This document shows positions 1-64,000 of a stretch of 64,000 bases of DNA, piece after piece. The translations under genes and the position numbers were made by a program. The first letter of the stretch is position 1. Every line of letters starts with the position of its first letter. The notes beneath the pieces are model-generated. The model did not search any database. It saw only the letters and a program-made list of their open reading frames with translations, and was not told where the DNA came from. Source of the stretch: Octopus sinensis (taxonomy: Eukaryota); assembly GCF_006345805.1 (NCBI RefSeq), contig NC_043017.1, positions 3,968,001 to 4,032,000 of the forward strand, in the 5' to 3' direction.

Positions 1-621
1 GAAATCTTTATTAAAATTACGATTACAAATCGTATCAAATTGAAGCGTTTGTTAATATTTGAATAATTGTTTACCAATGTTGTAAAATATATTGTACTGA
101 AAATTAAATTTACCTTTCTTTCTAAATGTTATTAAATCATATAAAAAGTATTAGAATATTTGAAGTTTCTACAAGCTTACTTTAGAATTAGTATTTTAAC
201 TGAAATTTTTATTATCATTGGGGTGGGGGACACTTTCTGGAATTTGGTGCTAACTGCAGCAAAGCGGATTTTTTCCTGCTGAGACGTTACGTTCTTCATG
301 GGCTTTATTTGATATCAAGGTTATCGATTTCCTGAAAAGTGAAAAAGATTGAGAAACCAATAAATAAACAGGGAGATTCATGACCTATTAAGGAGTTAAA
401 TAGTGTACAAAGGATAGTCACTGTGGCCCATATGACTTGAAGCTGCACACAGTAGGTTCGGTATTTACTCGAAGCCAGACAATTTTGTCACCGCTCTTTG
501 CGCTAACAAGCTAAGATGAAATATTTCATAAGCTATTTTAACTACACATGATTTCTATCACATGAGAATCAGAATACGTTCTATTTATCGGTTATATGAC
601 GTTTCATATAAAACTACTATT

Positions 622-627
622 TTTATT
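622..627 (-). terminator. Candidate poly(A) signal AATAAA of IF-A
   Basis: AATAAA on the minus strand in a 3' UTR segment conserved with IF-B 23705-23710; other AATAAA sites exist. Confidence 0.3.
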
Positions 628-910
628 GCGTGCTGAAACAAAAGCATATCATCACTATGTTTAAATGTACGAAAATCATTGATATTGTAAGATATATAAT
701 CTCTCCCCAAGCCATGTCGACAGAAAGCGTTTATTGGATACGACGCACTAAAGTCATGAAATATTTCCATTAATTGTCAGCATTAAAATTACATTCCAAA
801 TGTTACTTAGAGCAATGAACTGTATCAGCCTTTTTACATACTACTGACTGCCTCTGAGCTTATAAATATTAAGTTTGTTGCGCAAATGCATATCGAACTG
901 ATAATAGCAT

Positions 911-934
911 TTACAGATTTGGTTCTGCCTTCTT
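911..934 (-). CDS. IF-A putative terminal exon (KKAEPNL*)
   Basis: KKAE resembles IF-C EKAV; the acceptor (ttatgaAG) is weak and other AGs lie nearby; downstream sequence aligns with the IF-B 3' UTR. Confidence 0.4.
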   Translation of the reverse strand, partial: KKAEPNL

Positions 935-1204
935 CTTCATAAATAATTTTGTATGTTTTATATAATAAGGCATATCAAGAAAACATGGATATTATTTGTT
1001 TCTTTATTACCCACAAGGGGCTAAACATAGAAGGGACAAACAAGGACAGACAAACGGATTAAGTCGATTTGCCAGCAAGTAAGGTCAAATGACAATGAAA
1101 GTTAACTTTCGAAGTGCATGAAGTTACAAAGAGAAATGTACTGAAGAGCTAAAGTGGGAAAAGTGGAAGAGAGAATGTGTAGTAAACGATGAGTTAGATC
1201 TTAC

Positions 1205-1318
1205 CTTGCCCATCTCATCTTCCAAAATAATTTTCGATGGGATGGCCTTTGCTTTCCATTCAGCGACAGCGGAAGATGTGATTCCATCTTGCTTAGCACC
1301 GTGCTTTGATCCCCAAAT
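1205..1318 (-). CDS. IF-A exon 10 (LTD)
   Basis: catctttAG / GTAAGA; 114 nt; IWGSKHGAKQDGITSSAVAEWKAKAIPSKIILEDEMGK. Confidence 0.85.
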
Positions 1319-2240
1319 CTAAAGATGGATAAAAGAATTGAGTATAGTAACTACATCATTAAATAAGAGTAATATGTGTTGTAACTTAGACACAAGGTCA
1401 GAACAATGAACGAAAGGTTTAGTCGATCAAATCGAGTCCAGTTCCTCACTGGTACTTTATTTTATAGACCTGGAACGGTGGTGGTGAATGTTGCCTGCAA
1501 CTGAATTTAAACAAAGGCAACAAAGAGCTGGAAATAAATGCCAATGCGTATTTTTCGGATACCCTAGCGATTCTGCTATGGTAGAATGTCTGAAACTTAT
1601 TGAGGAGTTTCTCTGCCGATGTACGTGACTGGTACTTTCTATAATTTATCGACCCCAGAAAGTCATGAAATATTCCCATTAATTGTCAGTGTTAAAATCA
1701 CATTCCAAACGTTACGTAGAGCAATGAACAGTATCAGCCTTATGCCATAATACTAACTGCCCCTGAAGAGGTGGAACGCATAATACTAGGCATTGGGTTC
1801 ACCACTCAAACAATTTGAATTTTTATTGTACACATAATGATTAGCAACTGTTTTCTTGTCTGTGGTTACTACAGTGGTCAGAGAGATGGCAGCCATTTCG
1901 AATTAAATGGTAATGCACAAATTGGAGATGGGTTTACTGACACAATTGGAAAGTAAATGAAATTTTTACATTAAACCCCCTCCTACTCTTCATTCTTATC
2001 ATAGGTCACAGGTAATGGGAGAAAAATATTACGGTTGACATATCTGAAACAATATAACTAATATCACATTATATTGTCTTGCGGTATGCTGACTCCCAGC
2101 AGTCGATAGCTACTAGATTCATTTCTCATCACAGGATCACCCTATATTTTATCGACTTAAACTGGTACTTATAATATATAATATTTAGTTAATATACGTT
2201 ATAAGAATAACAAGCATTTAAAAAATTAACACAAACTTAC

Positions 2241-2350
2241 CTTCACAATTTTGCCAGAACCAAACACGTTACCATCAGTAAATTTATGGGTGTGGCTTTT
2301 GCCATTTTCAAAGGTTTGTGTCAGTTTCCAATTGATCATGTTGGAGCACC
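2241..2350 (-). CDS. IF-A exon 9 (LTD), 110 nt, apparent 1-nt deletion
   Basis: NMINWKLTQTFENGKSHTHKFTDGNVFGSGKIVK aligns with IF-B exon 9 (111 nt), but read in phase 0 gives GAPT* (TGA 2338-2336). Confidence 0.75.
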
Positions 2351-2662
2351 CTACGATTAGAAAAAAGATATACATTAAACAAAAGTAAAGGAATATTGAT
2401 ATTGATGACAATGAATTAAGTGGACAGTCAACATACCGTTGAACATTACAGAAGTTAAATATATTTCCATGTTTGCGGGCGTGTGTATATGTGTGTGTGA
2501 GAGAGAGAGGTGGGGAATGAAGATTTCTTGCATCTTCTGTCAGACAGTGGCACCAAACAGTAACGTCCTTCTTACGAGCACATAAGTCACAACAATTATG
2601 CACACAAAGCAACCAAAGAAAAATACAAGTGTCTATTAAACTATTGGCTGTCAAAGTCAATG

Positions 2663-3225
2663 TATTGGGTTGTCCGGAAAGTTCGTGCCGATTTTTAGCA
2701 GCTTACCTTCCGACTTAGTTCAGAACATGGTTGAGTCCATAAAATAGGATTTGACTACACTTCCATTTAGAGCACAGTTTAAGCTATCTTTTCGTGGAAG
2801 AAGGTTTATGTTCCTATAACCTCTGTTAATTATGTAACCCTTTAAAATGGATGATAAGAAAGTTCATTTTCGGTACTTTGGGAACCAGACAAAAATTGCT
2901 GCAGCTCGGCTGGGATGTGTTACCCCACCCTCCATATTCACCAGATATTGCTCCTTCGGATTTCCACTTATTCAGGTCTCTGCAGAATAGTCTTAATGGT
3001 AAAAATTTCAATTCCTTGGATGACGTAAAAAGATACCTTGATGAATTATTTGCCATGAAACCACCTAAATTCTGGGAAGAGGGTATTTTCAAGATAAAGG
3101 AAAGATGGAGACGCATTGTGCAACAAAATGGTTCATATTTGGTTGATTAAAAATGCAATGGCAAGTATTTATTGACCTTTTTCTTTCCTTTAAAAATCGG
3201 CACGAACTTTCCGGACAACCCAATA
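2663..3225 (+). mobile_element. Internally deleted mariner element with perfect 33-bp TIRs and TA TSD
   Basis: TIRs 2665-2697 and 3191-3223 (ttgggttgtccggaaagttcgtgccgattttta), TA on both sides; ORF 2851-3150 has the HPPYSPDIAPSDFHLF mariner motif. Confidence 0.93.
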
Positions 3226-3308
3226 ATTATGAGAAAATGGTATATAAGGGCAGAATTATATCTACCAACATGAAAACTAATAAATCAAGAACAAGCAAGT
3301 ACACTCAC

Positions 3309-3397
3309 GCTCGGAGGCTTAGTAAGGTCTTCAAGTGTAATGTATTTTCCCTTGGTTTCTAAGTCAACAATTTTCACAACGCTTTGGCGTGGCATAG
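3309..3397 (-). CDS. IF-A exon 8 (LTD start)
   Basis: ttttgaacAG / GTGAGT; 89 nt, phase 1->0; MPRQSVVKIVDLETKGKYITLEDLTKPPS. Confidence 0.75.
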
Positions 3398-3775
3398 CTG
3401 TTCAAAAGTATGAATATTTATCAATGTATGTATCTACGTATATATTATATAATATATAGTTCAAATTTATAGAAAACAAAAGACAAAGACAGGTGTGGAA
3501 ATATGAAGCAGGTTTGTTAGTTTGACGCTCGAGTGGACTGTAAATATCCTTGATATTTCGAGACTACTTCTTCGACACAATAGGTCGAGAAGAGAACATA
3601 GACAGAGAAGGAAAAAAGCAGACGGATTAACAGTTCACCATTATGAAATATATTCTGTGTGTGTGTATGTGTGTGTGTGTGTGTGTGTATGTATACACAT
3701 GTATATATATTTCTATATAATTTTTTCCCCTTCTTCAGTCGCCTTTGTTTCATCTACTCCACGTTATGAAACAAA

Positions 3776-4500
<725 letters not shown>

Positions 4501-4580
4501 ATATGTATGTCTATGTGTGTATGTATGTATGTGTGTGTGTGTGTATGTATGTATGTGTGTGTGTATGTATGTATGTATGG

Positions 4581-5400
4581 GCGCGTAAACTAGCGTTGTG
4601 GAGTTGCCAATACTTCGTCGCCAACATTTTCCGCCGTTTTCAACGCACAACATCACGAACACGACGAATAAGCTCCAAATACTATTCATTGTTAATTGTT
4701 TAACTTTGTGGTGTCTATCCATGATGCACAATATCACGGAAGTCAAAGAAACAGGTCGACATTGTCTTCACATTGCTGCGAACATGTCATGCTTGCTCTC
4801 TTTAGGTCTTCGTGATGACAAATGGTCCCATTAGGAGGACTCGATTTTAGTTTCCATGCTGTAACAATAAGCACATGGCTCATCGCAAGTGATGATAGCC
4901 TTCTTGAAATCTGGATCATGGTTTGGACAGTCCAGCATGTTCCGAGCGATTTTCATGCGGAGTTACTACTGCGGCCCGCCCCCAGCACTTTAGCAACAGA
5001 TTTCGCTGACACTTTCTGCGTGCACAAATCTTCCGTTAAAGTGGAATTCTCTGATCCTGTACTTATTCCCACTTCGGGACTAATTTCATGCTTTCGTACA
5101 TGACGGTCTTTCATAACCATTAGCCGAACCTTTTCAATCGGCCTTTCGTTTCGGCTTGTAGATGTCCTGCCTGAGCAAGCCTCGCCCTCCATTCACGTGT
5201 GGCCATGTTTGAAACGGTTGCACCGCGCCTTGACCTGAATTTTGGCCATGGCATCATCACCAAAGCCTATTGAATCTTCTGGCTGATTTAATATTGATTA
5301 TAACCAAGATTTTGGCAAAGCTTTATGCAGTATCACAGATCGACGCGTTCGGTCATCATGCGTGAAAGCGAAGATCGGACGAGCTCGAGCTACACGTCCG
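4581..5400 (-). mobile_element. Degraded mariner transposase relic
   Basis: Translates with stops: GRTSTSRN...GISTGS...KVSAK and RSNVKTMSTCFFDFRDIVHH...YLELIRRVRDVVR*KR; boundaries approximate. Confidence 0.8.
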
Positions 5401-5777
5401 TAGTCTAAGCATAACAACCAGGAACTGACGCAGCCTACCGGTGCGAACATTTTCACGCATGCACAGAAAGGGTGGCTTCATATTCTATCCAAAGGATTTT
5501 GCCCACGCGGCATTAGTTTTGGCGGAAAAAGAATAAAGTCGAATATCTTTTGAGCGCACCGCGTACGTATGCATATATACATGTATATATGTATGTATGT
5601 ATGCATGCATGCATGTATGTATGTATGTATGTGTGTGTATGTATATATGTATGTGTGTACTATGTATGTGTGTATGTGTCGATATGTAGGTAAGTATGTA
5701 GCTATTTATCTTACTTCGTAGATCTTAAATGTCTGAGTGTTTAGGTATGTATATATATATGTATGTATATATGTATG

Positions 5778-5811
<34 letters not shown>

Positions 5812-5895
5812 TGTATGTATGTATGTATGTATGTATGTATGTGTGCGGATTGCATTTTTATGAAGCAAATGATGAATAAGACAAATGCAACTTAC

Positions 5896-5984
5896 TTGCT
5901 GCTGATGCTAGTGCGTTAGCGAGTGCCTTCTCACTCTCTGTTTGATATCCACCCATAGAAGCTGCAATTGATTTCATGTCCATC
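5896..5984 (-). CDS. IF-A exon 7 (proximal tail)
   Basis: ttttacAG / GTAAGT; 89 nt, phase 2->1; MDMKSIAASMGGYQTESEKALANALASAA, homologous to IF-B and IF-C exon 7. Confidence 0.8.
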
Positions 5985-6464
5985 CTGTAAAATTAAAACA
6001 TATTAATGTAATTACAGTAAATATTGCTGGTCAATATGTAAATATAGTGAAAGGTGATCTCCAATAGGTAGAAGATCGTTTGATATTCGTTATTGTCGTA
6101 AATGGATGTTGTTTTGATGATGTTCAAACTCAATTTAGCCTAGACAGCTAAAGTCTGTGATGACGGGGCTGATCTCGGCATTCTATGTGTCGGTTCACAT
6201 CGTTGTATTTGCGTTTGTTGCGTTATGATGCAGCGGCTGACCGGATTTATGCCTGGCTGCTTTTTCTAGCACACCTAGTTGACAGTGGTTTCTCTCACTA
6301 GTTGCTTGTGGTATGCAAAATTGAAAATATTACTGTTTTATAAAAGTAACAGTTTCAGTCAATTTTCCATTTTTTTATGGTTATGTGTGCTGTTATGTGT
6401 GCGTGTGTGTGCGAGTGCTTATTTTCATGTACGTATTTTCCATGCTCATATTGGTTATTGTGGA

Positions 6465-6770
6465 GACACATGGCCTAGTGGTTAGATCAGCGAACTCGCG
6501 GTCGCGGAATCGTGGGTTCGAATCTCAGACCGGGTGGTGTGTATGTTTATGAGCGAAACACCCAAGCTCCACGCGGCTCCGGCAGAAGGTAATGGCGAAC
6601 TTCTGATGACTCTCTCGCCACAACTTTCTCTCACACTTTCCTCCTGCATCTTGCAGCTCACCTGCGACGGACCGGCGTCCCGTCCAGGTGGGGAACCTAT
6701 ACGCCAAGGAAACCGGGAAACCGGCCTTTATGAGCCAGGTGTGGCTCGAGAAGGAACAAACAACATATTG
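6465..6770 (+). mobile_element. SINE2 (tRNA-derived), diverged copy
   Basis: A/B-box-like head tggcctagtggtta...gggttcgaatc; body shared with 33674, 44505, 46012. Confidence 0.7.
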
Positions 6771-7419
6771 GTTATTAGCGGTATTGTAGTATGATTGGTA
6801 GTGTTGCGCCTTTTCTTGATGATTTTTAAAGTTGCATCTCTACGAATGTTTAAAGTGTATGAGAGTGATTTCCATTTGTTCGTTATGTGTAAGTGTATTG
6901 TGGTGGCAATGAAGAAATGGTCAGGAAAATGATGGTCTTTTTTGCTATGCAGTTGTGACATCCCGGGTGTGAAGCAGAAGATGAAGTTTGGAGCGGTATT
7001 ATTGTAGATTTTGCTTCGTTATATATTTGATGGTGCCACGCCAAGCAAAGGTATTTGAGGCATCTAGTTTTGGTTTTAGGAATACATGATCGAATTTTTC
7101 GTGGGACTTACGTAGAACAACGAGAACCAAAACAATATCGTGTATAATTCAATTTTCAATATAAATTATCTGATCGCTGTTGCTTTTCGTCATTAGAGAA
7201 TATCTGAAGCCGAGTTAAAGTTAAACTAGTGCCAGTGTTCTACAACTCTTCACTCGTTGAGATCAAATCCCGTCGAGGTCAGTTTAGTTTCAGGAACAAT
7301 AAATAAAACACCATCTTAGCCCAGCATTAGTGTGAATCCCTATTTTTCTGCCTGCCTGGTCCCCCTCTTGCATTCTTCCTACCTCTTACTTTCTTTCTCT
7401 CCCTCTCACCCTCTCTCTT

Positions 7420-7471
<52 letters not shown>

Positions 7472-7656
7472 GCGTTCCTCCCCTCTTTTTTCCTTCTCTG
7501 TCATCTGTGCTCAGAGCCAGAGGATGAAATCTACCACGTTTCTTATGCTATTTGTCGCAAAAGTGTTTCTGCAACACCATGGACAGGTGAGATCCCGGGG
7601 AAGAACGGAAAAACTTTTAGAATGTCATTATTTAAAATGACATATTTATTATTTAC

Positions 7657-7835
7657 TTTTTCTCTCCTACATCAAGGAGTTTGCGATAGTGTGCAATCTG
7701 AAGTTTCATGGAGAGAATATCATCTGTCACGACTTTTAATTTACGATACTGAATTTCAGTCTCGCGCTCGTAGGTCACCTTCTCATGTTCACTCTTTTGT
7801 ATGGCTTGATCTCGTTGATATTCTAGTGTCCTTAT
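7657..7835 (-). CDS. IF-A exon 6 (coil 2 end, divergent helix termination motif)
   Basis: tctctttatAG / GTAAAT; 179 nt, phase 0->2; ...DDILSMKLQIAHYRKLLDVGEK. Confidence 0.85.
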
Positions 7836-8059
7836 CTATAAAGAGAAGATGAATAATGCAAATATTATTACCAAAGAATTATTGAGGCATGATCGTGAGT
7901 AGTATATTCAGAGGGTATTCGGACTAAATTTGACAATTTTTTTATGTCTCTTTTACAGAAGAAGATTCATGAATTGGCGTTTGAAGTTGGAGGCTAGTTA
8001 GCTGATATGGGGGACTAGAAACCAATCAAATATTTGAATACCAGTCCACATTTTTTAAC

Positions 8060-8400
8060 TGGGCCTGAGGCTCAAATCAAAAATCTATGCGAAACTGCTT
8101 GAAACTGTGGTCAATACCTGGCGGATGAGGGTTACTGCTGAAAGGTCATATGTGTGCAGTAGCTGGATTCGGCTACTTGACATGCCTCCGGAAAGGACCA
8201 GATGTAGTTGTCCAAGAATTCCTACAGATTCCCCAACCCTAATTTCTAGCCTTTCTAATACCCCCATTACAATCCCATAGATTGTGTGGGTCGCGCGCTC
8301 TACCTGCAACGCTAAAGCCGAACTGGTGGCTAAATCAAGGCATTTGAAGATCTTCCCGGGGATACAGTGAAGAAGGCATGCGCAAGGGTCTGGAGCCGTC
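8060..8400 (-). mobile_element. Possible degraded LINE reverse-transcriptase fragment (L1/Tx1-like)
   Basis: GC-richer block; fragments GQLHLV and GIDHSF loosely resemble DNLHL and DRVDH. Confidence 0.25.
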
Positions 8401-8443
8401 TTGGGGGTGGCTACTTTACGTATTATTATTAATTAAAAAGGCG

Positions 8444-8990
8444 GCGAACTGGCAGAATTGTTAGCATGTTGGACGAAATGCTTAGTGGTATTTCGCCCGT
8501 CGCTACGTTCCGAGTTCGAATTCCGCTGGGGTCGATTTTTCCTTTCATCCTTTCGGGGTCGAAAAATTAAGTACCTGTTGCACACTGGGGTCGATGTATC
8601 CCCAAGAGCCAATAACTTGTGACTGTCGAAACCCAGCAGATTGCCCACTTGACCAGGCGTACATTATATACTCCATTGTATATGAGGCAAAAATAACAGC
8701 AACGTTACATGATGACCTAACCGGAAAAAAGTTACTTTTTTTAAGCATGGTACTTGTACTATCCGAAGCGATAAGTTACAGGGACGTAAACACACCAACA
8801 CTGATTGTCAAATGGTGGCGGGGTACAAACAAAAACAAAAGGACACGCATATACGCAACTCATTCCTACAGCTGGAGCAACGAGAAATAAATTGTCTGGC
8901 TCAAGAATACAACACACAGCCAGGTCCAGGAATCGAACTCAGTACCTCGTAATTGTGAGCCTAATGCGCCAACCACTAAGCCATGCGCCA
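8444..8990. mobile_element. SINE1 copy (+, ~8444-8605) and an opposite-orientation SINE3-related fragment (~8740-8990)
   Basis: ggcggcgaactggcagaa...gagttcgaattccgc; gtaaacacaccaacac block. Confidence 0.65.
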
Positions 8991-9027
8991 TATGTATGTG
9001 TGTGAGGAAGTGTGTGTGTGTGAGTGC

Positions 9028-9078
<51 letters not shown>

Positions 9079-9477
9079 AACGACAGGCTTCCTCCAGCTG
9101 GATATATAATGAATGATTTTTTTTACGTATACAGGAGAGTTAAAGTAGCATTGATGCGAAAACCATGATATTTTGTTGATCTGAAGAGCTAGCCTTCTAT
9201 ATCTGTATTGATTTGTAAATGCACAACTGTACTGTACAATGAGTAGCATGAACTGAAGTGCAGGCATGTAAAATATTTATTATACACTGAAATTATTATT
9301 TCATGATGAAGGCTGCGAAACGGCCGTTATCCTACGGTCATCAAGTGGTTAAGTACATATATTTTCCTTTCATACCTCCTAACCTTTTATTACATACATT
9401 CTGTTATGTATGTGAATAGATAGATTTATTTATCTATTTATCTATTTATTGAGTGATAGATTGATTATTTGACTTAA

Positions 9478-9895
9478 GTAGGCGCAGAAGTGGCTGTGTG
9501 ATAAGTAGCTCGCTTACCAGCCACATGGCTCCGAGTTCAGTTCCACTGCGTGGCACCTTGGGCATATATTTTCTGCTATAGCCTCTGGCCGACCAAAGCC
9601 TTGTGAGTGGATTGGATTTGGTAGACGGAAATTGAAAGAATCCAGTCGTATATGTATATATATATATGTATATATGCATTGTGTGTTTGTGTGTCTGTGT
9701 TTGTCCCCCACTATCGCCAGACAATCGATGCTGGTGTGTTTACGTCCCCGTAACTTAGCGGTTCGGCAAAAGAGACCGATAGAATAAGTACTAGTCTTAC
9801 AAAGAATAAGTCCTGGGGTTGATTTGCTCGACTAAAGGTGGTGCTCCAGCATGGCCACAGTCAAAATGACTGAAACAAATAAAAGAATAAAAGAA
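9478..9895 (+). mobile_element. SINE3 (tRNA-derived, CORE-like ccttgggca segment), full length
   Basis: aggcgcagaagtggctgtgtg...gactgaaacaaataaaaga; copies at 14215, 22095, 26030, 40995, 45345, 47630, 62795. Confidence 0.8.
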
Positions 9896-9918
9896 TAAGA
9901 GAATGTAATGTTCCTTAC

Positions 9919-10005
9919 CTGAATTTCATATTCACTCAGTTTAACCAAGATCTCCTTGTTTCTTTCCTTACCGTCCAGAAAATCTCTGCTCTTCAGCCGC
10001 TTTAT
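9919..10005 (-). CDS. IF-A exon 5 (coil 2)
   Basis: ctccatAG / GTAAGG; 87 nt; IKRLKSRDFLDGKERNKEILVKLSEYEIQ; flanks match IF-B exon 5. Confidence 0.75.
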
Positions 10006-10588
10006 CTATGGAGGTGATAAAATTATAACTATCATATTTTATTTATTTTTAATACTGCCGTCACTGAATGGACATTACACAGATAAGGTACAAATGGTCG
10101 GGTTGTTTTGTTCAAAATTACTTATGACAAAAACAGGCATGAGAAGTAAAACTTACACAATTACTCGACTCCCTTCCCCACTCCATATAATTTGAAAGAA
10201 GATGAGAGCTTGCCTGAAAATAAGAATATCTGTTCTTAGTCCATTCAAATTTGTCCGCTATACATGCAACTTCTTTCCCCATAGCAATCGGAGTAAAACT
10301 GCTTGTCCATCTTAGCGGAAAAGAAGGCTACAGTGTGATCTACTCGAGAGACACCACTACAACTATAAAACATAACTCTATCTAGAACTTAGCGATGCCT
10401 GGACACTGAACGTGTGTTATGCAAGACTCTTTCATCGTTCTACAAGCAAGTTGGATGTATCCTGATGATGATATAACACGTCTGTAGAGTTTCTTCGGAG
10501 CTTGCAATCAAGACCGAAGATGTTTGAAATGTCTTCATAATAAAAGATAAGCTAATCAGTTGGTCTTTAATAGTCGCACCTATCAAAC

Positions 10589-10727
10589 AAGAAGAAGAAG
10601 AAGAAGAAGAAGAAGAAGAAGAAGAAGAAGAAGAAGAAGAAGAAGAAGAAGAAGAAGAAGGAGAAGAAGAAGAAGAAGAAGAAGAAGAAGAAGAAGAAGA
10701 AGAAGAAGAAGAAGAAGAAGAAGAAGA
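10589..10727 (+). repeat. (GAA)n microsatellite, ~46 units
   Basis: Direct reading; produces the spurious poly-R and poly-F ORFs. Confidence 0.97.
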
Positions 10728-10960
10728 TTGTCTTCTCTTTGTATAAAAGATGAGCTACAGCGAATATTCTTCTCAGTACCACAGACTTGCTTGTCAGATG
10801 TTTGACTTTAACCAGTAGTAGTTGGGGAGCATCATAGCCATGTGTTGAGAGGAAATCTTTTGGATTCGGATAATTCATCTCTGGAAATATGGGTGTTTCG
10901 TTCAACATCTTTAAAGAACTCTTATTCAGGAAGCTTTTTAGCATGATAGGCTACTCGACG
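10728..10960. repeat. Unclassified interspersed repeat; second copy at ~11860-12125
   Basis: agttggggagcatcatagccat(g/a)tgttgagagg shared; each copy abuts a trinucleotide run (GAA, GAT). Confidence 0.6.
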
Positions 10961-11149
10961 TGATGGAAGTTTTAAGTAGGCCCCCACCCCGCCTGCAAGT
11001 TCATGCGCTGTTTATCTTGATATAAGATCACCATGTCGCACACATATGGTTGTGATGCATGTGTCTGGTGTACTCTTATCAGACGAGTAGTCATGATGGG
11101 TATACTGGTCTCCGTATATTCTACTCCAGTGTCACTTTGGTGGCATACT

Positions 11150-11508
11150 CTACTCTTTCACTAGACATAGCATGCCCAGCTGACAAGGTATGCAATAAGG
11201 AAGAAAGAAAAGTAGAGAGATATGATAGGTTAGCTTGGGAAGTTAAGCAGTTGTGGTCGATAAAAAAGGTAGTAGTAGTATCAATAATTATCGGAGGTCT
11301 GGGAACAGTGAGCAAAAATCTCGAGAAGTACGTTGAACAAATAGGGGCTGCAATAAGAGTGGAGCACTTGCAGAAAACAGCACTGCTTGGAACCGCCCGA
11401 ATACTCTGGAAGGTGCTCGAAAAATAAGAGGTGTTACCTTAGTTCACTGGTAGTGAACAACTGACACTGCAGTGCATCTCCAGCATTAGAAGCTGTGAAA
11501 AGGCAACG

Positions 11509-11590
<82 letters not shown>
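11150..11590 (+). mobile_element. 5'-truncated R4/Dong-like non-LTR element (restriction-like endonuclease end) ending in (TAA)n
   Basis: LDIACPAD...ERKVERYDRLAWEVKQLW...IIIGGLGTV...LQKTALLGTARIL. Confidence 0.82.
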
Positions 11591-11594
<4 letters not shown>

Positions 11595-12750
11595 CTTTTC
11601 TACTATAGGCACAACACCTCAAATTTGAGAGAAGTGATTGAGTTGAGGACATCGACTCCAGTGCGTAACTGGTACTTATGTAATCCACCCGGAAAGGATG
11701 AAAAGAAAAGTCGAACTCGGTTAATTTGAACTCAGAACGTAGCAACGTGCAAAATACTGCTAGGCATTTCGTCCTGCGTGCTAACGACTCTGCCAACTCA
11801 CCGCCTTAATGATGATGATGATGATCATGAGGATAATGATGATGAGGATGATGATGATGATAGATGTCCTGATGCAGTACCAGACTGTGGCTCTCATGGC
11901 TTCTGATCTTGGAGGTGTTATCTTGTACATTGTTTTGTCTTGGTATAAAGATGCGCTACAGCAAATATTCTTCTCAATACCACAGATATGCTTGTTAGTT
12001 GTTTGACCATTTGAGCATGTCCCTTATTGGCTGATGATACGTGCATATCTGATCACGAGCAGAAGTTGGGGAGCATCATAGCCATATGTTGAGAGGGATT
12101 CTTTGAGGTTTGCATAATTCACCTCTGTTAGACCTTTGTTATGCCAAACTCACGGTGCAGAATGTTCTTAAATCTCTCACAGGATATGCTAATAGCATTG
12201 GCTATTTGATTTATAGCTAATTTCCTATCATCCATCAGCTTGTGGTGAACACGGTCAATGTTTTTACCGGTGGTGGCAGTTGCAGGAAGTCCACACTCTC
12301 CCATCCCATCTTTTGCACTGTTGATAAAGCTGGGGCCTCATCCCCTAATGTAGCAACCATTCCCACATACATGGAAGCTGAAATTAATGCATACAAGATT
12401 TTTAAGACTCTAGCATCCTCTTCATAATCAGCGTATTTTGCATATCGATCAATATAAATTTGGTATCGGAAATAGCAATGTATATATGACTTTTCAGCAA
12501 CATGGCTCATTCTATCTGAAATAAGTTGAAATGTGTCTACGTTCTTCCCGTAACTATCATACACGACTATAGTATGGTAAGTAAGGTTCTTTAAATCTTT
12601 CAATTGAAAGGCATTTTCTGTGGGATTATATAAGATTAACGGATTTCAAAATGACAACATACCAGGAGAACAAACACAATATATAAGGTTAATTTTCCAA
12701 CAGTTTTAAAGCATATGAATATATTTGTTCTTTTCTATGTATTTCTTTAC

Positions 12751-12897
12751 CTCTTTTTCATGTGTACTTTTCAAGTCAGCAATGATATCCTCATATTCGG
12801 CGCGTAAATCTTCAATTGCTTTTTCGTAATCCTCCGAACGATATTCGAAGGATATTTTCTGTAAATCTGACATCACTATCTTCAATGCATTGTCACC
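12751..12897 (-). CDS. IF-A exon 4 (linker 12 / coil 2 start)
   Basis: tatttgcAG / GTAAAG; 147 nt; GDNALKIV...YEKAIEDLRAEYEDIIADLKSTHEKE. Confidence 0.8.
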
Positions 12898-13336
12898 CTG
12901 CAAATAGTAAGTTAAACAAAACTAAATAAAATGGACGTTAGAAAGCTACTATAGGTTTCAAATTTTGGCACAAGGCCAGGAATTTCGGGAAAGTGGGCGT
13001 AAGTCGATTACAACGACCTTAGTGCTCAGCTGGTGCTTTTTTAGAGACCACAAACGGATGAAAGGCAAATCGACTTCGGCGGAATTTGATCAAAGACTTA
13101 GATGACAACAGATTTACTATCAGGATCCGAGCCACTGACACTGTGGTTTGTAGTCTACCAACTCAGTCAGATAATTGCAATTGATCACTTGAAAAGAAGT
13201 GATTCTCTAATAATGATTGCGAAAGTGAAGCCATCTGATTCAAGGAAGCCTTAAACAAGAAAATAACCAAAACCGTTATGGCAATTTTCCTGCAAAGGAA
13301 ATAACAGGAAATGGAAAAAAATAAAAGCAACATTAC

Positions 13337-13432
13337 GGCCTTATGGAAATCCTTTTTCATATCAAGTTCGTCTTTCAGCTCCTCGACCTGGTTAGTTAAC
13401 TCGACATTTCGAGTATTTTTTTCCTTTAGTTT
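13337..13432 (-). CDS. IF-A exon 3 (coil 1B end)
   Basis: 96 nt, same length as IF-B exon 3; KLKEKNTRNVELTNQVEELKDELDMKKDFHKA; AG / GTAATG. Confidence 0.85.
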
Positions 13433-14602
13433 CTACAGAAGGAAAAAACAAATATTTTCGTCAATGTTTCTTATAAAACATGCATTCAATAAGCTTTTAT
13501 AATTCTTCCTGGATGGCAGATAAAGTACAAAAAAACAATAAGCAAGGCGAAATCGGTACGAACAGAATCTGTTTTCCGTCGTCTCACTCACACTATTACA
13601 AGCAGTTTCTGCAAAACTTTAATAACCGGCGTTTTAGAATCAAGCGACATTATTTGCTGAATAACTAATAACGATGACATAGTTCGCAATGCGTTATTCT
13701 TTACAGCTGTTCCGGGTCCGAAAACCATCTAGGGTCTCGACACAAGTATAGCGATAGATCAGGTTTCTGGTATTTGTTTAACTTCCTCCCCTCTGTAGTA
13801 AGGGCTGCATAAAAACTTATATATACCGAAATTGTCATCTGTAGCTTCATAACGGATGAGGAGAGCACCGAACTGAGTCATGGACCGTTGCCTGACTGCG
13901 GAACGGAACGAAGGCAAGTAAGGTAGTACTGATTCATAGAAGTCTCTGTCTGTCTGAAGGTAGTTTTCTATTTGATGTCGTCACACTTACGGTTGAACAT
14001 CTGTATTCTGAGAGATGTCGAGCTTCAATGACATAATAACCCAAAGCTCACTCCAGTTCCCGGGCCACATCAAGTTCAACCATCCCCCGGAGTACCTCAC
14101 CAGTGAGGTTGCGGCTGGAGGAGACCGAGGAAAGTTAGGCCGGCAGCACCAGGTTCAAAGGGGAACGGATGCCAAGATCACTGAATTTCCTAGACGGTTT
14201 CGCCTTTTACCAGTGGGTTTGGTAGACGGAAACTGAAAGAAGCCCGTCGTATATAGGTATATATATATATGTGTATGTGTGCGTTTGTTTGTGTGTCTGT
14301 GTTTGTCCCCCCAAACTTGGCTTGACAACCGATGCTGGTGTGTTTACGTCCCCGTAACTTAGCGGTTCGGCAAAAGGGATCGAAAGAATAAGTAGTATGC
14401 TTCCAAAGAATAAGTCCTGGGATCGATTTGCTCGGCTAAAGGCGGTGCTCCAGCATGGCCACAGTCAAATGACTGAAACAAGTAAAAGAGAGAGTAAAAG
14501 AGTATTCATTGGAGTTATTTTTTCTTATTTCTCTCTGTTTATACAGCGTAACTCAAAGACCATGCGCCTCCCCCAAAGTACACACATATTCACACACGCA
14601 TT

Positions 14603-14634
<32 letters not shown>

Positions 14635-14809
14635 TGTATGTATGTATGTATGTGTGTACGTATGTACGTATGTACGTTTATATGTATATCTGTATGTATG
14701 CATGTGTACGATGAATGTGTGTCCGTTTGTGTGTGTGTGAGTGTATGTTGGTGAGAAAAAGAGAGAGAGTCTAAGAGAGAGATTATGATTCCAAAGTTTT
14801 ATAACGTAC

Positions 14810-14939
14810 CTCTCTAAGATTGTTACATCTGTTCTTCCACTCTTCAAGTTCACTTTCCATCCCGCTGCTGTTGCTTGCTTCATTGCAGCGGGAAACTTCA
14901 TTCTTTAATTCATTGTTCTGCGTTTCCATTTTTAGCAAT
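14810..14939 (-). CDS. IF-A exon 2 (coil 1B)
   Basis: tttttctgtcAG acceptor and GTACGT donor, both as in IF-B exon 2; 130 nt, phase 2->0; LLKMETQNNELKNEVSRC...WKNRCNNLRE. Confidence 0.8.
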
Positions 14940-16457
14940 CTGACAGAAAAATAGTTTTTCTAAGGAATATTTATTTATCCAAGGTAGGGATTTTGGGAAC
15001 TGGCAGACACTGTGATACTGAAGCATAGTTTTATGTTTTATTAAAATAGTACCACACGTTATGACAAAATTATACCAAACGACCAGCAAAACGGCCATTG
15101 TTTCTTATTCGTTTTTGTTTTTTGTAACTTTGTTCTGTACATAGGAAAATTAACTTTACACAGATTTGTTACTTTGAGAAAGAGGGGTAAATATTATCTC
15201 ACCTTTTCACTCTACTTGTACCTTTCATTGGAGCTTTTGGACTGAATGTATGTAAAGAAAGCTATATATCGGTGAGTCACCGAATAGATACACAAATGGC
15301 GATAGACCGAGCGAGATAAGGAGTCCATATATGGTTGCATGTACGACAAGAAATAGTGGCAAAGTACATCTATAAAAAACAGAAAACAATGACTCGGTGA
15401 CGGATGGAGTGTACGCTGCCTCAGCCGTGAGTTAGGGCTTAACAGATAATTGCAAATGAGCGGACACCAGCAGGGATTTATGTTTATAACCAGGATACAA
15501 AGACAATATCCAAGTTTAGATTTATGCTTGTATGGAGTTAAGATGTCTTGCAAACAACTTGCACATGCAAGTGCTACCAGTCAAAAGCTCCGTATACCGG
15601 AAGCCAGCAAGTGTATGGGGTCATCAGGAGAGAATGCATGCCGTTTCGGGGCCTACCTCTCGACGGCATCAATGCGCACCGACCCCCCTCACTGATATGA
15701 GGCCCCACTTGCTAGATCAGCTGGTTATGAAGAACTCAATATACTTCTAGCCATCGCTAATTGTCTCTTTTTAACCAAATCCAGTGGCTAGCCTTCTCCA
15801 CTGTAGATTGGATATCAGTCATGGTGGTATTGACTTTTCCATGAGTTAGGCCTAACGATAACAACAGTCGTCTCACGCTGTGTCCTACAAACTCTCTACA
15901 TCCGACTTCGATAGGAAAATGTTCCGCTTTCCAGTTGTTAATAAATAAAACTCCCTACAGTTTATGACTGCTTATAATTTGAAATGCCAATTTGAGCTGC
16001 GTTTACGCGGATTATATTAACCTCGCATTTGCTTAATCACGAGGAGATCGGAACTGATCACTAGTACTAGAAATGTAACTGTTTCGGAAATTAGTAACTT
16101 TTTTAATTTTAAAGTGTTCACTTAAACCCTTGACAACGGTTGACGCAAATATGCGATCACACTTTTGCTTGCTTACCCGCGGTTCACGTAAATATACGAT
16201 GTAGAGCTGTCCTACATCTATCACGGACTTTTTTAGCGGCTGACGTATGTTTACGTTCGCTATCGTGTACTTTATCTCTTGAGGTGCGCGCACTCGCCGT
16301 CCCGTGCATTATCTTAGCTATTTAAGGTTACGTTCAAGTCATGAGAGTAGCGGTAGACCAATGGCATGCGGATACTTTACATGCATAATACCGTGTTTTG
16401 AGTCGTACCACGCACAAGCTATTTTCTGAACTTGAGCAGAATAACTCGTGCATATCA

Positions 16458-16844
16458 TCTCTCTATATATAAACGCCAGTTTGTGTGTCTGTGTGTCTGT
16501 CAGGTTGTACCCTCACCCTGACCACGGCTTTCAACCGATTCTGATAAAACTTGGCACACACATAGCCCAATGTCATAATTCAAAACTAACGCAGCGAAAA
16601 TTTTGAAAAGTTCCCCCAGTTCTGAAAAAGATCGATAAATTCGACATGGGGTCGAGAATCAGAAACACAAGCCACAGACTGTCTAGGGGACGCAACTCGA
16701 CCTTTTTAACTCGCAAAAAAAATTTACCATCATTTTTTTTCCATTTTTTTGCTATTTTTTTGCTATTTTTTGGCTATAACTCTCTAAAAATGCTTTATAG
16801 TTATTTCCCTTACAAACCCGAGCAACGCCGGGCGATACTGCTAG
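16458..16844 (+). mobile_element. Non-autonomous Helitron
   Basis: 5' A|TCTCTCTATATATAAA; 3' CCCG-agcaacgc-CGGG hairpin then CTAG|T; last ~60 nt shared with 39938-40450. Confidence 0.75.
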
Positions 16845-17531
16845 TATTATGATAAATAGCTTCACAGAGTTCGTTTTCATAAACCGGTAGACGTTAAATG
16901 TACGACGCTATGTTATTGGAAATAGACGCGAGCTCGTTGGCACTTGTGTGTTTGTGTGGCCTCGGTAGATAAAAAAATCCCGGAGCAGTGTCTCGCATGC
17001 TTCGGGTAATACCGGCGTCAAGGGGTTAAACAACTTTCGGACCTTATATTTAAAAAAAAAAAGACCATTTTTAATGAGCTTCACAGAATCATTTTGCTTC
17101 AACGCTTAGTCCAATAATAATGTCTATTGAATACATTATGAGAAAATAAGATACTGCAGGCTCGCTAGCTACTAATTACAATTTATGCTACTTTCTTTAT
17201 TCTTTGATGTAATTCGCAATACTTACAGTGTAATAGCAAAAACAGATTACCACTAAATGTCGCATTTCACTAGTTAGTACCACTGAATGGTCCTCATCTT
17301 CCATTTCTTAGAAAACGATAAAAATAGGTACTAGTAATAAATAGTATTTAATACAATATGCTTCGACCGTTGGTTTTGTGTCCAGTTAAACAATAACTTG
17401 CACTGAGGACTGATTGGTATTTACTCGCATTATGTATAATAAATGCAAAGAAAGAACCACGTAAAGTGGTGGGAGCGATGAGTTCTCAGAGAGCTTATTA
17501 TCTCAGTGAATTGCTAAGATCGGTCGGTGCC

Positions 17532-17562
<31 letters not shown>

Positions 17563-17599
17563 AAGAAATAATCGAAATATGTCTACGGTCTGCCCGTGA

Positions 17600-17985
17600 C
17601 CCTTCAACGCATCACCTATGGCAACAGGCATCAAGAGTACCCCCATTTTTTTCTGTGAAGAGAAGGACTTGGAGTACTGTACAGATGTTGCTCGTCTTCT
17701 GCACAAGCTTGGAGTACCACAGTACAAACCCAAGCATTGGAGGCTATTCATTGACAGCAGCAAGCGATCGCCGAAATGTGTTCTGCTGCACAACGGCAAA
17801 ACGTTTGCCTCTTTACCCCTCGCTCACTTGACTACATTGAACAAGTATGAAGCGGTGAAATATGTGCTGGAGAAAATTCGTTATGATCAGCGACAGTGGC
17901 TTATTTGTGTTGACCTGAAGATGGGGGATTTTTTGTAGGGACAACAGTCTGGATTCACCAAGTACCCACCTTTTCTTTGCATGTA
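17600..17985 (+). mobile_element. DNA transposase fragment (WRLFIDSSKRS...VLLHNG type; superfamily not assigned)
   Basis: ORF 17618-17938 ...HWRLFIDSSKRSPKCVLLHNG...WLICVDLK, continuing past a stop as GQQSGFTKYP. Confidence 0.65.
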
Positions 17986-18129
17986 GTCTATTTAATAGTG
18001 ATATGATTGATTTGATTTTTGATTTTTCCAGTTTCAGCTCATGAGCTGTGGCCATGCTGGGGCACCGCCATTTATGAAGTAAAAACCGACCAGTCCATCA
18101 GATGTAGTTACACATCGCTGGTCACAATG

Positions 18130-18345
18130 CGTTCGCATTGTTTTAGCCTTCGAATGACGCCACCCCGCTGGCTAAGCGAGCAGGCCAACAGAAGAAAGAG
18201 TGGTGAAAGAGTACAGCAGGGATCATCACACCCCGGCGGAGCCTCGTGGAGCTTTTAGGTGTTTTCGCTCAATAAACACTCACAACGCCCGGTCTGAGAA
18301 TCGAAACCGCGATCCTACGACCGCGAGTCCGCTGCCCTAACCATT
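18130..18345 (-). mobile_element. SINE2 partial copy
   Basis: Reverse complement of the SINE2 head and body (ctcaataaacactcacaacgcccggtctg). Confidence 0.7.
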
Positions 18346-18507
18346 AGCAATGTTGCTAATCTATTTTTTTTTTGTTTAATGCCTAATTAGAATCCTCAAA
18401 CTCTCTCAAATATGGAAAGAGTTAAAAGGCAATTAAGAGAAATTAACTGAAGATGGACGTTTATGATGCTTAGAGGAAATCAAACATTATGAGCAAATTT
18501 CACTTAC

Positions 18508-18857
18508 TGTTTTTGCAATTCTCCAACTTCCTCAATAAGCGATTGATTTTCACATTTTACTGCTACTAGTTCCTTACTCTTCTCTTGTTTCTCTTTCCTT
18601 GTTTTATCCTGCTGGGATTTTATTTCGAATGTGATCGCTTCACTCTCAGTTTTAATCTTCTTTTCTAAGAGTTGTTCAAGACGTTTGTTCTCTTCATGTA
18701 AATTACCAATTCGGGATAAGAGTTTGGCAAGCTTTGAGTTCAACTCTGACATTTCTTTCTTTTCTTTCCCCATTTCATCGCTTGCACCAGTATTTTCTTT
18801 AGTTTGAATTGTAGCTTCTATTTGCGTCTTCTCACGTATTAAAAGTTCTTCAGCCAT
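18508..18857 (-). CDS. IF-A exon 1 (head + coil 1A), cytoplasmic intermediate filament
   Basis: MAEELL...EKKEMSELNSKLAKLLSRIGNLHEENKRLE resembles the IF coil-1A motif; in-frame TGA upstream of ATG; ends AAA CA|GTAAGT (phase 2, 350 nt). Confidence 0.85.
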
Positions 18858-19020
18858 TTTTGTTCTTGTTATTCAAATTTCTTATGTTAAACAAAAGTAT
18901 AAGAATGGAATAAGTAAAGATTCACTGCTTTGAATAAAAACTAGACACAGAAGAAATCTGCAGAAGAACTTACGACCTGCTATAGCTTTCTGACGGTGCT
19001 AAATGATCGAATCTAAGGTG
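18858..19020 (-). promoter_or_regulatory. Conserved upstream block of IF-A
   Basis: Homologous to 48677-48845; the AG seen in IF-B is changed to tttaacat here. Confidence 0.4.
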
Positions 19021-19023
19021 GTG

Positions 19024-19166
<143 letters not shown>

Positions 19167-19185
19167 TATATATATATTATATATA

Positions 19186-19287
<102 letters not shown>

Positions 19288-19635
19288 TAGTGAAATTGCT
19301 AGACGGAAGTTAAACACAATGTTTAACAGAGAGTGTGAGGTGGAGGTAAATAAAGACGGTGATAGAGAAATAGAAGTGGAAAAATAGCAATATGAGACCT
19401 ATTGTTTGGACAAGAAACAACAAGTTCTTTATTTTATTTTATTTTCATTGATACATTCCATGCGTCACATTTCTATATATATTTGTGTGTATTAGCTCGT
19501 ATATGTAGATATATCTATATGTCTATATCTATCTATCACTATATGTATGTATGCATGTATGCATGTATATATGTATGTACGTATGTGTATGTATGTATGT
19601 ACGTATGTATGTATGCTGTATATATATATATATAC

Positions 19636-20258
19636 ATCTTCTCTTCTCCACTTTTGCCCGACCCCACCTTGAATACTGTTGTCCACTGTGGTCTCCCCAC
19701 ACAATACAAGGTATCATAAAAGTTGAAGCACCTCAAAGGGCAATCACAAAAAAGATAGATGGCATGACAGGCCTCGACTATTGGGGTCGACTAGAAAAGC
19801 TAAAACTCTATTCTCTCCAACGTCGTCGTGAGCGCTACATCATCTGCATGATGTGGAAAATATTCCATCAGCATTGCCCAAATGATGTTGGCATCACCTT
19901 TAAGGTACATCCAAGGCTTGGGCCCCGTGCCATCCGCCCAAAACAAAAATCGCACTCTCATCTCATAACAACAATACGGCACAATTATTTCACCTCAATT
20001 GGCCCCGCTCTCTTTAACATTACACCAAAACACATTAAAACAGAAACTGACCCTATAGGGTTCAAGAAGTCTTTGGACAGATTCCTTCAAGAAATCCCGG
20101 ATAAACCCCCTACACCCGGATATGTCTCTGTAAACAATAACTCTCTACTTGAGTGGGCCATAGTGCCCAAATTCTGACTTGAAAGACTTCACCAGGTGGT
20201 GCTATTAAGTTAGACATGGCCTGGGCCAATAATGGCCGAAACCTATCAAAGTATCAAA

Positions 20259-20262
<4 letters not shown>
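19636..20262 (+). mobile_element. 5'-truncated CR1/L2-group LINE 3' end
   Basis: RPHLEYCCPLWSP...QRAITKKI...LYSLQRRRERY...FKKSLDRFL; short tandem tail (atcaaagt)2. Confidence 0.88.
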
Positions 20263-20302
<40 letters not shown>

Positions 20303-20796
20303 CATACATATATATATATATATATAATATATATATATATAGCTGAAATAATTTGCTAGGCGAAATTCTCAGCAGTCGGCTGAAACAGCGCTTGCGCGTT
20401 GAATTTGAAATGTTATAATATATAACGATGAGACATGGGTTATTTGTCTCTTAATTATATGATAATGTTATGGTGCGGTCACTGATGACAATTTCGCCTA
20501 ACAAATTATTTTAGTTGCTAAATAAAATTCGGAATCTAGGTATGACCGTAAAAAAATAACAATGTAAAAGTATTTATTTTTCATTCCCTTCGAAATTGCT
20601 CTTAAATGTGGTTTTGGTCGTCTTGACTGCTTCTTCTAGCGTGTAAAGCTGCCTGTTGAGGGCAAGCTCTCTTGTGTTTAAATGTACACTATATTGAGGT
20701 TATGTTGTCTATTGACATTTTATACATGCCAGGCCACTGGTGGTGAAATTTCTAGAAAAAACATCGCTATCCTATATATTTTACGTAATATATATA

Positions 20797-20871
<75 letters not shown>

Positions 20872-20876
<5 letters not shown>

Positions 20877-21212
20877 GCATGGCTCAGGGGTTAGAGCGTC
20901 GAGCTTACGATCGTGAGGTTGTGAGCTCGAATCCCGGACCGGGCTGCGTGTTGTGTTCTTGAGCAAGGCACTTTATTTCACGTTGCTCCAGTTCACTCAG
21001 CTGTAGAAATGAGTTGCGACGTCACAGATGCCAAGCTGTATCGACCTTTGTCTTTCCCTTGGATAACACTGGTGGTGTGGAGAGGGGAGGCTGGTATGCA
21101 TGGGCGACTACTGGTCTTCCATAAACAACCTTGCCCGGACTTGTGTCTAGGAGTGTAACTTTCTAGGTGCAATCCCATGGTCATTCATGACCGAAGGGGG
21201 TCTTTACCCTTT
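20872..21212 (+). mobile_element. SINE4 (tRNA-derived)
   Basis: ggcgcatggctcag..gttagagcgtcgagc...tcgaatcccgg head; copies at 38612, 49762, 60455. Confidence 0.8.
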
Positions 21213-21666
21213 ATATATGATGGCAGTTGACTCTCCTAATTTCTTCCGACTTATCATCTAGGGCTCTTGTTAGTTATTAAATCCGGCATCCAAAAACCAC
21301 TCGAAAATGATTGTATTGTGGTACGCATAATATATATATGTGGTTGCATGTTAAAAAATTTGCTTCTCAAACGCATTGTCCCTGGTATGTGTATATGTGT
21401 CTGTGTATTTGGGTATGTGTTTGCGTGTGGGTGGGTGTGTGTGAATGTGTGTGTGTGTCTGTCTGTCTGTGTGAGTGAGTGTATGTGCATTAATCTTGTT
21501 TCGTCGCAGTAAAACTACAATTCCTTGTGTTAGACATCCGTGTCGTAAGTGTTAATGCGTAGGTGTCACGTTTAATGTAAAACACAGTCGCAATATATAT
21601 ATATATATATACATATGTGTGGAGGGTTGAAAGAGAGAGAATATTAAATAATACTCTGGCGCATAT

Positions 21667-22080
21667 ATACGGGAGAGTACGAAAAATTCCCCGGATTAGT
21701 GTTGTTGCGCACCAAAAGACGGCAGCACACGGTTGCATGTGCAGTGAGTGCAAGCAGCGACCTTCACGAAGCACTGTGCTGAGAGACATTGCTGTGTTTA
21801 CTTCGCAAGTCATGAAATTTGTGTTTTTGAGAACGCGTGTATGATCCTGTCTGAGATGTTTTTCATGGACACGAAGCTGAAACAAAGATTCAACGTGAAA
21901 TTTTGCGTCACATTGGGGAAGTCTGCTGCAAAGACATTGAGCATACTTTGACAAGCTTACAGCGTTGAAGCAATGGTTGGTAAGCAATGTTTCGAGTGAT
22001 ACGGGCGCTTTAAAAGCAAGAAAACCTCCCTGGAAAACGATGAGAGATCTGTGAGACCTGCCACGAGCATCACCCCGGTA
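21667..22080 (+). mobile_element. Mariner 5' relic (N-terminal HTH region)
   Basis: MDTKLKQRFNVKFCVTLGKSAAKTLSIL*QAY...DERSVRPATS. Confidence 0.78.
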
Positions 22081-23132
22081 ATGTGATATTATGCATGGAG
22101 AATTTTTCCCCCTAGCATTGCTTGACAACCGATGCTGGTGTGTTTACGTCCCCGTCACTTAGCGGTTCGGCAAAAGAGACCGATAGAATAAGTACTAGGC
22201 TTACAAAGAATAAGTCCCGGGGTCGATTTGCTCGACTAAAGGCGGTGCTCCAGCATGGCCGCAGTCAAATGGCTGAAACAAGTAAAAGAGAAAAGAGAAA
22301 AGAGTATATATTGATATCATTTTATTGCCCTTTTTCCATACAATTTAACCAAAAGGTCTTCGGACTCGAATTAGAAAGTACAAGTTTGTTAATGGAATAT
22401 GGAATAATGTTCTCTAATTTGGAAGCAAATTTAATCATATTTTCAAAAGATATCGTTGCATATCTTCCTCGATTCTTATACAGCATAAATTTAGTATAAA
22501 ATTTTGTAATGTAAAATATCATAAAGTACAAAACATTTGAAAGCAAAACACACCAGGCATCGATATCATATTATCTCGGTAACTTGTAGAATACCAATCT
22601 TTATTGAAATTACGATTACAAAAACTACCAAGGTGAAGAGTTTGTTAATATTTGAATAGTTATTTAACAATGTTGAAAAACATATTGTATTGAAAAATGA
22701 ATTTTCTCTTATTTTCTATAATTATCTTAAATGTTTCAGAATCATTAAAAATTATTAAAACAGAAAATTGGAATTTTTTTAGAAATTTACTTTAGAATTA
22801 GTATTTTTACTAAAATTTTTATTTAAAAGAAATAAAGAGATTTTCTGAAACTTGGTGCTAACAGGAACAAAAATGAATTTTCTCTGCTGCAACATTACGT
22901 TCTTCAGGAGTTTATTTTGATCACAACTGTAGCGCATTCCTGAAAAATGAAAAAATATTGAGAAATTAATAAATAAACAGGGTTATTCGTGAACTATTAA
23001 GGAGTTGAGGCACCACAAGATTAACCATCTTCGTGTAACGAGAATAGCCGTTCTGGCCTGTGTATCACAAAACTTTACACAAGAGTCAGAAGTCACAATA
23101 GATATTTCTTTATTACCCATAAGGGGATAAAC

Positions 23133-23550
23133 ATCATCATCATCATCATTGTTCGACCGTGGTCGAGACAATGGAATTTACCATGCTACGCCAGACTTCA
23201 CGGTCCATCATGGCATTACGGAGGTTCTGTTGCTGGATGCCTGTATCCCTGGAGATTACATCAGGGTAGGAGAGTGTGCGCCCTCTGGTATTGCGAGTAG
23301 ATGGCTTCCAGAGGAGAAGAGTAGAAATTACCTCTTTTTCAGCTCTACAACAGGGGATAAACAAGGACAGACAAAGGGATTAAATCGATTACATCGATCC
23401 CAGTGCGAAGCTGGTACTTTATTTATCGACCCCGAAAGGATGAAAGGCAAAGTAGACCTCGGCGGAATTTAAACTCAGAACGTAACGGCAGACGAAATAC
23501 CGCTAAGCATTTCGCCCGGCGTGCTAACGTTTCTGCCAGCTCGCTACCTT
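23133..23550 (-). mobile_element. RTE-type LINE 3' fragment with (GAT)n tail (~23133-23330) joined to a SINE1 copy (~23345-23550)
   Basis: LLLWKPSTRNTRGRTLSYPDVISRDTG...MMDREVWR; same family as 34347-34615. Confidence 0.78.
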
Positions 23551-23704
23551 AGAAGTTACAATACATTAACTCTCTTTTTTTGCGCTAATAAGTTAAAAAT
23601 GAAACATTTCTTAGGCTGTATTAAATTCACGAGATTTCTCTCAGATGAAAATCAGAATACGTTCTGTTTATCGGTTACTCGACGTTTCATATATAACTAG
23701 TATT

Positions 23705-23710
23705 TTTATT
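23705..23710 (-). terminator. Candidate poly(A) signal AATAAA of IF-B
   Basis: Same aligned position as in the IF-A 3' UTR. Confidence 0.3.
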
Positions 23711-23981
23711 GTGTACTGAAGCAAATTATGTCGCTATTTTAAATGTATGAAAAACATTGCTGTTGGAAAATATAACGTCTGTCTCAAAGCCATGCCGACA
23801 GAAAGAGTTTATTGAAACAGACGCAGCAAGGTCAGGAAATATTTCTATAAATTTTCAGTATTAAAATCACATTCCAAACGTTACTTAGAGCAGTGAACTG
23901 AATCAGTCTTACTACATACTACTAACTGCCGCTAAGCTTATTAAGATTGTTGAAGAAATGCATATCGAAGCGGTATGCTTT

Positions 23982-24011
23982 TCAAATGCAGATTTTATTG
24001 TGCCCTGTTCT
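23982..24011 (-). CDS. IF-B putative terminal exon (RTGHNKICI*, or NRAQ* from the AG 2 nt further on)
   Basis: tttatttctAG acceptor; region aligns with the IF-A terminal exon; exact acceptor ambiguous. Confidence 0.4.
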   Translation of the reverse strand, partial: RTGHNKICI

Positions 24012-24177
24012 CTAGAAATAAATTTGTACATTGTATATAATATGGTATATCAGGGAGACAAATGACTACATAGATCAACCCTCAAAGTGCATGAAATTAG
24101 AAAGAAAAATGTACTCGATGGCTATAATGGAAAAAGTGTAAGAGAAAATGTGTGCTAAAGAATAAATTAGATCTTAC

Positions 24178-24291
24178 CTTGCCTTTGTCGTCTTTCAAAG
24201 TAATTTTTGATGGGATGACCATAGTTCCCCATTGAGCGACATCGGAAGATGTGATGCCATCTTGTCCAGCACCGTGTTTTGATCCCCAAAT
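24178..24291 (-). CDS. IF-B exon 10 (LTD)
   Basis: tatctttAG / GTAAGA; 114 nt; IWGSKHGAGQDGITSSDVAQWGTMVIPSKITLKDDKGK. Confidence 0.88.
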
Positions 24292-25151
24292 CTAAAGATA
24301 GATATAAGAGAATTCATTATAATAACATCATTAAGAAAAATTAGAAATGTAAACACGAGGTTTTGTCGATTACATGGACTCCAGTTTTTCACTTGCACCT
24401 TATTTTATAAACTCGATGTGGTGGACGGAAATGTTGAATGCGGTAGGATTTGAAAAATACGAAGAGCCGGAAACAAATGTCAAAGCGTATTTTTCGGATA
24501 CCGTAACGATTCTGCAAAGGCAAAAATGTCTGAAAGGGTACTGAGTAGAAGGTTTACGAATGCTATCATCCTCAGTATGTAACTGGTACTTTATATAATT
24601 TGTCGACCTCAGAGGAATGAAGGTAAAGTAGACATTAGCAGGATTTGAACTAAGAGTGAGAAGAGGTGGAGCGAATAACATTAGGCCCTGTGTTCGACAC
24701 TCTAAACATTTTTACTCTACAGAGAATGATTAGCAATTGTTTTCTTGTCCGTGGTTACTGCGGTGGTCAGAGAGGTGGCATCCACTTCAAATTACCTCCA
24801 AAAATATCATTTGGAAGTAACTACTAATGATTTTAATGTAATTAATATATGCACAAATTGGAAACTGGTTTGCTAACACCATTGGTAAGTAAATGAATTC
24901 CTTCTCTTACCCACCTCTACTCTGGACGAAAATAATAGAAGGAAAATATTACAGTTAACATATCTGGAACAACATACCTAATATTACTCTACATTGTCAT
25001 GTGGAGTGCGGACTCCCAGCAGTCGATATTCCATTCTTGCCATAGTGTCGCCATCTTTTTTATAAATTTAAATTACTGCCTATAATATCTAATGTTTAGT
25101 TAATATACGTTATAAGAATAATTAACATTTTAAAAAATAACACAAACTTAC

Positions 25152-25262
25152 CTTGACAAATTTACCAGAACTAAACACATTACCATCGGTAAATTTATGG
25201 GTGAAGGTCGTGCCATTTTCCAGGGTTTGGGTCAGTGTCCAGTTCTTCATGTTTGTTGAACC
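25152..25262 (-). CDS. IF-B exon 9 (LTD)
   Basis: ttctaatcatAG / GTAAGT; 111 nt; GSTNMKNWTLTQTLENGTTFTHKFTDGNVFSSGKFVK. Confidence 0.88.
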
Positions 25263-25544
25263 CTATGATTAGAAAGAGTATTTGTATTAAACAAAAGAAA
25301 AGAGATGTTGATGGCAATGAATTATAAGGATAGTCAATGAACCATTTGTAATTACAGAGGTAAAATATATTACAATGTTTACGTGCGTCTATATGTGTGT
25401 TCGTGTGAGCCTGCATGCATGTGAGCGGGAGAGAGCAGAGAGGGGGAGAGAGGGGGAGAGGGGGGGAGAGGGGGAGAGAGGGGGAGAGGGGGAGAGAGGG
25501 AGAGAGAGGGGAGTAGGGAAGAATGAAGATTTGCTACGGTTTCT

Positions 25545-25952
25545 TATTTCTTTATTGCCCACAAGGGGCTAAAAATAGAGGGGACAAACAAGGACAGTCA
25601 AAGAGATTAAGTCGATTACATCGACCCCAGTTCGTAACTGGTACTTAATTCATCGAGCTCGAAAGGATGAAAGGCAAAGTCGATCTCGGCGGAATTTGAA
25701 CACAGAACGTAGCGGCAGACGAAATACCTATTTCTTTACTAACCACAAGTGGTCAAAAACAGAGAGGACAAACAAGGACAGACAAATGGATTAAGTCGAT
25801 TATATCGACTCCAATGCGTAACTGGTACTTATTTAATCGACCCCGAAAGGATGAAAGGCAAAGTCGACCTCGGCGGAATTTGAACTCAGAACGTAGCGGC
25901 AGACGAAATACCGGTAAGCATTTCGCCCGGCGTGCTAACGATTCTGCCAGCT
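25545..25952 (-). mobile_element. SINE1 dimer (one head, two bodies)
   Basis: Internal junction aaagaaata|ggtatttcgtctg on the minus strand. Confidence 0.8.
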
Positions 25953-26029
25953 CGCCGCCTTGTTACGGTTTCTATCAAACAGCGGGGCCAAGTAGTGACT
26001 ACCTTGTTACGTACACAAAACTTAGAAAA

Positions 26030-26445
26030 ATCGCAGGAGTGGCTGTGTGCGTAAGTAGCTTGCTAACCAGCCACATGGTTCCGGGTTCAGTCCCACTGCG
26101 TGGCATTTGGGCAAGTATCTTCTGCTATAGCCTCGGGCCGACCAAAGCCTTGTGAGTGGATTTGGTAGACGGAAACTGAAAAGAAGCCTGTCGTATATAT
26201 GATATTATATATATATAGGTGTGTCTGTATGTTTGTGTGTCTGTTGTCCCTCTAGCATTGCTTGAAAACCGATGGCTGGGTGTTTGTGTCCCCGTCACTT
26301 AGCGGTCGGCAAAAGGACCGAAGACCGATATAGAATAAGTACTGGGCTTACAAAGTTAAGTCCCGGGGTCGATTTGCTCGATTAAAGGCGATGCTCCAGC
26401 ATGGCCGCAGTCAAATGACTGAAACAAGTAAACGAGTAAACGATG
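26030..26445 (+). mobile_element. SINE3 full length
   Basis: Matches 9478-9895. Confidence 0.8.
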
Positions 26446-26585
26446 TAAACAAAAGCGAGGAAAGAAAAATACTAATGGTCGTTGAATTATTTGCTGTCCA
26501 AGTGTATATGTATATTTATGATAAAATGGTATAAAAAGACCGTTCAAAAGCACTATTTAACCAACAGAAACCCATGCACACTTAC

Positions 26586-26689
26586 CTTTGGGAACTTAGC
26601 AAAGGTCTCAAGTTTAATGTATGTTCCATCGGTTGCTAGTTCAACGACGCTCACAGACCCACTTGTGGTGCGACTCATGGTCATTTTAT
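26586..26689 (-). CDS. IF-B exon 8 (LTD start)
   Basis: ttttgcaccAG / GTAAGT; 104 nt, phase 1->0; KMTMSRTTSGSVSVVELATDGTYIKLETFAKFPK. Confidence 0.85.
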
Positions 26690-27040
26690 CTGGTGCAAAA
26701 ATGTCCAGAGATATAAATATTTATTAATAATATGTATATGCGTGATTGTGTGTGTGTGTGTGTGTGTGTGTGCACAGAAACACAAGTTTGTGTGTATATG
26801 CTTCTATATGAATTGATACAGTAGCATACATATAGATATGTATGTATATATATGTATATATATAGATATATATATATATATTAGATATATATAAATTTTA
26901 TATATATATATATAATATATATATATACGGACATGTACATGTAGATATATATACGACAAATATATATGACTTTGAGAGAGAAATCCCCACCCCGCCACAG
27001 TCGCAACATGTCTATATATCTATATATATATATATATATA

Positions 27041-27081
<41 letters not shown>

Positions 27082-27249
27082 TGTGTGTGGTGTGGTGGTG
27101 GTGTGTGTGTGTGTGTGTGTTGTACTGGATGCGGATGGTATTTGAGGACACGTTTATGGGTTTCAAGAAAAATCTTACATAATAACATAAAAAACTATTT
27201 AACAAAATAACATAAAGATAAAGCTAAATTGTCAATTTAACAATATCAC

Positions 27250-28300
27250 ACAATAGCACCCCCTTAAGCATCGATAACTGCCTCTAGGCGGGATCGAAAT
27301 CGTTTAGAAGCTCGTATTAAGTGGTCCTTGTTCCTATCGGACATGACTCGATCTATGGCGTCTTTCAAAGAATCTTTGGCACTATGGGAGTTTTCCTTGA
27401 CATTTTTCTCAACGATCCTCTAAACACTGTAGTCCAATGGATTGAGATCTGGAGAATTAGGAGGCCAAATGTTGGGGGTGATGTGATCATGCAAATTGTC
27501 GGCCATCCATTCTAGTGCAAATTAAGCCTTGTATGATGGTACAGAATCTTGTTGGAAGACTTACGGCCTTCCAGTGCATACACTGTTGATCCAAGGATTA
27601 ACAACTTCATTCAGAGCCTCAGTATACGCAGCAGCATTCACCCTAAGGCCTTCTAGAAAAAAGTAAGGAGGAGTTACATGTCCTTCATTTCTAACAAATC
27701 CCAAAACTATGACACTTGCAGGAAATTTTGTGTGCATTACACTTGCAGTCTCAGAAGAGCCTACACATAGTCATCTGACAGTTCTTCTAGTAGTTTTCTG
27801 GTCCTGGTCAAAGTTTTTCTCATCTCAGAAAGTTTGTTCAAAAAACTTTTGTGTCTGATTAAACGGTTTACTTTCGTTTTGTTTTGGGGTTGTTTTTTTC
27901 TGCCATAAATTTACTTCACCTCATCACGTAAAATTTGTACCTGATGTCTTCATGGACAACATTTCCGATTGCTTTTTTCTGACACACGAAATCTTCTTTG
28001 CAATCGACCTCATTGATTTTCCAGGATTGTCTTCAATATTTTTCTTAACTTCTTCAATAAATTCAAGTGTCCTGCTAGAATCAGATCGTTTGAAACGTTT
28101 TTACGTTTTGATGCAGGTAATACGCTTCCGTCATTTTTCTCTAATTCATACCGAATCTTGTGGACAAAAGATCTTGCAACATTCAGAGAACGAGAAATTT
28201 TTAAATCCCCATGTTTAGCCTTCGAAGCCCCAACCACAGCATGCTCTTTTCATTTCATTAGTAAGAATAGGGCCTGCCATTGCTGTTTTCCGAAACAGAA
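27250..28300 (-). mobile_element. Degraded Tc1/mariner (maT-like) transposase
   Basis: ISRSLNVARSFVHKIR (HTH) and WPDNLHDHITPNIWPPNSPDLNPLDY; many stops; ends approximate. Confidence 0.78.
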
Positions 28301-28409
28301 GTTCAGTAAAACAAATAGTCAAATAAAATAATAACTAAGAATGCATGTGTCCTCAAATACCGTCCTCACCTTGAATATATATATGCATATATGTATAAAT
28401 GTATATATG

Positions 28410-28446
<37 letters not shown>

Positions 28447-28737
28447 TCAAATATATACACACGTGCATACACACATACACCCTCTCTCTCTCACACACAC
28501 ACACACACACATATATGTATTATCTTTCTCTTTAATATTTACGTTTTTGTGCTCCATGTAAAAATATGTATTAAGTGCAATCTCTGCCTCGATATGTATA
28601 TATAATATGTACTGTCTTTACATGTGTATATAAGAGTGAATGCATATATGTATGTAGGTAGGTATGTATGCATGTATATATCTCTCTCTCTTTCTCTCTC
28701 TATCTCTCTCTTTCTCTCTCTATATATATATACATAC

Positions 28738-30408
<1,671 letters not shown>

Positions 30409-30419
30409 TATATATATAT

Positions 30420-30480
<61 letters not shown>

Positions 30481-30481
<1 letters not shown>

Positions 30482-30717
30482 ATTAATAGTTATCGCCAAG
30501 CTAACATGGCAGTCCAGAAAAATAGGACGAATGCTGTCGTTGATTAGCTCCAAGAAGCCATCGCACATAAACCTGTGTCCAGTATAACCTTCGAAAAGGG
30601 GTGCACCCTTGTGTGTCACATAGCTAGCTAGAGGCGGTGACCTCTTGGAGCTAATCAACGGCAGTATTCGTCCTATATTTATGGACTGCCATGTTAGCTT
30701 GGCGATAACTATTAATA
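30481..30717. mobile_element. MITE-like element with ~75-bp TIRs
   Basis: tattaatagttatcgccaagctaacatggcagtcc...gattagctccaaga mirrored at the right end. Confidence 0.8.
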
Positions 30718-30762
30718 TCCAGTACCGCTGCCGTAGTCTCCTTTAGAGAGAATTAGAAATAA

Positions 30763-30793
<31 letters not shown>

Positions 30794-30795
<2 letters not shown>

Positions 30796-31546
30796 AATGG
30801 TCATATTGCCAGTTTAGCCAATAAAAACACACGCACTATATATTTGGTGTTATTTTGCTTCAGTGATATTTATCTTTTACATTAATCTTAATCTTATTTC
30901 GGCCAGAGTTCTTTCGTCACACTCCTGTGACCGCATCAGTGATCTTTTGTTTTCTTCTTTCGTATTTGTGTCTCTCCTTACTAACCGTCAGCCATTTTGT
31001 ATTTCTATTGTATGTCTTCATTTGCGCATGCTTATATCTCTCTGTGCGTCTATGTTTATTTAGTGTGTGTGGGGGAGAATGCCTGTAATATTTGTATCTT
31101 CTGTTATATTGTTGTTATACATACATACAAGCATATGTAATGATAATAATGGGTGGATGTAAACACATGAACAAAATTAGAACAAAAGCAACAACAACAA
31201 AAACAGAATACAAATTACATGAATGTATATAAACAGAAGATACAAATATTACAGGCATTCCCCCCACACACACACACTAAATAAACATAGACGCACAGAG
31301 AGATATAAGCATGCGCAAATGAAGACATACAATAGAAATACAAAATGGCTGACGGTTAGTAAGGAGAGACACAAATACGAAAGAAGAAAACAAAAGACCA
31401 CTGATGCGGTCACAGGAGTGTGACGAAAGAACTCTGGCCGAAATAAGATTAAGATTAATGTAAAAAATAAATATCACTGAAGCAAAATAACACCAAATAT
31501 ATAGTGCGTGTGTTTTTATTGGCTAAACTGGCAATATGACCATTCC
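30794..31546. mobile_element. Fold-back element, ~312-bp near-perfect inverted arms, ~126-bp spacer
   Basis: 30794-31105 is the reverse complement of 31232-31546; mirror ORFs 30863-31063(+) and 31277-31477(-) differ by one residue. Confidence 0.92.
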
Positions 31547-31614
31547 GAAATATAACAATATATGTTTCAACACACGACTTCACATAAAAAATCTTGCACA
31601 ACAAATATTTAAAC

Positions 31615-31665
<51 letters not shown>

Positions 31666-31713
31666 TGCATTTTTATGAAGCAAGTGATGGAAAAAAAAAC
31701 AAATGCAACTCAC

Positions 31714-31799
31714 TTGCTCCAGTTAGTGCGCTCGCGAGTGCCGACTCAGCCTGTGTTTGAAATCCACCAACAGCAGTTACAACTGATTTCATATCTGTC
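31714..31799 (-). CDS. IF-B exon 7 (proximal tail)
   Basis: ttttacAG / GTGAGT; 86 nt, phase 2->1; TDMKSVVTAVGGFQTQAESALASALTGA. Confidence 0.82.
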
Positions 31800-32928
31800 C
31801 TGTAAAATTAAAATATGTTTCATGTAATTACAATAAACGATATAGGTTAATATGTAAATATAATTAAAGATGTTCTCCGAAAGAAAGATTGTTTAATATT
31901 CGTTATTGTTGGAAATGGTGTTGCTGTTGAGCGAACGGTCTTCGTCCCAGAGCTCGCAAGATGGGAGAAGTCCGAAACGTGGTCCTTTGCTATTCGTAAG
32001 ACCCGCAGAAGAGAAAGCAGGTCAACCCCCGACACCGAGAGCATCGATGGATGGATGAATGCGCATCCAGGCTCAGCGGTTGTGTAGGAAGTCGGGGACA
32101 AGAAACAGGAAGAAAGAGTGAGAGAAAGTTGGAGCGAAAGAGTACAACAGGGGTCGCCACCACCCCCTGCCGCAGCCTCGTGGAGTTTTAGTTGTTTTCG
32201 CTCAATAAACACACACAACGCTCGGTCTGGGAATCGAAACCTCGATCCTCCGACCGCGAGTCCGCTGTCCTAACCACTGGGCCATTGCGCCTCCACTGGA
32301 AATGGTGTTCAACGTCAGTTCAGCCTAAACAGCTGACGAGGCTGATCTCGGCATTTTGTGGGTCGGCTTGCATCGTTGAATTGGCGTTTGTTATATCGTA
32401 GTGTAGCGGCTGAAAGGATTTAAGTTTTGTTATTTTAGTAACAAAAATAGCAGAAGATGTTTTCACTCCCCCCCCCCACTCACCGGTCGCTTCTGGTATG
32501 CGAAACTGAAAATAGCAGTGTTTAATAAAAGTAAACAAATTCAGTCAAGATCTTTTTTTTTTTTTGTTTGGTAATGCGCATTATTGTTGTTGTCGTTGTT
32601 GTGTGTGTGTGTATAATTACGTATTAATGTACATATTTCCTGTGACCGCAGTCGTTGTTAGTGGTATTGTAGTATGATCGGTAGTGTTGTTGAATAATAT
32701 ACTGCGCCCTTTGTTGATGATTTTTAAAGTTGTACCTCATGGATCTTTTGAAGTGTATGAGTGTGATTTCGATTTGTTCAGAAGGTGTAAATCTTTTGTG
32801 GTGGAAATGAAGAGATGGGCGGGGAAAGTGTGGCTGTTGTTTGCTGTGCAGTTATAACAACTGGTGTGTGAAGCAGAAAATAAAGTTTGTAGATATTTTG
32901 TATAGTTTTATATATTTTGGCCCCCACA

Positions 32929-33269
32929 TGGGGGCATGAAGGCCTGCAACATCAATATTAGCAGTTGGGAAGCAATTGCCAGCAACCGTGGAGATTGGCG
33001 ACGTACCGTAAAAGAGGGAACACAAAGGAGTAACAGAGAGAGAGAGGAGAAATGGAAAGACAAGAAAAGACGTCAACAAGAAACTATGGCATTACAACCA
33101 GCCAGGAACAGTCTTCGCTACATTTGCGGTACCTGCCAGAGGGAGTGTTTGTCCAGGATAGGACTACACAGTCACAGCAGGAAATGTATCAGGACATGAA
33201 ATGCAAAAGCCGGACTAGACTATTTTATGCGCAACTCCATTGTCTCCCGAGACAAAAAGGATGCCAACA
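32929..33269 (+). mobile_element. 5'-truncated RTE LINE with 19-bp TSD
   Basis: TSD atatattttggcccccaca (32910-32928, 33270-33288); C-terminal CGTCQRECLSRIGLHSHSRKC zinc finger. Confidence 0.92.
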
Positions 33270-33673
33270 ATATATTTTGGCCCCCACACCATTCCCATGC
33301 AAATGTATTTCCACCATCCAGTTTTGCATTTAGGAATACACAATCTATTGTTTCGTGAGGTGTACACAGGACGGCGAGAATCCAAACAATATCGTAGGTA
33401 TTTATTTTTCATACGTTCTGGCAGAATCGAACGGGAACAGCTTATCCCTACAGATTGTGTCATCGGAAAATACCTCCAGCAACCAAATTATTTACTGATG
33501 AGTGATGATGCCTGCCTAGCAGACATCATTCGTGTGGTGCAAGCAGAATAACGAGATTCCAAACGATAGGGTAATTCAATCTTTAATATGAATTAATTAA
33601 TCATTGTCGCTTTTCGCCATCTCAGAATATTTCCTCCCTTCGGAATCTCAGTGGTCTGCGAGCACCTAACGAA

Positions 33674-34055
33674 TGGAGGCGCAATGGCCCAGTGGTTAGG
33701 GCAGCGGACTCACGGTCATAGGATCGCGGTTTCGATTCCCAGACCGGGCGTTGTGAGTGTTTATTGAGCGAAAACACCTAAAGCTCAACGAGGCTCCGAC
33801 AGGGGATGGTGGTGATCCCTGCTGTACTCTTTCACCACAACTTTCTCTCACTCTTACTTCCTGTTTCTGTTGTACCTGTATTTCAAGGGGCCGGCCTTGT
33901 CACTCTCTGTGTCACGCTGACTATCCCCGAGAACTACGTTAAGGGTACACGTGTCTGTGGAGTGCTCAGCCACTTACACGTTAATTTCACGAGCAGGCTG
34001 TTCCGTTGATTCGGATCAACCGGACCCTCGTCGTCGTAACCGACGGAGTGCTTCC
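33674..34055 (+). mobile_element. SINE2 full length (partial inverted copy at ~32070-32298)
   Basis: tggaggcgcaatggcccagtggttagggcagcggac...cgacggagtgcttcc. Confidence 0.85.
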
Positions 34056-34346
34056 TTAATGGGCAACTAAACTAAATATTTGTTCCACCTTTTTGCTGTC
34101 AAATTAAAGGAAATATCACACGACTACTGTCGATTCTTCAGTCTACTTTTACATGTCTTGCTTTCATCATCTCCCCCTCTACGTCCTCCTCCCTTTCTTT
34201 TCCTGGTCTCTCCACACCTCTCTAATCTTTTCTCTCATTCTTTCCCTCGTCTGTGTTCAGATCTAAAGGATAAATTCTGCCCGCGTTTGTTGCGCCTATT
34301 GTCCCATAAGTGCTCTCTGCGACTCCATCAGAAGGTGAGAATCCAC

Positions 34347-34615
34347 CAGGGTAGGAGAGTGTGCGCCCTCTGGTATTGCGAGTAGATGGCTTCCAGAGGA
34401 GAAGAGTAGAAAAGAAGTAATTTCTACTCTTCTCCTCTGGAAGCCATCTACTCGCAATACCAGAGGGCGCACACTCTCCTACCCTGATGTAATCTCCAGG
34501 GATACAGGCATCCAGCAACAGGACCTCCGTAATGCTATGATGGACCGTGAAGTCTGGCGTAACATAGTAAATTCCATTGTCTCGACCACGGTCGAACAAT
34601 GATGATGATGATGAT
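34347..34615 (+). mobile_element. RTE-type LINE 3' fragment with 5' fold-back duplication and 10-bp TSD
   Basis: TSD gagaatccac (34337-34346, 34616-34625); 66-bp perfect inverted arms 34347-34412 / 34421-34486; (GAT)n tail. Confidence 0.9.
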
Positions 34616-34683
34616 GAGAATCCACAGAAGGATGGAAAGATTTTTAGAATGTTATTATCTAAAGTCAAATATTTATCATTTAC

Positions 34684-34904
34684 CTGCCCTCTTCGCCTTC
34701 AAGGAGTTTGCGATATGCTGCAATCTCCAATTCCAGGGACAGTTTAGCATCCATCAGGTCTTGCAATTCCTTCAACATTATCTCCAACTCCATACGCAAA
34801 CTATTAATTTCGGTCCGGTAATTCTCGCCTTCCGTTGCACGTTTGTTTTCACTCTCCTGTAACTCAGACTCTAGAAACTCAATTCTTCTTTTCAAATTTG
34901 CTAC
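34684..34904 (-). CDS. IF-B exon 6 (coil 2 end, canonical motif)
   Basis: ctttacAG / GTAAAT; 221 nt, same as the IF-C exon; ...ELQDLMDAKLSLELEIAAYRKLLEGEEG. Confidence 0.95.
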
Positions 34905-35093
34905 CTGTAAAGACAAGTCAAAGAGTACAATTATCAACTACGAAAAAAACTATCAAAACATAATTCTATGGATATCAGGTGATTATATAAATATATCCAC
35001 TGCTCACACCTCCTTTTTATAATATACACATACATACACACACACTCACTCACGCACACCCACACAAACGCACACACACATCTATATAACAAT

Positions 35094-35325
35094 AGGCGGC
35101 GAGCTGGCAGAACCGTTAGCACGCCGGGTGAATTGCGTAGCCGTATTTCATCTGTCGTTACGTTCCGAGTTCAAATTCCGCCGAGGTAGACTTTGCCATT
35201 CATCCTTTCGGGGTCGATAAATTAAGTGCCAGTTACGCACTGGGATCGATGTAATCGACTTAATCCGTTTTTCTGTCCTTGTTTGTCCCCTCTGTGTTTA
35301 TCTCCTTGTGGGTAGTAAAGAAATA
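35094..35325 (+). mobile_element. SINE1 monomer
   Basis: ggcggcgagctggcagaa...gtgggtagtaaagaaata. Confidence 0.8.
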
Positions 35326-35457
35326 TATATATAACATACATGTATATACTGTGTAATATATGCCAATAAACAGATATATTGATTGATTGATTGATTGATT
35401 CGTTCATTCATTCATTCATTCATTATTTGGTTGATTGATTTATGTGATTTTCCTTAC

Positions 35458-35574
35458 CTCAGTTTCATATTCGCCCATTTTAGCCGACATACCGCTCCGT
35501 TCCGTACGTAAATCTTTTTTCTTACTCGCGTCTACAACATCTGTTGGCTTCATACATGCCTTTATCATATTTAT
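35458..35574 (-). CDS. IF-B exon 5 (coil 2)
   Basis: tctccacAG / GTAAGG; 117 nt; INMIKACMKPTDVVDASKKKDLRTERSGMSAKMGEYETE. Confidence 0.8.
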
Positions 35575-36496
35575 CTGTGGAGATAATAAAACTATATATG
35601 TGTGTGTGTGTTTTATTTATTTTTCACATTCTTGTAGCTGAAATGACATTACATGGATAAGTTACAAATAGTTGGATGGTCAAAGAATACCTGGATAACG
35701 AAAAAAATAAGCATGAAGTGTAAACATTATGGGAATGGTTCCTCTCCTCGTTCCCTTTACCCTCCTTGGGGTAGAAAGGGATCCTTAGCCGTAGTGAAGG
35801 CAATCTATCTAGGGAGATAACCTTACAATAAATCACTCGGTCCGTAGCTTAGAAATACTGGGTTGACGTCCAGCGGGAACAGCTTTGTTTCATGGAGGAG
35901 GAAAGATCATCTTTAGTACTTGGTTGTACAATGCTTTCCAATGTGTGTAGTAGCGGCGCGCGCACACATTATTAGCCATTTGAAAAGACTATGAAAGTCT
36001 CGACCACGGTCGAACAATGATGATGATGATGATTACCCTCCTCTCCAAATAATCTGAAAGAAGATGAGGGTTTGTCTGAAAACAATAACGTCTGTCCTTA
36101 GTCCTTCAATTTTGTCTGTTATACATGCAATCAGTTTTCTCATAGCGACCAGTCAGAGTAAAACTGTTTGTCCATCCCAGCCGAGAGGAAGACTATGATG
36201 TGATCTACACTACGGACTCCACTGATAACCAACTCTCTTTCACACCTAATTTCAGTTATGCAACATGACTCTGCTGTCTTCAGCTTAGCAATGCCTACGC
36301 ACTGAACACCTGTGATGCAAGACTCTTTCATCGTTCTTCAAGCCTGTTGGATATGCCTTGATGATGTTATAGCACGTCAGTGGAACGTCTCCAGAGGCTT
36401 GCAATCATCGAACGGGAATTTTGGAAATGTCTTCATAATAAAAGAGAGGAAAAATTCGTTCAGCGTAACCTGTTCAGCTGATCTTAAAAATAACCC

Positions 36497-36525
<29 letters not shown>

Positions 36526-36528
<3 letters not shown>

Positions 36529-37107
36529 CCACCTCCAGTGCTTGAAAATGACCACATCTCACTTCTCTGGAACTTCACCATTCAAACTGACAGAAAGATA
36601 GATGCAAATAGGCCAGACATCATATTGAAAGACTTCAGACAAAGAACATGCCTCCTCATTGATATGACTGTCCCAATCGATATAAACGTATCTGTCAAGA
36701 CCTACCAAAAACTGAGCAAATATAAAGATCTTGAAATAGAAATCAGATATATGTGGAACCTGAAGACTAAAACAATACCTGTTGTTATAGGTGCCCTGGG
36801 AATAATAGCGAAAGGGGCTGATTGCTACCTAACTCAGATACCAGGAAACCCCAAAATGGCAGAAATTCAAAAGATAGTGCTCATGGGAACTGCTCATATT
36901 CTACGCAAAATACTCTCTATGTAATCCCAAGGTTTAAAACAAACTTTTTTTTTAATTTATTTATTAGACATTCACAACACCAAAAAAAAACCCAAATATA
37001 TGGCACACTAGACAACAACAACGGGAACTTCCAACCTGTTGTCTCTTGAGCTCTCTGGGTGAGACTTGGAGCCAACTTGTACAGACATAAAGCAAAAGTC
37101 AAACATA

Positions 37108-37154
<47 letters not shown>

Positions 37155-37515
37155 TAATAATAATAATGTGGAATCTCAAGGCGGTTACAATACCAGTGAT
37201 CGTAGGAGCACTAGGAATGATCAAGAAGGGAACCGAAAATTATATGAGAATGATCCCTGGCTTACCATCCCTGCAAGAAGTGCAAAAGATTGTCTTAACT
37301 GGTACATCACATGTATTGAGAAGAGCATTGTCGATGTGAGAACTATTACTACCCATGTATTTTAATTTAACTTTATTTCTATAAAAAAAATGAATGAACT
37401 AGTGAGTTTAGTTTAATGGCCTACCAATGTATACTATGAGTTTCTTTGCCCTAGGAGTCGGGAAGACACTCGGCAAGAAATGGAAGCAAATTTGAAGGAA
37501 GAAGAAAAACACATA

Positions 37516-37552
<37 letters not shown>

Positions 37553-37860
37553 GCAACAACTGTGTGAAGTGTAGAATAGACAACACTACCGGCACCAACA
37601 AATGCAGAATGTGTGGTGAGAGGGGTGAAGCGTTATGTCAGATAGTTTGCAAATGCCCGAAATTGGCACAACACGAATACAAAAGACATCGTGACAATTT
37701 GGCAAGTATGATCCATTGGAAGCTCTGTGGAAATCACGGCCTACAAAGAGGTGGTATGAGAAAACTCCAGACATCGGAAACCGGACATTGTTGTGGTGAA
37801 TAAAAAAAAAAAGAACATGTGTGATAATCGACGTAGCTTGGCCCCGGGGACAACAGGATC
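36526..37860 (+). mobile_element. Three stacked R4/Dong-like fragments separated by (TAA)n
   Basis: 36538-36924 NRPDII...LIDMTVP...KYKDL...VIGALG...GTAHILRK; ~37166-37355 MWNLKAVTIPVIVGALG...GTSHVLRR; ~37555-37860 CRMCGE...VCKC...HWKLC. Confidence 0.88.
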
Positions 37861-37955
37861 AATGTGAAAGGAAAAGAAAAAGAAATAAACAATTATGACA
37901 CTTTTAAATCATATAAATATATTTGTTACGCTTTAGCTTTCAAAAACCTCTTTAC

Positions 37956-38120
37956 CTCGTCTGCATGTCGACGTTGCAAATCAGCAATGGCTGTTTGCAA
38001 CCTAGCCTCATATTCGGCACTTAAAGCAGCAACTTTATTTCCAGCATCGGATGCATTTTCTTGCTGAAGATTGCACTGCTTCCTTAGTTTTGCTATCAGT
38101 GCTTCATATTCTTTGATCTC
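37956..38120 (-). CDS. IF-B exon 4 (linker 12 / coil 2 start)
   Basis: tatttgtAG / GTAAAG; 165 nt; EIKEYEALIAKL...EYEARLQTAIADLQRRHADE. Confidence 0.85.
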
Positions 38121-38611
38121 CTACAAATAGTAATTAAAGCAACACAATAAGTAAGATGCAGGTTAGGAAATAAATATTAGTTTTTATTGAGCCCGTTTCA
38201 TATATTTAGAACATTATGCTGATGAGAACGAAAAATAATTGGTGACAGTATATTGCTGTTTTATATCCTTTTATTGGATATATAATATTACGAAGCAAGG
38301 TGGAAGAAAGTATGTACACGAAGCACTATTACTACTACAACTACTACAGGAGGCTCAACGGCCTATATCAACGGCTCACAGGAAACTCCTTACCAACCTG
38401 AACTGCCAATCGCTCACGGTTCTTTGTTTTATAACAATGAGTCAGTCCACCTTTTAGTCATTTGAGGGGTGGTCGAACTCGTTTCCCGTCTCACTTTTTT
38501 AGAAGTCTCTCCTTTTGAGAATTGAACTCCGCTTAGGAGTGTTTCCGTTATTTTCCGTTTTCTGTTGCCAGAACGTAGTTTCAAATTGTTTGGGTGTTGG
38601 TACCTCAAAGT

Positions 38612-38952
38612 GAAGGCGCATGGCTCAGTGGTTAGAGCGTCGAGCTTACGATCGTGAGGTTGTGAGCTCGAATCCCGGACCGGGCTGCGTGTTGTGTTCT
38701 TGAGCAAGGCGCTTTATTTCACGTTGCTCCAGTTCACTCAGCTGGAGAAATGAGTTGCGACGTCACAGGTGCCAAGCTGTATCGGCCCCTTTGTCTTTCC
38801 CTTGGATAACACTGGTGGCGTGGAGAGGGGAGACCGGTGTGCATGGGCGACTGCTGGTCTTCCATAAACAACCTTGCCCGGACTTGTGTCTAGGAGGGTA
38901 ACTTTCTAGGTGCAATCCCATGGTCATTCATGACCGAAGGGGGTCTTTACCC
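38612..38952 (+). mobile_element. SINE4 with 11-bp TSD
   Basis: TSD ggtacctcaaa at 38599-38609 and 38953-38963. Confidence 0.88.
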
Positions 38953-39549
38953 GGTACCTCAAATGCTTCTACCGAGCAAAAATCTGTGAAATTTTTTCGC
39001 AACAAAAATAATCTTCTGCTAATATCAGGGAACGTGAGGCATGAACCACCACCTTCATGTTTCCATCTTTATATTTATGTAGCATTACTGCTCCTATACC
39101 GTTGTCAGAAACGTCAAAAGCTACAAAATCTCCGCTGCGGGATCGAAGTGTGCTAACGACAAATCAGATATTTTTTTTTTTATTCCGTCAAACGCCTTCT
39201 GACAATTTTCCGACCGAATTCCATTTCACATCTTTTTTCGACAGATTATTCAATGGAACCCTTAACTTATTAATATTTGGAATATGATTTTGATAATAAT
39301 TTTTCAATCCTAAAAATGCTTGTTTCTGTATCACGGTTCGATCCACAGTCACTGTGGTTGATAGATAAATGTAATCGATCACTTGAGAAGCAGTGATTTT
39401 TTAAATTATGATTGTGTAAGTGAAGCAATCTAATTCAAGAAAGCCTAAAATCGCCGTGTAGGATTTAAAAAAAGAAATAACTAAAAACTTCATGGCAATT
39501 ATCCTGCAAGAGAATAACAAGAAAAGGAGACAAATAAAGGCAACATTAC

Positions 39550-39645
39550 AGCTTTATGGAGATCCAAATTGAAATCAAGTTCGTCTTCCAGTGCATCGTT
39601 ACGCTTATCGGACTCCAATCTTTGAATAGTTTCGGTTTCTAATTC
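39550..39645 (-). CDS. IF-B exon 3 (coil 1B end)
   Basis: gtctttccAG / GTAATG; 96 nt; ELETETIQRLESDKRNDALEDELDFNLDLHKA matches the IF consensus L-x-E-E-L-x-F region. Confidence 0.88.
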
Positions 39646-39937
39646 CTGGAAAGACAAACAACACAAATATTTTCGTCATTATTTTTTTATTGCATAAGCA
39701 TCAATAATCCGTCTCAGATAATGTACAGAAATAAGAGAACTGAAGTTGGAATCATAAAGAAAATTGCGGGATATTTGCAGGATGATTACCCTTAATATGA
39801 TAGATGGCAATGTGTTATTCATTACAGTTGTATTAACTTTGTCCAGTTTATTTTGTCAGAGAGGTTTTTACAGATAGAAAGAACCATCTGCGAAAAACCA
39901 AATTTAAAATGGGATTCTTGTGTGACGTATAAACATA

Positions 39938-40450
39938 TCTATATATATAAAACTGTAGTTGTGTGGGTGTCCGTCCCCTTCGATTTAGATTCCTAACTAC
40001 TCCCACATTTTGCGGTGCAGTTTAACCAAATTCGGGTATCTTATAGTCGTGATTCATATCGAGCCCGTCTGAGTATTAGCGCGCGTTTACGATGAGTCTA
40101 CGATTTTAAAAATAATTTAACATAATTTTTTATTACATTTTAATGCATAATTTTTCGTGTGTCGATGGCGGCGGAGTTGGCGTCCATGCTCACACCTGCA
40201 CCTGTTTGCTTCTCCCCCTTCTTCCCTCCCTCGTGAAGCTGTGGGGAAGGGAGTGTAAGGAAATCAACGCCGTAAAGCGTTGTCAAGGAGACCAGCGTTC
40301 TTTTAGAACAACGACTTCGTGGCTTGAAGACGCCAAAACAGAAATGGCTAAGAAAGCCCAAATTGGCATCTATAAGGGAAGTAACTCTCCAAAAATGCTT
40401 ATATAGTTATTTCCCTTACAAACCCGAGCAACGCCTGGCAATACTGCTAG
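39938..40450 (+). mobile_element. Non-autonomous Helitron, different interior from 16458-16844
   Basis: A|TCTATATATATAAA start; cccgagcaacgcctgg...CTAG|T end. Confidence 0.72.
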
Positions 40451-40994
40451 TTCGTTATATAATTTACAACGTTTCTGCTTGTACAGAAGACGATCAATTT
40501 ATATGATGTGGTTCGTCTCATTTCAGCCTTCAGAGAGCCAACAGAATCAAAAGAACTTTCATTGTGATCGCCATGTTTTGTATTCAAACAGTGTAACAAT
40601 TTGCTCCCACGTCTGAAGTTGATAATGTATGAGACCTTATTCTGCTATTTGTAAAAAATATTTAATTTCCCACTGATATTTTGCATTCCTGTCTATTATA
40701 TTTATATCTTATGTCCTATCTATTCTTTACATTTTATTGATGTTGTTACTCTCTAATGACTGACTAGGTTCGATATTTCCACATCTCAAAACTTCCTTAC
40801 TTTCACTTCTGATTGCTTTTATCTTAGATATCATTTTATATTATTATTATTATTAGATATGATTTATTAAAATTACTTTTAAAATTCTGATCGGTGCTGT
40901 ATTCTAATAGAAGCATTTACTTGTTAGCATTGTAGACCGGCAATGTGTTTATATCTATATGCTTCTACATGAACTCATATATATATATATATCT

Positions 40995-41489
<495 letters not shown>

Positions 41490-41499
41490 TATATTTATA

Positions 41500-41544
<45 letters not shown>

Positions 41545-41907
41545 GATAGTAATAGTAAGACAAGAAAAGAATGAAAGAGACCTCGATATTATGTAAACAG
41601 AGGAATTTATCTGTAAATATATGTGACAATTATTCTGTAGCCGTTTTATCATGGCTACCGAAAAATTGTCATCAGCTCGCTCCCTCCATTAAATCGACAT
41701 TGCCTGAATAGGTGCACAATGTACCAGGCATCGGGTGTCGAGGTGATAGCAGAGAAAGGTGAGATGAAATTGTTTTCGCTCAAACACAAAACACACCTGC
41801 TGCATTGGGAATTGTAACTACGATCTCACCGTCGCGAGTGCAACACACTAGCCATTATGTCATGCACCCTCACACGCACAAACACACACAACTGCGCATA
41901 CGCATAT

Positions 41908-41977
<70 letters not shown>

Positions 41978-42025
41978 TTATTATATATATATATATGTAT
42001 ATATATATGTATATATATATATATG

Positions 42026-42069
<44 letters not shown>

Positions 42070-42070
<1 letters not shown>

Positions 42071-42265
42071 CCGGAGTAAACACATAAATGTAAAACAAGG
42101 TGGAAAAAGAGTACTCAAATACCAGAGATAGAGTAATATGCTTTATTTAAAAGCAGCAGAAATTTAACAAAAGTTGTTACTCGGAGTTAACAAAACTGTC
42201 CGACGAACGGGAACGTGAAACTCCGAGTAACAGCTTTTGTTAAATTTCTGTTGCTCTTAGATAAA

Positions 42266-42301
<36 letters not shown>

Positions 42302-42510
42302 CTACTCCAAGCATGAACAAAGAGAAAACAACAACGCAAGGACGTGGAACAAGTATAGTGTTATTGGACGCTCAGGAAAGGAAAGAAAGAAGGAGGGTTT
42401 AACGTTTCGACCGGAGCTCTTCGTCAGAAACATAGAAAAAGGAAAGGTCCAAGGAAGGGAAGACGGAGGGAAAAAAATCGCCAACGATACACACGCGGTC
42501 ACATATTGAA
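42070..42510. mobile_element. Penelope-like relics, including a ~48-bp-arm hairpin (42141-42266) and a minimal hammerhead-like motif (42397-42431, minus strand)
   Basis: ctttatttaaaagcagcagaaatttaacaaaagttgttactcggagtt mirrored; aacgtttcg...tcttcgtcag motif typical of Penelope-like elements. Confidence 0.55.
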
Positions 42511-42758
42511 CTGACCGGAGGGGAATGGGTGAAGAAAAAATGTATGTATGATGTATGCGTGTATGAATATCTATGATGTATGTGTGTATATCTGAGTGGA
42601 GCAACGTGTACATATATCCGTGTGTGGAGAATCGAGATAGCGATAGAGTGTGAGTGTGAGAGAGAGAGAGAGAGACAGAGAGGGGGGGAGAGAGACAGAC
42701 AGACAGACAGAGAAAGTGAGAATGAGAGAAATTACGATTTCAAAGTATTTCAACGTAC

Positions 42759-42945
42759 TGCTCTAAGATCAGCCATTTGGTTGTTAAGAATAACACTTCT
42801 ATCCTTGCAGTTTCCAAGCTGTTTCTCCAGTTCTCCTGCTCTCCTCCTGCATGTTTCGCTGTCTGCAATGCGGCGGGCAACGTCATCGTGTAACTCATTA
42901 ACATCGTCTTGCAGTTTGTCCCTCTCGTCCTGCACTTGGCGCAAT
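42759..42945 (-). CDS. IF-B exon 2 (coil 1B)
   Basis: tttttctgtcAG / GTACGT; 187 nt, phase 2->0; LRQVQDERDKLQDDVNELHDDVARR...QMADLRA. Confidence 0.88.
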
Positions 42946-43174
42946 CTGACAGAAAAATAGTGAAATGGTTTTGCTGAGGAATATCTATTTATCCTAGGTA
43001 CATGTTGGAAGGATTAGCAGACATTGTAATGATGAAACATTATTTTATGCTTTAATAAAATAGTACCTGCATTATCATAGAATTATACAGAAAAATACCA
43101 AACGATCAACACAAACGCCAGCGTTTCTTATTCCGTTTATTTGTTTGGACAAATCTGGCAACTTGTCTGGTAAG

Positions 43175-43950
43175 GTTGAGATTGCTGCCAACCTTGAGAA
43201 TGATCTTCGAGCTATTGTTGACAGGGCTTGGGAAATGGCTTGAAACGTTCACTCCATCGAAAACTAATTTTTTTTCAATTAATCGCTTCAGGCATCCTTT
43301 CTTGCCATCGGTTTTGGTGGATGGTATCGACTTATCTGAGAGTGATTCTCTTCGTCTCCTAGGAGTGACTTTCTGTAATGATTTTTCTTGGAGGATTTAC
43401 ATTAAATATGTTGCCAAATCGTTCGAGGAGTTATCTCACTCCTGAGACTATTCTTTATCTTTATAAGTCCACCATTTGACCCTGCATTGAGTACTTTTAT
43501 CATATGGTCAGGTGTTCCTGCGGATTGTCTATCTCTGGTGTACCACATTCAACGCCGTATTTATAATGCTATTGTTTCTGATCTATCTTCTAAATTGGCT
43601 TCACTCTCTCATCGTTATCGTGTGGATTCCTGTCTCTTTTCTATAAGTATTTCCATGGACTCTCTTCTGTGCTTCCTCCTTTAAGAACTTATCAACGATC
43701 AACTGGACTTCCATCCAGTTCTCATCACTATACTGTGCAACCTCCTAAGTGTCGTAAAGCCCTTTACAGTACCAGTTTCTTCCCTCGCACCTCTGAACTT
43801 TGGCATTCCCTTCCAAAGTCTTGTTTTCCTCTTCAATATGTCCCCCTCCAGTCTTTTAAGTCTAATGTACATCGTCACCTACTGACTTCTGTCCAGCATC
43901 CATTTTATTCTAGTAGCTCTTACGTTTTCAGAGGTCTAAGTACCTTGTAG
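43175..43950 (+). mobile_element. Degraded CR1/Jockey-group LINE RT C-terminus
   Basis: SESDSLRLLGVTF...FSW; LYKSTI*PCIEY; FFPRTSELWHSLP...SFKSNV. Confidence 0.78.
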
Positions 43951-44024
43951 CGACCCGTCCGTGTTTTTTGTATCGTCTTCTAAATGTTTTACGTTCTTGT
44001 CCCAGTTTGTATTTTTCTACATAT

Positions 44025-44066
<42 letters not shown>

Positions 44067-44504
44067 ATATGAGTTCATGAGTTCATGTAGAAGCATATAG
44101 ATATAAACACATTGTCGGTCTACAATGCTAACAAGTAAATAGCTTTGGAGAAAAAAAACGTCTGCGGACCCATTAGGTAGTCGGAAACGAAGAATTTCTA
44201 CACCAAAGCCATCATATGTTTAATCCAAAAACCCAAGCTTTGAATCGCAACCTATGTTTCCCCGAGGAAATTATTCCTCATACAGAGATGTTTCTACTGT
44301 AGAACTTTTGGAGTTTTTTTCTTTTCTTTTCTTTTTATTTTATGAAGAGCTGGTTAATCACATTATCAGTGAAAGTACAAAATATTCGCTGAATAGAAAC
44401 TGGTAAGATATAAGCGTGACAAAAGAAAAGTTAAAAGCACTTTTTGCTATTTTGATAGTGTCGGGCTGTAATCACACTACCAAGTAAATCATATTACCGG
44501 GCGG

Positions 44505-44893
44505 TGTGGAGGCGCAATGGCCCTGTGGTTAGGGCAGCGGACTCGCGGTCGTAGGATCGCGGTTTCGATTCCCAGACCGGGCGTTGTGAGTGTTTATTGA
44601 GCGAAAACACCTAAAGCTCGACGAGGCTCCGGCAGGGGATGGTGGTGATCCCTGCTGTACTCTTTCACCACAACTTTCTCTCACTCTTACTTCCTGTTTC
44701 TGTTGTACCTGTATTTCAAAGGGTCGACCTTGTCACTCTCTGTGTCACGCTGAATATCCCCGAGAACTACGTTAAGGGTACACGTGTCTGTGGAGTGCTC
44801 AGCCACTTACCCGTTAATTTCACGAGCAGGCTGTTCCGTTGATTCAGATCAACCGGAACCCTCGTCGTCGTAACCGACGGAGTGCTTCCATCC
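44505..44893 (+). mobile_element. SINE2 with 12-bp TSD
   Basis: TSD attaccgggcgg at 44493-44504 and 44894-44905. Confidence 0.9.
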
Positions 44894-45344
44894 ATTACCG
44901 GGCGGCGAGTGACAATTTGAGAAATGTGGTTGTGTATGAAGCTTTGAGAAGGGATCAGTTTGACTTAACCATGAAATGCCTCCATTTTCAAGTCAACGAA
45001 AGCTTGAACACAAGTGATAAATATACTAAAACCATTAATTACACATTTACAAGAAAAAGTTTTGCAACATTTTATAACAACGCAGCGTATTTCGCCTGAT
45101 GAAGCGATGATCGAGTACTTTGGGAAACACGGATGCAAACAATGCATAAGAAATAAACCTATAAGATTCGGATATAAGGTTCGGTGCCAAAATGTTTCTA
45201 CAGAATATTTAATTGTCTTTGATCTCTATCAAGGGAAAAAGCATATCAAGGGAATGCGTCAGATAAAACGGATTATGGCAAGGGCGCTGCGTCAGCACTG
45301 CATAGTCTTGGGCAACATCGGGGGAAAAAGAGAATTACTTTGTC

Positions 45345-45584
45345 ACACTCTTTTACTTGTTTCAGTCATTTGATTGCGGCCATGCTGGGGCATCGCCTTT
45401 AGTCGGGAAATCGACCTCAGGACTTATTCTTCGTAACCCCAGTACTTATTCTATCGGACTCTCTTGCCGAACCGCTAAGTTACGAGGACATCAACACACC
45501 AACATTGGTTGCCACACGGTGGTGAGGGGGACAAACATCGACGCAGAGGCACTCACAAACAAATATATATATACATATATATGT

Positions 45585-45625
<41 letters not shown>

Positions 45626-45782
45626 CATGACGAGCTTCTTTCAGTTTCCATCTACCAAATCCACTCACAAGGTCTTGGTTGGTCCGAGGTTATAGCAGAA
45701 GACACTTACCCAAGGTGCCACGCAGTGGGACCGAAACCGGAACCATGTGGTAAGCTGCCCACCACGCAGCCGCTCCTGCGCT
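45345..45782 (-). mobile_element. SINE3 (another copy at ~47630-47935)
   Basis: Reverse complement of the SINE3 consensus. Confidence 0.78.
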
Positions 45783-46011
45783 TAACATATATATATATTT
45801 ATGGACAATCTATTTACATGAATACCTTTATTTGAAAGACTAGTCAGCTTAGGTTATAATGCTACAGGGACTTTAAGAAGAAATCGGCAAGGAAAAGTGT
45901 CCGCCATTGTCGGTCATTTTTGTTGGAAAGCAAGAACGGGTGTATATGGAGGCATACTCAGTTGAAAATAAACAAGTAAAGACAACACTCAGTATTATTC
46001 AATTGCTAGAT

Positions 46012-46398
46012 GGATGGAAGCACTCCGTCGGTTACGACGATGAGGGTTCCGGTTGATCGAAATCAACGGAACAGCCTGCTCGTGAAATTAACGTGTAAGT
46101 GGCTGAGCACTCCACAGACACGTGTACCCTTAACGTAGTTCTCGGGGATATTCAGCGTGACACAGAGAGTGACAAAGCCGGCCCTTTGAAATACAAGGTA
46201 CAACAGAAACAGGAAGTAAGAGTGAGAGAAAGTTGTGGTGAAAGAGTACAGCAGGGATCACCACCATCCCCTGCCGGAGATCGTGGAGCTTTAGGTGTTT
46301 TCGCTCAATAAACACTCACAACGCCCGGTCTGGGAATCGAAACCGCGATCCGATGACCGCGAGTCCGCTGCCCTAACCACTGGTCCATTGCGCCTCCA
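46012..46398 (-). mobile_element. SINE2 with 12-bp TSD, inverted relative to 44505
   Basis: TSD caattgctagat at 46000-46011 and 46399-46410. Confidence 0.9.
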
Positions 46399-46779
46399 CA
46401 ATTGCTAGATATTGCTGTTGTAACACTGGTGTCAACCCACTATAGTGATAAACCAAGAGAATTTGTTAACAGTTGGAGCACATCTCGAAAAAAAAGAGAG
46501 TAAGCGTATTCTTAACGCAATTAACGCGTCAATATTTCCAAGGGTGGCACTGATCTTATGCATCAGAACCTAAACGCTTATCGAGTGAGTATACGTGGCA
46601 AAAAGTGGCGATTTAGCATTTTTACTTGGTTGCTGGATGCGGCTATTCAAAATACTTCGCAAATTCATAAAACATTTGGATCAAGTATGAGACAGCTTGC
46701 GTTCAAAAAGGAGATGGTTATGTCCTATTTGATAAGATTTCAATGTAAGCCCAAAGGACGTGGAATAAAACCAAGCAGA

Positions 46780-47260
46780 ATGCCTGGAGGAATCGATATG
46801 CATTTCGGCGAGCTGGCAGAAACGTTAGCACACCGGAAGAAATGCTTAGCGTTCTGAGTTCAAATTCCGCCGAGGTCGACTTTGCCTTTCATCCTTTCGG
46901 GGTGGATAAATTAAGTACCAGTCACGCACTGGGGTCGATGTAATCGACTTAATCCATTTGTCTGTCCTTGTTTGTCCCCTCTACGTTTAGCCCCTTGTGG
47001 GCAATAAAGAATCAGATAATGCCTGGAGGAATCGATATGCATTTCGGCGAGCTGGCAGAAACGTTAGCACACCGGACGAAATGCTTAGCGTTCTGAGTTC
47101 AAATTCCGCCGAGGTCGACTTTGCCTTTCATCCTTTCGGGGTCGATGAATTAAGTACCAGTCACGCACTGGGGCCGATGTAATCGACTTAATCTATTTGT
47201 CTGTCCTTGTTTGTCCCCTCTACGTTTAGCCCCTTGTGGGCAATAAAGAAACAGATATGC
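46780..47260 (+). repeat. Tandem duplication of a SINE1 plus its flank
   Basis: gcctggaggaatcgatatgcatttc+SINE1 occurs twice; original TSD gatatgcatttcg. Confidence 0.8.
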
Positions 47261-48254
47261 ATTTCGATGGTCAAAATCATTTGGTTGAAAAACAAAAAAC
47301 CCTAATGGTAAAAGACGAAGACGTATGGAAGATAACTGTGTTGCTTGACCTTTGATGCAATGCTTCAAGTGCAATGTAGGCCGACGCTTGTCATGTTTCG
47401 TATCATAGCACACGAAATAAGCTAATGTTGGTTAAAAACAATGATTTGCATTTTTTTTAATTAGACAGTAACTTGTAACTCTATGCTGTATATACCTGTC
47501 ACCCTGTGTGACAGAGTGATAAAACAATCATTTGTGCAAAGATATTGGTTTGTGATCGTATTGAGAACATTTCCTTTTATTCGTGTATTCAATGCAAATT
47601 GCTTAAATTGTACTATTCTCTTAACTCTTTTACTCTTTTACTTGTTTCAGTCATTTGACTGCGGCCATGCTGGAGCACCGCCTTTAATCGAGCAACTCGA
47701 CCCCGGGACTTATTCTTTTGTAAGCCCAGTACTTATTCTATCAGTCTCTTTTGCCGAACCGCTAAGTAACGGGGACATAAACACACCAGCATCGGTTGTC
47801 AAGCAATGCTAAGGGGACAAACACAAACACACGCACGCATATATATATGTACATATATACGACAGGCTTCTTTCAGTTTCCGTCTACCAAATCCACTCAC
47901 AAGGCTTTGGTCAGCCCTAGGCTATAGTTAGAAGACATTACTAGCGTTCCATATATGGCACACACATTATTTCAAACACGAAACAACTTTCCTCGGTCAT
48001 GTTTTCTGTAAGGTGTCTGTGCAACATATAACATAATAACTATTAAGTTTCGTTCAAATTGTATTAAAAAATTAAGGATTCAGGAGAATGTGGGTTAAGG
48101 GACAATGTGGAGAAATAGAATTAAAAGTAGATTAGAGTAGCTTAACAAAGCGAAATTGACGGAACCTTTAAGATGAACGTTTATGATGAGTGGAAGTTTT
48201 ATAAATACAATAAAGAAACACAAAAATCAAACATTAAGAGCAGATATCACTTAC

Positions 48255-48676
48255 TGTTCGCTCAGATCTTCAACTAATTCTTCAAGCGATTCATTTTTGG
48301 ACTCTATTTCTGAGAGTTTCTTATCATTCTCTACCTGGCGTGCTTTCAAGTCACCCAGTTGTTCTTCGTATAGTTTCTTCATTTTATCACAATTAAAGTC
48401 AACCTTAATTTCCAAGCGACCTTTAAGATGTTTGTTCTCAGCACCTAAGACACTTATTTTGTCAATGAGGTTGGCAAGCTTTGAATTCAAATCTTGCATC
48501 TCTTTCCTTTCTTTTTCGCCCTTAATTTTCATGTCAGCAACTTGTTTTTGGCCATGTTCTGCTGCCGCTCCTCTGAGAAAGACCACTGGAGGTGGTGGTC
48601 GGAAGGGACCCACAGGTCTTCTCCTTCGTCTCATTTGCCCCACTGGTTTTCTAGCTTTACTTTCTTCTTCATTCAT
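48255..48676 (-). CDS. IF-B exon 1 (head + coil 1A), cytoplasmic intermediate filament, NF70-like
   Basis: MNEEESK...EKERKEMQDLNSKLANLIDKISVLGAENKHL; in-frame TGA upstream; ends GAA CA|GTAAGT; 422 nt. Confidence 0.9.
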
Positions 48677-48845
48677 TTTTGTTGTTGTTATTCAAAGATT
48701 TTCTGTTAAAGAATAAATGCGGGAATGGAATAAGAAACAATTCACTGGTTGGAGTACGAACTGCGCAAAGAAAAAGTTTCTGCGGAACAATTTACGACCT
48801 ACTGTGGTGTTCTTATACTGCTAAATGACCAAGTCCTAGGCGTTG
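48677..48845 (-). promoter_or_regulatory. Conserved upstream block of IF-B (5' leader/promoter, or acceptor of a non-coding first exon)
   Basis: Aligns with 18858-19020 upstream of IF-A (gaatggaataag, attcactg, ttacgacct, gctaaatga); tctttaacAG acceptor-like site 26 nt before the ATG. Confidence 0.45.
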
Positions 48846-49109
48846 TCTTTCCAATATAAAACAATGAAGCCTAGTAAAGAGAGTACGTGAACGTTAGAGG
48901 GAATGATTCACTGAGAAAGAGAGGTGGGGGGAGGAGGAAAAATGAAAGTTGGGTAATGGAGTGAGATGTATGTACGTATTGATTTTCATAGATATCGTAT
49001 TTCATCTCTCATATTTCAAGTATCTCATTTCTGTATATGTTTGTGTGTATTAGCATGAATATCTAGGTATATGTACATGTGTGTATCTATTCATCTATGT
49101 ATCACTATT

Positions 49110-49690
49110 AGGCGGCGAGCTGGCAGAAACGTCAGCACGCCGGGCGAAATGCTCAGCGGTATTTCGTCTGCCGCTACGTTCTGAGTTCAAATTCCGCCGA
49201 GGTCGACTTTGCCTTTCATCCTTTCGCGGTCGATAAATTAAGTACCAGTTACGCACTGGGGTCGATGTAATCGACTTAATACCTATGTCTGTCCTTGTTT
49301 GTCCCCTCTGTGTTTAGCCCCTTGTGGGTAATAAAGAAATAGAAATAGGTATTTCGTCTGCCGCTACGTTCTGAGTTCAAATTCCGCCGAGGTCGATTTT
49401 GCCTTTCATCCTTTCAGGGTCGATAAATTAAGTACCAGTTACGCACTGGGGTCGATATAATCGACCTAATCCGTTTGTCTGTCCTTGTTTGTCCTTTCTG
49501 TGTTTAGCCCCTTGTGGGTAGTAAAGAAATAGGTATTTCATCTGCCGCTACGTTCTGTGTTCAAATTCCGCCGAAGTCGACTTTACCTTTCATCCTTTCG
49601 GGGTAAGTACCAGTTGCGTACTGGGGTCGACCTAATCGACTGGCCGCCTCCTCCAAAATTTCGGACCTTGTACCTAGAGTAGAAAAGAAT
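49110..49690 (+). mobile_element. SINE1 trimer (one head, three bodies)
   Basis: Junctions aaata|ggtatttc; third body has a variant tail. Confidence 0.82.
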
Positions 49691-49761
49691 CCTTAGCACA
49701 TCATTTCGTCCGTCTTTACGTTCTGAGTTTAAATTCTTTGGAGGTCAACTTTTATTCATGT

Positions 49762-50070
49762 GAAGGCGCATCGCTTAGTGACTAAAGCATCGGGCTCGCA
49801 ATCATGATGTAGTGAGTTCGATTCCCAGACTAAGACATTTTAATTCACGTTGTTCCAGTTAATTCAGCAGTAGGAATGAGTTGCAACGTCACTGGTGCCA
49901 AGCTGTATCGGCCCCTTTGCCATTCTCCTGGATAACATCGGTGGCGTGGAGAGAGGAAGCCATTATGCATGGGTGACTGCTGGTCTTCCATAAACAACCT
50001 TGCCCGGACCTATGCCTCGGAGGGGTACTTTCTAGGTGCAATACCCTGCCATTCATGACCGAAGATGATT
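49762..50070 (+). mobile_element. SINE4 diverged copy
   Basis: gaaggcgcatcgcttagtg...catgaccgaag. Confidence 0.72.
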
Positions 50071-50199
50071 TTTATATATTTATAAAGTGTTTATATATAC
50101 ATACATATATACATACATATATATATGTATATATATATATAAGGGAAGGAAGAAAGGGCTGGTTTTGCGTTCTTGTCCCATTTTGTATTTTTTATATAT

Positions 50200-50730
50200 A
50201 AATATGTGTGTATGTGTGTGTGTATGTGTGTGTTTCTGTAGGTATCAATGTGCAGGTGTCTACGTGTGTGTGTGTGGTGTGTGTGTGAGTGTGTATGTGT
50301 TTGTGTTTGTGTGTGTGTGTGTTTGTGTGTGAGTGTGTATGTGTGTGTGTGTGTGTTACTGTAGGTACCAATGTGCAGGTGTCTACGTGTGTGTGTGTGT
50401 GTGTGTGTGTGTGAGTGTGTATGTGTTTGTGTTGTGTGTGAGTGTGTATGTGTGTGTGTGTGTGTTTCTGTAGGTATCAATGTGCAGGTGTCTACGTGTG
50501 TGTGTGTGTGTGTGAGTGTGTATGTGTGTGTATGTGTGTGTGTGTGTTGTGTGTGTGTGTGAGTGTGTATGTATGTGTGTGTGTTTGTGTGTGTGTGTAT
50601 ATGTGTGTATGTGTGTGTGTGTGTGAGTGTGTATGTATGTGTGTGTGTTTGTGTGTGTGTGTATGTGTGTATATGTGTGTGTGTATGTGTATGTGTGTGT
50701 GTGTGTGTGTGTGTTTGAGTGTGTATGTAC
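50200..50730. repeat. TG-rich compound repeat with three embedded copies of ctgtaggta(t/c)caatgtgcaggtgtctacg
   Basis: Units at ~50237, ~50358, ~50468. Confidence 0.85.
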
Positions 50731-51526
50731 ATGTGCTGGACTTCTTTCGCTGTATAAAAACAAACGTCCTAGTCGAAAAAATGACGCGTAGTAAATTGTA
50801 ATGTGTGTCATGATTAAGGTAAACAAAGGTGAAGTTCGCCAAGTTGTGCAGCCAAGCTTTAATAAAATGAGATTTGATAACTTGAGAGTTTCTCCGTCCA
50901 GATTTTTCCATACTAGTACGAATGTATTACTGAGGTCCTGTTTCACTGTTATAGACGCTACTTGTTGCTAAACTTTGATTGTTTACCGTATTTTTAAAGT
51001 CATTTTCCCGTAGAAAATATTTTGCCTATCATAATGTGTCTAATGGAAAGGTTAGAGCTTCTTTCAGGGTGAAATTATTTTCGGAGTGTTTTCCCATTAT
51101 GCACCGTTTTGGGTATTTGTACTCCCAAATATCTCAATAACTTCTGGTCTGATTTACGCGAAACTTGTTTTATTCCGTTCGTATTCACGTTTCAGGGGCA
51201 TTTTACTTTCGAAATATTTTCCCATTATGCGCCAGTTTGGTTGTGTAACATTGCAAGCAAGCAAGCAAGATTGAACTTCACTTTTAATAGCATATAGATA
51301 TATAAAGAGAGAGAGAAAGAAAAAGAGAGAGTAAGAGAGTCAATAGATGAGATCAAAATATTTTTACCGAGTCAGCAGGGTAAAGAGTGGCTGTAAGGGA
51401 AACCAAGTGAGCAGATATGGAGACAATAATTCAAATAGACAGATAAAACCTTGGACTGACTTGAACATATGCAATAAGAAAAACTAAACAAATAGACAGA
51501 TACACAAAATGGGTGTCACTGCTTAC

Positions 51527-53710
51527 CTTGCCTGGATTATTTTGTCCTCAAAGTACTCTTCTTTTTCTAATTCTTTTCCGGGATATGTAGTATAAAAGAT
51601 CCGTATTGCCTTCTTCCTTGGCGGGTCCCGAATTGCTTATGCTAACCGACTCCAGACAAAATGTGCGCAATCTTTCCATTCCGTTTACTCAATAGTTCGG
51701 ATGAATCGACGGCTTGGAGATGTTGGGCTTTCAATGCTTGCATCGAATGCTCGTCATAACTCTCACGGGAAAAGGTAATGGGCTGCGAAAAGCAGATCAT
51801 ATCGACTGAAATACAATGGCTGTTTTCGTTTTCGGGAGTTAAATCGCCGAGTTTTTGATTGCCCATCCTACAAGCTTTATTTTTAGGTCAGTCTTGTAGG
51901 TTATTGGGAACCCTCTATCGTATATGGCAAATCGACCAAGAGTGGACCAGAAAGGATGCTACTGATAATTTTATTCCCATAACCCCTACAAAATTCGTTG
52001 TCAAAGATTTTCGGAGAACTACTCACAAGGAGAGTGCCGTTTGTCGTCGGTTGAGTTGTCGGTACTGGACAGCACTGATCGATTGCTGACAGACATGTCC
52101 ATTTCATGCGACACACAGACCATACTTCAATGACGTTCTGATCGATTTAAATCACACAAAATCGTTCGATAATGACAGATAACCGCTAACTATTAGCTTG
52201 TACCGGTTTCGGTCCCTTCTTTCGAGACACTATTGTATATTCCCTCAGAAATTCTAATATTAGTTTCTGACATCTTCATGAACATTACTATTATAATGGA
52301 TAACGTACTGCTCTGAAACAAACCGTAATTTTGAAAACAGATTTGGATTCTCGACTTCTCAGCAAATAAAGAAATAATACAGTTCTTTGTTTCCATTTCT
52401 CTGGAGTTCCCATTCTTTTCGTCTGATGCGAGAAATCCCGAGCGAATCTTCTTGTTTATGTGCTACAGCATTTACCTTGGATTATGTTCGGTACGAGAGT
52501 GTCTCCTAGTAAATCTTCCTATTCACGGATCCCACGCGTGTTTTTCATTTCGCCTCATACGGAATGCAAAAGTAAATATTATAGTAAATAAGCTCCAAAT
52601 TTTTTTTTTATTTATTAAATCGAACAAATCCTGTCAAATTCCTCTGTTACCTGCGGTTTTAAGAGGAGTTTTTTTCCCGATCTCTATCCATCCAATCTTG
52701 CGTTAGTAATTATTTCGCATTTCTTTACAATAGGTACCATCTCGATGTTACCAAAACTACATATACTACTATGCAGATAACATTACTCACTTCATTTTGT
52801 TTTAAATATCCTAATCAAAAAAGGTAAGGTAGTACTTTTGGCCCTTCTAAGGGCTTCCGAGACTGGTGAGAAGGAAAACGTTATGCTCAAACTGAAAATT
52901 TAAATCTTTGCAATAGAGTGTACTCAGCTAAAGATATCCAAGGGAGAGATGATGGGATTAAACTGGATAATCTACACACTTTATCTCAGAACTGTATTGG
53001 TGAACACTATCCTAGGTCTAGCTATTCTCAGATTCTTTAGTTATATCTTCCAAATAAACTAGGGACCTGAGACTTTGCAGATTAACGTGTTCAGTCAAAA
53101 GGCAAAAGATTTTAAATTTCCTACTGTATTACATAGCGAGAGACCCTTTATAGGATCCTCTAAGCCTGATGGAAAATATAGTAAACTTTCACTCAAATCA
53201 CCCCAATTGTCTTCATTTCCTTCTTTTAAGATGGTAGGTAATGTGTGATTTGAGAGAGATTTGGTTGCTATTTTCAGCAGCTTTGCTCACCGTGTGGAGG
53301 TCCTTCGTTGGCTTGCATTTGATAATCTTAATACATTTTACGTAGATTAGAGGATACAAGATATGAAGCGCAAAATCTAGGAAACAATGATTTAGGTTCT
53401 TTTAGTTCTACATACTTCCGCCAACGGATGTTTCGATAGGTACCTTTTTATTTTTGCTGCTGCTGGGGCTGCTGTTGTTGTTGTTGTTGAGCAACAAGAC
53501 GGGTAAGGGTTATTAGGTGATGGTCTGGGGCTTAGGGGCGGGAGACCTCCAGACCTTGGGAAAAAGAAAACTTTGGTCGTCTTGTTGTAGTCGAGGGCTC
53601 TTCGTTGACGCCCGAGACCACTGGGAGGTGGCCCCCGAATTTGCTGGAAGTGGAGATCTCCAGGTCCAAATTCTTGAACGGCTACTGCTACTGCTGCTGT
53701 TGCTGTTGCT

Positions 53711-53741
<31 letters not shown>

Positions 53742-54073
53742 ATGATCTTCTTCTTCTTCTCCTTTATCTTTACACCTCAGTTCATCCCTAAACAAGCAGA
53801 TCAGTATCTAAAAGCATTCTTCTTCGTGGTTCTTCTTGTTTCTTTATTCTCTTGCAAACACCTCATACTTAAGACCACATCATAATTCTGTCCTTCCTTT
53901 CCTTTTGACTTTAAGTAAAAACTGGAGGAGATTCCGTCAAGAAATACTTCACTTAAGACGTATTTGGTCAGCTCAAAGTTATTTACCACGCTCAGTGGTA
54001 TCGAACTTACATTCAGGTGGTTGCAAAGCAAACATCTTAACAACACAAATCTTTACCCATACATGAGAGTCAT
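51527..54073 (-). pseudogene. Possible decayed or non-coding exon block between IF-C and IF-B
   Basis: Non-repetitive sequence with short ORF remnants broken by stops, a signal-peptide-like start and a strong donor AAG|GTAAGC at 51527; no recognised homology. Confidence 0.25.
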
Positions 54074-54248
54074 TAAAATTTCCTTTTGATTTTTCAGAAG
54101 ACACCCGATCCAAACTTTAGTGTACACGTTGTTATTGTTATTGTGGTTGTTCTACAAGAGGTCAGTCCACATCGAGCAGGCCTATGAGGATAAGATTTCC
54201 AAACATATCCGTCCAGTACTTTTGTATATCAGAGGCTTCATTGTCCAA

Positions 54249-54847
54249 GGCGGCGAGCTGGCAGAAGCGTTAGCACGCCGGGCGAAATGCTTAGCAGTAT
54301 TTCGTCTGACGTTACGTTCTGAGTTCAAATTCCGCCGAGGTCGACTTTGCCTTTCATCCTTTCGGGGTCGATAAATTTAATACCAGTTACGCACTGGGGT
54401 CGATATAATCGACTTAATCCGTTTGTCTGTCCTTGTTTGTCCCCTCTACGTTTAGCCCCTTGTGGGTAGTAAAGAAATACGTATTTCGTCTGTTGTTACG
54501 TCCTGAGTTCAAATTCCGCCGAGGTCGACTTTGCCTTTCATCCTTTCGGGGTCGATAACTTAAGTACCAGTTACGCACTGGGGTCGATATAATCGACTTA
54601 ATCCGTTTTTCTGTCCTTGTTTGTCCCCTCTACGTTTAGCCCCTTGTGGGTAGTAAAGAAATACGTATTTCGTCTGTTGTTACGTCCTGAGTTCAAATTC
54701 CGCCGAGGTTGACTTTGCCTTTCATCCTTTCGGGGTCGATAAATTAAGTACCAGTTACGCACTGGGGTCGATATAACCGACTTAATCCGTTTGTCTGTCC
54801 TTGTTTGTCCCCTCTACGTTTAGCCCCTTGTAGGCAATAAAGAAATA
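54249..54847 (+). mobile_element. SINE1 trimer inside a single 18-bp TSD
   Basis: TSD agaggcttcattgtccaa at 54231-54248 and 54848-54865; internal junctions aaagaaatac|gtatttcgtctg. Confidence 0.9.
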
Positions 54848-55550
54848 AGAGGCTTCATTGTCCAATATATCCTTTTCGAGGCAGTAAAGTCCAATTTTAA
54901 GGACATGTATCTGTTGCATATTGCAAACGAGCACAGCTCACAAAAGTAAACTTGTCAGCAGAAGTGATGTCAGCAAAAGAATTTTTGCATCCAAATGATT
55001 CTTTAATTTTGATTTCTTCTGCAGAAATTTCTGCTGAAATATACTGGAGATAACGTGGAAATTCGTGAAGGAAAATCCAAATACGAAGTAAAAAAAAAAA
55101 ATACATAGAAATAAAGACACGAAAATAAAATTAAAAAAAATTTTATTGCCTTTTTGTTGTCATAGAGCATATCAAGAAACACTTACGAAGAGAACAAATG
55201 TGCATTGGCTGATAGAAAACGATGAAGAGAACATAATTTGGAGCAATGTAACAACTATGCTGTGAGACAGCATCTTAAATAGTGCTTCCGTACTTGGAAC
55301 CTAAAAACATAAACAGTTAATTATCGAATAGCAGTTTAAGAGAATATTATAATCTACTTTGAAATCAAATCAAGTAGTATGGTTTGTTTGTTGACACGCT
55401 ATCCTTCCTCAGTCGTAGCGTACAGGCAATTTGGGCTTCTACCTATACAGACCGAAAATGTATAACTACGAAATTATTAGTTTGGACCCTGGCATTGATT
55501 ACTGATACTCTATACTTATATGACAATAAGATGTGGAGTATGTACGAATG

Positions 55551-55634
<84 letters not shown>

Positions 55635-56019
55635 ATGCATGTATGTGTATATATATATATATTATATATATATTATATATATATATATATACATATACAT
55701 ACATATACATACGTGCGTGTGTGTGAGTGTGTGTTAGTAAAGCGCACTTTGTTTTTAATGTAGCGTCAGAAGGAGAGAAAAAAAATGACGATTCTGTTGA
55801 AATATTTGTTGAGTTGCGTTCTTTTATTTTCCCTTCCGTTATTTTAGTTAAGGAATATAAAACAATAACAACCGCATCATTATCTTTAGCAATTGAAAAA
55901 TGTGTAGGATTGGCGTTTGAAGCTTAATGCCACTTGCAGCTCGTTCATTATCCAAAGCATTCAGAAACACTAATTGTAAAATTCAAAGATCTTCATGCGC
56001 AGCCATGTCTTCTAGTCTT

Positions 56020-56064
56020 CTAGTTACGGTCGGAGATGCTCTTGATAATAAAGACGGCTTTCTC
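56020..56064 (-). CDS. IF-C terminal exon (EKAVFIIKSISDRN*)
   Basis: ttttttgcAG acceptor; EKA motif typical of the LTD end; TAG at 56022-56020; no CaaX box. Confidence 0.8.
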   Translation of the reverse strand, partial: EKAVFIIKSISDRN

Positions 56065-56819
56065 CTGCAAAAAATATTAATAACAAAAATACATTATTTC
56101 AGAGTAAACCAGAAAAATAGAATTTAATTTTTTATTGTTACTGTTAAAAGGAAAGAAAAAATATCTTTTGTAGGTCTTGATTGACTATGAATGCACATCT
56201 CTATTAAAGAAATTAGCGTGAGAACGGCTGAGCTTTCCTCCACGAACACGTTTACCTTTAACTAAGCTTCAAGGTCGAATCAGCTTCGCACAAAGCGACA
56301 AGGTTGGATTTTAGGAACTCGGTTACAATCAAGAGCGAGAGAGAAAAGAAAGACAGAAGATGACAGATAGAGAGACAGACAGACACTTAGACTGGCAGAG
56401 AGACAGACAGACAGAGTGAGAGGGAACCAATCGATCGTGGTACTGATCTACCACTTTATTTATTGGCCCTGAAATAGTAGAAGACGAAGTTGACTCGCAC
56501 AGGATTCGATCTCAGAGCGCAGACAGCCAGAACTAATACTGCAAGGAACTGTATCCAATATATATAGTGTTGAAAGGTGGCGAGCTGGCAGAATCGTTAG
56601 CACGCCGGGTAAAACATTTAGCGACACTTCGTCCGTCTCTGAGTTCAAATTCCGCCGAGGATAGCTTCGATTTTCATCCTCTCGGGGTCGATAAAATAAG
56701 TAACAGTTGAGCACTGGGAGTGCAGTTCCTTGCACAATACAATACACAAAGTCGAAACCGACGAAGATCCATGACAAATTGATTAGAGTTTTTTTTTTAA
56801 ATGATTTTGATGACCTTAC

Positions 56820-56936
56820 CATATTGTTTTCGTCTTTGAGAACAGTCTTGGAAACAGCGGTAGCACTTCCCCACTCGTTAATGTGGCTCACGATGTCGTT
56901 CTTGGAAGCACTTGAGCTGTATTTCGAGCCCCATAC
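56820..56936 (-). CDS. IF-C LTD exon 3
   Basis: tattttcAG / GTAAGG; 117 nt; VWGSKYSSSASKNDIVSHINEWGSATAVSKTVLKDENNM. Confidence 0.88.
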
Positions 56937-57079
56937 CTGAAAATATGATATGTACGGAGTATTCATTATATCTAATTTTGATTTGCTTCATTTCATTTTT
57001 TTCTACTCTTCACTTAGCAAGAATACTTATGTATTCCAAGGGACGGAGAAATATGAAACGTCATAGATTTAGTCCTATA

Positions 57080-57182
<103 letters not shown>

Positions 57183-57569
57183 CACATACACGTATTTGTG
57201 TATCTATTTATATATGTATTTTAATCTTTTGTGTTCCAAACACCATTATAATAATGTAAAAGTCCTAGATTATATTCGAGATTAATTAAATTACATTTAT
57301 TTTTAAATTAAAACATTTCGATAATCTTAATTAAGAATATTTTTAATAAACACTTGCTTAATAATGAAATGGCAATTATTTTACTAAATCACCCAAATCC
57401 ATGGCTATTTTCAAAACTAATTAAAACACATTGCCAGTATATTTCATTGGAAATATAATCCAAAAAAAGGTATTTGTTTTTTACTCAGCTTTCATGGCAA
57501 TCCTTGCACAAATTAAATAAGTATTATCTAGAAAGATATGTTTGGTTTATCTGTGCAAAAATATCTTAC

Positions 57570-57680
57570 CTTAATTGGGATCTTGCCCGTGAAAATGACG
57601 TCGTCCGTAAATTTGTGACTCAATAGTTTGCCGCCTTGTTCCATTTGGCGCTCAAGAGTCCAGCCTTTTAGGTTTGTTGG
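57570..57680 (-). CDS. IF-C LTD exon 2
   Basis: cacaacAG / GTAAGA; 111 nt; PTNLKGWTLERQMEQGGKLLSHKFTDDVIFTGKIPIK (LTD L-x-G-W motif). Confidence 0.88.
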
Positions 57681-58917
57681 CTGTTGTGGTCACCCGAGAT
57701 GAATAAAATAACGATAAAAACAAAAGAGAAAGAGAAAATCAATTAGCTCAATAAATTTTGATGTAATAATTTTTTCTAACTTTTTAAATATGCATGCAAG
57801 AACAATTCTTACAACGGAGTTGTATAGTCAATACAATCCCATTCTGTTGCTATTGCCTATCTTCAAGTCAGTCTTGCCCGAACTGTTCAATTATCACAGG
57901 CGTTCCAGTAACGACCATCCGGCAATTTTTTTTTCAATCATCGTCTATTCCAGGCTATATTCGCCAATGTAACCTTCCTTCTTATTTTCAATCCAGATCG
58001 AACAGGTCAAAGGCATTCCAGCGATGAACATCCCACAATGTTTTTACATTTCCGATCGCACTGTACAATGTGTCATCTATTTTAAGACGCTAGTGAGTGA
58101 TTTGAGAGAGATTTGGTTGCCATTTCTTGTAAAACGAGCGACCTAATAAAAGCCGCTTTGTTGACTGACCTCGTCCGTTTTGTTGTTGCTATTGTTGTTT
58201 TTGTAGTGGTGGGGTTATAGTTTTTAGTTTGTATTGTTGGTTTATAACGAAATATGAAAGAGAGGCGAACAAGAAGAATCCTCTTTAAGTATTCAACTCG
58301 CTAAGGAAGGATGAAAGATGAACGAGAAGAGAAAGAGTAGGAGAGAAAATGAATGTGAGAAAAGAAAAGGAGTGGATAGTTGCAGATTGGGAGACAGAGA
58401 TATAGTATGTGCATGTGTGAGAGAGGTGGGGGCCGGAAGAGGTGAACGATGGAAAGAGAAAAGGAAGAGATAGGACATGCACTGGAGAGGGGGGGGTGAC
58501 TTCTTGAGAGAAAAAGTTACATGTTGGAGAGAAGACAGACAACGGAAGGTGCAGTATTCTCTATTGATGGCCCAAGTCACTCCTGATCGAGCGGCACCAT
58601 GATCAAATGCTTTCCATCCATGATCATCACATTTTTTTTTTACATGTATTTTGAACTGCATTCTCTAATGCACGCTCACCATTTTTAAGACGTTAGGATG
58701 AAAGTTGAGGGAGGTATGGCTGTTATTTCTAGTGATCACATAGAACAATGGTCCCTTGCCTCTTCGCTGCCAAGGACACCTTTTATTTAAAGAAACTTTC
58801 CCACCGAACAAAGAAACTTGATTTTTGTAACGAACAACAAACTCTTTTTCTGTTAATTTTATGCCTCGGTAGAACTGAATACGTCATCCAATACACAGTA
58901 AAAAAAAACACCTAAAC

Positions 58918-58952
<35 letters not shown>

Positions 58953-59220
58953 TTGACCAAACACACTCGTTTACTGAGATAGTCGTTGCTGCTTTGTTGA
59001 TATTCTGTTCCGAATTCTAGGCGGGGGGGAGGGAGGTAAGGTGATTTATTTTTTGTTATTTTTTTTGTTTTTTTGTCTTCTTAAAAATCTAAAAGGAAAT
59101 TAGTTTTTTCCTGTTTGAAGTTTTCAAAGCTTATCTTTATCAAAACTTTATTTTGTAATTATTTCTAGCAAAGTTTAGTGACGGGGTAGAGACTTTCTCG
59201 TTATCCCGCATTTAGAAGTT

Positions 59221-59834
<614 letters not shown>

Positions 59835-59997
59835 GTGGTAGAGAAAATTGTTACAAGAGATATATCTGATAAATTTTCAAAACATCAAGCTGACAGCATA
59901 GAAAATCTGTAATTTTAGTAAATGTAACATATATCTCATTGTACATGAAACTAAATGAAAAATTAAAACTAACGAAACGAAGAAGTAACTAGCTTAC

Positions 59998-60128
59998 CCT
60001 TCCTATTTTTCGAGCACCTGTCTCTTCCAAGGAAATGTATTGTCCATTTGTCTCGATTTCAACAACGGCAACTGGGCCTGACGACGACCGGTGGACTGTT
60101 ATACGAGCTGCACCCATGTTGGCAATAC
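59998..60128 (-). CDS. IF-C LTD exon 1
   Basis: ttcgttgcAG / GTAAGC; 131 nt, phase 1->0; IANMGAARITVHRSSSGPVAVVEIETNGQYISLEETGARKIGR. Confidence 0.88.
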
Positions 60129-60454
60129 CTGCAACGAAAGACGTCAGAGACATTGAGAAAGATAAAACATCAGGGATACAGAGAGAATACTTAATTTTTC
60201 TGTCAAGGGTCTTTCAGCGAACCGATAAGTTACGTGGACGTGAACAAACCAACAGCTGACGTCACATAGCAGAGGAGACAAACACATACACACACATACA
60301 TAATATACACTCACTCACATTACAGGCTTCCATGCAGTTTCCATCTACCAAATTCACAAATCGATCCGTGACTATTGTAAAACTGAGCCCCAAATCAGGT
60401 GGTTACAAAGTGAGCCTCTTGACCACATAGCTATGTATCTCTGTATGTACCGCT

Positions 60455-61015
60455 GAGACCCCCTTCGGTCATGACTGACCATGGGATTGCACCTAGAAAG
60501 TTACCCTCCCAGGTACAAGTCCGGACAAGGGTGCTTATGGAAGACCAGCAGTCGCCCATGCATACCTATTTCTTTACTGCCCACAAGGGACACACAGAGA
60601 GGACAAACAAGGACAGACAAGCGGATTAAGTCGATTATATCGACCCCAGTGCGTAACTGGTACTTATTTAATCGACCCCGAAAGGATGAAAGGCAAAGTC
60701 GACCTCGACGGAATTTGAACTCAGAACGTAGCGGCAGGCGAAATACCGTTAATCATTTCGCCCGGTGTGCTAACGAGTCTGCCAGCTCGTCAGCCTCCCC
60801 TCTTCACACCACTGATGTTATCCAATGGAAAGGCAAAGGGACTGATACAGCTTGGCACCTGTGACGTCGCAACTCATTTCTACAGCTGAGTGAACTGGAG
60901 CAACGTGGAGTAAAGTGTCTTGCTCAAGAACACAACACGCAGCCCGGACCGGGATTCGAACTCACAACCTCACGATCGTAAGCTCGACGCTCTAACCACT
61001 GAGCCATGCATCTTC
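60455..61015 (-). mobile_element. SINE4 with a SINE1 nested in it (~60563-60790)
   Basis: SINE4 sequence is split between gcatac and cagcctcc by a SINE1. Confidence 0.8.
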
Positions 61016-61299
61016 ACTGTATGTACAATCTTTTATAATGACAGTAGTTTCTTGTATCGAAGACTTTTCAGCAATTTCATGCAGTGATCGAATGCTTGCG
61101 TTGCACATTAACTCCCTCCCTCCATCAAATCGAAATATCATGTAGAGACGCGCTTTCAGCTGTCGAAGAAACTGGTGAGTAAGGTGAGATGAAGTGTTTT
61201 GCTTGAGAGCACAACGCACCGCCCAGTTCTGGAATTGAACCTAACATCGTGAGTGTCATACTCTAACCACTAGGCCACACGTCCTCTATGAAAAAGCCT

Positions 61300-61597
61300 G
61301 TTTATTGAGTGAAAACACCTAAAGCTCCACGAGGCTCCGGCAGGGGATGGTGGTGATCCCTGCTGTACTCTTTCACCACAACTTTTTCTCACTCTTACTT
61401 CCTGTTACTGTTGTACCTGTATTTCAAAGGGCCGGCCTTGTCACTCACTGTGTCACGCTGAATATCCCCGAGAACTACGTTAAGGGTGCACGTGTCTGTG
61501 GAGTGCTCAGCCACTTACACGTTAATTTCACGAGCTGGCTGTTCCGTTGATTCGGATCAACCGGAACCCTCGTCGTCGTAACCGACGGAGTGCTTCC
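61300..61597 (+). mobile_element. SINE2 lacking the tRNA head
   Basis: Body matches 44505-44893. Confidence 0.8.
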
Positions 61598-61631
61598 TAA
61601 TGAAAAAGCAATATTACATAAATTTACTTAC

Positions 61632-61753
61632 TGCCTTCTGCTGACATGGATGACTTGAATGCTGTTGACCTTTGCATAATGGCATTAGAAAGTGCTTCCT
61701 CCGAAGAGCTCTGGAATCCTCCGATTGAGCTCACCATACTGCTATGACTTATC
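61632..61753 (-). CDS. IF-C proximal tail exon
   Basis: tgtgttacAG / GTAAGT; 122 nt, phase 2->1; ISHSSMVSSIGGFQSSSEEALSNAIMQRSTAFKSSMSAEG. Confidence 0.85.
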
Positions 61754-62583
61754 CTGTAACACAAAGGAATTGAAAAGTAAAGAAATATACAACTTCGATT
61801 GAGCACGCTTGAAATCAAAATTGTTCCAATCGTTATTAAGCGCCGCCCCCACTTTTTTTTTCAAGCTTTGCTAGTTTGTATCCGATTATGAATTTGTGTT
61901 GCAAGATTCCTGATGTGAGAAGCCATGGGTTGAAACAGATATTGTTACATTTCGGGACGGTCATTTTATTTTTCTTGCTAAATGAACACACGCTCTATAT
62001 ATTCGTTCTTCACTGGATTACTATTGTTGTTCTTATTTTATCTGATGTGTATTGTCTGGAAGTCTTTCGTTATACATCTGTGAACACTTCAGCGACACTT
62101 CCATCCCGCGTATCTCCTCCTCTTCTATTTGAACTAAACAGAGAATGGACTAAACACGGGTGTGCGACGAAATATTTCCGGACATTGGACATAAGATAAA
62201 TAAGAAGAATAATAAACGAGTCAAGAACGAATATTTATCTAAAGGAAAGATGATCAGTTGAAAATTAGTATGAAAATCATGATGATGACTATGATGGTGG
62301 TGGTGGTGGTGGTGGTGGTTTTCGTGGCGGAGAAAGAAATAAAGTAGAAAAAAATAAAGAAGAAGAGTAAGGGGAGGAGGATAAGGAGAAGGAGGGTAAG
62401 GAAGGCAGCGTGACCAACCCACCTGTTATCAAGAATTATATTGCGTAATTTGTCCTTCCATTTTAACATAATGAATTTTGATTTCAGGAGGATTTGGTTC
62501 CTATTTCTAGCAGAGCAAACAGCAACATAATAACTCTCTCTCTCTCTCTCCACACACATATATGTAAATGTGTGTGTATATAC

Positions 62584-62646
<63 letters not shown>

Positions 62647-62794
62647 TATTCATATACACATATATATATACATACACACACACACACACATATATATATT
62701 AACCTATGTTTTTGTGAAGCATTGTGCTGTATAAGTTTAAAGTATGTAGCTTTACACAACTATACATATATATGTATGTATTATCTTTTAATTC

Positions 62795-63002
62795 CTTCTG
62801 TCATTTCACTGCGCCCATGCTGGTGTACAGCTTTGAAGGGTATATATTTGAACAAATCGGCCCTAGGGCTTATTTCTTTGAAGCCTTGTTCTTATTTAAT
62901 CGGCCTCTTTTGTCAAACCGCTTTGTAACGAGGACGTAAAGACAGTAAAACTATTTGTCAAGCTGTGGTAAGAGACAAACACAGAGACACACCTACAGAG
63001 AT

Positions 63003-63034
<32 letters not shown>

Positions 63035-63036
63035 AC

Positions 63037-63071
<35 letters not shown>

Positions 63072-63257
63072 CATACATATATCAGCATATATATACACGA
63101 GGACTTCTTACAGTTCCCGTCTACTAGATCTATTCACAAGGCTTTGGCTGGCTCGAGGCTATAACAGAAGGCACTTGATTAAGGTGTTACACAGTGGGAC
63201 TGAACCCGGAATAATATGGTAGAGAAGCAAGCTTGTTACCACGCAGCTATACCTGCG

Positions 63258-63258
<1 letters not shown>
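62795..63258 (-). mobile_element. SINE3 diverged copy
   Basis: Reverse complement of the SINE3 consensus. Confidence 0.7.
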
Positions 63259-63293
<35 letters not shown>

Positions 63294-63463
63294 TATAAGA
63301 AATTAAAAAAGGAAAATACGCCCACTTACATAGTTTTAATATGATTTTTTGTATATCGATCGGTTTCGCTATCGATATTCATGATATTAAGTTTTACTTA
63401 TTTGAATATATATTTTTTCTTAAGAAGAAATTTTGTCAAATCGAAATTCCTCTTTTCTGTTAC

Positions 63464-63499
<36 letters not shown>

Positions 63500-63622
63500 T
63501 TGTGGCAATGCGCATACGTTAAAAATTTGTCAAAAGTTGACAATTAAAAATAATTAAGTTGCTGTGATCTGCGCGAGGGTATTCACCCGAACTATAAAAA
63601 ATATATAAATTTCAGTATTTAC

Positions 63623-63843
63623 CTGTGTTCTTCGCCCTCCAACAGTTTGCGATAAGCAGCAATCTCAAGTTCCATCGACAGTTTGGCATCCATCAGATCT
63701 TGCAGTTCCTTCATCAGTCCTTCTAATTCAAGTTGAAGTCTTTCGACGTCGTTCCTGTGTGCCTCCTTTTCGTGATCTAAGTCGTTTATAGTAGTTTCTA
63801 ACTCCATTGTCACTGATCTTAGTTGGCCAGTCAGTTGAGCAAG
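63623..63843 (-). CDS. IF-C coil-2 end exon (earlier exons lie beyond the window)
   Basis: ttcgtttatAG / GTAAAT; 221 nt; LAQLTGQLRSVTMELE...ELQDLMDAKLSMELEIAAYRKLLEGEEH. Confidence 0.95.
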
Positions 63844-64000
63844 CTATAAACGAAATACGAACATTACAGAATTGCTAACAGATGGGAGAGTATGTTGCGC
63901 TCGCGTCTTAGACGGCTCTGCTGCTTCGCCCGCAGACACATCGTAAATTACATTGAACAGGACGTGTTGCGGCTGCTCGCTAAAGATTTATTCGGCAATA

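What the first reader, a model, noticed from the sequence alone, without database searches (positions are those of the whole stretch)
7657..18857. IF-A rod is 49 aa (seven heptads) shorter via four separate in-exon deletions
Seen: relative to IF-B, exon 2 is 19 codons shorter, exon 4 six, exon 5 ten and exon 6 fourteen, all in frame. The spacing from the coil-1A LN to YRKLL is 281 aa in A and 330 aa in B. Known: protostome IFs and lamins have a long rod (~350 aa), while chordate cytoplasmic IFs lost one 42-aa block in coil 1B. Inference: an independent route to a short-rod IF. Four frame-preserving deletions suggest the gene stayed under selection while shortening.
Basis: partly seen in the sequence, partly recalled or inferred. 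Interest (0 to 1): 0.7.

Follow-up and report, generated by a model that had tools for sequence, protein, structure and literature searches.

The report
Expressed octopus filament protein with shortened rod
An octopus gene from a tandem cluster of intermediate-filament genes encodes a protein that is really made and whose coiled-coil rod is 49 residues shorter than its neighbour's, an unusual exception to the rule that rod length in this family is fixed, although nobody has tested whether it still builds filaments.

Summary
The window is Octopus sinensis chromosome CM016879.1. IF-A (minus strand, 18857-7657) and IF-B share all rod splice sites and phases. IF-A's exons 2, 4, 5 and 6 are 19, 6, 10 and 14 codons shorter. 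LN-to-YRKLL spacing is 281 in IF-A, 330 in IF-B, and 335 in 153 of 183 mollusc/annelid relatives. No hidden exon or alternative splice site restores the length.

The refutation test was run and failed. Three O. vulgaris transcript ORFs in a published supplement are colinear with IF-A, use the same junctions and have spacing 281. A peptide specific to IF-A's own tail exon was detected in skin mucus.

The rod ORF is under selection: 0 stops against 8-14 expected, with heptads and a/d core residues retained. It nevertheless evolves about twice as fast as its neighbours (omega about 0.8-1).

It is not a chordate-style short rod. The 19-residue coil 1B loss breaks the heptad phase and is predicted to leave a hinge. 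The head is acidic, and Pfam Filament scores below threshold.

My reading is a fast-evolving, expressed, atypical IF paralogue that is probably not a self-assembling filament former. The RefSeq model's tail is a mis-join.

The parts
18508..18857 (-). IF-A exon 1 (CDS from the ATG at 18857). It encodes an acidic head of about 29 aa, coil 1A, L1 and the start of coil 1B. It is 24 codons shorter than IF-B exon 1, all in the head. The donor is CA|GTAAGT, phase 2.
   Evidence: O. vulgaris cDNA ORFs
14810..14939 (-). IF-A exon 2 (coil 1B), 19 codons shorter than IF-B exon 2. The loss lies in the same stretch as the chordate 42-residue deletion and leaves the sequence NEASNSSGM, where a hinge is predicted.
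13337..13432 (-). IF-A exon 3 (end of coil 1B), 32 codons, the same length as in all comparators.
12751..12897 (-). IF-A exon 4 (L12 and the start of coil 2), 6 codons shorter (gaps of 2 and 4).
9919..10005 (-). IF-A exon 5, 10 codons shorter. It corresponds to the length-variable stretch that is predicted non-helical in IF-B (residues 293-313).
7657..7835 (-). IF-A exon 6 (coil 2B with the stutter, and the rod end QIAHYRKLLDVGEKK), 14 codons (two heptads) shorter. It is the most constrained rod exon (omega 0.34).
5896..5984 (-). IF-A exon 7 (start of the tail), 93% nt identical to exon 7 of the downstream gene D.
3309..3397 (-). IF-A exon 8 (first exon of its own lamin-tail domain). The acceptor is shifted relative to IF-B and the exon is 5 codons shorter. 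O. vulgaris cDNA reads ...ASAA|TMPRQSVVK... across this junction.
2241..2350 (-). IF-A exon 9 (lamin-tail domain). Near its start this assembly has a run of A one base shorter than the O. vulgaris cDNA implies, which shifts the frame here.
1205..1318 (-). IF-A exon 10 (lamin-tail domain). It encodes QDGITSSAVAEWK, the peptide identified by mass spectrometry in O. vulgaris skin mucus.
305..331 (-). IF-A exon 11 (EIDNLDIK plus the stop codon). It gives a 472-aa protein, matching the 477-aa O. vulgaris ORF, which carries 5 residues upstream of the Met.
22904..48676 (-). IF-B, the long-rod comparator (P0002, 552 aa). Rod exons are at 48676-48255, 42945-42759, 39645-39550, 38120-37956, 35574-35458 and 34904-34684. 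Tail exons run down to 22904.

Best explanation
IF-A is a real, transcribed and translated member of an octopod tandem cluster of L-type (lamin-like) cytoplasmic intermediate-filament genes. The order on the minus strand is C, B, A, D. After an old duplication, which by intron divergence pre-dates the O. sinensis/O. bimaculoides split, its rod-coding exons evolved about twice as fast as its neighbours'. They lost 49 codons through several in-frame intra-exonic deletions, and the head lost 24 codons along with its basic character. What was preserved is the open frame, every splice site, the heptad core, the rod-end motif region and the gene's own lamin-tail domain. The four losses are not equivalent. 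Fourteen residues (two heptads) were removed cleanly from coil 2B upstream of the stutter. Ten residues in exon 5, and two of the six in exon 4, came from linker or length-variable stretches. The other four in exon 4 came from the start of coil 2. Nineteen were removed from the middle of coil 1B, in the same stretch where chordates lost 42. This last loss shifts the heptad phase by 5 and leaves a Ser/Asn/Gly patch predicted to be a hinge. Inferred, not shown: the protein still forms a parallel coiled-coil dimer. With an acidic head and mismatched coil 1B and coil 2 lengths it probably cannot build canonical 10-nm homopolymers. If it enters filaments at all it does so as an accessory or partner-dependent subunit, as filensin does, alongside cluster relatives that were found in the same skin mucus samples.
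For: Gene structure and deletions. Transcription, splicing and translation: three O. vulgaris paralarval transcript ORFs are colinear with IF-A, have spacing 281 and carry IF-A's own tail. Each is supported by 9-10 peptides and 27-28 PSMs, and the peptide QDGITSSAVAEWK is encoded only by IF-A exon 10 among the cluster genes compared here. Selection on the ORF and the coiled coil: 0 stops against 8-14 expected; heptad score z=6.8; hydrophobic residues at 63% of the a/d positions defined on B, against 49-54% in neutral simulations. Fast evolution: for A against B, dN 0.56, dS 0.73, omega 0.77, with exons 1-5 near 0.9 and exon 6 at 0.34. B orthologues give omega 0.44. Between O. sinensis and O. 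vulgaris, A is 93.4% identical and D 96.9%. Structure: the register breaks at residue 142. AlphaFold2 predicts helices 25-139, 144-247 and 254-330, with pLDDT<50 at 140-144. IF-B has one helix from 96 to 292, with pLDDT of 94-97 over residues 111-240. The 42-residue gap of vimentin relative to B falls at about B 154-196, inside exon 2. Head net charge is -4, against +4 to +10 in 11 relatives. Age: A/B introns are 70-77% identical, whereas B orthologue introns are 83-92%.
Against: No assembly data exist, so the filament-incompetent, accessory-subunit part is inference. The AlphaFold models are monomers with low pTM (0.32 and 0.28). My heptad scoring is a crude home-made Viterbi. dN/dS is pairwise Nei-Gojobori at near-saturating divergence, with no likelihood branch test. 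A's sister relationship within the cluster is unresolved, because A, B and the P0005-type gene are about equally distant. No orthologue outside O. sinensis and O. vulgaris could be retrieved. The stored part of the peptide table shows only one peptide, from the tail, so direct mass-spectrometry evidence for rod peptides was not seen.
Confidence: 0.6

Rival explanations
1. One reading: IF-A is a fully competent filament-forming IF and a second, independent origin of the short-rod (S-type) design, with a new axial repeat.
For: It is expressed and translated. The ORF, heptads and core positions are under selection. The rod-end exon is constrained, with omega 0.34. The coil 1B loss lies in the same stretch as the chordate deletion. 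The spacing of 281 is, from memory, close to the 289-293 of chordate IFs.
Against: The coil 1B loss is 19 residues, not a multiple of 7, and produces a phase shift and a predicted hinge. The head is acidic and lacks the Arg-rich motif present in all 11 relatives; established work on headless IF mutants shows that basic heads are needed for assembly. Pfam Filament scores 32.6 bits, below the cut-off of 40. Omega is about 0.9 over exons 1-5.
Confidence: 0.17
2. IF-A is a decaying duplicate (a pseudogene or one nearly so), and its shortened rod is simply degeneration.
For: Omega is near 1. The Pfam score is below threshold. There is a frameshift at exon 9 in this assembly. No orthologue is annotated in O. 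bimaculoides or Argonauta.
Against: There are no stop codons where 8-14 are expected. All rod indels are in frame. All splice sites are kept. Core positions are conserved beyond neutral expectation. O. vulgaris has full-length spliced transcripts with an intact tail and a peptide from the last large exon.
Confidence: 0.06
3. The shortening is an assembly or annotation artefact.
For: The RefSeq model is demonstrably wrong in its tail. The assembly carries at least two suspicious small indels in this cluster.
Against: The deletions are 18-57 nt and sit inside exons that are otherwise about 40% diverged. They are flanked by conserved splice sites and are reproduced exactly in independent O. vulgaris transcript assemblies.
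Confidence: 0.01

Closest known systems
Protostome L-type cytoplasmic IF proteins (cephalopod 60/70 kDa neurofilament proteins, Cornu aspersum NF70, and the neighbouring IF-B/D)
   Same: IF-A descends from them. It has the same 11-exon layout and intron phases as IF-B, coil 1A and rod-end motifs, a stutter about 38 residues before YRKLL, and a lamin-tail domain in the tail.
   Different: The rod is 49 residues shorter than IF-B's and 53-54 shorter than the 334-335 norm, with losses in segments that are otherwise length-invariant. The head is acidic and only 29 aa. Pfam Filament is below threshold. Protein evolution is about twice as fast.
Chordate S-type cytoplasmic IFs, which lost 42 residues (six heptads) from coil 1B (PMC4829535, PMC3065449)
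   Same: Coil 1B is shortened in the same stretch, and the overall rod is of similar or smaller size.
   Different: The origin is independent. Only 19 residues are lost from coil 1B, the loss breaks the heptad phase, and a hinge is predicted there. The remaining 30 residues are lost from L12 and coil 2, which chordate IFs keep.
Filensin (BFSP1), the vertebrate lens beaded-filament protein
   Same: It is an IF-family protein with an abnormally short rod (279 aa, with a 29-residue truncation in coil 2). It does not form regular filaments alone and needs a partner (PMC2119801). IF-A is 30 residues short on the L12/coil 2 side. This is an analogy for how IF-A might work.
   Different: The two are not homologous as a subfamily. 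Filensin has a di-arginine head motif and a long repeat tail. IF-A keeps a lamin-tail domain and also lacks part of coil 1B. No partner dependence has been shown for IF-A.
Isomin (a collembolan cytoplasmic IF) and other divergent invertebrate IFs
   Same: It has short acidic head and tail segments and departs from the rod consensus, yet was accepted as an IF protein (PMC3065449).
   Different: Isomin keeps the conserved coil 1B and coil 2 lengths; IF-A does not.

Membership tests
Intermediate filament protein family (Pfam PF00038 Filament) | Profile score at or above Pfam's gathering cut-off of 40 bits | tested here: not met
   IF-A scores 32.6 bits (E 8.9e-8), with only profile positions 1-192 matched. 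IF-B scores 104.8 and a canonical octopus NF 181.2.
Intermediate filament protein family | Descent from an IF gene: shared exon/intron structure, synteny and alignable introns | tested here: met
   All rod and tail splice sites and phases are shared with IF-B. Introns align collinearly at 70-77% identity. The gene sits in a tandem IF cluster.
Intermediate filament protein family | Central alpha-helical rod with heptad periodicity | tested here: met
   Heptad score z=6.8 against shuffles. Hydrophobic residues occupy 63% of a/d positions and 19% of the others. AlphaFold2 predicts helices 25-139, 144-247 and 254-330.
Intermediate filament protein family | Consensus motifs at the start (LNDRFA-type) and end (EIATYRKLLEGEE-type) of the rod | tested here: met
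   The motifs are ELNSKLAKLLSRIGNLHEENKRL and LQIAHYRKLLDVGEKK. Both are recognisable but carry several substitutions in otherwise near-invariant columns.
Intermediate filament protein family | Fixed lengths of the rod subdomains | tested here: not met
   The exon 2, 4 and 6 segments are 43/49/49-56 residues, against 62/54-56/63 in 19 comparators. Spacing is 281 against 330-343.
Intermediate filament protein family | Stutter at a conserved position in coil 2B | tested here: inconclusive
   A crude register model places a d-to-a skip 38 residues before YRKLL in A and 39 before in B. The method is home-made.
Intermediate filament protein family | Basic head domain and assembly into 10-nm filaments | not testable with these tools
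   Head net charge is -4, against +4 to +10 in relatives. Assembly needs bench work.
Protostome L-type cytoplasmic IF | Lamin-length coil 1B, including the 42 residues absent from chordate IFs | tested here: not met
   Nineteen residues are missing from that stretch.
Protostome L-type cytoplasmic IF | Lamin-tail domain in the tail | tested here: met
   IF-A's own exons 8-11 encode it. O. vulgaris cDNA uses them and a peptide from exon 10 was identified. Strands are predicted for the D-type tail of P0001. Pfam LTD was not scored on IF-A's own tail.
Chordate S-type cytoplasmic IF | One clean deletion of six heptads (42 residues) in coil 1B with the phase preserved | tested here: not met
   The loss is 19 residues with a phase shift of 5, and a helix break is predicted at 140-144.

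The most novel reading that the evidence does not exclude
IF-A is a second, independent origin of a short-rod cytoplasmic intermediate filament. In this reading it is an epidermal octopus IF that assembles, alone or with a cluster partner, into filaments with a changed axial stagger, showing that rod length can be re-tuned in a protostome by piecemeal in-exon deletions rather than one six-heptad loss.
Probability: 0.17. Interest if true: 0.8.

Novelty: new variant of a known kind. Interest (0 to 1): 0.55.

Why it matters
Rod and subdomain lengths are treated as fixed across IF proteins, with L-type in lamins and protostomes and S-type in chordates (PMC3065449, PMC4829535), because the staggered packing of dimers depends on them. 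IF-A is a protostome family member that is shown to be expressed. It has lost residues from coil 1B and from coil 2 while keeping its coiled-coil character. That makes it a natural experiment on how much rod-length change the fold and the assembly can tolerate. It is directly testable with recombinant protein next to its long-rod neighbours. It also shows that this octopod IF cluster evolves quickly and undergoes gene conversion. The current RefSeq model and a published proteome label for this gene are both wrong.

Tried and rejected
1. Hidden exons or alternative splice sites that restore the length: none found.
2. Pseudogene: rejected by the stop-codon simulation, core conservation and cDNA/peptide evidence.
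3. My own interim idea that IF-A's lamin-tail exons are dead: rejected. O. vulgaris cDNA uses the shifted acceptor I had predicted and is in frame. Only a one-base A-run difference remains in this assembly.
4. My interim idea that the exons diverged faster than synonymous or intron sites, suggesting positive selection: rejected. The ratio of dS to intron distance is about 2 both for B orthologues and for A against B, so nothing is anomalous at silent sites. A global-alignment identity comparison was uninformative because its null identity was 0.62-0.66.
5. Finding A orthologues in O. bimaculoides or O. vulgaris genomes: failed. P0003, P0011, P0022 and the exon 1 ORF are not on record. The L002 and L003 loci flank a gap of about 90 kb that I could not read.
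6. The homologue and representative searches returned no close IF-A relative beyond its own record. The nearest other proteins are long-rod cluster paralogues at 44% identity or less.
7. Literature searches for a described octopus short-rod IF, for the cephalopod lens IF paper, and for Q06268/AAA16613 found nothing usable.
Full report
SOURCE AND LAYOUT. Window positions 1-28857 match Octopus sinensis GCA_006345805.1, chromosome CM016879.1, at 100% identity, in reverse orientation. All intermediate-filament (IF) genes lie on the minus strand, in a tandem cluster.
- IF-C has only its last rod exon and tail in the window (63843-56811). It is the orthologue of P0015.
- IF-B runs from 48676 to 22904 and is P0002, 552 aa, annotated '70 kDa neurofilament protein-like'.
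- IF-A has its rod at 18857-7657 and its tail exons down to 305.
- A fourth gene, D, lies just outside the window (L001 41505-59246).

I mapped the RefSeq proteins onto the DNA and fixed the split codons.
- IF-A exons are 350/130/96/147/87/179 nt. IF-B exons are 422/187/96/165/117/221 nt.
- Exons 2, 4, 5 and 6 are therefore 19, 6, 10 and 14 codons shorter, and exon 3 is equal.
- Exon 1 is also 24 codons shorter, all of it in the head.
- LN-to-YRKLL spacing is 281 in A and 330 in B.
- Every acceptor, donor and intron phase is shared, and the intron flanks align right up to the splice sites. The missing sequence is absent from inside the exons. Every alignment gap is a multiple of three.
- Stops close the frame within 0-14 codons outside each IF-A exon. 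tblastn with three long-rod proteins finds no further exon in IF-A's introns.

HOW UNUSUAL THIS IS.
- Among 183 measurable relatives, 153 have spacing 335 and almost all the rest have 330-343. The other outliers (161, 194, 236, 400) look like exon-skipped or partial models, though I confirmed this only for the 161 case.
- In 19 comparators from octopods to an annelid, the exon 2, 3 and 6 segments are invariant at 62, 32 and 63 residues. Only the exon 5 region varies, from 32 to 47 residues in octopods.
- The literature states the rule explicitly. Rod and subdomain lengths are conserved; protostomes and lamins have the L-type rod; chordates lost 42 residues, six heptads, from coil 1B (PMC3065449; PMC4829535).

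The supplement of an O. vulgaris skin mucus proteome paper (PMC11431876) lists A0A7E6FIZ9, which is exactly P0001. It also lists three ORFs from an O. vulgaris paralarval de novo transcriptome: Cluster-58773.35222.35223 and .35225.
- These ORFs are IF-A orthologues, 89-92% identical to the window sequence.
- They are colinear through the whole rod with no indel, use the same exon junctions, and have LN-to-YRKLL spacing of 281.
- Each is supported by 9-10 peptides and 27-28 PSMs.
- The one peptide row that is stored, QDGITSSAVAEWK, is encoded by IF-A's own tail exon 10 (window 1318-1205). IF-B and D do not encode it.
- IF-A is therefore transcribed, spliced as predicted and translated. Transcripts do not restore the length.

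THE GENE MODEL. RefSeq P0001 joins IF-A exons 1-7 to the tail exons of gene D, about 30 kb downstream.
- The O. vulgaris cDNAs instead continue ...ASAA|TMPRQSVVKIVELETKGKYITLEDLTKPP|NGAPNMINWKL... This is IF-A's own lamin-tail exons, entered through a shifted acceptor at window 3397.
- The resulting 472-aa protein fits both the ORF length and the peptide's position.
- In this assembly exon 9 begins GGTGCTCCAACATG. The cDNA protein implies one more A in that run, so the assembly is out of frame at that point.
- Gene D has a 2-nt deletion in exon 1, although its O. vulgaris orthologue P0003 is intact.
- I cannot tell whether these two differences are assembly errors or real.

SELECTION.
- Mutating the IF-B rod CDS neutrally to 20-40% difference yields 8-14 stop codons. 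IF-A has none; none of 2000 simulations per level was stop-free.
- IF-A's heptad score is 6.8 SD above shuffles.
- At a/d positions defined on IF-B, IF-A is hydrophobic at 63% of sites and at 19% elsewhere. Neutral simulations give 49-54% and 25-26%.
- Replacement is nevertheless fast. For A against B over the rod, dN is 0.56, dS 0.73 and omega 0.77. Exons 1-5 are near 0.9 and exon 6, the rod end, is 0.34.
- IF-B orthologues from O. sinensis and O. bimaculoides give omega 0.44. This implies omega near 1 on the IF-A lineage.
- Between O. sinensis and O. vulgaris, IF-A rod exons 2-6 are 93.4% identical and D's are 96.9%.
- These are pairwise Nei-Gojobori estimates near saturation, not likelihood tests.
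- A/B introns are 70-77% identical, whereas B orthologue introns are 83-92%. The IF-A lineage is therefore older than the O. sinensis/O. bimaculoides split.
- IF-A, IF-B and the P0005-type gene are about equally distant from each other.

STRUCTURE. The four losses differ in kind.
- Aligning IF-B to vimentin places the chordate 42-residue gap at about B 154-196, inside exon 2. IF-A's 19-residue loss falls in that same stretch.
- Nineteen is not a multiple of seven. My register model finds a phase shift of 5 at residue 142, within NEASNSSGM.
- AlphaFold2 (monomer, 34-sequence alignment) breaks the helix at 140-143, with pLDDT below 50 at 140-144.
- In IF-B the same region is one helix from 96 to 292, with pLDDT of 94-97 over residues 111-240.
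- The exon 5 loss shortens a stretch that is predicted non-helical in IF-B (293-313) and is length-variable among paralogues.
- The exon 4 loss is 2 residues in L12 plus 4 at the start of coil 2.
- The exon 6 loss is two heptads. The distance from stutter to YRKLL is unchanged, 38 against 39 residues.
- The total of 49, or 'seven heptads', is arithmetic coincidence with no structural meaning.
- IF-A's head is 29 aa with net charge -4. Eleven relatives have heads of 53-106 aa with net charge +4 to +10 and an Arg-rich motif.
- Pfam Filament scores 32.6 bits, below the cut-off of 40.

INTERPRETATION.
- Shown: IF-A is an expressed, fast-evolving IF paralogue whose coiled-coil rod was shortened under continued selection for an open, heptad-bearing frame.
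- Inferred: it dimerises. Given the acidic head, the coil 1B hinge and the mismatched segment lengths, it is unlikely to build canonical filaments alone.
- The closest functional analogy is filensin. Filensin has the shortest known rod, with a 29-residue coil 2 truncation, and is partner-dependent (PMC2119801).
- Other cluster members, the 70 kDa NF-like and ifa-1-like proteins, are found in the same mucus samples.
I give it about 0.17.

LIMITS.
- I could not retrieve an orthologue outside O. sinensis and O. vulgaris.
- There is no dimer or tetramer modelling and no assembly data.
- The mass-spectrometry peptide table is only partly held.
- In that dataset the IF-A orthologues are labelled 'omega-crystallin [Enteroctopus dofleini] AAA16613.1 / Q06268'. 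I could not explain this label.

Noticed in passing
window 5896 onward; L001 56099-59246: RefSeq model P0001 (LOC115222741, 'intermediate filament protein A-like', 479 aa) joins IF-A exons 1-7 to the tail exons of the next gene, D, about 30 kb downstream. It skips IF-A's own tail exons, which O. vulgaris cDNA and a peptide show are the ones actually used.
   Followed up: yes
window about 2337-2350 (-), start of IF-A exon 9: The assembly reads GGTGCTCCAACATG, whereas the O. vulgaris cDNA protein (GAPNM) implies one more A in the run. The IF-A tail is therefore out of frame in this assembly. This is either an assembly indel or a real O. sinensis change.
   Followed up: partly
L001 41505-41937 (gene D exon 1, outside the window): Gene D has a 2-nt deletion relative to IF-B (AATGATAAG against AA--ATGAG) that shifts the frame. 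Its O. vulgaris orthologue P0003 is intact. This probably explains why D was not annotated separately in O. sinensis.
   Followed up: partly
window 48676-34684 compared with L001 44798-51017; window 5984-5896: Similarity across the cluster is mosaic. The rod exons of B and D are 95-100% nt identical in O. sinensis, although separate B and D genes also exist in O. bimaculoides, which points to gene conversion. Exon 7 of A is 93% identical to D's exon 7, while B and D are only 73% identical there.
   Followed up: partly
window 35574-35458 (IF-B exon 5; B residues 293-313): AlphaFold2 predicts a non-helical stretch of about 21 residues containing Pro and Gly inside what is canonically continuous coil 2. 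This is the only rod stretch whose length varies (32-47 residues) among octopod paralogues.
   Followed up: partly
window 7656-7654, 34683-34681 and about 63622 (-): In IF-A, IF-B and IF-C the donor after the last rod exon reads AAG|TAA or AGG|TAA. Retaining that intron would end the protein exactly at the rod end (…GEKK*, …GEEGR*, …GEEHR*), giving a tail-less form.
   Followed up: no
PMC11431876 supplement files 2-5: The O. vulgaris IF-A orthologue ORFs are labelled 'omega-crystallin [Enteroctopus dofleini] AAA16613.1', and are reported in the paper's tables as Q06268, more abundant in senescent animals. The 'omega-crystallin' in those tables, at least where the ratio and P-value match Cluster-58773.35223, is therefore this IF protein. 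I could not explain why that label was assigned.
   Followed up: partly
window 63843-56811 (-): This is the 3' part of a further IF gene, IF-C, the orthologue of O. vulgaris P0015, with canonical spacing of 334. Its 5' exons lie beyond the end of the window.
   Followed up: partly
window 10586-10807 and 11440-11612: IF-A introns contain very long simple trinucleotide repeats that read as poly-Leu/Ser/Arg or poly-Ile/Tyr in the ORF lists. They also contain interspersed repeat copies shared with IF-B introns at 85-90% identity.
   Followed up: no
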